A stretch of DNA of 64,000 nt from Anthoceros angustus (lineage: Eukaryota > Plantae > Anthocerotophyta), in NCBI GenBank assembly GCA_010909165.1, contig VJWM01000019.1, positions 1,426,001 to 1,490,000 on the forward strand. The letters run 5' to 3'. The translations under genes were made by a program, and so were the position numbers. Of the stretch, positions 1 to 64,000 are shown piece by piece. Below the pieces are notes generated by a model, which was not told the origin of the DNA, ran no database searches, and saw only the letters and a list, made by a program, of their open reading frames with translations. Position 1 is the first letter of the stretch. Each line of letters starts with the position of its first letter.

Positions 1-130
1 GTTCCTTGATGGAATTCTCTCTCCAAGGGAGCTAACACGTGTCATGTAAGGCCAGTGTTAGAAAGCAGTTGTGGAAGGGTGATAGGGATTCAGTGTTGCA
101 AAGCGGTGGCAGGCAATTTCTCGAGGCCCG

Positions 131-458
131 ATGGCGAGTGCAAAGGAAGAGAAGGCGCTGGAGGAGAAGGACATCAAGGAAGGAGATTACGTGTGCACCA
201 GATTCCGTGGCGGTGAGGAGACGATGCACATGTCTTTTAAACCTCCTCCGAAGGTTGAGCACAAATTATTAGAATATGTCTGTTTGTGCAGGCACTCGCG
301 AGGGGACGGTTGAGCACATCGCCAGGACTCCAGAGGAGCATCCTCATCCCCCCAAGGTCATCTTCACAAACCAGAGGGGACGCCAGGTTGCGCACAACCC
401 CTCCACTCTGACCAAGAAAGGGACAGAAGAATTCCAGAAAGAATGTGGCGGTAAATGA
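131..458 (+). CDS. Small two-exon gene (131-212, 292-458; 82 aa), fungal-type Hva1/Tudor-like (DUF2945-like) protein
   Basis: Removing a 79-nt GT-AG intron (213-291) joins two ORFs in frame: MASAKEEKALEEKDIKEGDYVCTRFRGGTREGTVEHIARTPEEHPHPPKVIFTNQRGRQVAHNPSTLTKKGTEEFQKECGGK. The pattern I-x-EGD-x-V-x-TR-x-RGG-x2-EG-x-VE...PPKV-x-F-x2-Q-x-G-x2-VAHNP-x-TL is one I recall from small fungal proteins. Confidence 0.7.
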
Positions 459-1933
459 CAATCTCGGGTGCAGCATTATTCAGGCAGATGGCCATAAATA
501 TCACAAATTATACAGTGTACAGTGCTGCAATCTTGTCGCTTGTCGTGTCACGGACACCAGATACATGTGCAGCAGGTTGGAGACGGTCTTTTGTCCGTTA
601 GGTGTAACTTGCCAATAAGATTTTACAGATGTGTAGAGATGTTGAATGTTGCTCAGCGACTAGATTCAGCAGCCATGCGTGCAAATAAAGGTGTGTTGAA
701 TCTGAGTCTGGCAATTAGAAGCAAGCAAGCTCGGAAGCACAGGTATTAGGACTGGTTTATTGACCGCAGCATTGATCAATTCGACCTAGATGCTGACAGG
801 CATACAGAATATAAGCTTCCTTGGAATTTGTGTCATGGAACTAGCTGAATCGACCACGGGCAGGGAGTGGCGTGAGGCTTCCAGCGTGAGCGGATCACTG
901 CTTCCCCAGAATGGTCCCTTGTGGATTTGATTGGTTTGTGGTTCAAGTAATATGCTAAGCGCTACTTTGAAGCTAATGAAAGAATGGGGTGAGATGGGCT
1001 GCAAGATTGGAGTCTTGGCCAATTGGTTTGGTGTAAAGTAACACCCATATGTGAGGCTTAGGTCTACGCAGTGTCCTCCTCCAAGAGCGGAAGAAATCAT
1101 AAGGGTAGATGCCCCTAGTAAAGGGGCTACTTGAGAACCTCCCCTCCCCCTCATCACACCATTTCATGGACAACATGGTTGGTGCCAAATCATGGCACAT
1201 CCCCAGTACATCGCCCTCACCGGTTCCAAAGTGCCACGAGAAGGCATAGTTGTGAACCATGCCATATCTTTGTGACATTGGAAATGGTACCACTCTAGTC
1301 TCCTCCAATTTGGTACACCATACAAAACAAACAAGTAACAAAATTGATAAAATTCAAGATTTCCTTTGGGGAAAAGTAGCGAACACATGAATAAACAAGT
1401 AATGCATTCCAAGTTCACTTTCCTCCGACGCGAGAGGTTCAACCAGGACGCGGGGTGATCTTCAACGGTGTGCCGTCTTTAAGGAGCGGAATTTTGTGTA
1501 GAGATGCGATCGGCTGTGGCTGCAGGTCTGGACATGTTGGCCGGCATTTTGTGCTGTGAGACGTGGTCATTATCACATCAATGGGGTAGCCATAGTAAGG
1601 AAAGTAGGGTTGGATAGCAATCGTGACGTGGGCTCGAGAGATGGGCTCCATGCACTTCTTTTGCGGGGTCCCCAGCTGTGATAGTCAGCTGCGGAAGGAG
1701 GCAGGTTTCAGCTCTCGTCGGTCTGGCTATCTCGCTGCAGCTGCGTTTCGGGTCAATTCTTGTTCCTCGAAAACGACACTGTTCCTAGGTTCTTCAAAAG
1801 TGCAGGATTTCTCCACGGATGAGCTGCCTCACAAGGTGCTCCTGCAGGCCTCTGTGGCCAAGGTACAAACCTTTCTCTGTGTTTCAGGTCGTCGTCGATG
1901 TTGTTACGATTTGTGTGGAGGGGCTGACGGTAG

Positions 1934-3586
1934 TTGGCCATGCTGCTGTTTGACATGCAGACACTGGCAGGACAAGTTGAAGGGGGATCCCTGGAACAGC
2001 GGGGGGGCAGAGCTGTGGAAGCATGTTCTGTTGGAGAGGAGGATAGCAGCGACGGTGTTCAGGTCGTTCCTGTGGTCGTGACGCCCAAAAGGAGGCTAAG
2101 AAAGTTGTTCAGGCAGAACAATGAGCTGTTGGGGTTTCCTCCTGAAATCCTCAGTGCCAATATTGCTTTTCTGGAGTCCATTGGAGTTCAGGAGAAACAC
2201 ATATTGTCCCTCATGGGAAAATGTCCTGCAGTGCTTGTTGTGAACTTGGAGGAAGTGCTGATGCCATTGGTAGAGCGTGTTCAGCAGCTTGGTGTGGACA
2301 AGAAGTTTATTGGTGGCTTGTTGAAGTATAACCCCAGCCGAGTGCTGCGTATTGCTGATTCAAATGTCAGTGCCAATGTAGAGTTTCTCAGCGGTTTAGG
2401 GATTGCTGCTGGTCAGATTGCCAGAGTTGTGCGCGGCAATCCACAGGTGCTGGTCATGGATGTTGTATCAGATTTCCAGCCATCTGTTGACTTCCTTTAC
2501 GGGCTGGGCTTGGATATAGTGAGTGTCCGCAAGGTCATCATTGTCTTCCCGACTGTTCTGGGCCTGCGTGTGGAGCAGAATCTGAAGCCTAAGGTAGAGT
2601 ACTTGAAGACCATCGGCGTGGCTCCGTCAAATATTGGGAAAGTGATTGTAAGATGCCCCCCGGTTCTTGGTTTCAGCCTGGACAACCTTTTGTCCAAAGT
2701 GGAGTACTTGCAGGGGATCGGAATCTCTTCAAGAACCTTGAAGCTGATGGTGGAGCGATGTCCTGCAATCTTGGGCTACAGCATAGAAAAGAATATGCAG
2801 CCTAAGATCAGGTATCTGGAGAGCATTGGAGTTGAGCAAAAAAACATAAGCAAGATCCTTGGTGTCTCGCCGAATCTGCTTGGCTACAGTGTGAAGAAGA
2901 ATCTGCAACCAAAAATCGAGTATTTGAAGAGCCTTGGAGTGGACCAGAGTGGCCTCAACAAAATCATCACAACGTCGCCAGTGATTTTGAGCTACAGCTT
3001 GGACCAAAGACTGAAGCCAACAGTGAAATTCCTGTCAGACATGGGTTTCAGCAATGACAGGCTGGTCAAGTTAATCATCTCAAGTCCCTCAGTCTTCTCT
3101 GTTTCTATCGAGGGAAAATTCTGTGCCACACTGCAGTTCTTCTCAAAGCTGGGCATGGATGCACGATCAAGTGGCATGGTGAGGGCATTCACATCATGCT
3201 TCTCAAATTCCATTGTGACTCTGGAATCAAGACTTCGGTGCCTTTCAAGCTATGGGTTCTCAGACTCTGACGTTAATGAGATGGTGAATGCCCAGCCTGC
3301 TCTCCTCACTCTGAGTGATGAAAACTTGAGACGCAAGATAGAGTTCCTGAAAGAGAGTACGGACTTTTTCGAGCTCAAGAGATGGAAACTTGCCAGATTT
3401 CTGACTTACAGCCTGGAATGTAGAATGAGGCCTCGACATGAGCTGATGTCTTGCATGAAGTCAAGGGGCGTCCTGAAACAGGACTTTCAGTTCACAACCA
3501 TGTTGGAGCTGTCTGAAAAGCAGTATCAAGACAGATTCGTTATGTGCCAGCTTGCAGACGCAGCCTTAGCCAAAGACCCGGGGTGA
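1934..3586 (+). CDS. mTERF-family (mitochondrial/plastid transcription termination factor) protein
   Basis: 550-aa uninterrupted ORF with many mTERF repeats (P.VL..S.E.NL.PKVEYL.S.G) and a typical C-terminus (LTYSLECRMRPRH). First ATG is at 1940; an upstream transit-peptide exon from ATG 1641 is possible but unresolved. Confidence 0.9.
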   Translation: MAMLLFDMQTLAGQVEGGSLEQRGGRAVEACSVGEEDSSDGVQVVPVVVTPKRRLRKLFRQNNELLGFPPEILSANIAFLESIGVQEKHILSLMGKCPAVLVVNLEEVLMPLVERVQQLGVDKKFIGGLLKYNPSRVLRIADSNVSANVEFLSGLGIAAGQIARVVRGNPQVLVMDVVSDFQPSVDFLYGLGLDIVSVRKVIIVFPTVLGLRVEQNLKPKVEYLKTIGVAPSNIGKVIVRCPPVLGFSLDNLLSKVEYLQGIGISSRTLKLMVERCPAILGYSIEKNMQPKIRYLESIGVEQKNISKILGVSPNLLGYSVKKNLQPKIEYLKSLGVDQSGLNKIITTSPVILSYSLDQRLKPTVKFLSDMGFSNDRLVKLIISSPSVFSVSIEGKFCATLQFFSKLGMDARSSGMVRAFTSCFSNSIVTLESRLRCLSSYGFSDSDVNEMVNAQPALLTLSDENLRRKIEFLKESTDFFELKRWKLARFLTYSLECRMRPRHELMSCMKSRGVLKQDFQFTTMLELSEKQYQDRFVMCQLADAALAKDPG

Positions 3587-3863
3587 TAATGGATGGAGCA
3601 GTGGAGCCCTGGGCATGGCACATGATCTGGTTCATCGGTTCCGAATTTTTCACTCTCGGAGTTGCTGAGGAACCGAAATAAAGTATTGGTACTAACATGT
3701 GACTCACTGTACAGAATTCTTGTGTAATGTTGATTGTATGATGGTGAGGTGGCCTGCAAAGCAGTTTCCACCAGAGGCAACACCAGAGGGAACATGGATG
3801 ACAAGTACCTTGGGGTACCTTGAAAGTTCCAGTAATCTCAAAGGCAGCAGCCTGGTGATCTGA

Positions 3864-6579
3864 TCAAGCGTCTTCTTGATTATCAATGCTGTGAAGTTGA
3901 TCCATCTGGGTTTCTTGAGGCATCGCTCTAAGATTTACACTCTCCGGATCCACCATGTCCGTGTAATACATCTGCTCCTGATCCATGACATCTTGCGGGG
4001 ACCCCTCGCTCTCCAGGGCTTGAAGGTCTGCTGCCTGCTGCTGCTGCTGGAGATGGGACCGGTCCTTGGCAGAAGTGGCGAGCTTGAGAGCTTCCATCTT
4101 CTGCTGAGCTCCGGGGAAGGCCTCACAGATGCAGGCAGCAGGGTACTCGTGGAAGCCTGCCTTGCCGGGCCTCACTTCCATGGGCTCTCCCATGAAGCCC
4201 TGCTGAGCGGACTGCAGCTTCTTGGCGAAGACCTCCCAGCTCATGGCGTGCCTGTCCATAAAGAGCTGCCCCAGCTTCCTGGCGTTGGGCCGGATGGTCC
4301 TCTTGTGCCCGAAGAAACGGCGTCTGCCGGCCAGCACCTGGGCCATGTTACCGTTGTTGTTGGTGACAAACACGTCGCTCCTGTCGCACACTATGTAGTC
4401 GATGGCTGCAAGCTGCGACGTGTGGTCCCCGAACGCCTGCAGCTCCTGCTTGCTGGCCAGCGTGTCCTTGGTCTCCAGGTTGGGGAACATGGCCTTGAGC
4501 GGCGCCAGCGTCCTCTCTCCCCCGTACACCTCCCCCGACGCAACGTACAGGTGGGACTCGCTGTCGAACCCCAGAGCCTTGAGCATGAGCCCGACTTCCA
4601 GAGGTGAGAGCGGACACTTGCCGTTCCGCCTCTGCTGTTCCGGATTCTTCACCTGTAACAGCATCAGCAGCAGCAGTAGGAATCAGGCCGCAAAGCACAT
4701 CTCCTTCCAGGTCAGGGTTTCATCATCTGCAGCAGGAGGAAGAAGGAGACACATGACATGCCATCAGATCATCTGCTTCTGGTTCACGAGATTCTTCACC
4801 AGCAGGAGGAGGAGGAATGAGATGAAAAGGCAAGCACCAGATCTTCTTCAAGATTAGATCTGGTTTTATAGGACACTCACATGCAGGTTCTCCCACCGCT
4901 TCCGAATCTCTCCAAGTTCTTGCACCTCGGCATCACCTCCTCCGTAATAGCAGCCTGAGAATGCCAGCATGTCCGGTTCAAACCTGTGAACATCTGAACT
5001 GTTCAATGCTAGGGCAGGAGCAAGGAAGGGAGCAGCAGAGCAAAGCACAGCATGCCAACGCTGCTTACCTGAGATGGAGAGCCATGTAGGTGCCCCCCTT
5101 CTGCTTCATCCTGTCCACCAGGGCTTGGCCCAGGGTGGAGATGGACCCGGTAAACTGCAGCGCCTTGTAATTCACTCGGCATCGCAGCTTCTGCAAGTCG
5201 GTGTCCAAGCTGTTGGCCAGCCGGAAGTCGAATTTTGTCAACCTGATTACCTGGAGGCAGGCACGGGTTCAACCTGAGGTCAGCATGGGTGCTGCTGCCG
5301 CTGCTGTACAGATGTTACCAAAGCCTGTGTCTGACTCTGACAAGGTAACGTCCCCCGACTGCACCCCCCAGCTGGCAGGCATTATGTGTAGAAAAGCTTA
5401 CTCGTCGTTCTCGTAGTACTGGCAGCACCGTGTCCAAGTAGAAAGAAGGCTTGCTCCTTCTGGGAACCCGCATGGAAAAAGCTGGCACATCTGCAGGCGC
5501 GCGGTTCACGACCCGCACCTCCTGGGCCACATTTCTGACGAACCAATCCTCATCAAAGAGGTCTCCAAAATTGCTGCAAATTCCGAGCAAGCCCGAGATG
5601 AGAAGCCAGTCACCGGCACCAGCACCAGAGCTCCCTGAATGCAGCAGGAAAGGAAATGCAAGCCCTACCTACCTGTCATCCTTCCAGAACGAGTCGTGAT
5701 CCAACTGAGGGATGACCAAGGTTGCATTCAGGATGCGGGCGACAACCACAGCGTCGGTGATCTGCAGAAAGCATAATAAACATCAGAACTGAGCTCAGCC
5801 AGTGAAGGAAGCCTCCAAAGAGCTCTGCACAAATTGGCATGGAAAGAAATCAACCAATCCCATACCCCGATCCGCTGCTGATTCAGCCCGCCACTGGTCT
5901 CGATTATAAGAAAGCCATTGGAATCCGAGGTGGGATCCACCGCTGCCACAAATCCAAACACAATGGTGTTGGAATTACTCCGCTCCGCAATCCTACCACA
6001 AATGCAATGTTGACTCAGGCGCAGCTGGGAAGGTAGTGATCCTCACGGGAATAATGACTGGAGGGATCGCTACAAGCATGGTAGAATCTGGAGTACTGCG
6101 ACCGCCATACCCGCTCCTTCAACACCGCACCTCTCTCCACCTGCTGTGATCACATTTCACAAGCTCCCCGGCCCTCAGCTGAGGAGAAGACCAGGCAAAT
6201 CAGCAGAGTCTGGCAGCCAAATCCTGCTCCTCCTACGTACCGGCAAGCGATGCAGGCCCTTCACCCGCACCTCCGGGTGCTCGGAATCCGTCTGCCAAGC
6301 CACCAGGGAACAAGCCGGTCAGACATTGCCTGCGGGAGAACACAAGAGCAGGGCGGGTGCAGCGTTGTGGGCTGTGCGCGTACGCACCAGCAGGAAGTTG
6401 GAGGACTGGGTCCGTTGCGGCCATAGCGGGCTGGCCCCGCGGGTGAAGCTGTCTCTGTCGGGGAGATGGCCGGCCAGGGAGAAGACGAAGGCGATGACCA
6501 GCAGAGCCGAGGTGATGTAGAACAGGGCGGTCAAGGTTGTGGGAGCGGGTAGGCGTTTGGGGCGTGGGCGGGCCATCAT
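3864..6579 (-). CDS. O-fucosyltransferase family protein (plant GT106-like), multi-exon, N-terminal transmembrane anchor
   Basis: Exons encode NGFLIIETSGGLNQQRIG, FGDLFDEDWF, FEPDMLAFSGCYYGGG, KCPLSPLEVGLMLKALGF, LAAIDYIVCDRSDVFVTNNNGNMA and GFMGEP...FHEYPAACIC. A TM segment (LFYITSALLVIAFVFSL) follows the ATG at 6579. Confidence 0.92.
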
Positions 6580-8491
6580 CCGGCCCAGCTTCCATTGCCT
6601 GCTCTTCCCGCCCACGGCATCCGATGGATCCTAAACCCCCAATCCAATCCACACCACAGCACACCAATCAAATCCAATCCCAGCTCAGGCTGAGAAGGAG
6701 CCGGAAGACGGAAGCTGGAAGCTGGAAGCTGGAGCCGAGCTGGTGGGATTTGAATGCACGTCGCCCCCCAGTCCTCCAGGACCAGAATCGCAGAATGAGA
6801 CGCTGCTGCGATTCGCGCCTTTCCCGCAGATCCGCGCACTTCTCGGAAGGAGCGAAGGACCAGTCGGCGGGAGCAGGTTTGCGGTGGGATGGGATCTCTC
6901 TGCCGGGTGCTCGCACGACGCAACGTGCTCCGCTTCATACACACTGTTCGTGTATGTATGTACATCCATCTATGGAATTGGCCGGGCCCGGTGACTGAGG
7001 ACCCGTGACCGGAGCAGCCGGTGTCCTGCCGGTTGCCTTTCCCGATTCGACTAGGGTTTCGTCATTTCCGGCACAAATCGGGCCTGCTTCCGACGACCGC
7101 TGCTGATGTGTTGGGATTGGTTGGGTCTCCCGTCGGCTGCGGCTTTCTCGCCTTGTGAAAGTAAGATTGCATCGAGCCCCAGCTGGTCAGTGATTAGCCC
7201 CTTCCTGCCAGTGGCAAGGCAGCCCTGGGGATTTTGTGTATGCAGGTACACATGGTGGGGAGGAAGCGGTGCGCTGCGAGAGCTGGATTCAGGGTTGAAG
7301 AGCCGGGGGATAGTTGGACAGGAGACAGGACGGTGGTGGAGTATACGGCTCTGATTTCTGGTGTAGGCTTCTGAGTGGTGCCGCTTCCATTGGTACCGCC
7401 ATGTTAGGTGTTGGAATCCAGTAAGGAAGGACTAGGGTCGGTTTTGGGAAGTGAAGGAGCTTGCCATGCAGCGCAAAGTGAAGTTTAAGGGGAAATTTTA
7501 GTGATCACGATTCTGGATCAGTCGTAGGGACATTAACGAACTGCCGTAACTGACGACCAGGTCAAAATCATTGTACATACTTCCAGGTCCCTGGGACCGG
7601 ACCTTGTGATATAATGAGAGGTGGGCGGAAAATGTCCAAGAAAGAAACCAACAAGTACGCATGCCGGGACGGGATGCATAATTCACCTCACGACTTGAGA
7701 AGGACCAGCATTTGTTTTCAACCCGCGGTTTGCGAGTATCCCGCAGAATTACTGACTCAGCGTCGTATTAATAATTCTGGCTGAAACGCTCCACCTCCAG
7801 GAAATGCTTCTCTGGATTGACTTCTGTGTTCAGAAAAATGTGGATGTGGTTTGCCCGTGAAAGCTCTCAATCAGTACTCTTATCGGCAAGTTTGCCACAG
7901 CAAAGGCACCCACGAAGGGACAATTGGGCTAGAGAAGTTGATAGTGTACCAAGCTTGTGTATGCAATGGCCTCTGGACTTGCGATTCCGTTTCTAAGGAG
8001 ACGATAGACGAAATTTGATTTGCTTGGCATTCGGATTCTGGGAGGCATGCTAGCATCAAAGCATGATGCGGGTCCAAGGCCTTATGCAATGCAGGCATAA
8101 CCTTGACTGCAGACCATATACCCCGTTAACAGCGTTAGGACGGCATGTTCATATAAGGAATCCGAAACACTGGAAGTCACATCGTCTATTGCCGCAACTT
8201 GAACCAGGGGGACGCTTGGGAGGATCGAGTATCTTGCTCCTTGCAAGTTTGATCTGCGTGGTTTACTACACATATGTCGTATGGCGGAGGGTTCTTTTGC
8301 CGAAAATGATAAGCTCGTTTCGCGCACAGAAGATGTTGGCCAAGGACTACAGGAGTGCAGGTGGAGGGAAAGAGAAGCTCAGCCCAGCTTATAGACTTGA
8401 TATTAGCCTGGGAGTGCTACCAGGTGGTGCAGGAAATGCCTTGTGTGATCCGGGTTTTTGGAAGATCATGACATGAGGCTGAGCGTGCTCC

Positions 8492-11400
8492 ATGGATGTC
8501 TGGAGCGTTGCTGCTGAGTCACGCAAATGGCATCAGGACCCGTTGTGGGGGCAGTTTTCGTGGACCCAACAAATCGGGAGAGTGCTAACAGATGTTCGAG
8601 GAAGAACTCCCGCGCACCTGACGTCCAGGAACCAACCGTTGCCACACAAGCAAGCCTCCAGGTGGAGCACCTCTGCAAGACAGCCAGCCCGTGCAAGGGG
8701 ATTTGTGGCTGGAGACGGAGCTTCCTCCAAGGGTAGTGCTCAGGAGCCCTTGCTGGTGTCCATACTTGGGTTGGATAATGGGGAAGAGATGGGTCGTCGT
8801 GCTTGGAAAGCAAGCTGGAGCTTGTCGGATGATGCTGACCCTCTCGGGACTGCAGCATATGAAAGGGGCGTGACCGATGAAACCGTGAGTAAGCTGTGTC
8901 ATGAGGGCCATGTTACTGAGGCTGTTGAGGCTCTAGGAGTCCTTGTGCAGACACGTCGTCGTATTTCGAAATCTCTCTTGTATGCTGTGCTGAAGCAATG
9001 TGTTGACAAGAAGGAGCTTGTTCTTGGTCGCCGGGTCCATGCTTTCACGGTGATAAAGGGGTTCCAAGCGGACACGTTCGTGTGCAATCACGTCCTTCGG
9101 ATGTATGCTTCTCATGGCAGGTTGCAAGAAGCGATGGATGTGTTCACCGTGGTTGATGAGCCAGATACTTTCATGTGGGCTTCCATAATTTCTGCGCATG
9201 CTAAACATGGACAGAGCAAGCAGGCCATACAACTCTATCATCGGATGCGCACGTCAAGTGTGAAACCAGATGGCCATGTGTTTGTGGCAGCCCTTCAGGC
9301 TTGTGCAAGGGCGTCAGACTTGAAAACTGGGCAGCAGGTGCATGCTGATGTGCTGGACCGCGCAGTTGAGCCTCACTTATTTGTCAGCAATTGCCTGGTG
9401 GACATGTATGTAAAGTGTGGCAGTTTGGAGGACGCTCAGAACGTGTTTGATGGACTTGGTCAGAAGGATGTGGTGACTTGGACTGCTCTGATTGCAGGGT
9501 ATTCCAAGAGGGGCATGGGCCAAGAAGCCCTTCGTCTCTACAGTGCTATGCAAGAGGAAGGCATTGCTGTACCCAATGCCATGACCTTTGTGTGCCTATT
9601 GCAGTCATGTGCGAGTGTGGGCAACCAAGCGTTGCAGAAGGGGAAGCAGCTTCATGTGCAGATTACAGAAGGAGGACTCGAATGTGATGTTTTTATAGCC
9701 ACTAGCTTGGTGAACATGTATGCAAAGTGCGGCAGCTTGGAAGACGCTCAAAAAGTTTTTAATGGACTTGATCACAAAGATGTAGTGACATGGACTGCCA
9801 TGATAGCAGGGTATTCCCAGCAGGGAATGGGCCAGGAAGCCCTTCGTATTTACAGTGATATGCAAGAAGAAGGCTTTGCTGTACCGAATTCCGTAACATT
9901 TGTGTGCCTCCTGCAGGCATGTGCAAGTGTAGGAACCCTGGCACTGGAGAAAGGAAAGCAGCTTCATGCGCAAATTAGAAAAGGAGGGCACCAAGACGAT
10001 GTGTTTGTAGCCAACAGTTTAGTTAATATGTATGCAAAGTGTGGCAGTTTAGAAGATGCTCAGACAGTGTTTGATGGACTTGGTCAGAAAGATGTAGTCA
10101 CATGGAATGCTATGATATCAGGATATTCCCAGCAGGGCAGGGGCCAGGAAGCCCTTCACATTTACAGTGCTATGGAAGAGGAAGGCATTACTGTACCTGA
10201 TTCCGTGACATTTGTGTGCCTCTTGCAGGCATGTGCAAGTGTGGGTCCCCCCGCGTTGGAGAAGGGGAGGAAGCTTCATTTGCAGGTTAGAGAACGAATC
10301 GATCAAGCTGATGTCTTTGTAGCCAGCAGTTTGGTGAACATGTATGCAAAGTGTGGCAGCTTGCAAGATGCTCAACGAGTGTTTGATGGAATTGGTGAAA
10401 AAAATGTTGTGGCATGGACTGCCATGATAGCAGGATATTCCCAGCAGGCATGGGGCAGGAAGCCCTTAATGTCTACAGTGGTATGCAAGAAAGCGGTATA
10501 GCTGTCCCTAATTCTGTGACATTTGTATGCCTCCTGCAGGCGTGTGCTAGTGTGGGTAGCGCGGCGTTGGAGAAGGGGAAACAGTTTCATTCCCGAATCA
10601 GAGAAGAAGGACATCAAGCGGATGTGTTTGTAGCCAACAGTTTGGTAAACATGTATGCAAAGTGTGGCAGCTTGAAGATGCCCGCAGAGAGCGTTTGATG
10701 GACTTGTTAAGAAGGATGTGGTGACGTGGAATGCCATGATAGCAGGATATTCCCAGCAGGGCATGGGCCAAGAAGCCCTTCGTCTGTACAGTTCTATGCA
10801 AGAAGAAGGCATGGCTGTACCTGATGCTGTGACATTGGTGTGTCTCCTTCAAGCATGTGCAAGTGTGGGTCCCCCCGAGTTGGAGAAGGGGAGGAAGCTT
10901 CATTTGCAGGTTAGAGAACGAATCGATCAAGCTGATGTCTTTGTAGCCAGCAGTTTGGTGAACATGTATGCAAAGTGTGGCAGCTTGCAAGATGCTCAAC
11001 GAGTGTTTGATGGAATTGGTGAAAAAAATGTTGTGGCATGGACTGCCATGATAGCAGGGTACGCTCAGCAGGGCATGGGGCAGGAAGCCCTTAATGTCTA
11101 CAGTGGTATGCAAGAAAGCGGTATAGCTGTCCCTAATTCTGTGACATTTGTATGCCTCCTGCAGGCGTGTGCTAGTGTGGGTAGCGCGGCGTTGGAGAAG
11201 GGGAAACAGTTTCATTCCCGAATCAGAGAAGAAGGACATCAAGCGGATGTGTTTGTAGCCAACAGTTTGGTAAACATGTATGCAAAGTGTGGCAGCTTGG
11301 AAGATGCCCGCAGAGCGTTTGATGGACTTGTTAAGAAGGATGTGGTGACGTGGAATGCCATGATAGCAGGATATTCCCAGCAGGGCATGGGCCAAGAAGC

Positions 11401-12853
11401 CCTTCGTCTGTACAGTTCTATGCAAGAAGAAGGCATGGCTGTACCTGATGCTGTGACATTGGTGTGTCTCCTTCAAGCATGTGCAAGTGTTGGCAACCCT
11501 GCGTTGGAGAAGGGGAAGCAGCTTCATGCACAAATTAGGGAACGAGGACATCAAGCTGATGCCATGGTAGCCAACAGCTTAGTGAATATGTTTGCAAAAT
11601 GTGGCAGCCTGGAACAGGCTCAGCTTGTGTTTGACGGACTTAGTCAGAAAGATGTGGCTACCTGGAATGCTATGATATCAGGATATTCCCAGCAGGGCAA
11701 GGGCCAGGACGCCCTTCGTATTTACAGTGCTATGCTAGAAGAAGGCATCGCTATACCTGATTCAGTGACATATGTGTTCCTCCTGCAGGCATGTGCAAGT
11801 GTGGGTAAATCAGCGTTGGAGGAGGGAAAGGAGCTTCATAAACAGATTAGAGAAGGAGGACATCAAGCTGATGTGTTCGTAGCCAGTAGTTTGGTAAACA
11901 TGTATGCGAAGTGTGGCAGTTTGGAAGACGCTCAGAGAGTGTTTGACGGACTTGGTGAGAAAAATGTGGTGACATGGACTGCCATGATAGCAGGGTACTC
12001 CCAACAGGGCATGGGGCAGGAAGCCCTTCGTCTTTACAGTGCTATGCAAGAAGAAGGTCTTGCTGTACCCGATTCTGTGACATTTGTATGCCTCCTGCAG
12101 GCATGTGCAGATGTGGCAGCTTTGCATCTGGGCAGGGAGCTACATGTAAAGATTCGAGAACAAGGGCTTGAAGGCAATTTGTTTGTAGCCAACAGTTTGA
12201 TAAACATGTATGGAAAGTCTGGAAGCATGGCTGATGCACAGAAGGTGTTTGATGTGTTGCATAGAAGAGATGTGGTCACCTGGAGTGCGATGATTGCAGC
12301 CTACACGTATCAAGGGAACACAGAAATGGTCTTTGACCTGTTCGAGAGAATGAGGGAGGCTGGCATACAGCCAGTCGGCATCACATTTCTTAGCGTACTA
12401 ACAGCATGCAGTCATGCTGGTCTAGTGAACGAGGGGAGAGAGTACTTCGACGCCATGAGCAGAGAGTACGGAATCACTCCCACGGTGGAGCACTACACGT
12501 GCTTGGTGGATATCTTGGGCCGTGCTGGCCAACTGGATGAGGCACTTGCTTTGGCAAGGTCAATGCCTGTACTTTCTAATGCTGCAGTTTGGCACACCCT
12601 GCTGGGTGCTTGTCAGAAGTGGAGCAACGTGGAGGTAGGAAGGCACGCTTTCGATCAAGCAGTGACGTTGGACAGCAAAGATAGCGCAGCATACATGTTG
12701 ATGTCCAATATATACACGGGTGCTGAGATGTGGGAACAGGCAGAGGAGATGCAAGCGTGCAGAAAGGGAATGAGTGCATGGAAACAGCCAGGTCAGACCT
12801 GGTGGTCAGACTTGGACGGGCTTGTGCATAGTTTCTTGGTTGAAGCAGGCTGA
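8492..12853 (+). CDS. PLS-class PPR RNA-editing factor with E1/E2/E+ domains and truncated DYW; interrupted by three indels in this sequence (sequencing error or pseudogene)
   Basis: About 11 P-L-S triplets (VVTWTAMIAGY / SVTFVCLLQAC / SLVNMYAKCGSLEDA), then P2-L2-S2, E1, E2 and KQPGQTWWSD...HSFLV. ORFs 8492-10501 and 10718-12853 are in the same frame and are bridged by a shifted frame (10414-10698). Confidence 0.88.
10229..11490 (+). repeat. Near-identical 624-bp tandem duplication (two PLS triplets) inside the PPR gene
   Basis: Sequence from 10229 recurs at 10853, and the offset of 624 still holds at 10866/11490. Only a few substitutions and three indels differ. Confidence 0.95.
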
Positions 12854-13217
12854 TCCTGCGAAACGATGAACGAGGTATATATGAAGGATGTGCCTGCAGA
12901 GATTTATTGCGAGAGAAGGAGGGAAATCATTTGTGGGTGCAGGGCAGGAAACTGTCTTTGCCAGTGCTCTGAATATCACACCCCACGATTCCCTTCAGCC
13001 CAATATACTTTTGTGGGTGATCATGCAATGACTTTTACAACGGCCGGATCCTAGGCCGTCCCTTATGGCTCGCAGAAGGCATGTCCACTATTTGGCAGTG
13101 TAGGCTGAAATTCCGCTTGAGCTTGGATATGCCGTGGGTCCTGGGACAGATTCTTATTTTGTGACCTGTACGAAATGAAAATATAATGGTGCCCTCTGAG
13201 ACCACTTTACAGCCCCT

Positions 13218-15994
13218 CTAATATTTCCTATACCCTGACCAAGAATTATAATTTCCATCCCCTCGCCCGGGTCCAAGTGCTATCCGATCATCTTCCAGCA
13301 CCTTCAAATCAGGTGCAAGAAGCCGAGTGTACCGGTCGAAATACAGAAGCTGCTTCAACAGAAGCCCAAATTCACGAGGAAATTTCAAACCGTATGCATC
13401 ACTGACACGAACCTGTAACAGCAGGGAAGATGTGATTATCCTGGTAATGCAACTTCTCAAAAAGACAACGACACTTCGAGTAAGGTTCAGGTTTCCAGTC
13501 TCAAGGAGGCTTACCACGTCGAGAAGCAAAGCATTAATTTCCTGCTCATCCACAGCTAAAGTAGCAGCCACTGTGGTTCGAGAAGCCCTGCTGCTGCTGG
13601 TAGTAATCACCACGTCTGTGTCCAAGTCCTGTGAAGGTGACGGGTTATGAGATGATCCAGTCAAGGGGACTGCAATACTACTCTGAATTCTTCCAGATTA
13701 GAAATAGCTTGAACACGATCTCGCAACATACAGTTAAGTTACCTGGACTGCTGAGAATATCTTCTCTAGATCTCTGGCAAAGCTTTCCAAATCCACTTCC
13801 TTGTCAGTGGCACCCATTTGATTCAAGGCAGCTGCCATGGCCTTGTATTGCCCACTTCCTAAGGAGGTCAAAAAAATCTCCATTGCTGCCCACGTTGCTG
13901 GTGAAATGCGCCCAACAATGCCTGCTCAGGACAATGTCGTTTTAAAGTCATTGACAAACGTACAGAATCTGAGCACTATGGATGTCGGTGACAAGGACAG
14001 GACATGGAGACAAAAATCTTTACCAAAATCGATAAACCCCACCCGGCCATCTCTCAGCACCAGCAGATTTCCAGCATGTACATCTGCATGAAAGCTCTCC
14101 GAAGCTACCAAGCTTCCAAACCTGCAATTGCCAGATCCAAGAGAGTGATGAATACAGCTTGTGGGATGATGGAAACTCTCTCAAGGAAGTTGTAAAATGC
14201 GTACCAAACATTCAGAGCCGATATTAATGTTGCCTCGGGATTGGGAACAATCGCCCGAATGGCATTCAGATCTGTCAAGGGAACTCCATATAAACGCTCC
14301 ATTGTCAATATCCGCTGCGAACTGCAATGAGGATATACTGTCGGGGCCTTGGCTTGGTTGGTTAAACCACTGGTCTCCAAGTATGTTCTAAACGACTGGA
14401 TGTTGATAGCTTCTTTTCTAAAATCAACTTCCTCCAACATGGATGTCCGGATGTCTCCAATTATTCCAACCTATCCACCATCAGATTCTCAATGTCATAA
14501 GACGCCAGTGCCCAAAAAGAAAGAACGATAATCTGCGCTCAGCTAAGGCAACAAGACGTCCATAACCAGTAAACGACACGCATGAAACTACATACCAATG
14601 ACGTGCGACTGAGTTGAGGATTCAGAAATTCCAGCACACGTGCAGTGATGTACAGGAAATTCAGGTCTGCTGTTAGGATGTCCTCCACTCCAGGCTTGAG
14701 CACCTTGATAACGACATCCGACCCAGTCCCCCTGAGCCGTGCTGCATGAACCTGTAAATGTGTAAGATCTTGGGCAATGGGGATGTATCTCACAGCAGCA
14801 GAAATACAACAGCGAAAATGGTGAAGTCAGTGGACCTGAGCAACAGAAGCAGAAGCAATCGGTTGGGGATCCACATACTCGTAGACTTCTTCCAAGGGCC
14901 TACCAAGCTCTTGACGTATGATGGCTTTGATATCACTGAAGGGAACAGGTGGTGTTTTGTCGAGACAGCTCTGGAATTCTTTCACGTATTCTGCTGGGAA
15001 GAGAGTTGGTGCCGAGGCTATGAACTTCCATACAAACAGGTTATAAGCCCCAGAGACCTATCACCATCTCACAAACATCATAATAGCAACTGAATCACCC
15101 TTATCCTGGCAGTTGCAGATTCTGACCTGACCCAACTTGATGTAAGTTGCTCCCAGCCGCTCGAAAAGCTTCCGTAGCTGTGCGGGACCTGGTGGGATAA
15201 ATGCAAGACCGGCAACATTGCCAGTAGCAGCTCCAGAATTCTGCACACCAGCGCAGCATTAGCTGCCATGGACAATCCTCAGACATGAGGAATGACACAG
15301 TTTCATAGCTTTGTGAAGAAGAAATGAGTACTTGTAACTGCTGGGACTGCTCCAGAAACCATTCAGCTCCGACGGTGACAACAGCTTCAATCCCTTGAAC
15401 GAGCCTGACAGCACCCCTAGGACCCGTGCTCACGGTGGTGCGTACTACTTCTTCCACCAACTCGTTGAATTTCTTGAGCCTCTCTGTGATACCATGCCAG
15501 AATTAAGTTGCCTCAATTTCCCACATTCACAACATGAACCAATGTGATCTCTCAGTGCTTCCGACCACACATGGCAAATCAGATCTTAGAAAAGACCTTG
15601 TCCCTGCTTCCTGTCGAACGTTGTGGACGAGGAAGATGAGGTTGATGCTGCTGATGATGATCGAGCCCACACCGCCCAGCTATTCTGCCTGCTCCAAGTC
15701 GCATTCTTCAGCGTCTGCGCTGCCCACTCCAACGTGTTGCGACGCAACCAAAATCCTTCCTGCTACAGCGCCGAACGCGTTAGGGAGATGTACGGATCTC
15801 CCACAGCGGGCAAGACCTCATCAGCCCACCATTTCCCAAATTCAAGTACATAGTCAACAAGCCGACTGAAATCTCGGGTTCGCCTCCCTCCATCATCCAC
15901 ACCAACATCACAAACAACAGTCAGGAATATCTTCAGGCCACCAAACCTGGGGAATGAAAGACGAAGGGAAACGGGCGCAAGCTGTCAGCGCCAT
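13218..15994 (-). CDS. ABC1K9: ABC1/UbiB-like atypical kinase, At5g05200/ABC1K9-like, multi-exon
   Basis: Exons encode LRKLFERLGATYIKLGQ, VHAARL...VVIKVLKPG, EEVDFRKEA, ESFHADVHAGNLLVLRDGRVGFIDFG and FPREFGLLLKQLLYFDRYTRLLAP. The 5' end (ATG 15994) is tentative. Confidence 0.85.
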
Positions 15995-16675
15995 GTTGGG
16001 ACCGAAGTGTAGAAGGTGTAGAAGACCCACCAACTTCACCAGCAGGCAAGCTTCAAATCAAATTGCACCAAGAAAGAGCTGGCATTGGACAGAAATCTCT
16101 CATGCACTGCCAGAAGTTTTTCTCGTGAAGTGGCCTGGCGAGGGGGAGGAGTGGTCCACGTAGACTAGCTTGAACCATCCGCTACTTCCGTCGCACGGCC
16201 CTTCTGGACATGGCGATTGTGTGTGTAGCAAAACTTGCATTTTACCAGTCAACAAAAAACGCTTCCCAATAATATTAAATGGCCAAAAGCTAGCCGGAGA
16301 CGTGATGCTCCTCAGAGTATCGACACACTGTTGCTGGGGTTCCCAGATCCATGTCTACACGTCCTGTCGAAGTCTAGGTGTATAAATAGCGCCTGTCTTA
16401 CAGAGGATAGGATCTCCACAAAGAGGAACTTCACTTCTCTGGCGCACTTGGATTCCAGAGATCCTCGTCCTCATGGCAAGACCACAAAACGTAGAATCAC
16501 ACATAGGATATGTTGTAGCCGAAGTGGAAGATGATCAACTATCTCGAAGCGCCGTAGCATATGGGTTGATCATCAAACCTGTTGAGTGTAGTTCAACAGT
16601 GCAGCATGTTGGGATCTTGGGTCACTGCATCTGGTTGCGTGCACTTGCATTTGTTCAGCTTGATTGGATTGCATC

Positions 16676-19600
16676 TCATGCCACCGCTGCTGCTGACACC
16701 AGACCAGATGCTTGCTTTTCAGGCGGAGCCTGCAACACGGTTTCAGCTACGTGTGCATCATTGACAAAAGGCTCGATGTGAGCTTTCTTCTCTTGCTTCT
16801 CTATGACATCTTCCGCATCATTGGCCCGGGGCACAGTGCTTGCCTGAGCAACATGCACGACGTATCTTCAGGAGCAATTTACAAACTCATCCAAGACTAA
16901 TCAGGCACGAAGAGGAATCAGAACTCACCAGAGCTCGGAATTTCAGGATGTAAAACATTTCAAGGTAACGTCTGGTATCCCGCCTGCCAAGCTCGGACAC
17001 GTACTTCCAAAATCCGTAGACCTGACCAAGTGTCAACAGCCTGTCTGCATATATGTTCCAAGTGTATCTGTATAGAGGATGATGTCAGATGACTAGGCTA
17101 TGACGGTTGGAATCGTGAGAGGTGTGCATGGTGGAAGACATTGAGGATCTACTTACTTGGTGAAAATCCGCTTCAGGCTATCATTGGAGATCTGGTCCCA
17201 AAAGCCAGGTTCTGCTTTGCATTTGGTGAAGAACCCCAGAATGATGTTGCTGGCGGCCTCCCCGTGGTAGGGATCAATGTGGAAGCCAGAGATGCCATCT
17301 TCAATGATTTCAGCAGGTCCACCCTGCGAGGTAGCAATTGTTGGAAGCCCGCAGCTCATGGCTTCCACCACCGTCAACCCGAAGGCCTCGTACAATGCAG
17401 GCTGCCATATAACAAACCAGTCCATCAGACTTCTGAACAGGAGATGCAATGTGAACGTCCGTAAAAGGAAAACGCCGGATGGCGTGCGGCAATGGTACCT
17501 GCACGAAAGCACCGTGAGTGTCTGCAATGCAGCGATACAGCTCTCCGTTTCGCACAGGATCTTTCTGGGCGCGGATCCATCTGAAATCGCCATTCAGGTT
17601 GTGCTTCTTCATCAAATCATGCATCTTCAAAATCTCTTTCACCTCCTCGCGGTCCTTGGACTTCTCGGGGTTGATGTCCCCAGCTACTACAACCAAATTC
17701 ACCAAGCTCCTCAGCTGCGCATTCTCCCCGAACCATTCGACAAGGCCAGTCATGTTCTTCACGCGATCCAGACGTGCCATTGAGAATATGATGGGTTTTG
17801 TCTTGTCCTTCAGCACCCCTCTGCAACGCGGAAGAGACGACGTCAATGGAAAAGCGTTCGACTGCCGCCAGTCTCTTCCACAGAAGTCATCTACATCTGC
17901 CGGGAAGAAGAAAACACAAGAGGCAGCCCTGATTGGAGAAACGAGTGCCTCACATGTGTTCGTCTGTCTGGGCTTCGCTGAACAGCAACTCCTGTATCTC
18001 TGGTTGCAAATGTTTGAGGCGCTTCGCATCCTGAGAGAAGGGAAAGTAAATGGACTCCTCCGCTCCAGGGGACACGATGTTGAATTTGGGGTCGAAGACG
18101 TCGATCCCATTCACAACTCTGTAGAGCCCAGGCAGGGTGAAAGCAGTATGGCTTTCGTACTGCCCCACAGTGTTCTCGCTGCCATGAGACAGAGAAGTCA
18201 GCGACCACAAGCATCGAAGCACTATCACCTTTCGATTGCAAGATCATCATAGCACATACAGACCTTCCAGCAATCTCTTGATACGAACTGGTGATGATAA
18301 AATCGGCGTGGTTCATTGCAATGAGGTCCGCGGTGAACTGGCATGAGAAATGGTACTTCTCCTCGTAGTTGCGCCAGTAAAGATCTGAGTCGGGGTACTT
18401 TGTCTTCTCCAATGCATGAGCTATGTTGCACTGAAAGACAGCAGGAATTCGTAAATTTTGGTGAATCACCAGAACACGGATCTCTGTAGAAGCAACTGCA
18501 TGATCCTCAAGAACAAATGTAAACCACCAACACACCTGTGTGATCTTCAACCTGTGCGACAGCAATGTAGCCACGAGATTCCCGTCACTGTAGTTCCCAA
18601 TGATGAAATCAGGTTGGCGAGTGAACTCGGAGCGCATCTCGTTGGCTACATCCTGCAGACGAGGCACCCTCAAAGTTGACAGCCATGCGGGTGCATGGTA
18701 ATCTCTTAATGCACCATAACAGCACATACCTCTGTGAAGCGTTCGAGATATGGCCAGACATCAAAACGAGAGATCCAGCGCTGCAACACAGACCCATCTT
18801 CGTTACGGAATGGAACTCGCAGTATGCGCGCATACTCAGTGCCATGAACTCGCTCAATTCTCTGGTTGCAGGTCGTGCCTTGGGCTTCAGGAATGAGGCG
18901 AGTCACCTACACCATGATAATGCCCACACCATATTGACCGATCAGTCAAGCTCACGGGCAGAGGAGCACGCGCCAAATGCACAGTCAAGAAAACCAGAGG
19001 CTTCAACTTACAATGACGATCTGCGGTTTGATATCCAATCCCTGCTGCTGTATTTTTCTGATCATGGCCTTCTCTAAGGCGCGAACTTGATCCAAGATAT
19101 ACACCACCTGTAACACAAGAATCAGCAGCTGGAATGCGTAGGTATATAGCTCAAGCCTCGAAACCACGTGAGACTGGTGGTGAACACGCACAGGACTCAC
19201 ATCATCACAGGTGCTGACAATGTCTCCGTATCGTCCCCTTGCAAAACCGGAGTCTAGTCTGAGTGATTGCACAGCTTACCTGACCACCTGTGTCGGGTAA
19301 GCCCAGCACATTCTCCTGGCCAAAATATCCATGAGGCGAGAGAATAAGCACACTGAAAATCACAGGGATTTTTGCCAAGAACTTTTCCAAAGTATCTGGG
19401 TCTGGCGCCTGCAGGATGTCTAGCAGCAGCCGGATGCTCTCCAGGGTGCGGTCTGCTGTGTTTCCCCATCCTTTCTCCAGGCCCAGCTGCTGCAGTCTAG
19501 AGGCGGAAACAAAAGCTCAGTCAGTCACAACCGAGCGTCATTCAACCAACTTTAAGTAGCAGAGAGCAAGAGTGTCAGCTGGCAATCGGTAGCAAAGAGT

Positions 19601-20645
19601 ACCTGGTTTCGAACTCAGTGTAAGGAGTGTCCTTGGGATACTTGGACAGCATCTCTTCAGCTCTCACCAAGGAGGGCCGCAGCTTGCTGATATTGGTGAT
19701 GCGCTCATTCAGCATCAGACTCTGCGACACCATAACCAAACAAGCTTCATCACACAAGCCCCCGGGCTTTGCAAAACATTCCGCCCCATACCTGCCCCTC
19801 GTGATCTAGCAAGACGCACCTGCCCCTCGTACTTGTGAAGCTGAAGGAAGTTAAACAGCGGCTGCATGCTCTCTGCATCCCGAAACAGCCGAGAAGACAG
19901 GTGCTTGTTGAGAAATTGCACCCCATTCCCGATCGAACTGGACCTCGTGAGACGAGGGAACAGCGCATTAAACGGCTCGAAGTCCACTTCCAGCACACTG
20001 AAACGCTCAGCACTCCTGCAACGGCAGAAGCCCCCATGAGCACGAACACAGACACAAAAGAACACCCTCCAGCAAAAGAAACAACGAATTACCGCTCGCA
20101 GGGGAACCGCGACTTCCCAGTAGCCAGGCACTCCTTGAACTCCAAGTACTCAGAGGCTCCCAGGTGCTGAACCTCCAGAGTGTCCACATTGAGCAAAACG
20201 TAGTCCCACACCCCCGGCCGAGGCCGTACAGCCAGCCCCACCCAAGGCGGCAGCACAATCGCTTCCTGCCATCGCCCAACACCAGAGAAACCCAGCTCAC
20301 ATCACCACAACCATCTCCCCTACACCCCCAAGAAGAAAGAAACCGCAAATACCTGAGCGGTTTCCAAAATGCGGCGGAAAGGAGCATCCGCCCGGTCGAT
20401 AACATTCACCGCCTGGTCCAGCAGCTGGTGCGGCTGCAGAATCCGAGGCCCCAAATTCACACACCTGCAAGCAAGCTCCTCCATCAGGGACAGGAAGCGG
20501 AAAATGCGAAAGTTGAAGGCCAGTAGCACAAAATGCGGAATCGAGCATACTTTCCCAACAAGCTCCGGATGATCTGCTGGTCCTCCACGACCGCCTCCTG
20601 CACATGGTCCCTGAAGCTGCTGCTGCGAGCAACAAGAGCCGCCAT
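16676..20645 (-). CDS. SUS: Sucrose synthase (GT4), multi-exon
   Basis: Starts [18 protein letters not shown] at 20645. Exons encode [94 protein letters not shown] and [24 protein letters not shown]; the last exon starts ASTVPRAND. Confidence 0.95.
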
Positions 20646-21450
20646 GGCCGGCTCTCGGAGAGGACGTCAGAATCGCGGGTCGTGAAAGAGAGACGGATGA
20701 CGCCAACACGGGGGCAGAGGCGAAGCTTGCTGTGCAAACAGAGCTCGGTTCGAGCACGCTTTCATAGACTTCCAGCTTCCGTGGCCGGACCAATGCGAAA
20801 CGGCAAAACCAGCCAGAGCAGGGCGAGGGGCCGCGTGGCGGGCCGGGCCCCGCCCAAGTGGCGCCCCATGCCGTCCGGGACCGGGCCGGGCGACGGCCCT
20901 GGTTCCGTTGCCTTCACGTCACCGCGCGACCGGCAGTGACGTGTCGACGGGAGCTGCAGTTGCCAGTCACGACTCGCGACTCCTGACAGTCTCACTGCTG
21001 TGCCCGTATTTATCCTCCTCCTCCGATTCCCCTTCTTCTTGCCACCTCTCCCGGGCCGGACATCGATACGCTGCTGCTGCTGCTTCTGGTGCTCGTCAGT
21101 CTATGGCGCATTCTCGTTGATTGTCCGTTACCCGTCCCTTCGCAGAAGCAGCGGAGGAGCTTGCGAGTCGGGTTGCCTCTGGGCTCGGCCGGGGAGCAGG
21201 CCTGGTACGGGGGGTTTTTTTTGGGCGATAGCTCGGGCCCGATGCAGACCCGGCGGTGACGTAACTGCAGGGCGGCGTCCGGATGGGAGCGGATTGGAGG
21301 CAGGCGAGCGTTTTTTTTAAGGAGGCGTGAGCGGATGATTGTGGCGCCGCCACTGACGCTGCCGGCTCTCGCAGGCCTGAGGTTGCGTGTGGCGGAGGGG
21401 GCGGGGCCACTGGGGGAGGTGCCGGAAGTGGAGGCAGGTGGGTTGATGAT
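20646..21450. promoter_or_regulatory. Head-to-head intergenic region between SUS (-) and SFR2 (+); candidate bidirectional promoter
   Basis: Divergent start codons about 800 bp apart, GC-rich. No specific cis-element was identified. Confidence 0.4.
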
Positions 21451-24400
21451 ATGTCGCCCCTGCTGCTGCTCATCAATGTGTCCAAGCTGGTGGGGGTAGC
21501 TGGTGCCATCACTGTAGCTGCCAACGGCCTCGCGTTCCGGCATTTTCGGAAGAAAAATTTGGGGCCGCTGCGGGTGACGCTGGACGAGGAGCGGGAGGTG
21601 GTGGCCAGCTTCCCGGTGGATAAGGATGGTACGGTCGTGGTGGGCTTTGTTGTGTGCTTGGATTTGGGTGGTGGGCGGTGGGAATTCGGGCTTGGCTGGG
21701 GAATTGACGGCATTGTGGTGGTGGGTTTTGGATTGTGTGGTGCAGTGGATGAGGGAGGATTCTTCTTCGCATTGGCAACTGCCCCGGCGCATGTGGAGGA
21801 TAAGCTGGATGACGCCTGGCTGGAGTTCGCCAAGCAGGAGGAGGAGTCGGCGCAGGGGAGAGTGAAGGAGGAGGAGGAGGAGAAGGAGGAGGTGGAGGAG
21901 GAGGGGAAGGGTGGGGATGGTGGGAAGGAAGATGAGGATTTGGGGAGGGAGGGAAAGGGAGGAGAGGAGGTGGGTGAGGGGAAGGGCGCCGGGGAATTGG
22001 AGGTGGGGTCGGGGGATGTGAGCGAGATTTTGGTGCGGGGAGGGGATGAGGGTGCTGGGAAGAGTGTTCGAGAGGAGGCGTTTTCGGAGTGGGAGGTTGT
22101 GGCGGAGGCCGCGGAGAGGGATGCTGCCGGTGAGAAGGATGGGGCGGGGTTGCATGCAGGCGGCGACGAGGCGGAGAGGGCCAAGAATTTGCGGTCTGGG
22201 TCGTTTGTCGGGGAGCCCTTCTTCCGTTATCCTGAGGGGGATCAAGAACGAACTGCCAGGATAACTTCCGGAGCATGGAGGGCCAGGGGGACGGTTTTGG
22301 AGCCGACGCTGGAGTACAACCAGTTCAACTTGCCGTACAAGGTGAAGAAGACGGCCAAGGTGGCAATGGAGGCCATGTTGCGGGGCATCGAGAAGCTGAC
22401 CGAGGAGGAGGAGAAGCACAATGTGGCTGCATGGCATAACGCAAAGCGTCCGTAAGTTATTGTGTTGTCGGTAATTGTGGGTTGGGAGCCGGAGGGGGTT
22501 GTGTGTCTGAGCATCTGGTGGGTTGCACAGGGAAGAACGGCTGCGATTCTGGTCGGAACCTGACACGGAGCTGCAGCTGGCTCAGGGGACCAATGTCAGT
22601 GTGTTTCGGATGGGTATCGACTGGAGCAGGATTGTGCCTGAAGAGCCCATCAATGGGATGCAGAAAGCTGTAAGATTTGCTTGACCTTGCCGTACAGCTG
22701 TGTTGTGAATCCTCCGCCGTGTGCTTATTTTGGGTGAGTCTCTTGGCAGGTGAACTGGCATGCCGTGAAGCGGTACCGGTGGATCCTGCAAAGGGTGCAA
22801 GACCATGGTATGCGGATAATGCTTACCTTGTTTCATCACTCTCTGCCCACCTGGGCAGCTGCATATGGTGGTTGGAAGGAGAGCAAAACAGTTGATTATT
22901 TTGTGGAGTTTACGAGGTACCCATTCCCTGATCGCGCACCTGTCTCCCAAAACTTGCAGCTGTTTCAGCCCCGATTTGGTCTTGACATCCCTGCTCACTC
23001 CTGCAGGTTGGCAGTGGAGAGATTTGGAGATCTGGTTGACTATTGGGTCACCTTCAATGAACCTCACGTCTTTGCAATGCTCACGTATTGCGCTGGAGCA
23101 TGGCCAGGAGGTGATCCTAACCTGCTGGAAGTGGCAACCAGTATAATGCCTCGTGGTGTGTTCAAGTCGGCAATGGCTTACATGGCTGAAGCACATAACA
23201 GGGCCTATGACATCATCCACGCTTTTGGGTCATTACCTCTCTCTTCGTCTCGCATGACTTTGGTGTCCGAGCTTGTTTTCATCGACAGTAGCTCTCTATT
23301 GTTTCTGAGAAGTTTTGTTTGGGTATCTTGACAGCAACCAACACTCGAAAAGGGCCAAAGTGGGTGTCTCACATCACGTCTCATTCATGAGGCCGTATGG
23401 GCTATTCGATGTACCTGCAGTAGTTCTGAGCAACTGGATGACTCGCTACGCTTATGTCGACGACATAGCTGACAAATTGGACTACCTCGGGATAAATTAC
23501 TACGGACAGGTATTCCCCACAAGCTTTCCTGTCAAGGCAAGGCGTCTGCCTGTTCCAGGGCAGTGTTTTGCGGCACAGCATGATGTTCGCTGTTTTCACA
23601 GGAAATCATATCAGCACCTGGATTGAAACTTGTGGAGAACGAGGAGTTCAGCGAGTCAGGCAGGGGTGTATACCCCGATGGCTTGTACAGACTCCTCATG
23701 CAGTTCTACCACCGGTACAAAAGGTATGGCTTCTCATACATCATCACCGAGAACGGGGTCTCGGACGCAACTGATTACATCCGCCGGCCATATCTTGTGG
23801 AGCACCTTCTTGCAGTTCGTGCTGCTATGGATCAGGTATCTTGCAATATACTATGCAGCCCAGAACATCCTCTGCACAGTGTTACGTGCTGCAGCTCACT
23901 GTCGGGATTCTTCAGGGTGTACCTATCCAGGGCTACTGTTTCTGGACAACGTCAGACAACTGGGAATGGGCTGATGGATATGGCCCCAAGTTCGGACTAG
24001 CAGCAGTCGACCGAGAGAATGACTTGAAGAGGATATTGCGTCCTTCCTATCATCTATTCTCAGAGGTATCTGTCACACTGTTGCTCATACACAGTCCATG
24101 CAGAGGTGGTCCCGTATCTGCACTGCTGTACTCAAGGTGCTGCTCCACAGATCGTCAAGACGGGTAAGGTGACAAGACGGCAACGAGAGGCAGCCTGGAG
24201 AGAACTCATGGAAGCGGCTCGTCAGGGCAAGACACGTCCGTTCTGTCGAGCTGTGGACAAAAACGGTCTCATGTATGCTGGTAAGAACTCACCGAAGCTC
24301 AATGCTCCCGATCTGTACTTTCTTCAGAGGTGACCTCACTGACTCAGGCCATGGTTTTAGGTGGCTTGGACGAGCCAATCCAAAGACAGTTCGCCCAAAG

Positions 24401-24602
24401 GGACTGGCGTTTCGGCCATTACGAGGTGGAGGGACTTCAGGATCCCTTCAGCTCTCTGCTCAGGTCCCTGGCAAGCGTGCTCCTGCTAGGCCAGGCCAGC
24501 AAGAAGAAGAAGGAGCAGCAGGAACGGCTAGCCCCAGCTCAAGTCTTCTCAACCAATCTCCCGAGCTTGACCGAAAAGCAAGCAGCCACAGCTGGAGCCT
24601 GA
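21451..24602 (+). CDS. SFR2: SENSITIVE TO FREEZING 2, GH1-family galactolipid:galactolipid galactosyltransferase, multi-exon
   Basis: N-terminal anchor MSPLLLLINVSKLVGVAG, FFFALATAPAHVEDKLDDAW, HNVAAWHN, MLTLFHHSLP, both GH1 catalytic motifs (WVTFNEPH, IITENGVSD), DNWEWADGYGPKFGL and a C-terminal RDWRFGHYEVEGLQDP. Confidence 0.93.
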
Positions 24603-25007
24603 TGCTGTTGCATCAGAAAATTCTGTCGTTTCTGTGTACAAATGGGGGAAGCTTATTCCATTCAGAGGCTTTAGTCCAGTGTAGATAAGAGATGGATGGT
24701 GGGGATCCAATTGGTCCATGTAAATGTCATGCATAACTCATGTTGCACATTCCTGGGCTTTCCGAGAACCGTAGAATCTCTGACTGCAACGACATATACC
24801 CCAAGACGGTCCCTTCCTCGATGGTGGAGCCGGCAGCAGCGACACATCTTGATGAAGCAACTGATCGTGACACGTGAGCGACACTGCCACTTGTCCCGGC
24901 TGCCAAAGTGCCGCGTATACCTGCACGGATTGTCACCAGCCGCCAGCGTTTAAAGCGCGGAGCTCAAACTGTTGTGGGAATTTGGAACAGCTGAGCTTTG
25001 GAGGGCC

Positions 25008-26809
25008 ATGGCAGAGATGCAGCAGAGTCCGAGGAAGCGGATTCCTGAGGAGGTGGAGGAGACGTGGGGCAAGCAGCAGGAGCTCCCCCCGGAGCAGCGT
25101 CTGAACTCGGCCTTCGAGCACATCCCCCTTGCCGATTTCCCCGATCTCACCAAGGCTCCCTGTAGGTCACGAGCTATGCTGGGTTGTGCTGTTGCTGCTT
25201 CTCCTTTTCCTTCTGGTGGGTTCCAGAGAGAATGTGAGAATGAAGCTTGCTTGAGTGTGTGTGGCAGTGGTGGAGGTACGCTCCGATGCCAACATCCGAG
25301 ACGCGGTTCGAATTCTGGCGGAGCACAACCTGCTGAGCGCGCCTGTGGTGCACGTGGATGCTGCGGAGGATGCGGGATGGATGGACCGGTACCTCGGGCT
25401 GGTGGAGTCGGCTGCCATTGTGTTGTGGGTTTTGAGCAAGGTGGGTTGCAGTGCAGTGGAGTAGAATGTGGGCATCTGTGAGTGTTGGAGATGGAGGCGA
25501 AGTCCGGGATTGAGCGTGGGCTTGGCAGGCGGAGGCGGCGGCTGCAGGAATCATCGCGGCAGCTTCCGGAACCGGGGCTGCAGCGGGGGCTCTGATCGGG
25601 GCGGTGGGAGCGCTGGCTCTGGGGGCCCCGCCGGTGGGCTTGGCTGCTGCGGCAGCGCTGGCGTCTGTGGGAGCGGGGGCAGCCGGGGGGCTGGGGGTGT
25701 CCATTTCGGGCCCAGGCACATCCGGGCCGCAGGCTGCGGCGTCCATGGGCGGGGAGTTCTTCGAGGCTCTGACGGAATCTGGGTTTTATCAGGAATCGAA
25801 GGTGGGGATGGTGATTGGTGAGGGAGGTGGGGATGCATGTGGGTGCTGTGTTGCGTTTTTGAGGGCTGAGGGCGTTTTTCGGCAGTGCAGGTGAAGGACA
25901 TAGTGGGGTCCTTCCGGTGGGCTCCCTTCCTGCCTGTCCGGCCGGCCGACTCTCTGCTGACAGTTCTGCTGCTGCTGTCCAAGTACCGGATGAAGAGCTT
26001 GCCTGTGGTGGAAACCGGGGACCGGGAGATCAAGGGGCTGATTTCGCAGATAGGGGTCATCCACATGCTGTCTCAGTGCAGCGGGTACTCCTGGTTCGAC
26101 AGTGTCGGGAAGAGGAAGCTGCAGGAGCTGAGCCTTCCTGTCATGAAGCATGGGGAGGTGGTGAAGGTGGGTGGCTATGGGTTGGAGTTGAGACTGTCGG
26201 CCTGTGTCCAGTCCTTATGGGGATGCAGTAATAATGTACCATGTGCATTCTGTTGCGCAGGTCTCGGAGGACGACCCGGTGCTTGATGCATTCAAGCGGA
26301 TGAGCGAACATGGGTTCGGTGGCATTCCAGTCGTTGCATCCGGAAGTGGGAATAAGCTGGTGGGAAATATCAGCACACGCGATATTCTCATTCTGCTCAC
26401 ATCTCCCAGGGCCTTCAAGGAGTACAGGTATGGTGCTCCATCTTACCCCCTCTGGAAGAGGGCACTGCATCATCCACTCTTAACTGACAGTGAGGCCGTT
26501 CGGATCTGTGACAGGCGATTCACTGTTGGGAACTTTCTGGAAGCAGCAAGGACTCACCTGCAAGAACAGGGATTGGATTCCCCACTTGGTAGACCACCCG
26601 TGACATGTTCTGCCACTGACACGCTGAAGGACGTGATTAATAAGCTGGATGAAGCAAGAATTCACCGCATTTACGTTGTCAGCGATGAAGAGCACCAGCT
26701 GCAAGGTGTTGTTACACTCAGAGACATCATCTCCAAATTTGTGGTGGAACCGGATGGCTACTTTGGGGACTTCTTCCAGGAAGTGGTTCCTCAGAAGAAA
26801 TCTGCCTGA
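25008..26809 (+). CDS. KING1: CBS-domain SnRK1 regulatory subunit gamma-1-like protein, multi-exon
   Basis: LNSAFEHIP, LSAPVVHVDA.EDA.WMDRYLG, GSFRWAPFLP, LLLLSKYRMKSLPVV, GNISTRDI and IHRIYVV...TLRDII.KFV.EP.GYFGDFF match the sequence I recall for At3g48530. Confidence 0.88.
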
Positions 26810-27233
26810 GCGACTAATTTGTGTCACCAGACACAATGCTCATTACCTCACAGTTGACATTCACAGTTCTATTCATCGACGAATACCAAGTTACATGGTC
26901 TGGTGGAACCGTTCTGGAGTTGCTGAAACGAGGGTAGACCTCCTACCACTTTCTGTTGTCATTACCAATTTTGTGAGCAAGATGGAGAAGAAGAAATCTA
27001 TTCTAGTCCCACTTGGACGGAATTTCCGAAAGGTCATGGACTTTGCTACTTCACAACTTGTACCATGGTGTGCTTGAGCTACGTGCACCAAGGGCATCCA
27101 CTCCCTTTAGGCACCTCATGTATATGGAATTAGACAAGTCATCTCATAGGGCAAGTCCATGGGTATGTGGTAACATAGAGTTCAATATATCAGTTTCCAG
27201 TTGAGGAAGAGCCAAAGGCTATCGAAAGGCCAG

Positions 27234-27306
27234 GTTCTGTTTACAGCATACTTGGATCGGTCGTCAATGGCTACCATCCTTGGCCTAAAAATCCACCTGG
27301 AAAGGG
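27234..27306 (-). repeat. Diverged copy of the PI31 stop-codon/3'UTR segment (other copy at 30643-30729)
   Basis: GTTCTGTTTACAGCATACTTGGATCGGT...TCAATGGCTACCAT(C/T)CTTGGCCTAAA(A/G)ATCCACCT(G/A)GAAAGGG occurs at both places in the same orientation, with one internal indel. Confidence 0.85.
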
Positions 27307-27316
27307 GTAGAGGCAT

Positions 27317-27435
27317 GCGGCTTAGAGGGGAAGGGGAAGGGGCAGGAGTAGGGGCAGGGGTAGGGGAGGAGCAGGAGCAGGGGCAGTGGTAGGGGCAGGC
27401 GCAGGGGCAAGGGTAGGGTAGGGACACGCGGCTTA
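27317..27435 (+). repeat. G-run-rich tract ((GGGGCA/GGGGTA)-like) bounded by GCGGCTTA direct repeats
   Basis: About a dozen G3-G4 runs; GCGGCTTA occurs at about 27317 and 27428. Confidence 0.7.
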
Positions 27436-27834
27436 AAGGCTAAGCGTCCTTGGGCTTCGGCTATGGACTTGGTCCTTGGATCTCGAGATTCTCCTTTCAT
27501 GCTTACCTATACTTGCCTATGTATGCAGCATTCGAGTTCAGGATTCATTCAGCAGCTTCCATTTGAGATAATAGCAATCTGTTTGCAAGTTCTGGTTTTT
27601 CAAGGTTAAGGTTTTTCCAGTTCCAGTTCCAGTTCAGGTTTTGCTGATCAGGTCAGAAAACTTCAGCAAGGTCATGTGTTTTCGTTTGCATATTACTTGC
27701 TTGTGTTGTAGCCTTGATGCCTATCATTAGCGTCATTGGGCTTCAGCAACGTACTTGGTCCTTGGATCTCCTTTCATACTTACCTATACTTGCCTATATA
27801 TACCTATCTATGCAGCAATTAGGTCCAGGGTTCA

Positions 27835-28081
27835 TTAGGATTCATTCGGCAGCTTGAAGCTTCCCTCACTAGCATTCATTCAGCAGCTTCCCTCTTTAGG
27901 ATTCATTCGGCAGCTTCCCTCATTAGGATTCATTCCGCAGCTTCCCTCATTAGGATTCATTCCGCAGCTTCCCTCATTAGGATTCATTCGGCAGCTTCCC
28001 TCATTAGGATTCATTCCGCAGCTTCCCTCATTAGGATTCATTCAGCAGATTCGCTCATTAGATTCATTCAGCAGCTTCCCT
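27835..28081 (+). repeat. 27-bp minisatellite, about 9 copies (TTAGGATTCATTCNGCAGCTTCCCTCA)
   Basis: Directly visible tandem copies; one dispersed copy lies near 27540. Confidence 0.95.
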
Positions 28082-28516
28082 AGTTAGCGCTCATTCACCA
28101 GCTTTTAAGAGCAATCCAGTTGCAAGTTCTAAAGTGAGTGAGCGTCACCCTTGGTGTCGACTTCTTGAATTGTTGGCAGGGTGGTGAGTTGTGCCCCGGC
28201 TGTCTGGCTTCCTTTTGATGAGATCGTGAATGTGATGAATATGGCGATTGTTTTGGGACAACTACAAGAGTGAGATTGGGATTACCACTTAGCGCTTGTC
28301 CCTTTGTGCAAGAGTAACTTCTGATATTTTCTACTCCTATGTTAGATAACTACAAGAGTGAGATCTGGAGTGTAATTGATAAAATGATATTGGTGTTGTT
28401 TAGCACTTGTCATGCTATTATGTCTTTCCTATTTATAATATACGTGATTGGTTACTTCAGAAGTTAATTTGTTAATTTGATTCCAGCCAATCAATCAATC
28501 AACTTAAGATTTTGTT

Positions 28517-29266
28517 GTGTGTTTTGAAGGACGCAACAGAAACTGTATGAAAGACAGTGAAGATCATATATTAGATTACGAGATGGAAAATGGTACTCGT
28601 GATTTGTCTACACTCGCGAATGAAGAGCAACCAAGAGAGAATGAGACAGAGAAGGAGGACACAGAGGCGAACGCCAAAATACAACAAAAGAGTGCAAAGA
28701 AGAAGACTCGTGATCTGTCTACATTCGCGAATGAAGAGCAACCAAGAGATAATGAGATAGAGAAGGAGGACACAGAGGAGAACGCCAAAATACAACAAAA
28801 GAGCGCAAAGAAGAAGAGAAACAAGAGACAAAAAAGAAACAAGGAGCAGAAGACTGACTCTAGCCTTCAAGGGAAGAAAGAACCACAACCAAGTAGAGTA
28901 TTGGAGAAGAAGATAGAATGTTGCAATCAGGTGAAAGAAAAAATCATGCAACAGAGCGCCGCAAAAGAAGAGGAGAACAAGAATGCCGCAAAAGAAGAAG
29001 AGAACAAGAAACAGAAAGTAACACAGGAAAAGTCTAAAAGAGAATGTAGCACTAAAAACAAAGAAAAAACAGCACAAAGTAGGGAAAAGGCAAAGGAGAA
29101 GTATGAGAGAGAATTTAGGACCAAAGAGAGGAAATACAAATTAGATAGAGAACTTAGAGCACAAGATAGAGAAAATGGGAAACATATTCAAGTCTCTCTT
29201 TACTATGGAGATTTCCCACATGCTACTGATGAATATCTAGATTTGACAACATATATTTTTTATTAA
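28517..29266 (+). other. Lys/Glu-rich low-complexity ORF (249 codons) with a 111-bp internal duplication; coding status unknown
   Basis: TRDLST.ANEEQPR.NE.EKEDTE.NAKIQQKSAKKK is repeated (28595 and 28706). No recognisable domain. Confidence 0.3.
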
Positions 29267-29392
29267 TTACCACACTCATCATTTTTTCTACGAAAGCTAT
29301 AAGGCTTTACAAACATTTTGCACTTTGTACAGAAAGCCCCTGAGAGATGGGAATAAAAACCCGCTTAATCACGGGTCAGCACCCCTTCAGGA

Positions 29393-29716
29393 CTAGGTCT
29401 GTACATAGCGAACAGGACTAGGTCCGTACCTAGCGAACAAAACGTACGGGAACATAGAAGCAGCGACATGGCGGACAAAACTAGGTCCATACCTAGCGAA
29501 CAAAACGAACGGGAACACAGAAGCAGCGACATGGCGGACAAAACTAGGTCTGTACCTAGCGGACATAGAAGCAGCGCCATGGCGGACGAACTAGGTCCAT
29601 ACCTAGCGGACAAAACTAACGGAAACACAGAAGCAGTGACATGGCGGACAAAACTAGGTCTGTACCTAGCGGACCAAACGAACGGGAACATAGAAGCAGC
29701 GACATGGTGGACAAAA
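29393..29716 (+). repeat. ~63-bp tandem repeat, each unit carrying a CTAGGT-N4-ACCTAG inverted repeat
   Basis: Five perfect and one imperfect copy of the 16-bp palindrome, embedded in units ending GAAGCAGCGACATGGCGGACAAA. Confidence 0.92.
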
Positions 29717-30719
29717 CGCACCGGAACCCAAAAGCAGCACAAATTAGAAAACACACATAGCCCTAGTCCATGGAACAAGCATCCCATTACCAATTGAAGA
29801 GACCAACACATTCTTCTTGCGTAATTGGCTTGACCACATTACATCCTTGTTGGTACATGCTTTATGACTACAATTGAGGCATATGATAGAAGGACGAGAA
29901 GACCTCTTCTTATTAACCCCAGTATAGTATATATCGGATCAACTTATGCATAGTCTTGAACATAACATTTTCATTTTATACCTGTTTTTATCAAATTTTC
30001 TACCAAATTTACTTTTGCGCAAACTATGGGTTGATCCTTAGACCAAATTGGATTTTTTTGTTGGATAAAATACGCTCTTGTACATGATGTGTCAATACAC
30101 CGACTCGAAAGATGCTCTTATTAGGTGCATTTGAACTATGGTGGTGTTAGCCAGGTTAGAGATGATTAGAGTAACCTCATGGGCATCTAGTTGTTGGGAC
30201 CTTACATCATTTCTACATCGATGCCTGGGTCACCAGGTTTGAAGTTGAAAATCATATTCTCTATAAATCCCCTTAACATACCCTTGTGAATCCTCGTACA
30301 TCCCCCATACCCCCATAACTGTCAATGTCACAGTTACGGACATAAAATTAGTAAAACGTGCAGAGAATTGTATGTTATTATGTATATATATTTATATATA
30401 TATTTACACCCATTTATACACGTGAAATTGTTACGACACAATTTGGCGACCGAGCAAGATTGAGTTGTCATGCCCCTAGGACGCCCGCGAAAGAAACTCA
30501 AAACGTTTTTTACAACGTAGAAAACGAACGAAATGATAAAAAATACGGAGCCTCTTCGTAACTAGGCCTGCATCTACTTATCCTCTGTTCCTGTTATTTA
30601 CAAGTGCTTCCAAAATGAACCTAGACACAGAGCCCTTGCTTTGTTCTGTTTACAGCATACTTGGATCGGTTGGTTAGACCCACCAATCAATGGCTACCAT
30701 TCTTGGCCTAAAGATCCAC

Positions 30720-32341
30720 CTAGAAAGGGTTGAAATGCTCCACATCTGGATGAGGCCCGCGTCCAGGAGGTGGCCTGCACACAGATCAATCATAACAGCC
30801 AAACCATTAAAGCTTACACAAACAAAGCTACACCAGACTATAAGCATGAGAAAGGCTAGAGTGTGTGGCCGTACCGAGCGAATCGGTTTGGCTCAAATCC
30901 TGGTACTCCAGGTGGCCCATAGGGGTCAAATCTCGCTCCAGGTGGCACACCTCTGCAGCCATTGGCAAAACAAACATCACTCAACATTGGACAGTGATAA
31001 GTTACTTGAAATAACATTTGCCTAAACTGGGTCACCAAATGGACAGAAGGTTGTAGCATACGGGGGGCCTCCTCGAAAACCTTCGTCAGGACCAATTCTT
31101 CCCCATGTTGGAGCATTTGGACCTGGTCACATTGTTACGTGACGCATTAGTCCCCCAGAGCAAAGTACAGAGTAACACAGTCAGGTGCACACACTCTTGA
31201 TACCTACCAAGTAACATTCCACCATCGTATCCACTCGGATCTCGCCTGCCACAAGAAAAAAAGCAGGGACCATCAACTGAGGCAAGCAATGCAATATTAA
31301 CGCAATAAAATCTGGCAATACGCTTAGAACGCATACCTTGGAAAGACTCCTGCTCCCGGGCCTGGCAACAAATCACTACCCCCATAAGCTGGGATTGGCG
31401 GGGTTACGAATCTGTCAAACCATTGTAAGTTAGTGACAGGCAGCTTGCAGCAAAGGAACAAAAAGGTTCCGCGCCTATGGAGCTATCACCAAACACATAC
31501 CCAAAGCCGGGTCCAAGCTGCGTACGATCCTCCAAAACAGATCTTGAAGAGGGTCGACTTGCTTCCCTAGCTGGTTCCCTGTGCGTAGCCCTAGAAACAG
31601 CCAGCCCATTTAGTTACCAGCCACAGCCCCAAACTCACTCTTCTCGGGACCAGGAAAGCTACATACGATGGTACAGACGGGCCAGAACTGTTTGAGGTCT
31701 CGGTAAGTTGCGAGAGAATCTGCTTGTTCACAGAGGCAACGAGGCCATCGATGTTCTTGAATTGCTGCTGGTAATTCCCGGCATCAGTGTCCACGGCATA
31801 CTCCGTAACCCTGCTCACTCAACAATATGAGCACCCTAACTGCGTCTTGTTGCGCAGAGCGGAAGCAAGAGCAGCAAAGCGGCTTACTTGATCTCCAAAT
31901 TGTGGGGCAGCGGCGCTTCCGCAGCGTCCGTGTCCGACAGGCGAGCAGCCTCCACCATGAGCAAGTCCCCCATGCTCACACATCTCACTACAACGGCTCT
32001 GGCCAAATCTTTCTGCCCGCCTCCGGCGTACCTGAAGGTATACGCCCCTTCCATATCATCCCATCCTTCAATCCCGATTTCAGCCTCCTCTGCAAAGAAC
32101 GCAGCCAGGAAGAATCTCACAAACTCGCAATTCACCCTCCACCGGATGCCAAACGCCTCAATTGAGCAAAACCTTGAGGAGCAGCAGATCCAGAGGCCGC
32201 GGCCTGTGATCCTACAGCGGTGAGAGAATAGCCGGCAGCCAGAAAGGCAGCGTGCACGGCAAACGCCACCCGCTGGTGCGCGTCCCTGAGAGCAGGCCGG
32301 GCCGCCCTGATCACTCCCATCACTGCTGCACCCGTCGCCAT
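30720..32341 (-). CDS. PI31: Proteasome inhibitor PI31 (PSMF1-like), multi-exon
   Basis: FP-domain N-terminus (VIRAARP...AFAVHAAFLAAGY, IEGWDDMEGAYTFRY), the PI31 motif VPPGARFDPYGPP, and a last exon RPPPGRGPHPDVEHFNPF ending at stop 30720-30722. Confidence 0.88.
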
Positions 32342-32794
32342 GCTTCGTCACGCTGATCTTCCCACGCAAGCTTGCAGTCGACTGCGGATTCTCCTGCCTC
32401 TGAAATCGGCAGACAGACAAGACTGTGTCTCCTGCCCGCTGCCTGCTGGTGTCGGCGTCGCCGTCTAATTACACGCCGTCCGAGTTTGACGCCGTCTAAA
32501 TAAACCGAGGGCGAGAGCTTGTCCGGATGTGCACATGCGGATGGAGAGAGGCGCAACGGAGGTGATGTGTTTTTATCTATACAGTAGTCGAAGATAAAGT
32601 TTGGGCGAAGATAACTCTTACATGTTAGCCGCACCCATCTGTCGGGTATTCCCACCAGGGCGTTGTTTTTTTTCTTGTAATAAACCCTGAAATATTAGGC
32701 TTAGAAAAACAACGGTTGGGCGAAGAAGTGCGGCGTTGTTGAAGAGCGTTGCTTCCTAAGCTCCATCGAAGGAAGCAGAAGGCAAGGCGGCACC
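32342..32794. promoter_or_regulatory. Head-to-head intergenic region between PI31 (-) and the divergent beta-tubulin (+)
   Basis: Start codons are only about 450 bp apart in divergent orientation. Confidence 0.35.
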
Positions 32795-34808
32795 ATGAGA
32801 GAGATCTTGCACATCCAGGGGGGCCAGTGCGGCAATCAGATTGGGGCAAAGTTCTGGGAAGTGGTGTGCGACGAGCACGGGATCGATCCTACGGGCACCT
32901 ATCATGGAGACACGGATCTGCAGTTGGAGCGGATCAATGTATACTTCAACGAGGCGTCGGGGGGCCGCTATGTGCCCCGCGCTGTGCTCATGGATCTGGA
33001 GCCCGGCACGATGGACAGCATCCGAGCTGGTGCTTATGGCCAGATCTTCAGGCCAGATAACTTCATCTTTGGCCAGACGGGGGCCGGAAACAACTGGGCC
33101 AAGGGCCACTACACCGAGGGCGCGGAGCTCATAGATTATGTTCTTGATGTGGTGCGCAAGGAGGCCGAGGGGTGTGATTGCTTGCAAGGTGCTGCGTTTC
33201 CCGTGTTCATCTTGCAACTCGAATCAATTTGATGCAAGCTTGGAGGCTTTGTGACAAGGCTGGCATTAGCACTCACGCTGCCAAGCATGCCAAGAGCTTC
33301 TCTGGCAGGGATAACGGAACGACGTTGCGCTATGGAGTGGTTCTTGTTTACAAAAGAGTTGCACAAAGACGTCTCCGGAGAGCATGAATTTTGTTGATCA
33401 TGGTGCCAACGAGACATTGCATCCCGGCTCCTTGCTCCCACTAAGATGCCATGTTGTTGTGTCTTGAAAAGTCCGCATCATCTTCGAGCTTCGGTATGCA
33501 AATTTCAGAGCCCTATTAGTGTGTGCTCAAGGTTTGTTTGAGTCGTGTATCCTGCTCGGATCTGCTGTTGTCTTCAGGGTTGACGGAAAGTGGTACCTGC
33601 AGGATTTCAAGTTTGCCATTCTATGGGAGGAGGGACGGGGTCTGGGATGGGCACGCTTTTGATATCCAGAATCCGAGAGGAGTATCCGGACAGGATGATG
33701 GTGACGTTTTCAGTGGTACCATCTCCAAAGGTGGGAGACCTGCTTGAAAAGTGTGCGATCTCACGTCAGCTTCTACAAGTTTGAGGACACGAAAGCAATG
33801 CTGATATGCATCTGCAGGTATCTGATACTGTAGTGGAGCCCTACAATGCAACCCTATCCGTGCACCAGCTGGTGGAGAATGCTGATCAGTGCATGTGCCT
33901 GGACAACGAGGCTTTGTATGATATCTGCTTCCGAACACTTAAACTGACCACCCCGACATTTGGAGACTTGAACCACTTGATATCCGCCACCATGAGTGGA
34001 ATCACTTGTTCCTTGAGGTTTCCCGGGCAACTGAACTCGGATCTGCGGAAACTGGCAGTGAACCTGGTACCCTTTCCTCGTCTTCACTTTTTCATGATTG
34101 GCTTCGCTCCTCTCACATCCAGGAGCTCCACACCCTACCGCGCCACCACAGTGACTGAGCTGACGCAGCAAATGTGGGACTCCAAAAACATGATGTGCGC
34201 GGCCGACCCCCGGAATGGCCGCTACTTGACTGCCTCTGCCATGTTCCGGGGCCGAATGTCTACCAAGGAGGTTAGCAAGTTACCTGTGGCATGCATGCAT
34301 ATCCTTTGGCCAAGTCTTGACATCACTGCAAGAATCCTGAATTGGCTCACGGTTGTAGGTGGACGAGCAAATGTTAAGTGTACAGAACAAGAACTCGTCT
34401 TTCTTCGTGGAATGGATTCCAAACAACGTCAAGAGTTCCGTCTGTGACATTCCCCCGAAAGGCCTGAAGATGTCAGCCACCTTCATCGCCAACTCCACTG
34501 CAATTCAGGTGCTCCGCACCACCTTATAAGCAAACTTTCTGTGTTGCACTACATACAGTTGTAGAGTCTGATCCAGTTGTGCACTGCAGGAAATGTTTAA
34601 GCGTGTGGATGACCAGTTTTCGGCCATGTTCAAGAGGAAGGCTTTCTTGCACTGGTACATAGGAGAGGGCATGGATGAGCTGGAGTTCACAGAGGCGGAG
34701 AGCAACCTTCACGATCTGGTGAACGAGTACCAGCAGTACCAAGATGCCATTGCAGACAAGGAGGATCATGGGGAGCATCATAGTCGTTCCCACAAAGACC
34801 AGGCTTAA
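32795..34808 (+). CDS. TUB: Divergent beta-tubulin, 5 exons (32795-33188, 33603-33730, 33818-34270, 34359-34508, 34590-34808; 447 aa)
   Basis: [26 protein letters not shown] and the remaining beta-tubulin core. All four introns are GT-AG and splice in frame with no stops. Confidence 0.95.
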
Positions 34809-35222
34809 CTGTCCGCAGTAGTTCCAGTACACACGTCCCTGTTCGATGATTCATGCATGCTCGCCAGCAAGGGCTTGCATGGCGTTCATGACTCATGAGG
34901 AGGAAGTATGACTCTGCCCAAAGTGTAGACATGGTTTATGAACTTGCCATGTAGCCAGCCGCCTACATACCACTTGTTCTTTTGTACAGGTACTAGAGTC
35001 TACACTCCCTAATTGGGAACCTTTGGGAGGGCCTCTACAGCTCCCATTTAGGACGTGTCCAATTGAAAAATTTTATATTATTAATATATATTCAGATATA
35101 AAGTTATAAAAGAAAAAGCTTGGTCCAATTAATAAGTGTCATTTAAAATACCTAATCAATTTAATCCATGTGAACCAAGACATAAGATTGAATCATAAAA
35201 TTTTTTTATTGAGGTAAACAAA

Positions 35223-35447
35223 TGATGGAAAAAGCCCATCCAAGAGAGGTCGAGATGGAGAGGAGCAATTGATCCCCTACCTAAAGTCTCAATAAAAAAA
35301 GATGGAGAGGAGCAATTGATCTCCTACCTAAAGTCTCAATAAAAAAAGACGATGGAAAAAACCCATCTAAGAGGTCGAGATAGAAAATCTAAGAGGTCGA
35401 GATAGAGAGAGATAGAGAGGAACAACTGAACTCCCTACCTAAAGTCA
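35223..35447 (+). repeat. Nested short tandem duplications (47-bp unit at 35254-35300 and 35301-35347, plus a degenerate third copy) in an AT-rich intergenic patch
   Basis: GATGGAGAGGAGCAATTGATC(C/T)CCTACCTAAAGTCTCAATAAAAAAA occurs twice; AAGAGGTCGAGAT-like units recur. Confidence 0.85.
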
Positions 35448-35901
35448 TCTATTACACCCACAATGTCATATGCAGGAAGAATAAACGCCTGCAAACCAGG
35501 GAGGCGTCACCTATTGTCCAGGGGACCAAGTAACTACATCCAAGCACGCATTGAAAAAAAAAAACAAAAAAAAAAAGACGGCTGAGGTGAGGTAAGCGGC
35601 AGCTCCTTGCAGAATCCCTGTAGACATACCAATTTTGTTGGGTTCACAAGAGTCCCCGCCGACGCAACGTCCTTTAGCCCGGAGCGAGAACTGGGACGGC
35701 GCAGGGTCGACTAGATTGTAACGCAGATAACCACCGGGCAGCTTCAAGGTCTTGTGAACTCGTCTTGGTGGTTAAGCTCTCCTTGCGCAATGCCCTAAGC
35801 GTGGTGCGATGCCTGGAGAAGAACCTTCTCCAGGCCCAGGCCCAGGCCCAGGCCCCGCATTGGATCGACGTCAAGAGGTGTGCTAGTGGCGGTCGAGAAT
35901 C

Positions 35902-38900
35902 ATGGAGCAACCCTCAGCCATGGCGCCCCTGGAAGGAGAAGGGGACCCCGGCCAGCCTGCTGAGGATTCGCCGGGAACGGTGGGCGGGCGGTCGGCCATG
36001 GATTGCGTGGTGAACGTGAGGCAAGCGGACGGCGGTCTGCGAGCCTTCAAATTCACGCACAGGACCACCATCTTCGACGCTCTCAGGCAGGGAATCAGCG
36101 CGGCTCTGCATGTTCCCCTGAATGCCGTACACCTCAACTTCGAGGGACTGCTTGAAATCGGTGCCACTGTAGATGAGGAGGCATTGCAATTGCAAGATGG
36201 CCAGAGCATGGCTGCTGCCGATGGCGGCACCGGAGCAGGCCAGTCCGCTGCTGGCAAAGATGGATCCGGTACGGCTGGAGAGCAAGGCGGGTCAGGAGGC
36301 TCAGGAGATGGTGCCGGACAGGCTGGGAAAGGTGGATCACAAGGTGGAGATGGTGGAGCAACAGGCGCAGCGGGGACAGGCGGATCTGGAACTGGAGATG
36401 GATCCGGATCTGGAACTGGAGATGGTTCTGGAGCTGGTGCCGGTGCTGGTGCTGGTGCTGGTGCTGGTGCTGGTGCTGGTGCTGGTGCTGGTGCTGGTGC
36501 TGGTGCTGGTGCTGGTGCCGGTGCCGGTGCTGGTGCCGGTGCCGGTGCTGGTGCTGGTGCTGGCGCCGGTGCTGGTGCCGGTGCAGGCTCCGGCTCAGGT
36601 TCAGGATCCGGTTCCGGCTCCGGATCTGGATCCGGCTCAGGCACGGCGGGGAAGGGAGGAGACGGGGATGGAGGTGCGGATTCGGCAGGGAAGACGACGG
36701 GTCAGGACGGCACACTAGGGAGCTTGGACAAAGCAGGAGGAGCGGCGGTTACTACATCACCGAGCTCATGGGCAAGCAGTTCGGGAACAGGAGGAGATTC
36801 CGGGCAAGGAAGCAGGAAAGGCAGCGGTCGCGGTCGGAAATTTTCCCCCCGGTTTGCCCTGGGCGGGGACGGCGCAGCAGCAGGGCAAGGTGTTGACGGC
36901 AAGGCGGGAGGGGCTGGCTCCGGGACGGGCTCCAGCAAGGACTCATCTCCCGGGAGAGATGCGGCACTGAGGGATCTCAAGCAGCAGCTCACATCCATGC
37001 AGGAGCCCGGGGGACAGGCGGGCGACGGAGACGGCCAGAAGGTACCGAAACCCGGGCTCCGGTCCCGGAGAAGCTCTGCCTTGTATCCAGCTGAGTCCGC
37101 TCTCGGGCAGGGTAACTTCGTGGGAGAGCACGACAAGCTGGCCTGCGTGGTGGAGATTGCAGCCGTGGGAGACGACGGGGGCCAGGGGAAGACGATTCAG
37201 TTCGTGCATCGGGGCTCCATCAGCGATGCGCTCAAGCAGGGGCTCAGCGCGGCTCTGGAGGTGCCTAAGGAGCACATCTCGCTCAAATTCGACGGGGAAT
37301 CTGCGCACAGCTCGGAGGACGGCAGGAGTGACAGGGAAGGTCTGAGCCGCACCGGGTCGTCAGGGTCCTCGGGCGGGAGCCTGAGGCCGCGCTCTTCCAA
37401 GGCCCACGGCGGGGGGAGCTTGGATGGAATGGATGATGATCTGCGGCTTGAAACCGGGCAGGAGTGGCAGAATGCGAATTCCGATTCCGACGGGGAGGGC
37501 AACTGGCAGGCGGTGAGGGAGGAGAACCATCTCAATTGGCTCTGGTCGCTGGGATCCATGGACAACCCGGACTACATCAGAGTTGTGTTTCGACTTGCTA
37601 GGGACAAGGAACGCGAGTATGTTACTGCAGATTTCGCACCGCTTCCAAGATACTTGCTGGATGATCGACGGCCCGAGCATTACGCCCCTGGTGGCCCCTT
37701 CTCGAAGGTGGGTGATGGACACTTTGGGGCACCCTATGGAGAATCTCAGCTTACAGTATTTGAATACTTGCAAAAAGCTAAGGCGGGCAAATTGGCAAAA
37801 ACGCTGTGTGATAAAACGACAACCACGGGAGTCTCTGACAAGAAGTTCAGAAGGCCACTGAGTCCGATCCCATCACCTGAGCCCGATGTGAAGGTGACGG
37901 AGTTGATAGTGCGCATAGATAAGGGCGGAGGTGAGATGGTGGCACGGCGGGTGAATATCGATAGACATGAAGAAGGGCCCATCAAATATCTTGGAGGCTA
38001 TAAGGATAAGCGGAATGGTGAGTTGCAAGCATTTTAATTGAAAGTATTGAAGATGTTATAATTGGATGGGTGTATTTGAGAAAGCTTGTATAATTTTTTG
38101 TCTTGATTTTTTTATGTTTGCAGTATTATGTTCAATCACTAATGGCATAGTGGGGAGGCAGGCGCGATATTTCTGAATAGAGAGCAACAAACTCTTGATG
38201 AAAAAGAAAAGCCGGCTGCTATCAAAAAGGCGACCCGAGCAACACAAAAGTGTGAGGTGAAGCGGAATTTTCAAAACACAATTCGAGAAGCTCATACACA
38301 AATGGATAGGCGTGATGTGATGATGAATCATTGCTTCGATATTGTTAAAATACCGGGTCCCTATAAAGATTCAGTATGGTGGGAATGGAATCGAAATCGA
38401 GCTGCTGTTATTATACAACGGTACACACGTAGACTAATTGCAAAACACTTGGCAGCTCAAATGCGAAAGCATAGAGAAGAAATGAAAAAGGTATGTGTGC
38501 ATTTGACACAAAAGTATTTTGAAGCTTTAAGTTATATTTGATTTGTTAATTAAATTTGTTGTTTGCAATGAATTTTTTTTAAGTTCTTTGTAGAGCAAGA
38601 AAGGTTAGAGAGAGACGATGCAAAAGCTACATTACGCTATGAGATACAACGTAGAATGCATCCAGAGACATCGGCAGACTTTGATATTTTATACTCCGAA
38701 CTTGAAGCTTGGCGTTACCAAGTAGGAAAAATTACCTTGAGTAATCTCCTTTCAGTTTTTTGGATATAGTTTGATATAATACTAAATTTATAACATCCTT
38801 GTGAATAGGAAACTAAGAAGATACATGCTATGAATCTCGGTAAAGAAGAGCATGTAAAAGCCCTTCAGGATTTGTTGTATAAAGTAAGTATCATGTCGGT

Positions 38901-39717
38901 TCAAATAAAAAAGAACCTACCAAGAGCTGTATAAAGGTTTACGCTATGCTATGCTATGCTAACCACTTATCCATGGAGATACAGGAAACTAAGCTTTTGC
39001 AGAAAATCACAAAAATGAAGAGAGCAGCAAATGAGAAAATTAACCAAGATATAATTGCTAAGAAAATGACAAAGATGAGTACACCTAAAGTATGGGAGCT
39101 CGTAAATGGGGCAGTGGTACATGTCACCACTCCGAAGACAGCTCGAGCTTCTGATTTGATGCACGTAAGAAAGAATTTCCCTTCTCTAAACTAAATCAAG
39201 CTAAACTTGCAGAAAGTCTTTAACTTAATCTTGTAGGAATAGAAAAATATATACAAATAATAACACACTTTTTAATGAAGGACAGCTTTATTTTGCATTG
39301 GCCAAGGATGCAAACTCTATTGATGAACGAATGGGTGTGCTCGGATACATAAAGTGGACAGTACAAGAATATGATACAGGTCTTTGTAAAGAGATTTTAG
39401 CTCTCATTGAACGAGAAGCTGATTTTATGTATAGGGGACGACCCATAAAATCCATTACTGGATTACGACAACGTATTCTAAACTTATTTTTAATGGTAAA
39501 CGTTATATTATGTGTGAAGGATTTTATATAATAAGTTTTTTATATTAATAAATTTAGTAACGATTCGCTTTGGTGGTGCATGCAGTTTATAGAAACTCCA
39601 GCATTCAATCCTGAAGCCACGATGTATGAATACATACATGCTGACTTCGATGGTGCAAACATGCAGTCCCCAACAAGAAGAGCAAGGCCAGGTCCCGTCC
39701 AAGTAAAAGCAATGTAG
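35902..39717 (+). CDS. IQUB: IQ and ubiquitin-like domain protein (IQUB/FAP253-like flagellar radial-spoke component) with a long Gly-rich N-terminal extension
   Basis: KYLGGYKDKRNG, IQ motif (AAVIIQRYTRRLIAK), RRMHPETSADFDILYSELEAWR, ETKLLQKI, PKVWELVNG, YDTGLCKEILALIEREAD...GLRQRILNLFL and FIETPAFNPEA follow the order of IQUB conserved blocks. First intron 38018-38161. Confidence 0.85.
36430..36639 (+). repeat. In-frame hexamer repeat encoding (Gly-Ala)26(Gly-Ser)9
   Basis: (GGTGCT/GGTGCC)n at 36430-36585, then Gly-Ser with varied codons at 36586-36639. Confidence 0.95.
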
Positions 39718-40194
39718 TTTCTTTTAGATCTGTACTTGATCAGTGAGAGAGTTATATAGAAACGAGTCTAGCACTGGGTAAACAACTGGGAGCAAATGCA
39801 TATGCAGACCTAATCCATAAAGCAAGGTAAATAAATCTAGGAGGTGAAAGTGAAACGCGGGTCGGGTCGAGTCTGGGCGGGATGGGACGGGGGGGGTCTA
39901 CACGGGAGCGGGGTCACGGTGAGGGGAAGCTGGCAACCATAAAAACCGTCAGGCTGCGGGCAACCGCCGTCTTCCTCGCTACCGCCGCGCGCTGGGCGAG
40001 CCAAAGTCAGGCAAGGAAGCGAGCATCGCTACTGCCACTGCCACAGCCGCGTCTGCAGCTGCAGCTGCCCGAATCGCGCACGTCACGCTGTGGAGTGGAT
40101 GAAGGAAGAAGCAATCGAGGGCAAGGGCTAGGAGAGATCGCGATCGCGGTTGGCGCTGCTGCAGGGAATTGCAAGCCGGGAGAGAGGAGAGGAG

Positions 40195-41532
40195 ATGAGA
40201 GAAATTCTGCACATCCAGGGCGGGCAATGCGGGAACCAGATCGGGGCCAAGTTCTGGGAAGTGATATGCGATGAGCACGGAATCGACCCGACGGGCACGT
40301 ACCATGGCGACTCGGACCTGCAGCTGGAGCGCATCAACGTCTACTTCAACGAGGCCTCGGGGGGGCGGTACGTGCCGCGCGCGGTGCTCATGGACCTGGA
40401 GCCGGGCACCATGGACAGCGTGAGGTCGGGGCCCTACGGCCAGATCTTCCGCCCGGACAACTTCATCTTCGGGCAGACTGGGGCGGGCAACAACTGGGCC
40501 AAGGGCCACTACACGGAGGGGGCCGAGCTCATCGACAGCGTCCTGGACGTGGTGCGCAAGGAGGCCGAGAGCTGCGACTGCCTCCAGGGCATGCAGGTGT
40601 GCCACTCCATGGGCGGGGGCACGGGATCCGGCATGGGCACCCTCCTCATCTCCAAGATCCGGGAGGAGTACCCCGACCGGATGATGGTCACCTTCAGCAT
40701 CGTCCCTTCCCCGAAGGTCTCCGACACCGTGGTGGAGCCCTACAACGCCACCCTGTCTGTGCACCAGCTGGTGGAGAACAGCGACGAGTGCATGTGCCTG
40801 GACAACGAGGCGCTCTACGACATCTGCTTCCGAACCCTGAAGCTCACCACCCCGACGTTCGGGGACCTGAACCACCTCATCAGCGCTACCATGAGCGGCA
40901 TCACCTGCTCCCTCAGATTCCCGGGCCAGCTCAACAGCGATCTGCGGAAGCTGGCGGTGAACCTGGTGCCCTTCCCCCGCCTGCATTTCTTCATGGTAGG
41001 CTTCGCCCCGCTCACCTCCCGGGGCTCGCAGCAGTACCGCGCGCTCACCGTGCCGGAGCTGACACAGCAGATGTGGGACGCCAAGAACATGATGTGCGCG
41101 GCAGATCCCCGCCACGGCCGATACCTCACCGCCTCCGCCATGTTCCGGGGTAGGATGTCCACCAAGGAGGTGGACGAGCAGATGCTGAACGTGCAGAACA
41201 AGAACTCGTCCTACTTCGTGGAGTGGATCCCTAACAACGTCAAGTGCTCCGTCTGCGATATCCCGCCCAAGGGCCTCAAGATGTCCGCCACCTTCATCGG
41301 CAACAGCACCGCCATCCAGGAGATGTTCAAGCGCGTCAGCGAGCAGTTCACCGCCATGTTCCGGAGAAAGGCTTTCTTGCATTGGTACACCGGCGAGGGC
41401 ATGGACGAGATGGAGTTCACCGAGGCCGAGAGCAACATGAACGACTTGGTGTCCGAGTACCAGCAGTACCAGGACGCCTCTGCCGACGAGGAAGGCGAGT
41501 TTGAGGAGGAGGAGGAGGCTGCTGCTGCCTAG
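40195..41532 (+). CDS. TUB: Beta-tubulin, intronless, strongly GC3-biased (445 aa)
   Basis: Complete uninterrupted ORF from MREILHIQ to [20 protein letters not shown]. Confidence 0.97.
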
Positions 41533-41559
41533 TAGCCTTGGCCACCCCCAGATCTCCCC

Positions 41560-41612
41560 CTGCTGCTGCTGCTGCTGCTGCTGCTCCTGCCGCCATGCTG
41601 CTGCTGCTGCTG
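41560..41612 (+). repeat. Interrupted (CTG)n microsatellite in the beta-tubulin 3' region; a (CA)n tract follows at about 41787-41813
   Basis: Directly visible simple repeats. Confidence 0.85.
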
Positions 41613-41980
41613 TATATAACACATCAACCCTAGGCCTCCAGCATCTACCACACGTCTTGTTCTGCTGTCTTGTGATGATATTCTGTCTCACCTGCCTGTG
41701 ATGCTGTCGAGAATCTCCTACCTTGTACTAGAACTTCTGATAGGTGTATGTACTATTTAGGACACTTTGACACACACTTGCACAGGCACACGCACACACA
41801 CACACACACACACGGAATGCACCACGGGCGAGGATGATAAGCCTTGTGAATAAAACAGAGGAAGAGTTCTGCATGGTTGCATCTCTCACGACCAGTCACA
41901 AAGTCGGCTAGCAAGGAAGGCAGGGAGGAAGGGAGGAAGGAAGCCTTGCAGAGAAGGAAGGAAAGCCAGAACCCTAGAGA

Positions 41981-42799
41981 TCAGTCCCGCTTCTGGTCGG
42001 CACAGTGTGCGAGGGAGAGGACGGAGGCGAGGCGATCGGGGTTCAGCCCGATCTCATCCTCCTGCTCTTGGTGCAGGAGGAGGCTGTCGGGCTCCGCCTC
42101 GTCGTCCTCATCGGGGGGGACCCAGGAGAGGCCGAAATTAGGGTCGCTGGCGAGGATGTCATGGCGTTGCTTGAGCTGCTGTTCCAACAGGACGGCGGCG
42201 TTCACCACGTCCTCGAACACCTTGGAGAGCTTGCAATCGGAATCCGCGTCCGGCACAGCTGCGCGGCCAGCTTCCAGGACCTTGAGAGTGCGCTCCAGGC
42301 TGAGGATCTCGCCGTCGATCTGCGAGGACTTGCGCTCGGCTGCAGCGAGCCGCTTGCGCCAGTACGCCAGGGCGGCCTCCTGCTCCTCCTCCGTGAAGGC
42401 GAGGCCGGGGCTGCCGTCGCTGCTGTCGTCGCTGCTGGAGCTCATGCGGTCGCCATCGGCGTCGGCGGTGCCGTCCGCCGGGTCTGCGGCGAGGCCTCGC
42501 TCGGGAAGGATGGCTTCCAGCCTGTCGCAGTATTCCTCCCAGTGCGCAATGTTCATGTGCACATTGTCCTGCACCTTCTGGTACAGCTCGTCCGCGCCCG
42601 TCTGGATGGCGTCCAGATCGTCCTCCTCCTCCTGCACCAGCCCGTAGGTCTTGTAGCCCACACGCTCTTCCATCATCCCGCCTCTGCTGAACGCGATTTG
42701 CAAACCCTGGAGGAGGGCCGTGTAGGCAGCGAAGGGGGGCGAGCGGTTGTGCCAGCCAGCCTGCTCGATCTCAAACGTAACGTCTTTCCAGCATCCCAT
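41981..42799 (-). CDS. Single-exon coiled-coil protein, probable divergent MIS12 kinetochore homolog
   Basis: GADELYQKVQDNVHMNIAHWEEYCDRL and AALAYWRKRLAAAERKSSQIDGEILSLERT resemble the plant Mis12 blocks ..LD.RL..WEKYCLR and AELDSLR.KL..VGK.S.EL..ELQALER. Codon usage looks genic. Confidence 0.55.
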   Translation of the reverse strand: MGCWKDVTFEIEQAGWHNRSPPFAAYTALLQGLQIAFSRGGMMEERVGYKTYGLVQEEEDDLDAIQTGADELYQKVQDNVHMNIAHWEEYCDRLEAILPERGLAADPADGTADADGDRMSSSSDDSSDGSPGLAFTEEEQEAALAYWRKRLAAAERKSSQIDGEILSLERTLKVLEAGRAAVPDADSDCKLSKVFEDVVNAAVLLEQQLKQRHDILASDPNFGLSWVPPDEDDEAEPDSLLLHQEQEDEIGLNPDRLASVLSLAHCADQKRD

Positions 42800-43034
42800 C
42801 TCCGGGATTCTCCCCTAACCACGTACGTAGTGTAGTTACACCTGGAGACGAAGGAGCAACGCTACACTGATGCTTCCTCTCGTCGCCTCTCCTCCCCTCC
42901 CTGGCTATTACACTCAGGGCCAATCTCACTCTCTACCTGCCAAAATCTGCAAGGACTGTCTGCCCTCGATGAGCTCGATCAATGGATAAGCCCAGACACC
43001 TGGGAGTGTCTTGTAACCCTACTGCAGAAGCCTC

Positions 43035-44616
43035 TCAAGCTGCCCTTCTGATGGCTTCATATCCGCCAGCTTCGAGCTGTGCTGCCAGGGACACATCACC
43101 TGTTTTGATGATGCGACCTCCTTCCTGCACAACCCAGGGTAGACAGGAGGTCAGGTCATAGTCTTGGAGACCTCAGGGAATACAATGGCTCACAAAACTT
43201 TGGCTCCAGCTCCCCACACTGACCATGATGTGCACGTAAGTGGGGTTGATGTACTCCAGAAGCCGCTGATAGTGAGTGATCATGAGGACGGCGTTGTCTG
43301 GCCTGCGGAGGCCGTTGATGGCCTTGGCAACATCCCTGAGAGCATCTACGTCAAGCCCAGAGTCTATTTCATCCAAGATGGCCAGATCTGCTTCCAGCAC
43401 CTGTGAAACGACATGTGAGAAACGATCCCACATAAGTGTGCAGGAACCTTGTGCGTGCTCAATTCACAGACAAGGACTGGATGAGGAGAAGGGGAAAGGA
43501 GATGGCACCACACCGCAAGCTGTAGAATCTCATTCCTCTTCTTCTCGCCGCCACTGAAACCTTCATTGACGTTACGGTCCAAGAAGGTTGGATCCATGTT
43601 GAGAGCCTCCAGCTTCGGACCCAAGTAGCTGTAAAACTATAACGAGCCATGGCAGCAGACACCAGTTCAGTAAAACAAGGCCATCTAAGATAAGTGCGCA
43701 GGAGGATGAAGTCAGGCAAGCCATACCTCAAGGGGACCGAGCTCTGGGCGGCCAAGTACTTTTTGCCGGGCGTTGTAGGCCATGAGCAGAAAGTCCATGT
43801 TGCTCACTCCTGGAATTTCTATGGGAGACTGGAAGCTCAGAAACAGGCCTGCATGACTTCTCTCCTCGGGCTCCTTCTCCAGCAAGTCGTCACCTTTGAA
43901 GATGGCTGTTCCAGATGTGACAGCGTAGTCTGGGTGCCCAACCAGAACCTGGGACGCCACAAGCATGCCTGTCAGGCCACGCGAATGCCACTTCTCTTCC
44001 TCTCATGTTACCGCACAATGGTCGCAGAAAGACAACCTGCAACACATCAAATAAAATAAAAGCAATACAAGACAGCCGAAAACAAGACTGACCTTGGAGA
44101 GCGTACTCTTGCCTGATCCATTCTTCCCCATTATGGCATGGACCTGGCCGCATAGAGAAGGAATGAGCAACAATCCCAACCCACCAGAACCCACAACGAC
44201 CCTAGAATCGTCCTTGCTCAGCTCACCTCGCCCTCCTTGATGACGAGGTCGACACCTTTGAGAATCTCCTTGCCGGAGTCGGACACCACAGCCGATAGAC
44301 CTCGCACCTCTAAGATGGTCTTAGCACCGCCTGCACCATCTGCCACGGCCTGCTCTTGCTCCGTAGCCACGGCCGCCTTCACCTGCTGCAGATGCAGCTG
44401 CGAAGGCGAAGAGGAGGAGGAGGAAACATCTGCAGCTACAGCTGCACTCACTCTGACGCTCAGGCTGAGGAGGGCATCCCCACAGACGGCAGCCGTGGCC
44501 CGGGGGAAGCTCAGAGCGCCAGTGCCATTTGCATTCCTGCTGCGCCTTGGCACTTGGTCACACAAGACGGCAGAACAGGGGCATCTCACCGCTCGCTGCC
44601 CTTGCAAGCAAGCCAT
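43035..44616 (-). CDS. ABCI6: Plastid Fe-S assembly ABC ATPase SufC (ABCI6/NAP7), multi-exon, with transit peptide
   Basis: ILKGVDLVIKEGE, Walker A HAIMGKNGSGKSTLSK, GLFLSFQSPIEIPGVSN, signature NEGFSGGEKKRNEILQL, Walker B LAILDEIDSGLDVDAL, H-loop LMITHYQRLL and last exon EGGRIIKTGD...GGYEAI. Confidence 0.95.
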
Positions 44617-44946
44617 CGCCACGGAGCCCAGTGGTAGGCGATTGAGAATCGCAGGCGGTCACGGGACCGAATGGAATATGACAATGAAGCATAGCTCAAC
44701 TGCCGTCACAGCGGGTTGGCTGAGAGAAAGGCGATCGTTGAAAACACTTTCATACATATGCTTAGTATAGTACAAACAAGTCCATGGAAATGGAAGAATG
44801 TGACGTACTTTCCCTTGAAAAAGCCAGGGATAAAGGAACTACCAGCTACAAAAGGGGGGAAATGGCAATGTACAACCTCAACAAGGGCGAAAACTTTCTC
44901 CATAAAGGAACTAATCTAGTCACAGAAGAGCAAGCAGGCTTTGATT

Positions 44947-47900
44947 TTATCTCAAAGTGATCTGCCCGCCTACTACAGATGCGCCTGCATTGATGGCATC
45001 ACGAACAAAGTCATCACAAGACGTGCAGCCACCTGAAAAGGCGTCCCCCAGAGCTCCCATCACATCCAGAGCTTCCTGCACATCATCCACACTCTGCATC
45101 TCTTCCAGCCACTCCAGTAGGTCCTTGGAGAATCCCAGCATCGAGCTCACATCCCTTAGCCTCTCCTTCATCACAGCCTCCCAGGGTTCCATGCCGGTTA
45201 CGGTTACACTGGACCCTGGGGAGTCTAGGCCACTGTCCGAGCTGCCAGGTGTCGAAACCTTGCGTTGATCCAACTCCAGCTGATCCACATCTCGCCCAGC
45301 ACCTTTGGCAAAGGGCACACCGCTTTTGAAATAATGCTGCATCCTGTCCACCAGACCTATATAAACAAGCATCGGATGCAACACCAGAAACAACTGCTTC
45401 CTACTGATGGAACTTCCACCACCTGCACCCCTGCCCTCCCTCTCCCTGAGATCCTCCGAGCTGTGCTTTGGGAGAGAGGAGTCAGAAGTAGTTGTTGTGC
45501 TGGCTAAAGGAGAAGGGGAACTAGGGGCTGCAGGTGGATTTCTTACAGGTGAAGGGGCGGAGGATACAGGAGGACTGGGAGACGCATTTGGCAACACAGC
45601 ACGACCCTGCTTATGTTGGGCATAGGCGTGCAATATGGCCCGTTGCAGAAAGGTGCGTCTGTGCTGGAGCCAATCATCCAGTGACTGCAACAGAAGTGAC
45701 TGCACCATCATAAACTGAACAGTTTCATCCGAGCTTCCGGTGCCTGACCTTGAGGGCTGAGGTGTTGTAGGAGTTGACGGCTTGAAACCTGTTCCAGACT
45801 CTCCCTGTGTATCTGCTGAGATGCTAGAGATGGGAGAGATGTATGAAGCCAATGATTTTGCTTGGAGACGGCGTTGACTAGCCCCTCCCTGATCCAGCAA
45901 GTGTCTAGCCATTTGAATCATGAAAGGAAGAAGCCGGGAATTACTCTCTCGCCCACCACCCTTACAGTCAACACTGAATGATGCACCTGTCGCAAATCTC
46001 CCAAGCATCTGGAGACCATTTGAAACAATTAGAGGCACGGAGAGATGGGATCAACGGACAAAACACGACAAGGAAAGGTAACAGAAAGCATGAGTTGCAT
46101 CAAACGAGGTAAAGCTGAAGTACCAAAACAATATCATATATCAGCAAACGAACACGGCTTCCGTCGGCCCGGCCAAGGGCACTGAGGTTGTCCCAGTGAT
46201 GATCCACACATCTGGAATACTGCACCAAGGGAACGGCTGGACCTCGGAGTGGGAACAAATTGTTGCATAGAGTCTCACTGTTCCGAAGTGTAGCACCCTC
46301 CCATTCCTTTTTGGGATTCTTCAAAGACGCATCTGCGCGCTTTGCTTCCTGATGACACTGGAAATGAATCACATTGAAGTGACTCACCGTGGTGTATACC
46401 CATTCTGCCCTGGCTTGGGTACCTGTGCTGGAACCCAGATTCACTCGTTTGCTATAGCAATAGGTGCCAAGCATGTCTGTTGGCCTTAATCGGTATCCTT
46501 CTCTACACACCATGCATGCTAACCCCGCCTCCTCTTCTTCTATCTCTTCCAGACCCTCAATATCTGGCCTTGAAACAAGAATCCTCTCCCCTCCATCAGA
46601 TCTCACTTCGCTGCGCATACCCAAGCCCTGCCAAACATGCCTTTCACAGTCAGCACAACATCATATGGCTTTCATCAATTGTCAACGAGCATGAGAACAG
46701 CCCCAGCATCTACCTCTAGAAGCTCTTCTCTTTTCCGCAGCGCCCTGCGGCGCTTCTCATCTCTTGTGGCATGTCTCAGGTTTGCAACCTTGTCGGGCAA
46801 GAAACCAACACCAGTGCCGTCCTTATCTGCCAATGTGTCCAGCAAGTTCTCTGCCCTGGCTCCAATTTCATTCTCACCAGCCACACCCTCTAAGGCATGC
46901 AGAAGTGGTAACACACCTTCCTCATCTAAACACTTTTGTGTCAACTTGTGCCCTTTTGACAAGCCCCTCAACAGCAACAAAATGATGGGGACAGAGGGCA
47001 TCTCCAGCCCACGAGTCCATTCAGATGTTGCTTTATAGTCAGCAGCCCTGCCGATTGCAGGAAACGCATTCTTCAGATACTGAATAGCCCCTGAGCAAAC
47101 ACGTGGCAAGTATAAGTACACATGCTTGAGAACTAGCAATTGATCCTCTACCCAAAAGGGATAGACAAGCTCCTGTACCTTTTGTGATCCCCTTCTCCAT
47201 TATCACGTTCTTCAGCCTCTCGCCATTGGAATTCACCTGTATGGACTCAGTCACTCGAACAAAATTCTCCAGAGAAAATTGATGTTCCGCTGCTTGCTGT
47301 GCTAGTCCTTCGTCTTTCATATTATCACGATGCTGCTTCTGCAGTTTATCAAAAGCACCCCAATCCTTGAGGTAAGGCATGAAATGCTTCACCAGAACCT
47401 CCATAGCAGTTTGCTCTCCATACGTCAAGTACGGCAAAATCCGGGCCACTGTATCATTGTTCCGTTGCTGCTTGTTGGACTTGTGTACTGCTGCAGGATG
47501 AGAGAGTCGCTCAAGGAACATCAGCACAGCATTTGCAGCCTGCCCATCAGTTCTGTCTAGCGCCTTGAATGGGCTTGAATTGCTCTCGACCACGCCAACA
47601 TCATTCTCATTGGCCTCGGTGACAAGGCTCTCAACGATGAGCAGCAGTCCCTCTGCTGGCTCGGCAGCGTCAGTTGAGAAAGCCCGTCGAGCTGTATCGA
47701 GCAACACCTTCAAAGCATCAAGCTGAAGAAGAGCCTGCCTGTTTGCCCGAATTTTGCAACAATACATTAGAAGTTTCAGCACCAATGCCACCTCCTCCTG
47801 CCCACATCTAATCTCTTCGTCGCTGAGTTGCTGCCAATCCACAAAGACAGCCATTTGAGATCCTTTCCCCCAGAAGAAGTGCAATATTATAGAGTGGCAG

Positions 47901-50900
47901 ACAGCAATTCAGTCCAAAGATAAATTCAAAAAACCACCAGGAGCATCTCTGCATAACAGGAACAAGCATCTTACCTGAACCATGCTCACGATGATATCCA
48001 AACCATCGCATTCTCGCATGACCCCTGTAATTGCAAACTCAACCTCCGGATCTTGAGACTCTTCTCTGTCATCTTCAAGCTCTTTGATCATTGGCTCAGT
48101 TGCCTCTCCATCAAGACCCTGCTTATAGCTCAATCTCAATAATGATGCAATTTCAAAGGAAATCACAAGACGGTGACAGACAGGTGGCCTTTCCTCATGT
48201 CAACTACTGACCTGCAATCTGTATGTAACTGTCATTGGAGGACACTCACGACCAGCCTGACCTCCAGCTGCTGCCAGAAGACTTGCACCAATAGTTGAAC
48301 TTGCGGCCTGACTGTGTGCTTTTCTCCAGACCTGCTCATATACCTGGGCTACGCTAAGATCTAAAGCAATAATGTTTCCAGCCACAAGGAGCTCCATCCC
48401 ATAGTCGTCTTCCAGAAGTCCCAGAAGCTCCAGTGATTGACAGATCTTGTTCTTTACATCACGCATAAGTGGCCCAACTTCGAGACTGTTGTAGGGATTC
48501 TTTGTCATAGACCCTCGGATGAACTCCTCCTGTGTGCTGGACTTATTTAGGACCATCATATATGCAGGCTCTGGCTTGGATGGACATATGATGTTGCACA
48601 GCTGCTCCAAAATGAACTACCACAACAAAAACACGTGTGTCATGCACAGATACATCATCACGAAACAAGTCCATGCCACTAACGTGGCATAAGCTGCTTA
48701 CCAGAGGAGTACGATCCTTTCTGTCTTGGCAATGTATCTGAAGACCAGCGATGCAAGCTCGTATGAAGTGGCGCTTATTTTCATAACTTTCCTGCAGAAG
48801 ACTGTCAAGTAGTTCACGGAGGAGCCTACCACAATCACCTGTGAGCTTTGTCTTTTGCACAATCAATCCTCTAATAGCCAGGAGCGCTTCTAAAACTTGT
48901 GCCAATAGCTCTTCTTTCATGAACCTGTCACAAATTCAACTAGATGTCACCCACCAGTCCTCCAAGAGTTTCTGTGCACGTATGCTAACTGGAAGCAGCG
49001 GAACACCTCTGCACAGGTAAAGCACTGGCGTTTCCATTCAATCAAAATCATCCAACAGAAAGACATACCTCGCCCGAATATTAGGAACTTGCAGAAACTT
49101 ATTTAACAATTCAATTAGCTTGTGCAGAATATAGCCCTGCGAAATGTCAGTGTGAAAACTGTGCTCCTGAGCTTGTATGTGTTTTACTTCGTCGGCTATT
49201 AGACCACAAGCTGTCTTCAAAAAGCCTCTCACTGTGAGATATAGCCGAGCTTCTTCTATCTCAACCATCTTGAATAGAAGCTCAAAATAATCGGCTGCAC
49301 TCTCGCCCGCGGCACGTGTGGCAGGCAGGAGAGTCATAAGGAGATTGAGGAATCTGGACCGTCGGGACGAGCTTTGTGAGCATAGCACCTCTATCAACCC
49401 ACACATCTCTGCTCTAATTGCTTGTGAGCATGCACTCAACACGAGTCCATTCACCCACGAACTTTCCTCAAAGGCTGCCAACTCGTCAGTGACAGGCACC
49501 TTGCAAGCCTTTCTCTTCCACCTGAGCACACATTTTAGGGCTAAGTAATCTACCCGGTTGAGGTCCTTTTTAACCCCTGCTGCAGTTGGTTTCAGGTTCG
49601 GTGAAACAGTGTACTCCCTCCTCACAAAATCTGAAAAGGAGGTTCCATTTTTCCACTCTGCATAGTTGATGAGAGGTAACTCGGGGGCCTTCAATTCTTG
49701 TTCACCATCCTTCTGACATGAGCCAGGAGCAGGCTTTGGCAGCATGTTAGTCTGCATCACAGATACACTCCTCACAGGCTCATCAGAGGATGGCTCAGGT
49801 CGTGATGACGGTGGAGCAACACCTGGCTCGGTTTCCGGCTTCGGAGGAGTACATAGTTGGGACACAATCTTTAAGCAAGGGAGAATAATGTGCTCAGCAA
49901 TAACAGGGTGACGGGCTCCTAGCTCGATCGACCGAAACAACAGCTGAAAGACTACTCGCAAACGAGCCTCCCAAAAGTCATCATTCAAAGAGCAAGTCTC
50001 AGACAGCAACTGCAGCTCATCCCTGACACAAGATGCAATATCCATGGATCGATGATGCTCGAGGCAGTAGATAGCCTTCTGCTGTATCAAACTGTTCAGC
50101 TCAGCAACAGCTGATCCATCACCTTCTGTAAAAGCGCAAAGCACGGCTCTAGCTTGAATCCTTGCTGTCCTAGGACCTTGATGGATATTGTTCTCAAACA
50201 GTTCCCGCAAGATACCTCCTGCAACCAATTGTTGCCGACACTGCTGCTGCCTTGCTAAAACTTGCAACCATTCCAAGCAGTGCCCAACAAAAGTATTAGC
50301 ACAACCAAAGCATCTATTAGGAGGTCTCGGAGATACCACCACCCTCGGTGCAGAATGTCCCCTCAAGTTCTTCCGTTCAAGATAAGACATGAGGACTCGT
50401 CGAAGACCTTGCAGTGTCTGCACACTTTTGCTGACAGAGTCAAAAGCCATCTTACACTTCTCACCATACAGCACCCCTAGAATGGCTATCTTTCGGTTGG
50501 TCTTAAACGAAGGAGATCCAGGAAGGTTGACCATCATCTGCTGTACGGAATCCTTCTGCTGGGAATCCAAATCCGATTCTCCAATACTCGACACAAGTTT
50601 CATCAATGGCTTCTTGAAACCAAGAAGCTGCTGATACCTCCTGTGGGCATTTTCAGATTCTGCCTCAATAGCTGCTAGCCCCTTCTTCATATCGTCTTCA
50701 TTTTCCATGCTATCAAATGTAAAGCTTGGTTTAGCCATGAAATTGAACTCGAAACGGCCATATTTACTGTACCCACACTCGTTACATAGAAAAGAATCAA
50801 GGTTCTCATAGTTGATATTCCTGCATTGCCGACACTGATATGCATTCTCATGGCAGTTGCTGCAGATACCATGCTTATCTGTGACAAATCGACTACACCT

Positions 50901-53900
50901 TGGGCACTGAAGAGATTCAAGCGATGATGCCTGCAAGTTCTCATAGAAGGAATCCAACTCAATCATAAAGTTACAAGCCGTTATTGGAATAGAAAAGTCC
51001 ACCTTCAGCTCTGTTTGATTGACAGTCAATTGACAGCACCGAGCCCGCTTCCAAAGCGACCAATTATTCTTTAGCTCTGAAAGATCAGCAACAGGCCTGT
51101 TGTTGTAATACAGGTTAAGCACTTTAACGGACTTGGATCTTCGAGCATCATGCACGTTCATAGTCACACTCTGAATAGTATGACTCCCGACACATTTCAC
51201 AAGAATTCTGTTATCTGTGAACTTTGTTTCTGCCTTGAGACTGTCTAGTTTCATGCGGGTGTAAGGAACCTCGGGACTGCTGCAGGCTAGACAAGGTTCA
51301 CTCTCCAGATAATAACCATCAAATTCGACCAAACTGGCCAGAGTGTTGTAGATCCGGGAGTTTGGATGATTTGCAAGTAGCTCATTCTGTGCACACAACG
51401 TGCTATATATTCTTTTGACCACATCAGCATTCAAGCATCCTTGCACGGCAGCCATCTCCTGGCCATTGAGACCCCCTTCTGAACCCCCCTTGCCAAGAAG
51501 CCAAGTTAACAAATCAGTGTATTCGACAATGTTCTGACCATACGAAGGCAAAAGTGGAACCCTCTCCAGCAACAGCGTCAGTATCAGGATTCGAAAGGGC
51601 AGCCTGCCATGGTGCCAAGCACCATGCAGAACCGATTTTGCCTCGGAGCGTACTGACGTGGCATTCCACTCCAGCAGAAATTTATCAACAAACTGCCTTA
51701 GGATCTTACCATCCTCGGCAGCTAGCTGATCCACAGCTGCTTCCATATCTAAATAAACCTTTTCACTTGTACTCACTGAAGAGAGAGTTTCATCACTGCC
51801 ACCTTTCCTCTTCTTCCTTCCATTCACCATCTGTGCTGCTTTTGCTGAAGTTGCAGCAGCACCGGACGCAGAGGTTACTGGGTCAGGTATTTCTGCAGCT
51901 GCAACTCTTGCTGAAGTACCTCCAAGTTCTTTGCCAGTATAAAACACTAACATCAACAGCTTCAGAGTTTGGACAACCGATTCTTCCCCAAAGGAGAACA
52001 CCCCGTTTAGAAGAAACTGAAGGACATCGATATGACGGACGCAGTATTTCTGCCAATTCCGAGGCCTAGCCACAGCTACATCCACAATAACTGTCAGACA
52101 TTTCACCAGTTTGACGCTCCTTTCATACGACACTGGCACCTGAAATCCACCTGACTTCTGAGCCAGCTTGTTAAGCCTCTTAACCTCCCGGCTAAGCTGC
52201 CAGGCATCACGCACATTGTAATAATGCCCTTTCGTCCCGCACATATGCAACAATAGCTTCCTTGCATACTTTCTGATAAAGGTTGTGTGAGGATTGTTTA
52301 TGTAGCTACATAGTATTTCTTGCCATCCTTCCAACTTAAGCTCTGGACTAGAACAACTTCTGGAATTCTGGTCCTTATCACTGCCCTTCTCCAGTTTATC
52401 CGGTCGAACAAGACTGTATGTCAACCGGAAAGTATTCTCTAGGAGCAGGCGGTGAAACTCCCCAAAAAGATCCCCCCTGTGAGCTTTTGCATATGAATCC
52501 GAAAAATATGGAGTGAAGCTTCCAGAAGCAAACTCACGTCTGGCTGTCAACAGAGCCCCACATGCTGCACCCCCTGCGCTGGGCAGGCTCGATTCTGATG
52601 CTCTAGAAGAAATTTTGAAATTGTTACTCAGTTGTTGCACAATATTGAGCAGATACGACAAGAAGGGTTGCTGACGCAAGGCAGAGCATGCTTTATCCAA
52701 CTGAGATCCTCCTTCGTTAGCAGCTTGACCCTCACTGGGACATGGTGAACTTGATCCTGAGAAAGACACCGTCATGGCAGCCTCACTGCTTAAAGGGGCA
52801 GCTCGGCTCTGAGAGTGATCTGACCCAGGTTGGTGCCAGTTCCTTAGCACAAGTGTGAAGAACATAAAGACCAAGATGATCACCTCACCAAAATTTGTCC
52901 GCACCTTAACCGATAACGGAGCTGATAAATCCATCTCTTTCAGGAGCAACTTGATAAGCCTTTCCAGATTGAGACTTCCACTGTCCAGTGTTGGCTCCAC
53001 CAGTGGCCCTGAAGATGCTGATGCCAGGCGATAGAATAACTGCATAATAGGAACTGCCTGGGAACCTGAACTTGTCCTCATCCACCCGTGTATATCTTCG
53101 ACAAGGCGATGCAGGAGAAAAGAATTTACTGCACTTTTGGAGGCGGAAAACACAAACCCCTTTGAGCCATCCAACACTGTATGGACAAGCCCAGTGCTAT
53201 CACTGCCTTCAACTCCAGCCACAATAGGGGGGCTGCCAGCAGCCTGTAGGCTGAGTTCTGTTGCCATCTGCAACAAGCTCTCATCACTCAAATCATCAAT
53301 AGCTGAATATTGAAGATCACCAGGATCTCCTCCTGCTGCCTCCATCTCTATGGGGATTGCAGACATGGGATGATCCCTTGTATGAGGAGGAGGAAGTTGA
53401 TCTGCATCCATCACTTCATAGCAACCTTCACAAAGATCAAAATCGTCACAGACGTTACAATGCCATCGGCGTCTGAGTATTGGCACAGTTGAGCAGCCAT
53501 CACAGCAATACTGGACAGATGCAGTGCTTGGATCTTCTTCCACCATGACTTGGGCAGAGCCAATTGTCCCATGCCCACCTTCCAGAGGTGATGACGTTGC
53601 TCGAGAACTTTCTGCAACATCATCCATGGCCAGCATTGTTTGCTTTGGAAGGGGTACTTGCAGCAACCTTGACGAAATTGCCAGACTGCAGAACACAGAT
53701 CCAATCATAAATTTCAACTGTAGAGCATCAGGCATAAGAGAAAATCAATCAACCCGTGAATAATTGTACTAAGCACCATATCTATACCTGCATGATGTTC
53801 GAACTGCCTCATATGGAGAAAACAATAGTTTTCTCACCAAAACAACTGCAGGTGCGACTGCTACGTCAGCAGGAGCTGAGCGAGTTCCATGTGTAGAGAG

Positions 53901-56900
53901 ACACTCGGCATAACTATAGATGAGGTCAACCATAGGTATAACCAAGTTGTTAATGCTTTGAGCGTCAAGTTGCTCTCTAACAAGAATCTCCCAAAGAATT
54001 TTAACTAGTCCATCCACAACTGCGGAGCCTGCAACCAAGGAAAATCAGGTCAGAAGCGTTTTCATGTGGTAACAGGCCCAGCCACTTTCAGTTGAGAGGG
54101 CTCCACATCGCAAGCTCTAAGAACTGTTGACAACATAACACACTGGCATCCCAGACGCCTCCCCATCTATTATACATACTTACCATGCTGTTCTAGAAAG
54201 CTTGCCAGGTTTGATTGGCGATGAAGCGCAATCTTACAAACTGATCTCATTTGTGCAGAAAATTCCTGTACAACCCAAGATGTTGTAGACCCTCCAGCAG
54301 CTATATTTGATACAAGCAGTGGGCAAGAACGAGCAACTCCAGCCAAACGCATAGTGTCCTTTGCCTGCAGGGATGCAGAGCTATGCATTAGTATCACCAG
54401 CATCCAAAACCTCTGGAAAGTCAGACTCACTGGGATGTCTCACCTGATAGTATGTTTCTTTTGCAGGATAGAGAGCTCGAAGAACATGCCTAGCTGCAGA
54501 CTGCAAAAGCGGCTGTCTGTCAGTTTCAAAAATCACTTCCAAGACAGGCATGCACTTCTTCCTACTCAGTACAACCCTTGCTTCATCTGTCTCCAGTAGC
54601 AACAGCATTCTGTGTGCCAGATAATAGCCATACAACAATCTCAAGCTGTCAGAAAGAATGTTTTCTGGCAATGATCCACTGTGCAGCACTTTATGCTTGG
54701 CCTTTCCATTTCCAGCGCCAGATAATGAAGTAGCTGTTCCATGCCCTTGAGACTCCATGTCCAGGACAGCATCCAGTTTCTCTTTCCATCCAAATTCATC
54801 TTTGGACCGTCCATAGATCTCGAGATTATCAACCCGTGGCAAAGAAGACCCATTGAACGTTGGACCCACTGTAATTGTTATTTCCTCATCAGCTAAGAGA
54901 GCTTCAGAATTTGTAAATGGTATGTCGTACCAGCAGCGCACACCTTCCTCTAGCCGTATCGTTCGTTGGAAAACACGAACCTCTGAGGGAATATGGCTAG
55001 CTGAGGTGTTTCCAACATGAACTCTACAGCCAACCATCACTTGCTCTGGATTAACATTGAGCACCACAATCTGTTCACACACAGGGCATAGCATCGTCAG
55101 ACAGGATACACGTCACAAACAAGAGAACCACAGCCATCAGGAAGGCAATTCCAAAATTGATGTAGAGAGACTATCTTCTGCAGAACCAAAAAGAGAAAAC
55201 AGAACTAACATCCGAAACCTTCTGTGACGTTGTTAGAGATTTACCCTGAACCCACTGGCATTTGGACCTTCCAAGAAGCCATCTTCTGATGAGAGACTCA
55301 TCTTTATACTTTCAGAATCGGTATTCCTTAGCATATCACCACCAAATTTCACCTCTGATGTGATGCATGTGGTCTTCTCAAAAAAGTCCAAAGGAAAGAC
55401 TGGTGCAGTTCCATTGCTGGCCCGGTTTCCAAGTAGCATAGCACCTAGTTTCTTCACCTGCTCTGCTTCCAGGCTGGAACTATGCCTTTGTGAATCCATG
55501 TTCAAGGAACTGTTGACTGCATCCAAATGGGAGGCCAGGTATGCATACACTTGCAGGCTGCCATCATCATGCAGTGTCAAGATTGTGTGTCTGTCCTTTG
55601 ACAAGGGCCTGTATGATGCCACACCATCCATCCGCATAGAGGTAGCATTACCAGCTGCTCGAAGATACTGGCAATGAACCTCAGCATTTCCTATGTGAAC
55701 TGCAACAGCTGAGTTTGATCTCGCACTAGAGAGACACACAAAAAGGCCACTCCCCTCAAACATCTCTCTCCAATGATGCAGCCCTGCAGGTTTTCTCTTT
55801 CCGTCTGATTCAGCCTCAAAAATGCTGGAAACCTGAAGAATTCCTGTTGCATCTTGATTCATACGGGCAATTAAGGACGTACCATCACTGTATGAGAGGA
55901 GAAGGACTTTTCTACAGGCATAGTAGCAGATAGACACACCCTTCATAGGTCTGTACATGTCTGGCAGCTGTATGTTCTCTGTCAAGATGCGTGAACCTGA
56001 ATCAGCCCCAACACCAACATGCTGGCTGTACAGGACCCCTTGATGTGAGAGTACCAAAGCTACCAGGCGGCCCTGCCCAACTGGTATAACAGTTGCATCA
56101 GCAATTGAGTCCTCAATGACAGTAAAATAATGCGAGGGACTGATTTTATCTTGTGACAAGTCATAGATTTTAACAAACTTGTTGGTTACCACCAGCAACT
56201 GAACTTGTGATCCAGGAACCCAAGCAACACGGCGAATGTGGGCATCCTGCAATGCAAGCTCAAGAGCCAGTCGGTCTGTGACCTCACCACGAGGATGTAC
56301 AGTGAAGATCTGGCAATCCTCAAAACCTGCAACTGCTAAATAACTCTCATTGGCACTGTTGAAGGCCAGATGCACAATTTCAAATCGAACTGAATTCCTC
56401 GAGAGGGGCTTCACTGTAGTCTTATCCACTGTCACTGGAATTGCGGTAGGCTGGCCTATAAGCTGCCCGACGTCAAATATCGTAACCTTATCCCCCTCTC
56501 CAGCAGCAAGTCTGCCTCGACTGCTCACACTGAGAAGAGACTTGACAATAGAACCACTGACAAGATGAGATTTCAGCTCCCTTGCATTTGAGTACTCTGC
56601 TTTTATTTTCATATCCAGCGATCCACTCTTGTAAGCCCTCTTCAGGTGTAGATCAGCGGCAGAAAGAAGGATCTTGGCATCCCCTAGGACTATTTCCTCA
56701 TCCTTTCCTGCTGCCACCTTCAGTCCCAGATTCAAGTCAGTTGACAATCTTTGACATAACGATATGACACGGGCCTCCACATCTACATCTGCAAACAGAG
56801 CCAACAATTTCCTCTCATCTCCTTCCGATATGGAAATTCTGAGACTAGAATCGCCTTCTGGCTGGTCCTCCTCATCTGCATCTGAGTCGCTATCAGATTG

Positions 56901-59900
56901 AGGCAGATGGACTTGTGGCGGAGTAAGAGGAATAAAATGCTCCGCAACATTGCTGGTTGAAGCCGTAGCACCCCCAGAAACAGGAGACACATATTTTCGT
57001 GGCTTAAGGCAGAGGCAGGTACTACCACGGACACCTCCAGCTCCACAGTCACAGAAAAAGCGGCTCAGGCGTGAGTACACCACCTTGTGCCCGCGATGAC
57101 AAACTTTGGCGCATACCGAGCAGCAGCCTTTTGAAACTGTTAAATCGCAGGTGTAACAGAAGTACCAATGTTGCTCCATAAAGTTGCTCCCACTTGATGT
57201 GAAAGTGCAAACCCTAGATGCTAGAGCTCGTTCACTAGTGCTGGCATCATCTTCGTCGTCTCTTTCCAAACTCACCGGTTCTCCATCAGATGTAGCATCG
57301 TCTTCATCATCTTCCACTGACGTTGCATCACAATCACCAGAAGCTCCTCCTGGCTCCACAGGTGGGCGTAACATATGCTCACTTTTGCAGAAGATACTCT
57401 CTTTCGCTTTTGCACCTGCTGACCCCAGGCGAGAAAGTTCTTGACTGCCATCCAAAGTCCTGCTCTGAAAATGTGCCTTGTAAGCACCACATGCGGACAG
57501 CACCGAATTCAGAAATGACAGAAGGCTAGCGAACCCTTCCAAATGGCCATTGTTGACAGGTAACTTGGCAAGAAGTTCAACAACATGCCTCACCACCGAG
57601 CTCAACAGAGGCTCACCCACTGCTAGCTGAACAAGTAGTCCGAAGTACGTTCTTGAAGCCAGAGCATCATAAGCAAGAAAAGCTCGTTCCAAGTTCAACA
57701 GCATTGCTCCCACCAGATGAGCCCTTAAGTTATCTCTCAGTTCATTTTCCTTGCCCTCTGATGACAGCAGAGCCTGAGCAAAAAGTGTTGCCAGATCTCT
57801 GACAGACGAGGGAGCACTTCGAGTGGAGGCACCACCAGTAGATACATCAGAAAACTGACCCAGAAGCCTATGCTCCAACCAGCCAGCCAGAACTGGGGGA
57901 GACATGCTCAGGAACTTCTTCTGCACATCTTGCTTGAAGCCAGATTGCACAACCGGTTCAAGAGAAAGCAGATCAATCAGTAGCTGTAAAACTTTCACAT
58001 TCACCACTTCACTGGTGCAGCCAGCCAGTACATCCACAAGCAAGCAGAATCCTGTACTGTGACCAGAGCCTTTTGAAGATTCTGATACTACCAGTCCTAA
58101 TTGCTTTCTTGCCCATCTGTCCGATTCTGATCGGGACAAAAGGTGAGCTCGAAGAGCTTCAAACCTGATAGGATCACTCCGAATGCTGTTGATGACTTCA
58201 GCTGCCTGGACTGCAACCACTTCCTTCACTGCCCCATCTACACTCTTCAGGGAGCATAGTGAAAGCAATACATTCTCGACATGTTTCAGCACAGAGATGT
58301 CACTCATTCTGGTCAATTCCTCCTTGGAGGGTACTAATGTACTGAGAAGTAAAGAGCATTTAGAGTGAACATTTTCAAACGTGCTATCAAGCATAACCGT
58401 GTGCAAGATGGCCTGCAGATCTCCCAGATCCACAATATTCACTACACCTCCTCGTACTAGAGTCTGGCATTTGATAAGCTCTTGCACTGTGTCTAGGATT
58501 GTCTCTATCACGAGCATGCATGAGGCTATTCCAGCACTACCTGGATTTACAGTTGCAGGAAAACCATGCAGCAGAGCTGGAAGGAATATGTAAGAAGGAT
58601 CCCTAAAGTCTCCTTTCTCGTGACTGGACCCAAATAACAAAGCCATGGTCTCACCCAGCCACGTTGAAGATGAACCCCACCTGAGAAGTGATTGCACTGT
58701 TGCAGTGCCAATTCCAGACTTGTCGAGGAGATCCTGCTGCTTGCTCCTACTCAAGCACCCTTTCAACAACAGGTCTAAGGAGGCAAGGAACTTGTTGCCC
58801 GGGTACCTGCTGCTGAGAACATGCAAGAGGCAAGTTCGAAGAGCAGTGACATACCAGGCCAGCATGGAAGACAGCACCTTGATTAACTTCATGGACTGGG
58901 CATCGTGAAAAAGAAGCACCACTGATTCTTCAAGGAATTTGAGCAACCCGCCATAACTGCTGATATCTGCAACATAGTCCCCTCCTTGAGAACCCTTGAC
59001 AGATACAGCCCACAGTCCAGCCCGTAGAGACGAAAGCAACAGGTTCAAGGATGCATTTCGCCTCAGAAAATCCCAAGAAATCAGATTCTTAGCCCCTCCC
59101 TCCTGCAGCATCACGTCTACCGCAGACAGTGTATGCATCAAATTTGATACCCACTCCTTGACATCCAAGCTGCACTCCTTCTGGATGCTGCTGTGGAAGC
59201 ACCTGGAGAGACTGATGAAGAAATCAGCACCTAAAAGACCGCCATTGCTTAACTGAGCTAAATCCCGGGTCACAACAGGTTTCAAAGCTGGGCCGATAGT
59301 CCGTGCAATATTCCAGACCAGGACAAAAATGTATCTTTCAAGTATTAGCTCATCCACAGTGGTAATTGTCTTGCCTCTCCATGTCTCGAGAATGTCACCA
59401 AGACATTGTGCCAGTTCAGATAGGTCTGGGTACAAGGAACTCAGCTCAGGAGAATCTGCCAGTCCCACTTGCTCTGCAATACTGCCAATGTCAAACAGCT
59501 GCTGAATAGAGACTTCATCCAGGTGATGCTCATCCACTCTTTGATCCTTCAGTACTTTCTTTGCAATACGGGCCGACAAGGACAGAGCAGGCCCATCCTC
59601 AACAGCCACATTGACTGCTTTCACAGGTTGATGCCTTACATTATCCCTCATGTGCAACAACAACCATCTGGGGAAGTTGTTGAAGTGGAGCACCAAGTAC
59701 CTGATTGCTAGCAACAGCCTTGATACAAGCAAAGATGAAGCCGCCAAAGCATTGCCTATGTTATTCTGCTTCTCACAGACATACAATGATTTCAATGCTA
59801 AGAATAGGTTACGGAGTACACTCATCCGGCCTGGCATACTGAGTGAATGGAAGCCTGTGAACAGCACCTCCATGTGGATGACAGAAGGTAAGCTTGCAGC

Positions 59901-62783
59901 AGCCTTTCCAATATTCATCTCCAATACTTTCAAGTTTCGCCCTTTCGATAGAAGGGTATCAGTGAAATTTTTCCAAATCTCTACGGTCACAGGGTCATCA
60001 CCAGTCTTGACTGATCGAGTTACTAAGAGATTGGCCAGGAGTACCAGGCTGTCCTCCGATAGTGCAGAAGCCATGTCAGCTTCCTTGAACATTTGACGGG
60101 CAAGATGTAACTCCAAAGCATCGGACAAGGCACCCCTTAGTATCAGGGCGTGGAGCAGCTCGAACGAACCCTTATGCAGCTGACCAAGCAGGTCTGAACT
60201 TCCTTCAACATCTCCCATCTCATCAATACTCATCCCTCTATCCATCATGCTGGATTGTGAGAAAAGAACTTGAAGAAAGATGTCAACATGTTCCTTAGTC
60301 AGCTGCTTGCAACCAGCAGCAAAAGTCTGTTGGTGCCACTCTGGGGAAAATGCACAATCCTTTAAAAAGCTCAGCACTTGGAATGCCGTCTGAAGGGGGG
60401 TATTGTACAAACCATCTAACTTCTTGGTTGAGGAGCAGCCTTGAGTGTTCCCGTCCGAATTAACGGAATTCCTGCCAGATTCAGAGAAAAGGTCCCCAAA
60501 CAATGCATCATCTTCACTTGCTACAGTTACACAATCGATTGCGCCTATAGCCTCCTCCTCACTTTGAACCGACGACGCAATCTCAACAAGTGGCCTGACC
60601 TTCAGGCCTTGAGCATGAAGAAGACTAGTGACTCCAATAAGATTGTCTAGCCAACGAGCACTGCCAGCAAAAACAACCTCCAGATGCTCCTGCTGACTTC
60701 GTTCTTGGTACAATGCAAAGCTCCGTCCACGAAGCTGTACATTCAGGGATCTGTCCAACCCTCCGGCATCAATATCACTGATCCCCACATTACCAGCTTC
60801 TCTTTTTCCTCCCGGCACTTGGAATCTACTGTGTGAATGAGCATGAATGTCCTGGAACATGCCAAGAAGATGACTGATGACATGTGGAGTGCAGGCCAAT
60901 GGCAACTGCTGGGCAAGAGAGGCTTCATTTCTTGCCTTGGAGAGCTCCAAAGCATCTAATAAGGAGGCCGTGAGATACGTCCTCAAATTGAAAAAAAAGG
61001 TCTGATCTGGCAGAACAACCTCTCCCAACTGAAGCAAGCCCTCCATGACTGCAGGCAGAGGAAAGGCTTGATCATTGTCAAGAATATCCTCTGTGTCCGC
61101 ATTGCTAACATCATGTGTAAGCTTCAAAAACACAGGCACTGTTGCTGCCAGCTCCACCAATTTTGATGTCACGTCCTTCTCTAGCTTTCCACACCCAGAT
61201 TCCCGTGTAATGCTGACCAGCAGCTTCAGAATGCTAGATACCAACGAAGCCTTTCCCTGTGCAAGCCTGTCCTCTTCATCAGAGTCTAGATTCAGGCATG
61301 CATCAAGCGCTGTCTTGCATATGGCTAGCAGACGGGATACACACTGTGTATTCGCCATTGCAAACATTTGTGTTGCAGACAAGATAGTTGTGACAGGCTT
61401 CAGAAGTCCCCCAGAAACCGTACTCCTCGACTCATGGGCAAGAAGTTGCTCACCAGCCAAAAGAGTCAATATACTTCCCGAACTGCCAGCTTCATTATAA
61501 TTACAGGAAGGGTCTACTGTACAACACCAGACCGCAGATGTTATTGCTCCAAAACATAATGCCTGGAGGGGTGCAATCATCAGGACAGGAAGTTGGCAAA
61601 TTGTCATTGCAGAAAGCAACTTCTTGGGTACCTTCAGCGCCTTCATTCATAGACTGGGGTAATTCATCCGCTTGGCAAGCAGCAGATGCAAAATCAAATG
61701 CTGGCACTTCAGACGAAATATCCCCAATCGTGGAAGGTCCTCGCTCCCTAGCTTTCCCCTCCACCAATAGTGCCTCCAAAAGCTGCAACAGCCTGAGCTG
61801 CATCTGATGAGTCACAGAAAAGGAAACGTAAAGTCAGGCACTGCTATCACATTCGCCCTCGTCCAAATCGGCTATGGCAGACACCTAGAGACTCGAAACA
61901 ACCTGCACAAACGTCACTAATGTCTCTAGAACTGTCCTCAGTCAGCACCCTGCGACCTCATGCCAGAAACCCTAACTCTTGCCACCAAGAGACCCTGTCC
62001 TGGCAGTGTGTGCCAATGGAGGTGGTAAGAATTGCAGCAGGTTCAGACGCGACGGTGCTGGGGAGGAAGAAAGCTCCTCCATGGGGTCAAACAATTCAAT
62101 TGCGTAAGCAATGGGTCACCGATTCTACCATCCATCCTTAACCCCGTCATCAGTTCTGCTGTGCAGGATTGCAGACGGCATTCAGGAGCACATTGAAAGG
62201 AGCTGGGAATAGCCTAGTCCGCAAAGACGCTCGTGCATTCCCTGCCGGAGACTGTAGCTGGAGTACGAGCAGAGTGTGATTACCTCCTGGATCGAAGGAG
62301 AGACGGTGATTGCGTGCGGTTGCTGGACATAATGCTCCAAGCCGCGCAAAGAAAGGCGCACCGCCAGAGCAGACACCTGTTGAACAACCTCTTTCTCCCC
62401 GGAATCTGCAGCCACCAAAGTCCGCATTGAGCCTGCTGCTGCCCGGCAATGCGACGAGCCAGAATTGCGGCCGGTGCGGCCTGGATGCAGCAAAACAGGA
62501 AAACAGCAGCATTGGGAATGACGAACAATCCAGACACCAATTGCAGAGTGCAGATCCCCGGACCTAGCACCAAATCGCAGGAAGCAGCGACGAGCGCCTC
62601 GAGAAGTGCCAATACTAAGTCCCACTGCTGCTTGCTCCAGCGCGCCAGGCCCTGGTCTCCCAGGCCGGCGAGCAGAATCGCGGCAAGCTGGCGCAGCCCG
62701 GCCTGGAGCGCGGGGTCGGGGAGGCGCGCCAGCAGGCCCCCCCGCTGCTCCAGGACCTGGGCGAGCTTGTGCAGCGGGTCCAT
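44947..62783 (-). CDS. BIG: BIG/DOC1/TIR3 (UBR4 ortholog), giant E3-ligase-like auxin-transport protein, multi-exon
   Basis: UBR box ([30 protein letters not shown]), ZZ finger ([20 protein letters not shown]), Cys-rich region ([18 protein letters not shown]) and C-terminal ACMVCREGY...FNVIHFQCH. Two very large exons (about 6.2 and 4.6 kb). Confidence 0.96.
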
Positions 62784-64000
62784 TGGCTCGCTGCTGGGAC
62801 TCTCAGCGGTGCCGCAGCGAGCGGGAACACGCTACCGTCATGTCATAGCTCACGAGTCGCCCTGAGACGCCTGTGCTCATTCCCAGATCTCTGTATGTGC
62901 AACGGTCTCACTCTGCACTATCGTCTTCCAGCACGCCACGCTCGCCCTTCCTGCTTCGCCTCTTCCTTCCTCCATCAAGCTTTGCCTCAGCCAAATAAAC
63001 AACACAAAGGCAACCCATCGCCCATCATCCTCGTTGAAAATGAATCACCCTATACCATTACCTTCAAAACATATATATCATGGTTAGTTTTAAACAGACT
63101 AGGTGTGTATATAGAAAAGTCAAAAAACATATTACGATACTCCAACAAAAGACCTACACTTGCAGCGGTTGGCTCAGCGTCCCTCCATCCCTACCTACCG
63201 CTCTTGCACCCATCTTTGTCCCCTCGGTGAGTCACCTTCCTACACATTGTTCTATGGCTATAGTATATTTGCGTACCCTCGTACATTCATGGATATATAC
63301 GATATAGGTATACCACTTATACAAATATACCTAATTAAATAACAATTAATCTAATTATGGTGACAGCTCATGACAGGTGTCGTACGAGTGGCACTCAACT
63401 TCACGGAGTAGCCAATTACTGCCAATAGGTTCATTAAATAAATTATTATTATAAAAACAAAATAATTAGAAAGCTTTTCACACTTCACACACCATCACTA
63501 TATGAGACCCAAGAGAATGTTTTCCACTCATAGTGAGGGAGAGGGCCAACAAAATTTGGTTTCCTTGTGGATTTTTTATGTTGTGAGCTACCATTAAGAG
63601 TGGATGATGACGAGTAGGCTTGATGCGTACGCTGGGATGAAGCACTCAAGAGACAGGCATCAGTTGTGCACTTATAAGAATATACTCGTATATCAATATA
63701 GGCGCTTGCCTCCCCACTAGTAATATAAATATAAATATTCCAAGTGTTAATGCAGTATGGTTGAATTATCTAGTTCGAGTTATTTTTGAACGACATATTG
63801 AAGATAAAAAATTGCCCCAATATGACCTCAACAATTACTTAATTTTGCTAATCGATTGACAACATACGACACAACAGTAGAAGTTGAGAGAGACTCTTTT
63901 TTTTAAGACATGTGGGCATAGCCACATGTGTAGGTATGCCCCTGCTTCATCACACCGTTGGCAATACTGCGTCAAAAACGCTAACATGAAGTTGAAGCAC

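What the first reader, a model, noticed from the sequence alone, without database searches (positions are those of the whole stretch)
131..458. Fungal-type Hva1/Tudor-like mini-gene in a plant genome (candidate horizontal transfer)
Seen: a spliced 82-aa ORF with a clean GT-AG intron, about 1.5 kb from a plant mTERF gene. Knowledge (from memory): the motif string EGD.V.TR.RGG..EG.VE...PPKV.F..Q.G..VAHNP.TL is characteristic of small fungal proteins of the Hva1_TUDOR/DUF2945 group, and I do not know it from seed plants. Inference: a fungus-to-bryophyte transfer that is now integrated, possibly linked to symbiosis or stress.
Basis: partly seen in the sequence, partly recalled or inferred. Interest (0 to 1): 0.75.

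Follow-up and report, generated by a model that had tools for sequence, protein, structure and literature searches.

The report
Alga-like Hva1 mini-gene in hornwort
A small, expressed, two-exon gene in this land-plant (reportedly hornwort) genome belongs to the "fungal" Hva1/Tudor family, but its nearest relatives are Coccomyxa green algae that share its intron, so it was probably picked up from such an alga rather than from a fungus.

Summary
Exon 1 (131-212), a 79-nt GT..AG intron (213-291) and exon 2 (292-458) encode an 82-aa protein. RNA-like contigs of two related species skip exactly this intron. DNA contigs of two species link the gene to the neighbouring mTERF gene, and the window carries land-plant PLS-class PPR genes, so it is not a contaminant or chimera.

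Exon 2 alone passes the Pfam Hva1_TUDOR threshold and matches Cryptococcus Hva1 (PDB 4p5n).

The fungal-donor reading is not supported:
- The closest relatives are trebouxiophyte green algae, above all Coccomyxa subellipsoidea C-169 (86% identity in exon 2, 63% in exon 1).
- Coccomyxa-clade genes have the same phase-1 intron in the RGG motif. Other algae and the fungus Paraglomus do not.
- Dikarya proteins are about 38-50% identical to the algal type and carry a 7-14-residue insertion.
- Synonymous divergence from C-169 is unsaturated (pS 0.47), whereas a control ABC1 gene is saturated (0.78).

Best reading (about 0.65): an intron-bearing gene moved from a Coccomyxa-like alga into the hornwort lineage.

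Protein trees are too short to be decisive. Unannotated plant genomes could not be searched. Function is unknown beyond a Tudor-like barrel.

This scan had not noted this gene before.

The parts
71..130 (+). 5' UTR (minimum extent)
   Evidence: The RNA-like contig of X2 starts at 71 and that of X18 at 87. The ATG is at 131.
131..212 (+). Exon 1 coding part: 27 codons plus the first base of the split Gly codon. It encodes MASAKEEKALEEKDIKEGDYVCTRFRG.
   Evidence: Translation. It has the same 82-nt length as exon 1 in Coccomyxa C-169, Coccomyxa sp. Obi, L001, L003 and L006. It aligns to the N-terminal part of the Hva1 domain.
213..291 (+). Intron, 79 nt, GT..AG, phase 1, inside the second Gly codon of RGG
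   Evidence: Skipped in RNA-like contigs of X2 and X18. The same position and phase are found in Coccomyxa-clade genes. GC is 0.42, against 0.54-0.56 in the exons.
292..458 (+). Exon 2 coding part with stop TGA at 456-458. It holds the core of the Hva1_TUDOR domain.
   Evidence: Translation. PF11160 scores 28.7 bits against a gathering score of 24.1. PDB 4p5n matches at E 3.9e-6. Identity to C-169 is 86% amino acid and 81% nucleotide.
459..705 (+). 3' UTR, with AATAAA at 684-689
   Evidence: The X2 contig ends at 705 and the orthologous X18 contig at 758. The hexamer was read.
1418..3586 (+). Neighbouring mTERF gene (context that shows host linkage), with intron 1861-1958
   Evidence: PF02536 at 3e-82. 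RNA-like contigs run from 1418/1425 and skip 1861-1958. DNA contigs of X1 and X3 bridge it to the Hva1 gene.
13275..15490 (-). ABC1/UbiB-kinase gene of the host, used as a divergence control. Its algal counterpart lies next to Hva1 in Coccomyxa.
   Evidence: Collinear tblastx matches with about 60% amino-acid identity to the algal ABC1 genes. pS is 0.75-0.83 and pN 0.28-0.30 against the algae.

Best explanation
The locus is a functional two-exon nuclear gene for an 82-aa Hva1_TUDOR protein, a small Tudor/SH3-like beta-barrel. It most likely entered the hornwort lineage as genomic DNA, intron included, from an aeroterrestrial green alga of the Coccomyxa clade (Trebouxiophyceae).

Shown here:
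- the gene model, its splicing and its transcription;
- integration beside host genes;
- presence in at least three related species;
- family membership;
- Coccomyxa as the closest relatives, with a shared intron;
- divergence from Coccomyxa that is far too low compared with a control gene.

Inferred:
- The direction was alga to plant. This rests on the gene sitting in conserved synteny in several Coccomyxa-clade genomes and occurring across Trebouxiophyceae, while no other land plant was seen with it.
- The transfer happened before the sampled host species split, and long enough ago for the intron and UTRs to have become unalignable (dS about 0.75).
- The product acts as a small cytosolic ligand- or protein-binding barrel, as proposed for Cryptococcus Hva1, which is linked to NADPH and TCA-cycle metabolism. 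No biochemical function is shown for any member.
For: Gene model and expression:
- Spliced RNA-like contigs occur in two species. Bridging DNA contigs occur in two species.

Host identity:
- The window holds PLS-class PPR genes, one with an E motif, plus mTERF, a UBR4/ZZ-domain (BIG-like) gene and an O-FucT gene.

Family membership:
- PF11160 is passed with exon 2 alone.
- PDB 4p5n matches at E 3.9e-6.
- All nearly invariant family columns are kept.
- A model of the 77%-identical C-169 protein superposes on 4p5n at 1.2 A rmsd.

Nearest relatives:
- The whole-library search and the profile word search return Coccomyxa sp. Obi, C. subellipsoidea C-169, Botryococcus, Nannochloris and Myrmecia first. 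Named Dikarya fungi come much lower in the list, and no named land plant appears.
- The metagenome scan found only a C-169-like Coccomyxa contig.
- The metagenome relatives L001 and L006 share the ABC1 - DnaJ/CSL - Hva1 synteny of C-169 and Obi. L003 is collinear with the C-169-like contig L022 over this locus.

Shared derived intron:
- The phase-1 intron in RG|G is present in the window, C-169, Obi, L001, L003, L006 and L023.
- It is absent at that site in Nannochloris, Myrmecia and Paraglomus, in the intronless L007-type and P0028/P0032 genes, and in the single-ORF call of P0087.

Divergence:
- Hva1, window against C-169: pS 0.47 and pN 0.14. This lies within the range seen among Coccomyxa-clade algae (pS 0.58-0.94, pN 0.06-0.24).
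- Identical codons occur at 37 of 52 conserved residues, against 27.5 expected (permutation P 0.0004).
- Control ABC1 gene, same species pair: pS 0.78 and pN 0.28, against 0.59 and 0.08 between the two Coccomyxa. Codon identity is at chance, 58 of 165 against 57.7 expected.

Trees:
- In the 64-row protein tree exon 2 groups with C-169 (91/91), and Dikarya form a separate starred clade.

Selection in the host:
- Of the coding differences listed between the window and organism B, eight are synonymous and one is not (K to E at 417). The intron and UTRs differ more densely. That list is truncated.
Against: - The gene gives only 69 comparable codons.
- In a 39-row tree exon 2 falls at the base between the algal and fungal halves. 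AU tests do not reject algae being monophyletic without the window (p 0.23), nor the Coccomyxa rows being monophyletic without it (p 0.28).
- The exon-2 DNA tree leaves the window in a polytomy with C-169, Obi and L003.
- The codon-permutation test also gave P 0.01 for the presumably vertical ABC1 pair window-L001, so its P values are somewhat optimistic.
- Absence from other land plants and from streptophyte algae rests on annotated proteins only. Hornwort proteomes seem not to be in the databases, and small genes are easily left unannotated.
- An ABC1 kinase of apparently the same subfamily lies 13 kb away in the window and next to Hva1 in Coccomyxa. This could hint at old linkage.
- The joined peptide was not analysed, by operator rule.
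Confidence: 0.65

Rival explanations
1. Vertical inheritance. An old Viridiplantae gene was kept only in hornworts and trebouxiophyte algae and lost everywhere else.
For: - The AU tests cannot reject a tree with all algae together and the window outside them.
- Hornworts are known to keep alga-like traits that other land plants lost (PMC7027989; PMC11439496).
- An ABC1 kinase of the same apparent subfamily lies near Hva1 both here and in Coccomyxa.
Against: - Synonymous sites against C-169 are not saturated (pS 0.47; 37 of 52 identical codons against 27.5 expected). The control ABC1 gene of the same two genomes is saturated and three times more diverged at replacement sites than Coccomyxa species are from each other.
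- The intron is shared only with the Coccomyxa clade, not with other trebouxiophytes.
- The window is closer to C-169 (86% in exon 2) than Botryococcus is (71% over the same 42 residues, counted from the sequences).
- No named streptophyte member was found.
Confidence: 0.12
2. Fungus-to-bryophyte transfer, for example from a mycorrhizal or other associated fungus.
For: - Most named members of the family are fungal.
- Paraglomus occultum (Glomeromycota) has an N-terminus much like exon 1: LEEKDIQPGDYVGTNFRGG.
- Transfers from fungi into hornworts have been published (PMC7027989).
Against: - Dikarya proteins carry a 7-14-residue insertion before (N/H)PPKV, have a different N-terminal motif and form a separate starred clade.
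- Paraglomus has an insertion, and its introns lie at other sites.
- No fungal hit comes close to the 79-86% identity seen with Coccomyxa.
Confidence: 0.05
3. Transfer in the opposite direction, from a hornwort-like plant into the Coccomyxa lineage.
For: The unrooted trees do not give a direction.
Against: - The gene sits in conserved ABC1 - DnaJ/CSL - Hva1 synteny in C-169, Obi, L001 and L006. L003 and L022 are collinear with the C-169 locus at the nucleotide level.
- Relatives occur in at least three other trebouxiophyte contexts: Nannochloris-type, Myrmecia, and a group flanked by citrate synthase and DUF455.
- No other land plant was seen with it.
Confidence: 0.05
4. Algal contamination or a chimeric assembly join.
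For: Coccomyxa-like algae are common on bryophyte material and in such samples.
Against: - Independent short-read assemblies of two species join the gene to mTERF (X1 spans 377-2433; the X3 contig is collinear over 1-1846).
- The gene is 19-25% diverged at nucleotide level from every alga found.
- Its flanks do not match the algal loci.
- The same 64-kb window carries land-plant PLS-class PPR genes.
Confidence: 0.02

Closest known systems
Coccomyxa subellipsoidea C-169 hypothetical protein COCSUDRAFT_61953 (P0026, 82 aa) and its Coccomyxa sp. Obi orthologue (P0025)
   Same: - Same length.
- Same two-exon structure, with an 82-nt first exon and a phase-1 intron in RG|G.
- No insertion before HPPKV.
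- Identity of 63% in exon 1 and 86% in exon 2, with 81% nucleotide identity in exon 2.
   Different: - The genomic context differs: ABC1 - DnaJ/CSL - Hva1 in the algae, against Hva1 - mTERF - O-FucT - PPR in the window.
- Intron and UTR sequences cannot be aligned.
- The C-terminal tail differs (acidic in the algae, ...EFQKECGGK here).
- dN/dS is higher on the pair with the window: 0.20, against 0.03-0.07 among the algae.
Cryptococcus neoformans Hva1 (CNAG_02591, PDB 4p5n), founding member of Pfam PF11160 Hva1_TUDOR (formerly DUF2945)
   Same: Same family and fold. Exon 2 matches at E 3.9e-6, with PPKV.F..Q....VAHNP.TLT conserved. The model of the C-169 homologue superposes at 1.2 A rmsd.
   Different: - The fungal protein has an extra segment before NPPKV and a different N-terminus.
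- The fungal gene has three exons (PMC5008624).
[quoted passage not shown]
Published transfers into bryophytes from bacteria and fungi (Anthoceros angustus: 19 genes in 14 families, PMC7027989; Physcomitrium, PMC3493653)
   Same: A foreign-looking, expressed gene integrated in a bryophyte nuclear genome and shared by related species.
   Different: - The donor here appears to be a chlorophyte green alga, and an intron came along with the gene.
- PF11160 is not mentioned in the held supplements of the hornwort genome paper.
- The Plant Cell 2025 review was searched for hornwort and alga terms. The passages returned list no green-alga-to-land-plant case.
Paraglomus occultum protein 9958_t (P0047)
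   Same: Its N-terminal LEEKDIQPGDYVGTNFRGGTRQGYVERIATT is close to the algal and hornwort type.
   Different: - It has a 7-residue insertion before PPKV and a long acidic tail.
- Its introns lie after MSKETR and before VAHNP, with none at RG|G.

Membership tests
Pfam PF11160 Hva1_TUDOR (DUF2945) | Score above the Pfam gathering threshold | tested here: met
   Exon 2 alone scores 28.7 bits against 24.1, covering profile positions 14-59 of 59. Exon 1 aligns to the remaining N-terminal part in alignment A2.
Pfam PF11160 Hva1_TUDOR (DUF2945) | Sequence homology to the founding protein Hva1 (PDB 4p5n) | tested here: met
   phmmer E 3.9e-6, query residues 3-41 against chain residues 29-72.
Pfam PF11160 Hva1_TUDOR (DUF2945) | Conserved residues GD.V, RGG, EG.V, PPKV and V.HNP.TL | tested here: met
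   All 17 nearly invariant columns of the 39-row alignment are kept in the two exon pieces.
Pfam PF11160 Hva1_TUDOR (DUF2945) | Five-stranded Tudor/SH3-like beta-barrel fold | tested here: met
   Tested by proxy only. The AlphaFold2 model of the 77%-identical C-169 protein has pLDDT 86. Its top PDB match is 4p5n_A at rmsd 1.2 A and 52% identity, followed by R67 DHFR and PHF19/PHF1 Tudor domains. The window's own joined peptide was not folded.
Pfam PF11160 Hva1_TUDOR (DUF2945) | Metabolic, NADPH-linked role reported for Hva1 | not testable with these tools
   Known only from the Cryptococcus knock-out and metabolomics (PMC5008624).
Coccomyxa-clade Hva1 orthologues | Phase-1 intron inside the second Gly codon of RGG, after an 82-nt first coding exon | tested here: met
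   Window 212|213...291|292. The same is seen in C-169, Obi, L001, L003 and L006.
Coccomyxa-clade Hva1 orthologues | No insertion before HPPKV and none before K.VAHNP | tested here: met
   Alignment A2.
Coccomyxa-clade Hva1 orthologues | Synteny ABC1 - DnaJ/Zn_ribbon_CSL - Hva1 | tested here: not met
   The window has mTERF, O-FucT and PPR genes downstream and no DnaJ/CSL match. An ABC1 gene lies 13 kb away in another orientation. The upstream side lies off the window.
Horizontally acquired gene (alga to plant) | Physical integration in host DNA and presence in related host species | tested here: met
   Bridging DNA contigs in X1 and X3, and spliced RNA-like contigs in X2 and X18.
Horizontally acquired gene (alga to plant) | Divergence from the donor clade clearly lower than for a vertically inherited control gene | tested here: met
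   Hva1 gives pS 0.47 and pN 0.14. ABC1 gives pS 0.78 and pN 0.28 for the same genome pair. The codon-identity excess is found only for Hva1.
Horizontally acquired gene (alga to plant) | Supported phylogenetic nesting inside the donor clade | tested here: inconclusive
   Exon 2 groups with C-169 at 91/91 in the 64-row tree. The placement is unstable in the 39-row tree, with AU p 0.23 and 0.28, and the DNA tree gives a polytomy.
Horizontally acquired gene (alga to plant) | Absence from other land plants and from streptophyte algae | tested here: inconclusive
   No named streptophyte appears among 84 profile hits or 17 whole-library hits. Only annotated or gene-called proteins were searched, and plant genome DNA could not be searched.
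Dikarya-type Hva1 | A 7-14-residue segment before (N/H)PPKV and the N-terminal K.K.GE.I.EGD motif | tested here: not met
   Alignment A2. Dikarya form a separate starred clade.

The most novel reading that the evidence does not exclude
This would be a transfer of a nuclear, intron-containing gene from a chlorophyte green alga (Coccomyxa clade) into a land plant (hornwort), now fixed, spliced and under purifying selection. I found no published case with this donor and recipient. If the trebouxiophyte family itself came from fungi, as the Paraglomus similarity and the shared intron before VAHNP hint, the gene has crossed kingdom-level boundaries twice among organisms that live together on damp soil and rock.
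Probability: 0.55. Interest if true: 0.65.

Novelty: new member of a known kind. Interest (0 to 1): 0.55.

Why it matters
- Gene transfers into bryophytes are documented from bacteria, fungi and viruses. A green-alga donor, with the donor's intron retained and still spliced, would add a new route: eukaryote-to-eukaryote DNA transfer between co-habiting phototrophs.
- It gives a clean small test case: one gene, a known donor clade and several host species.
- It shows that "fungal-type" Pfam labels can mislead donor inference, because the family is also native to Trebouxiophyceae.
- The protein family has no known biochemical function. A plant that can be transformed and carries a single copy would be a convenient system to find one.

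Tried and rejected
- The ESM Atlas feature search with exon 2 gave only sub-threshold aspartate-decarboxylase clusters and was uninformative.
- The first word search with exon 2 found only one metagenome protein.
- Literature: PF11160/DUF2945 occurs in three papers, none about plants. It is not in the held supplements of the A. angustus genome paper. Supplements of three other candidate papers are not held. No paper links Coccomyxa and hornworts by gene transfer.
- Host identification with the mTERF protein failed to name a close relative. The best named hits are about 30% identical: Diphasiastrum, Riccia, Marchantia and dinoflagellates. "Hornwort" therefore rests on earlier scan notes, and only "land plant" was shown here.
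- AU tests and small DNA trees could not settle nesting.
- The flanks, intron and UTRs show no similarity to the algal loci. The 1-1650 region has no repeat elsewhere in the window, and there is no paralogue in the window.
- Co-transfer of the ABC1 gene was considered and rejected, because its divergence from the algae is that of an old orthologue.

Full report
**1. Is the feature real?**

The sequence shows an ATG at 131, a donor G|GTGAGG at 212|213, an acceptor TGTGCAG|GC at 291|292 and a TGA at 456-458. The two coding pieces translate to MASAKEEKALEEKDIKEGDYVCTRFRG and TREGTVEHIARTPEEHPHPPKVIFTNQRGRQVAHNPSTLTKKGTEEFQKECGGK. The split codon G|GC supplies the second glycine of a conserved RGG motif.

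Public runs confirm the model:
- An RNA-like contig of run X2 (organism A, same sample as the best DNA holder) covers 71-211 joined to 291-705, skipping 79 nt with GT..AG ends.
- A contig of X18 (organism C, about 92% identical) has the same joint.
- The same runs skip the mTERF intron 1861-1958 and leave the spacer 721-1417 uncovered, so they behave as RNA.
- AATAAA at 684-689 fits a 3' end near 705.

**2. Is it part of the host genome?**

The DNA contig of X1 spans 377-2433. One 4048-nt contig of X3 (organism B) is collinear with 1-1846 at about 90% identity.

The window also carries two PPR genes, one of which has the E motif that marks the PLS class. It also carries mTERF, a UBR4/ZZ-domain (BIG-like) gene and an O-fucosyltransferase gene. 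These mark a land plant. Earlier notes of this scan call the genome a hornwort. I could not confirm that by name, because the mTERF search found no close relative in the databases. Contamination and chimeric assembly are therefore rejected.

**3. What family is it?**

- Exon 2 alone passes the Pfam gathering score for PF11160 Hva1_TUDOR (28.7 bits against 24.1).
- It matches Cryptococcus neoformans Hva1, PDB 4p5n, at E 3.9e-6.
- In a 39-row alignment both exon pieces keep all 17 nearly invariant columns.
- An AlphaFold2 model of the closest full-length homologue, C. subellipsoidea P0026, has pLDDT 86. Its best PDB match is 4p5n at 1.2 A rmsd. Tudor and SH3-like barrels such as R67 DHFR and PHF19 appear among the weaker matches below it.
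- All work on the window gene was done exon by exon, by reference.

**4. Who are the relatives?**

The whole-library search with exon 2 gave 17 hits. The profile word search gave 84 hits. Named hits fall into two groups.
- Trebouxiophyte green algae: Coccomyxa sp. Obi, C. subellipsoidea C-169, Botryococcus braunii, Nannochloris and Myrmecia bisecta.
- Fungi: many Dikarya, plus the glomeromycotan Paraglomus occultum.

No named land plant or streptophyte alga appears.

The unnamed best hits come from eukaryotic contigs.
- L001 and L006 share the gene order ABC1 - DnaJ/Zn_ribbon_CSL - Hva1 with C-169 (L011) and Obi (L013).
- L003 is collinear with L022, a C-169-like contig.
- L007-L010 share the Nannochloris context.
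- The one metagenome hit, L022, is 93.5% identical to C-169 over 12 kb.

So every close relative is a trebouxiophyte, and the closest belong to the Coccomyxa clade.

**5. Characters that tie the gene to Coccomyxa**

*(a) Identity.* Exon 2 is 86% identical to C-169 at amino-acid level and 81% at nucleotide level. Exon 1 is 63% and 75% identical. Botryococcus is only 71% identical to C-169 over the same 42 exon-2 residues (counted from the sequences).

*(b) Indels.* The window lacks the 7-14-residue segment that Dikarya and Paraglomus have before PPKV. It also lacks the 3-4-residue insertion of the Nannochloris-type algae.

*(c) Intron.* The phase-1 intron in RG|G, after an 82-nt first coding exon, is shared by the window, C-169, Obi, L001, L003, L006 and the divergent L023. 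It is not at that site in these genes:
- Nannochloris, whose introns lie before VAHNP and near the C-terminus;
- Myrmecia and Paraglomus;
- the intronless L007-type and P0028/P0032 genes;
- the Botryococcus-like P0087, whose single-ORF call runs straight through RGGTREG.

**6. The divergence test**

| Gene and pair | pS | pN | Source |
|---|---|---|---|
| Hva1, window vs C-169 | 0.47 (dS about 0.75) | 0.14 | |
| Hva1, among Coccomyxa-clade algae | 0.58-0.94 | 0.06-0.24 | |
| ABC1, window vs C-169 | 0.78 | 0.28 | |
| ABC1, window vs the three algae (C-169, Obi, L001) | 0.75-0.83 | 0.28-0.30 | |
| ABC1, among the algae | 0.59-0.63 | 0.08-0.11 | |

At residues conserved between the window and C-169, 37 of 52 codons are identical, against 27.5 expected when codons are shuffled within amino acids (P 0.0004). 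The two Coccomyxa species give 36 of 62 against 25.3.

The control is the ABC1 kinase gene that neighbours Hva1 in Coccomyxa and also occurs in the window at 13275-15490 (-). For that gene, codon identity with C-169 is at chance: 58 of 165 against 57.7 expected.

The host is therefore as far from Coccomyxa as expected for an old orthologue in ABC1, but no further than one Coccomyxa-clade alga is from another in Hva1. This argues against vertical descent from the common green ancestor.

Caveats:
- Only about 50 synonymous sites are available.
- The permutation test also gave P 0.01 for one ABC1 pair.

**7. Phylogeny**

- In a 64-row protein tree, Dikarya form a starred clade (95/90). Exon 2 groups with C-169 (91/91), together with the long-branched L023 product P0015, and exon 1 falls among the Coccomyxa rows.
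- In a 39-row tree exon 2 drops to the branch between the two halves.
- AU tests do not reject algal monophyly without the window (p 0.23), nor Coccomyxa monophyly without it (p 0.28).
- An exon-2 DNA tree supports (L001, L006) against (window, C-169, Obi, L003) at 95/94, but leaves the second group unresolved.

The trees are compatible with nesting. They do not prove it.

**8. Direction and age (inference)**

The gene lies in conserved synteny in several Coccomyxa-clade genomes. It also occurs in at least three other trebouxiophyte contexts. On the plant side it was seen only in the window's close relatives. Alga to plant is therefore the more economical direction.

The gene is present in organisms A, B and C, so the event predates their split. 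The introns and UTRs cannot be aligned with the algal ones, and dS is about 0.75, so the event is not recent.

Among the coding differences listed between the window and organism B, eight are synonymous and one is not (K to E at 417). The intron and UTRs differ more densely. That list is truncated, so this is only an indication of purifying selection.

GC3 of the gene is 0.71, above that of the neighbouring host ORFs (0.49-0.57) and equal to that of the C-169 gene (0.70).

**9. How it probably works**

The product is a small, probably cytosolic, five-stranded barrel with an N-terminal helix. It has no signal peptide-like start and no catalytic motif.

For Cryptococcus Hva1, deletion raised virulence and altered TCA-cycle and amino-acid pools. 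The structure suggested a ligand or partner site comparable to the NADP site of R67 DHFR and the peptide site of Tudor domains, but binding was not shown (PMC5008624).

My best guess is a ligand- or protein-binding adaptor that affects redox or energy metabolism, perhaps useful to organisms that live exposed to air and drying. This is inference, with low confidence.

**10. Unexplained**

An ABC1 kinase of apparently the same subfamily (about 60% identity over 12 collinear matches) lies 13 kb from Hva1 here and 3-6 kb from it in Coccomyxa. Order and orientation differ between the two. Three explanations remain open:
- chance, which I estimate at a few per cent;
- a trace of homology-guided integration;
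- old linkage.

**11. Verdict**

The donor is wrong: it was most likely a Coccomyxa-like green alga, not a fungus. The protein is a new member of a known family. The donor-recipient pair would be new.

Noticed in passing
window 13275-15490 (-): An ABC1/UbiB-kinase gene is about 60% identical to the ABC1 gene that flanks Hva1 in Coccomyxa genomes. Its divergence is that of an old orthologue, yet its nearness to Hva1 in both lineages is an unexplained coincidence.
   Followed up: partly
window 8492-10498 (+) and 10718-12850 (+): Two tandem single-exon PPR genes. The second carries an E motif (PLS class, RNA-editing type), which marks the window as land-plant DNA.
   Followed up: partly
window 1418-3586 (+): The mTERF gene has a confirmed intron at 1861-1958. 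Its best named relatives are only about 30% identical (a lycophyte, liverworts and dinoflagellates), so no close relative of the host is in the protein databases.
   Followed up: partly
window 49041-53735 (-), with a further 2137-aa ORF at 55233-61646 (-): A very long ORF at 49041-53735 carries UBR4-like and ZZ domains and is probably an exon of a BIG/UBR4-type giant E3 ligase gene. The adjacent 2137-aa ORF was not scanned.
   Followed up: no
window 322-400: In DNA run X1 the assembly breaks into several 31-57-nt contigs, with 0-2 gaps each, around the C-run at 347-353 inside exon 2. The RNA-like contig shows no gap there. This is probably homopolymer or allelic length noise, and it deserves a look in raw reads.
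   Followed up: no
L012 3001-3568 (Paraglomus) and L014 3001-3408 (Nannochloris): Both genes have an intron immediately before the VAHNP codons, and Paraglomus shares the algal-type N-terminus. This hints at an older exchange between early-diverging fungi and trebouxiophyte algae.
   Followed up: partly
L016-L021: A further group of Hva1 genes (P0021, P0028, P0032) lies between citrate synthase and DUF455 genes on eukaryotic contigs from metagenomes and one NCBI assembly. It is probably another trebouxiophyte lineage, but the organism was not identified.
   Followed up: partly
L023 171-642: A divergent, GC-rich family member has GSG in place of RGG but the same phase-1 intron. Its source organism is unknown.
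   Followed up: partly
window 3867-4664 (-): An ORF with a GDP-fucose protein O-fucosyltransferase domain lies on the opposite strand just downstream of mTERF.
   Followed up: no
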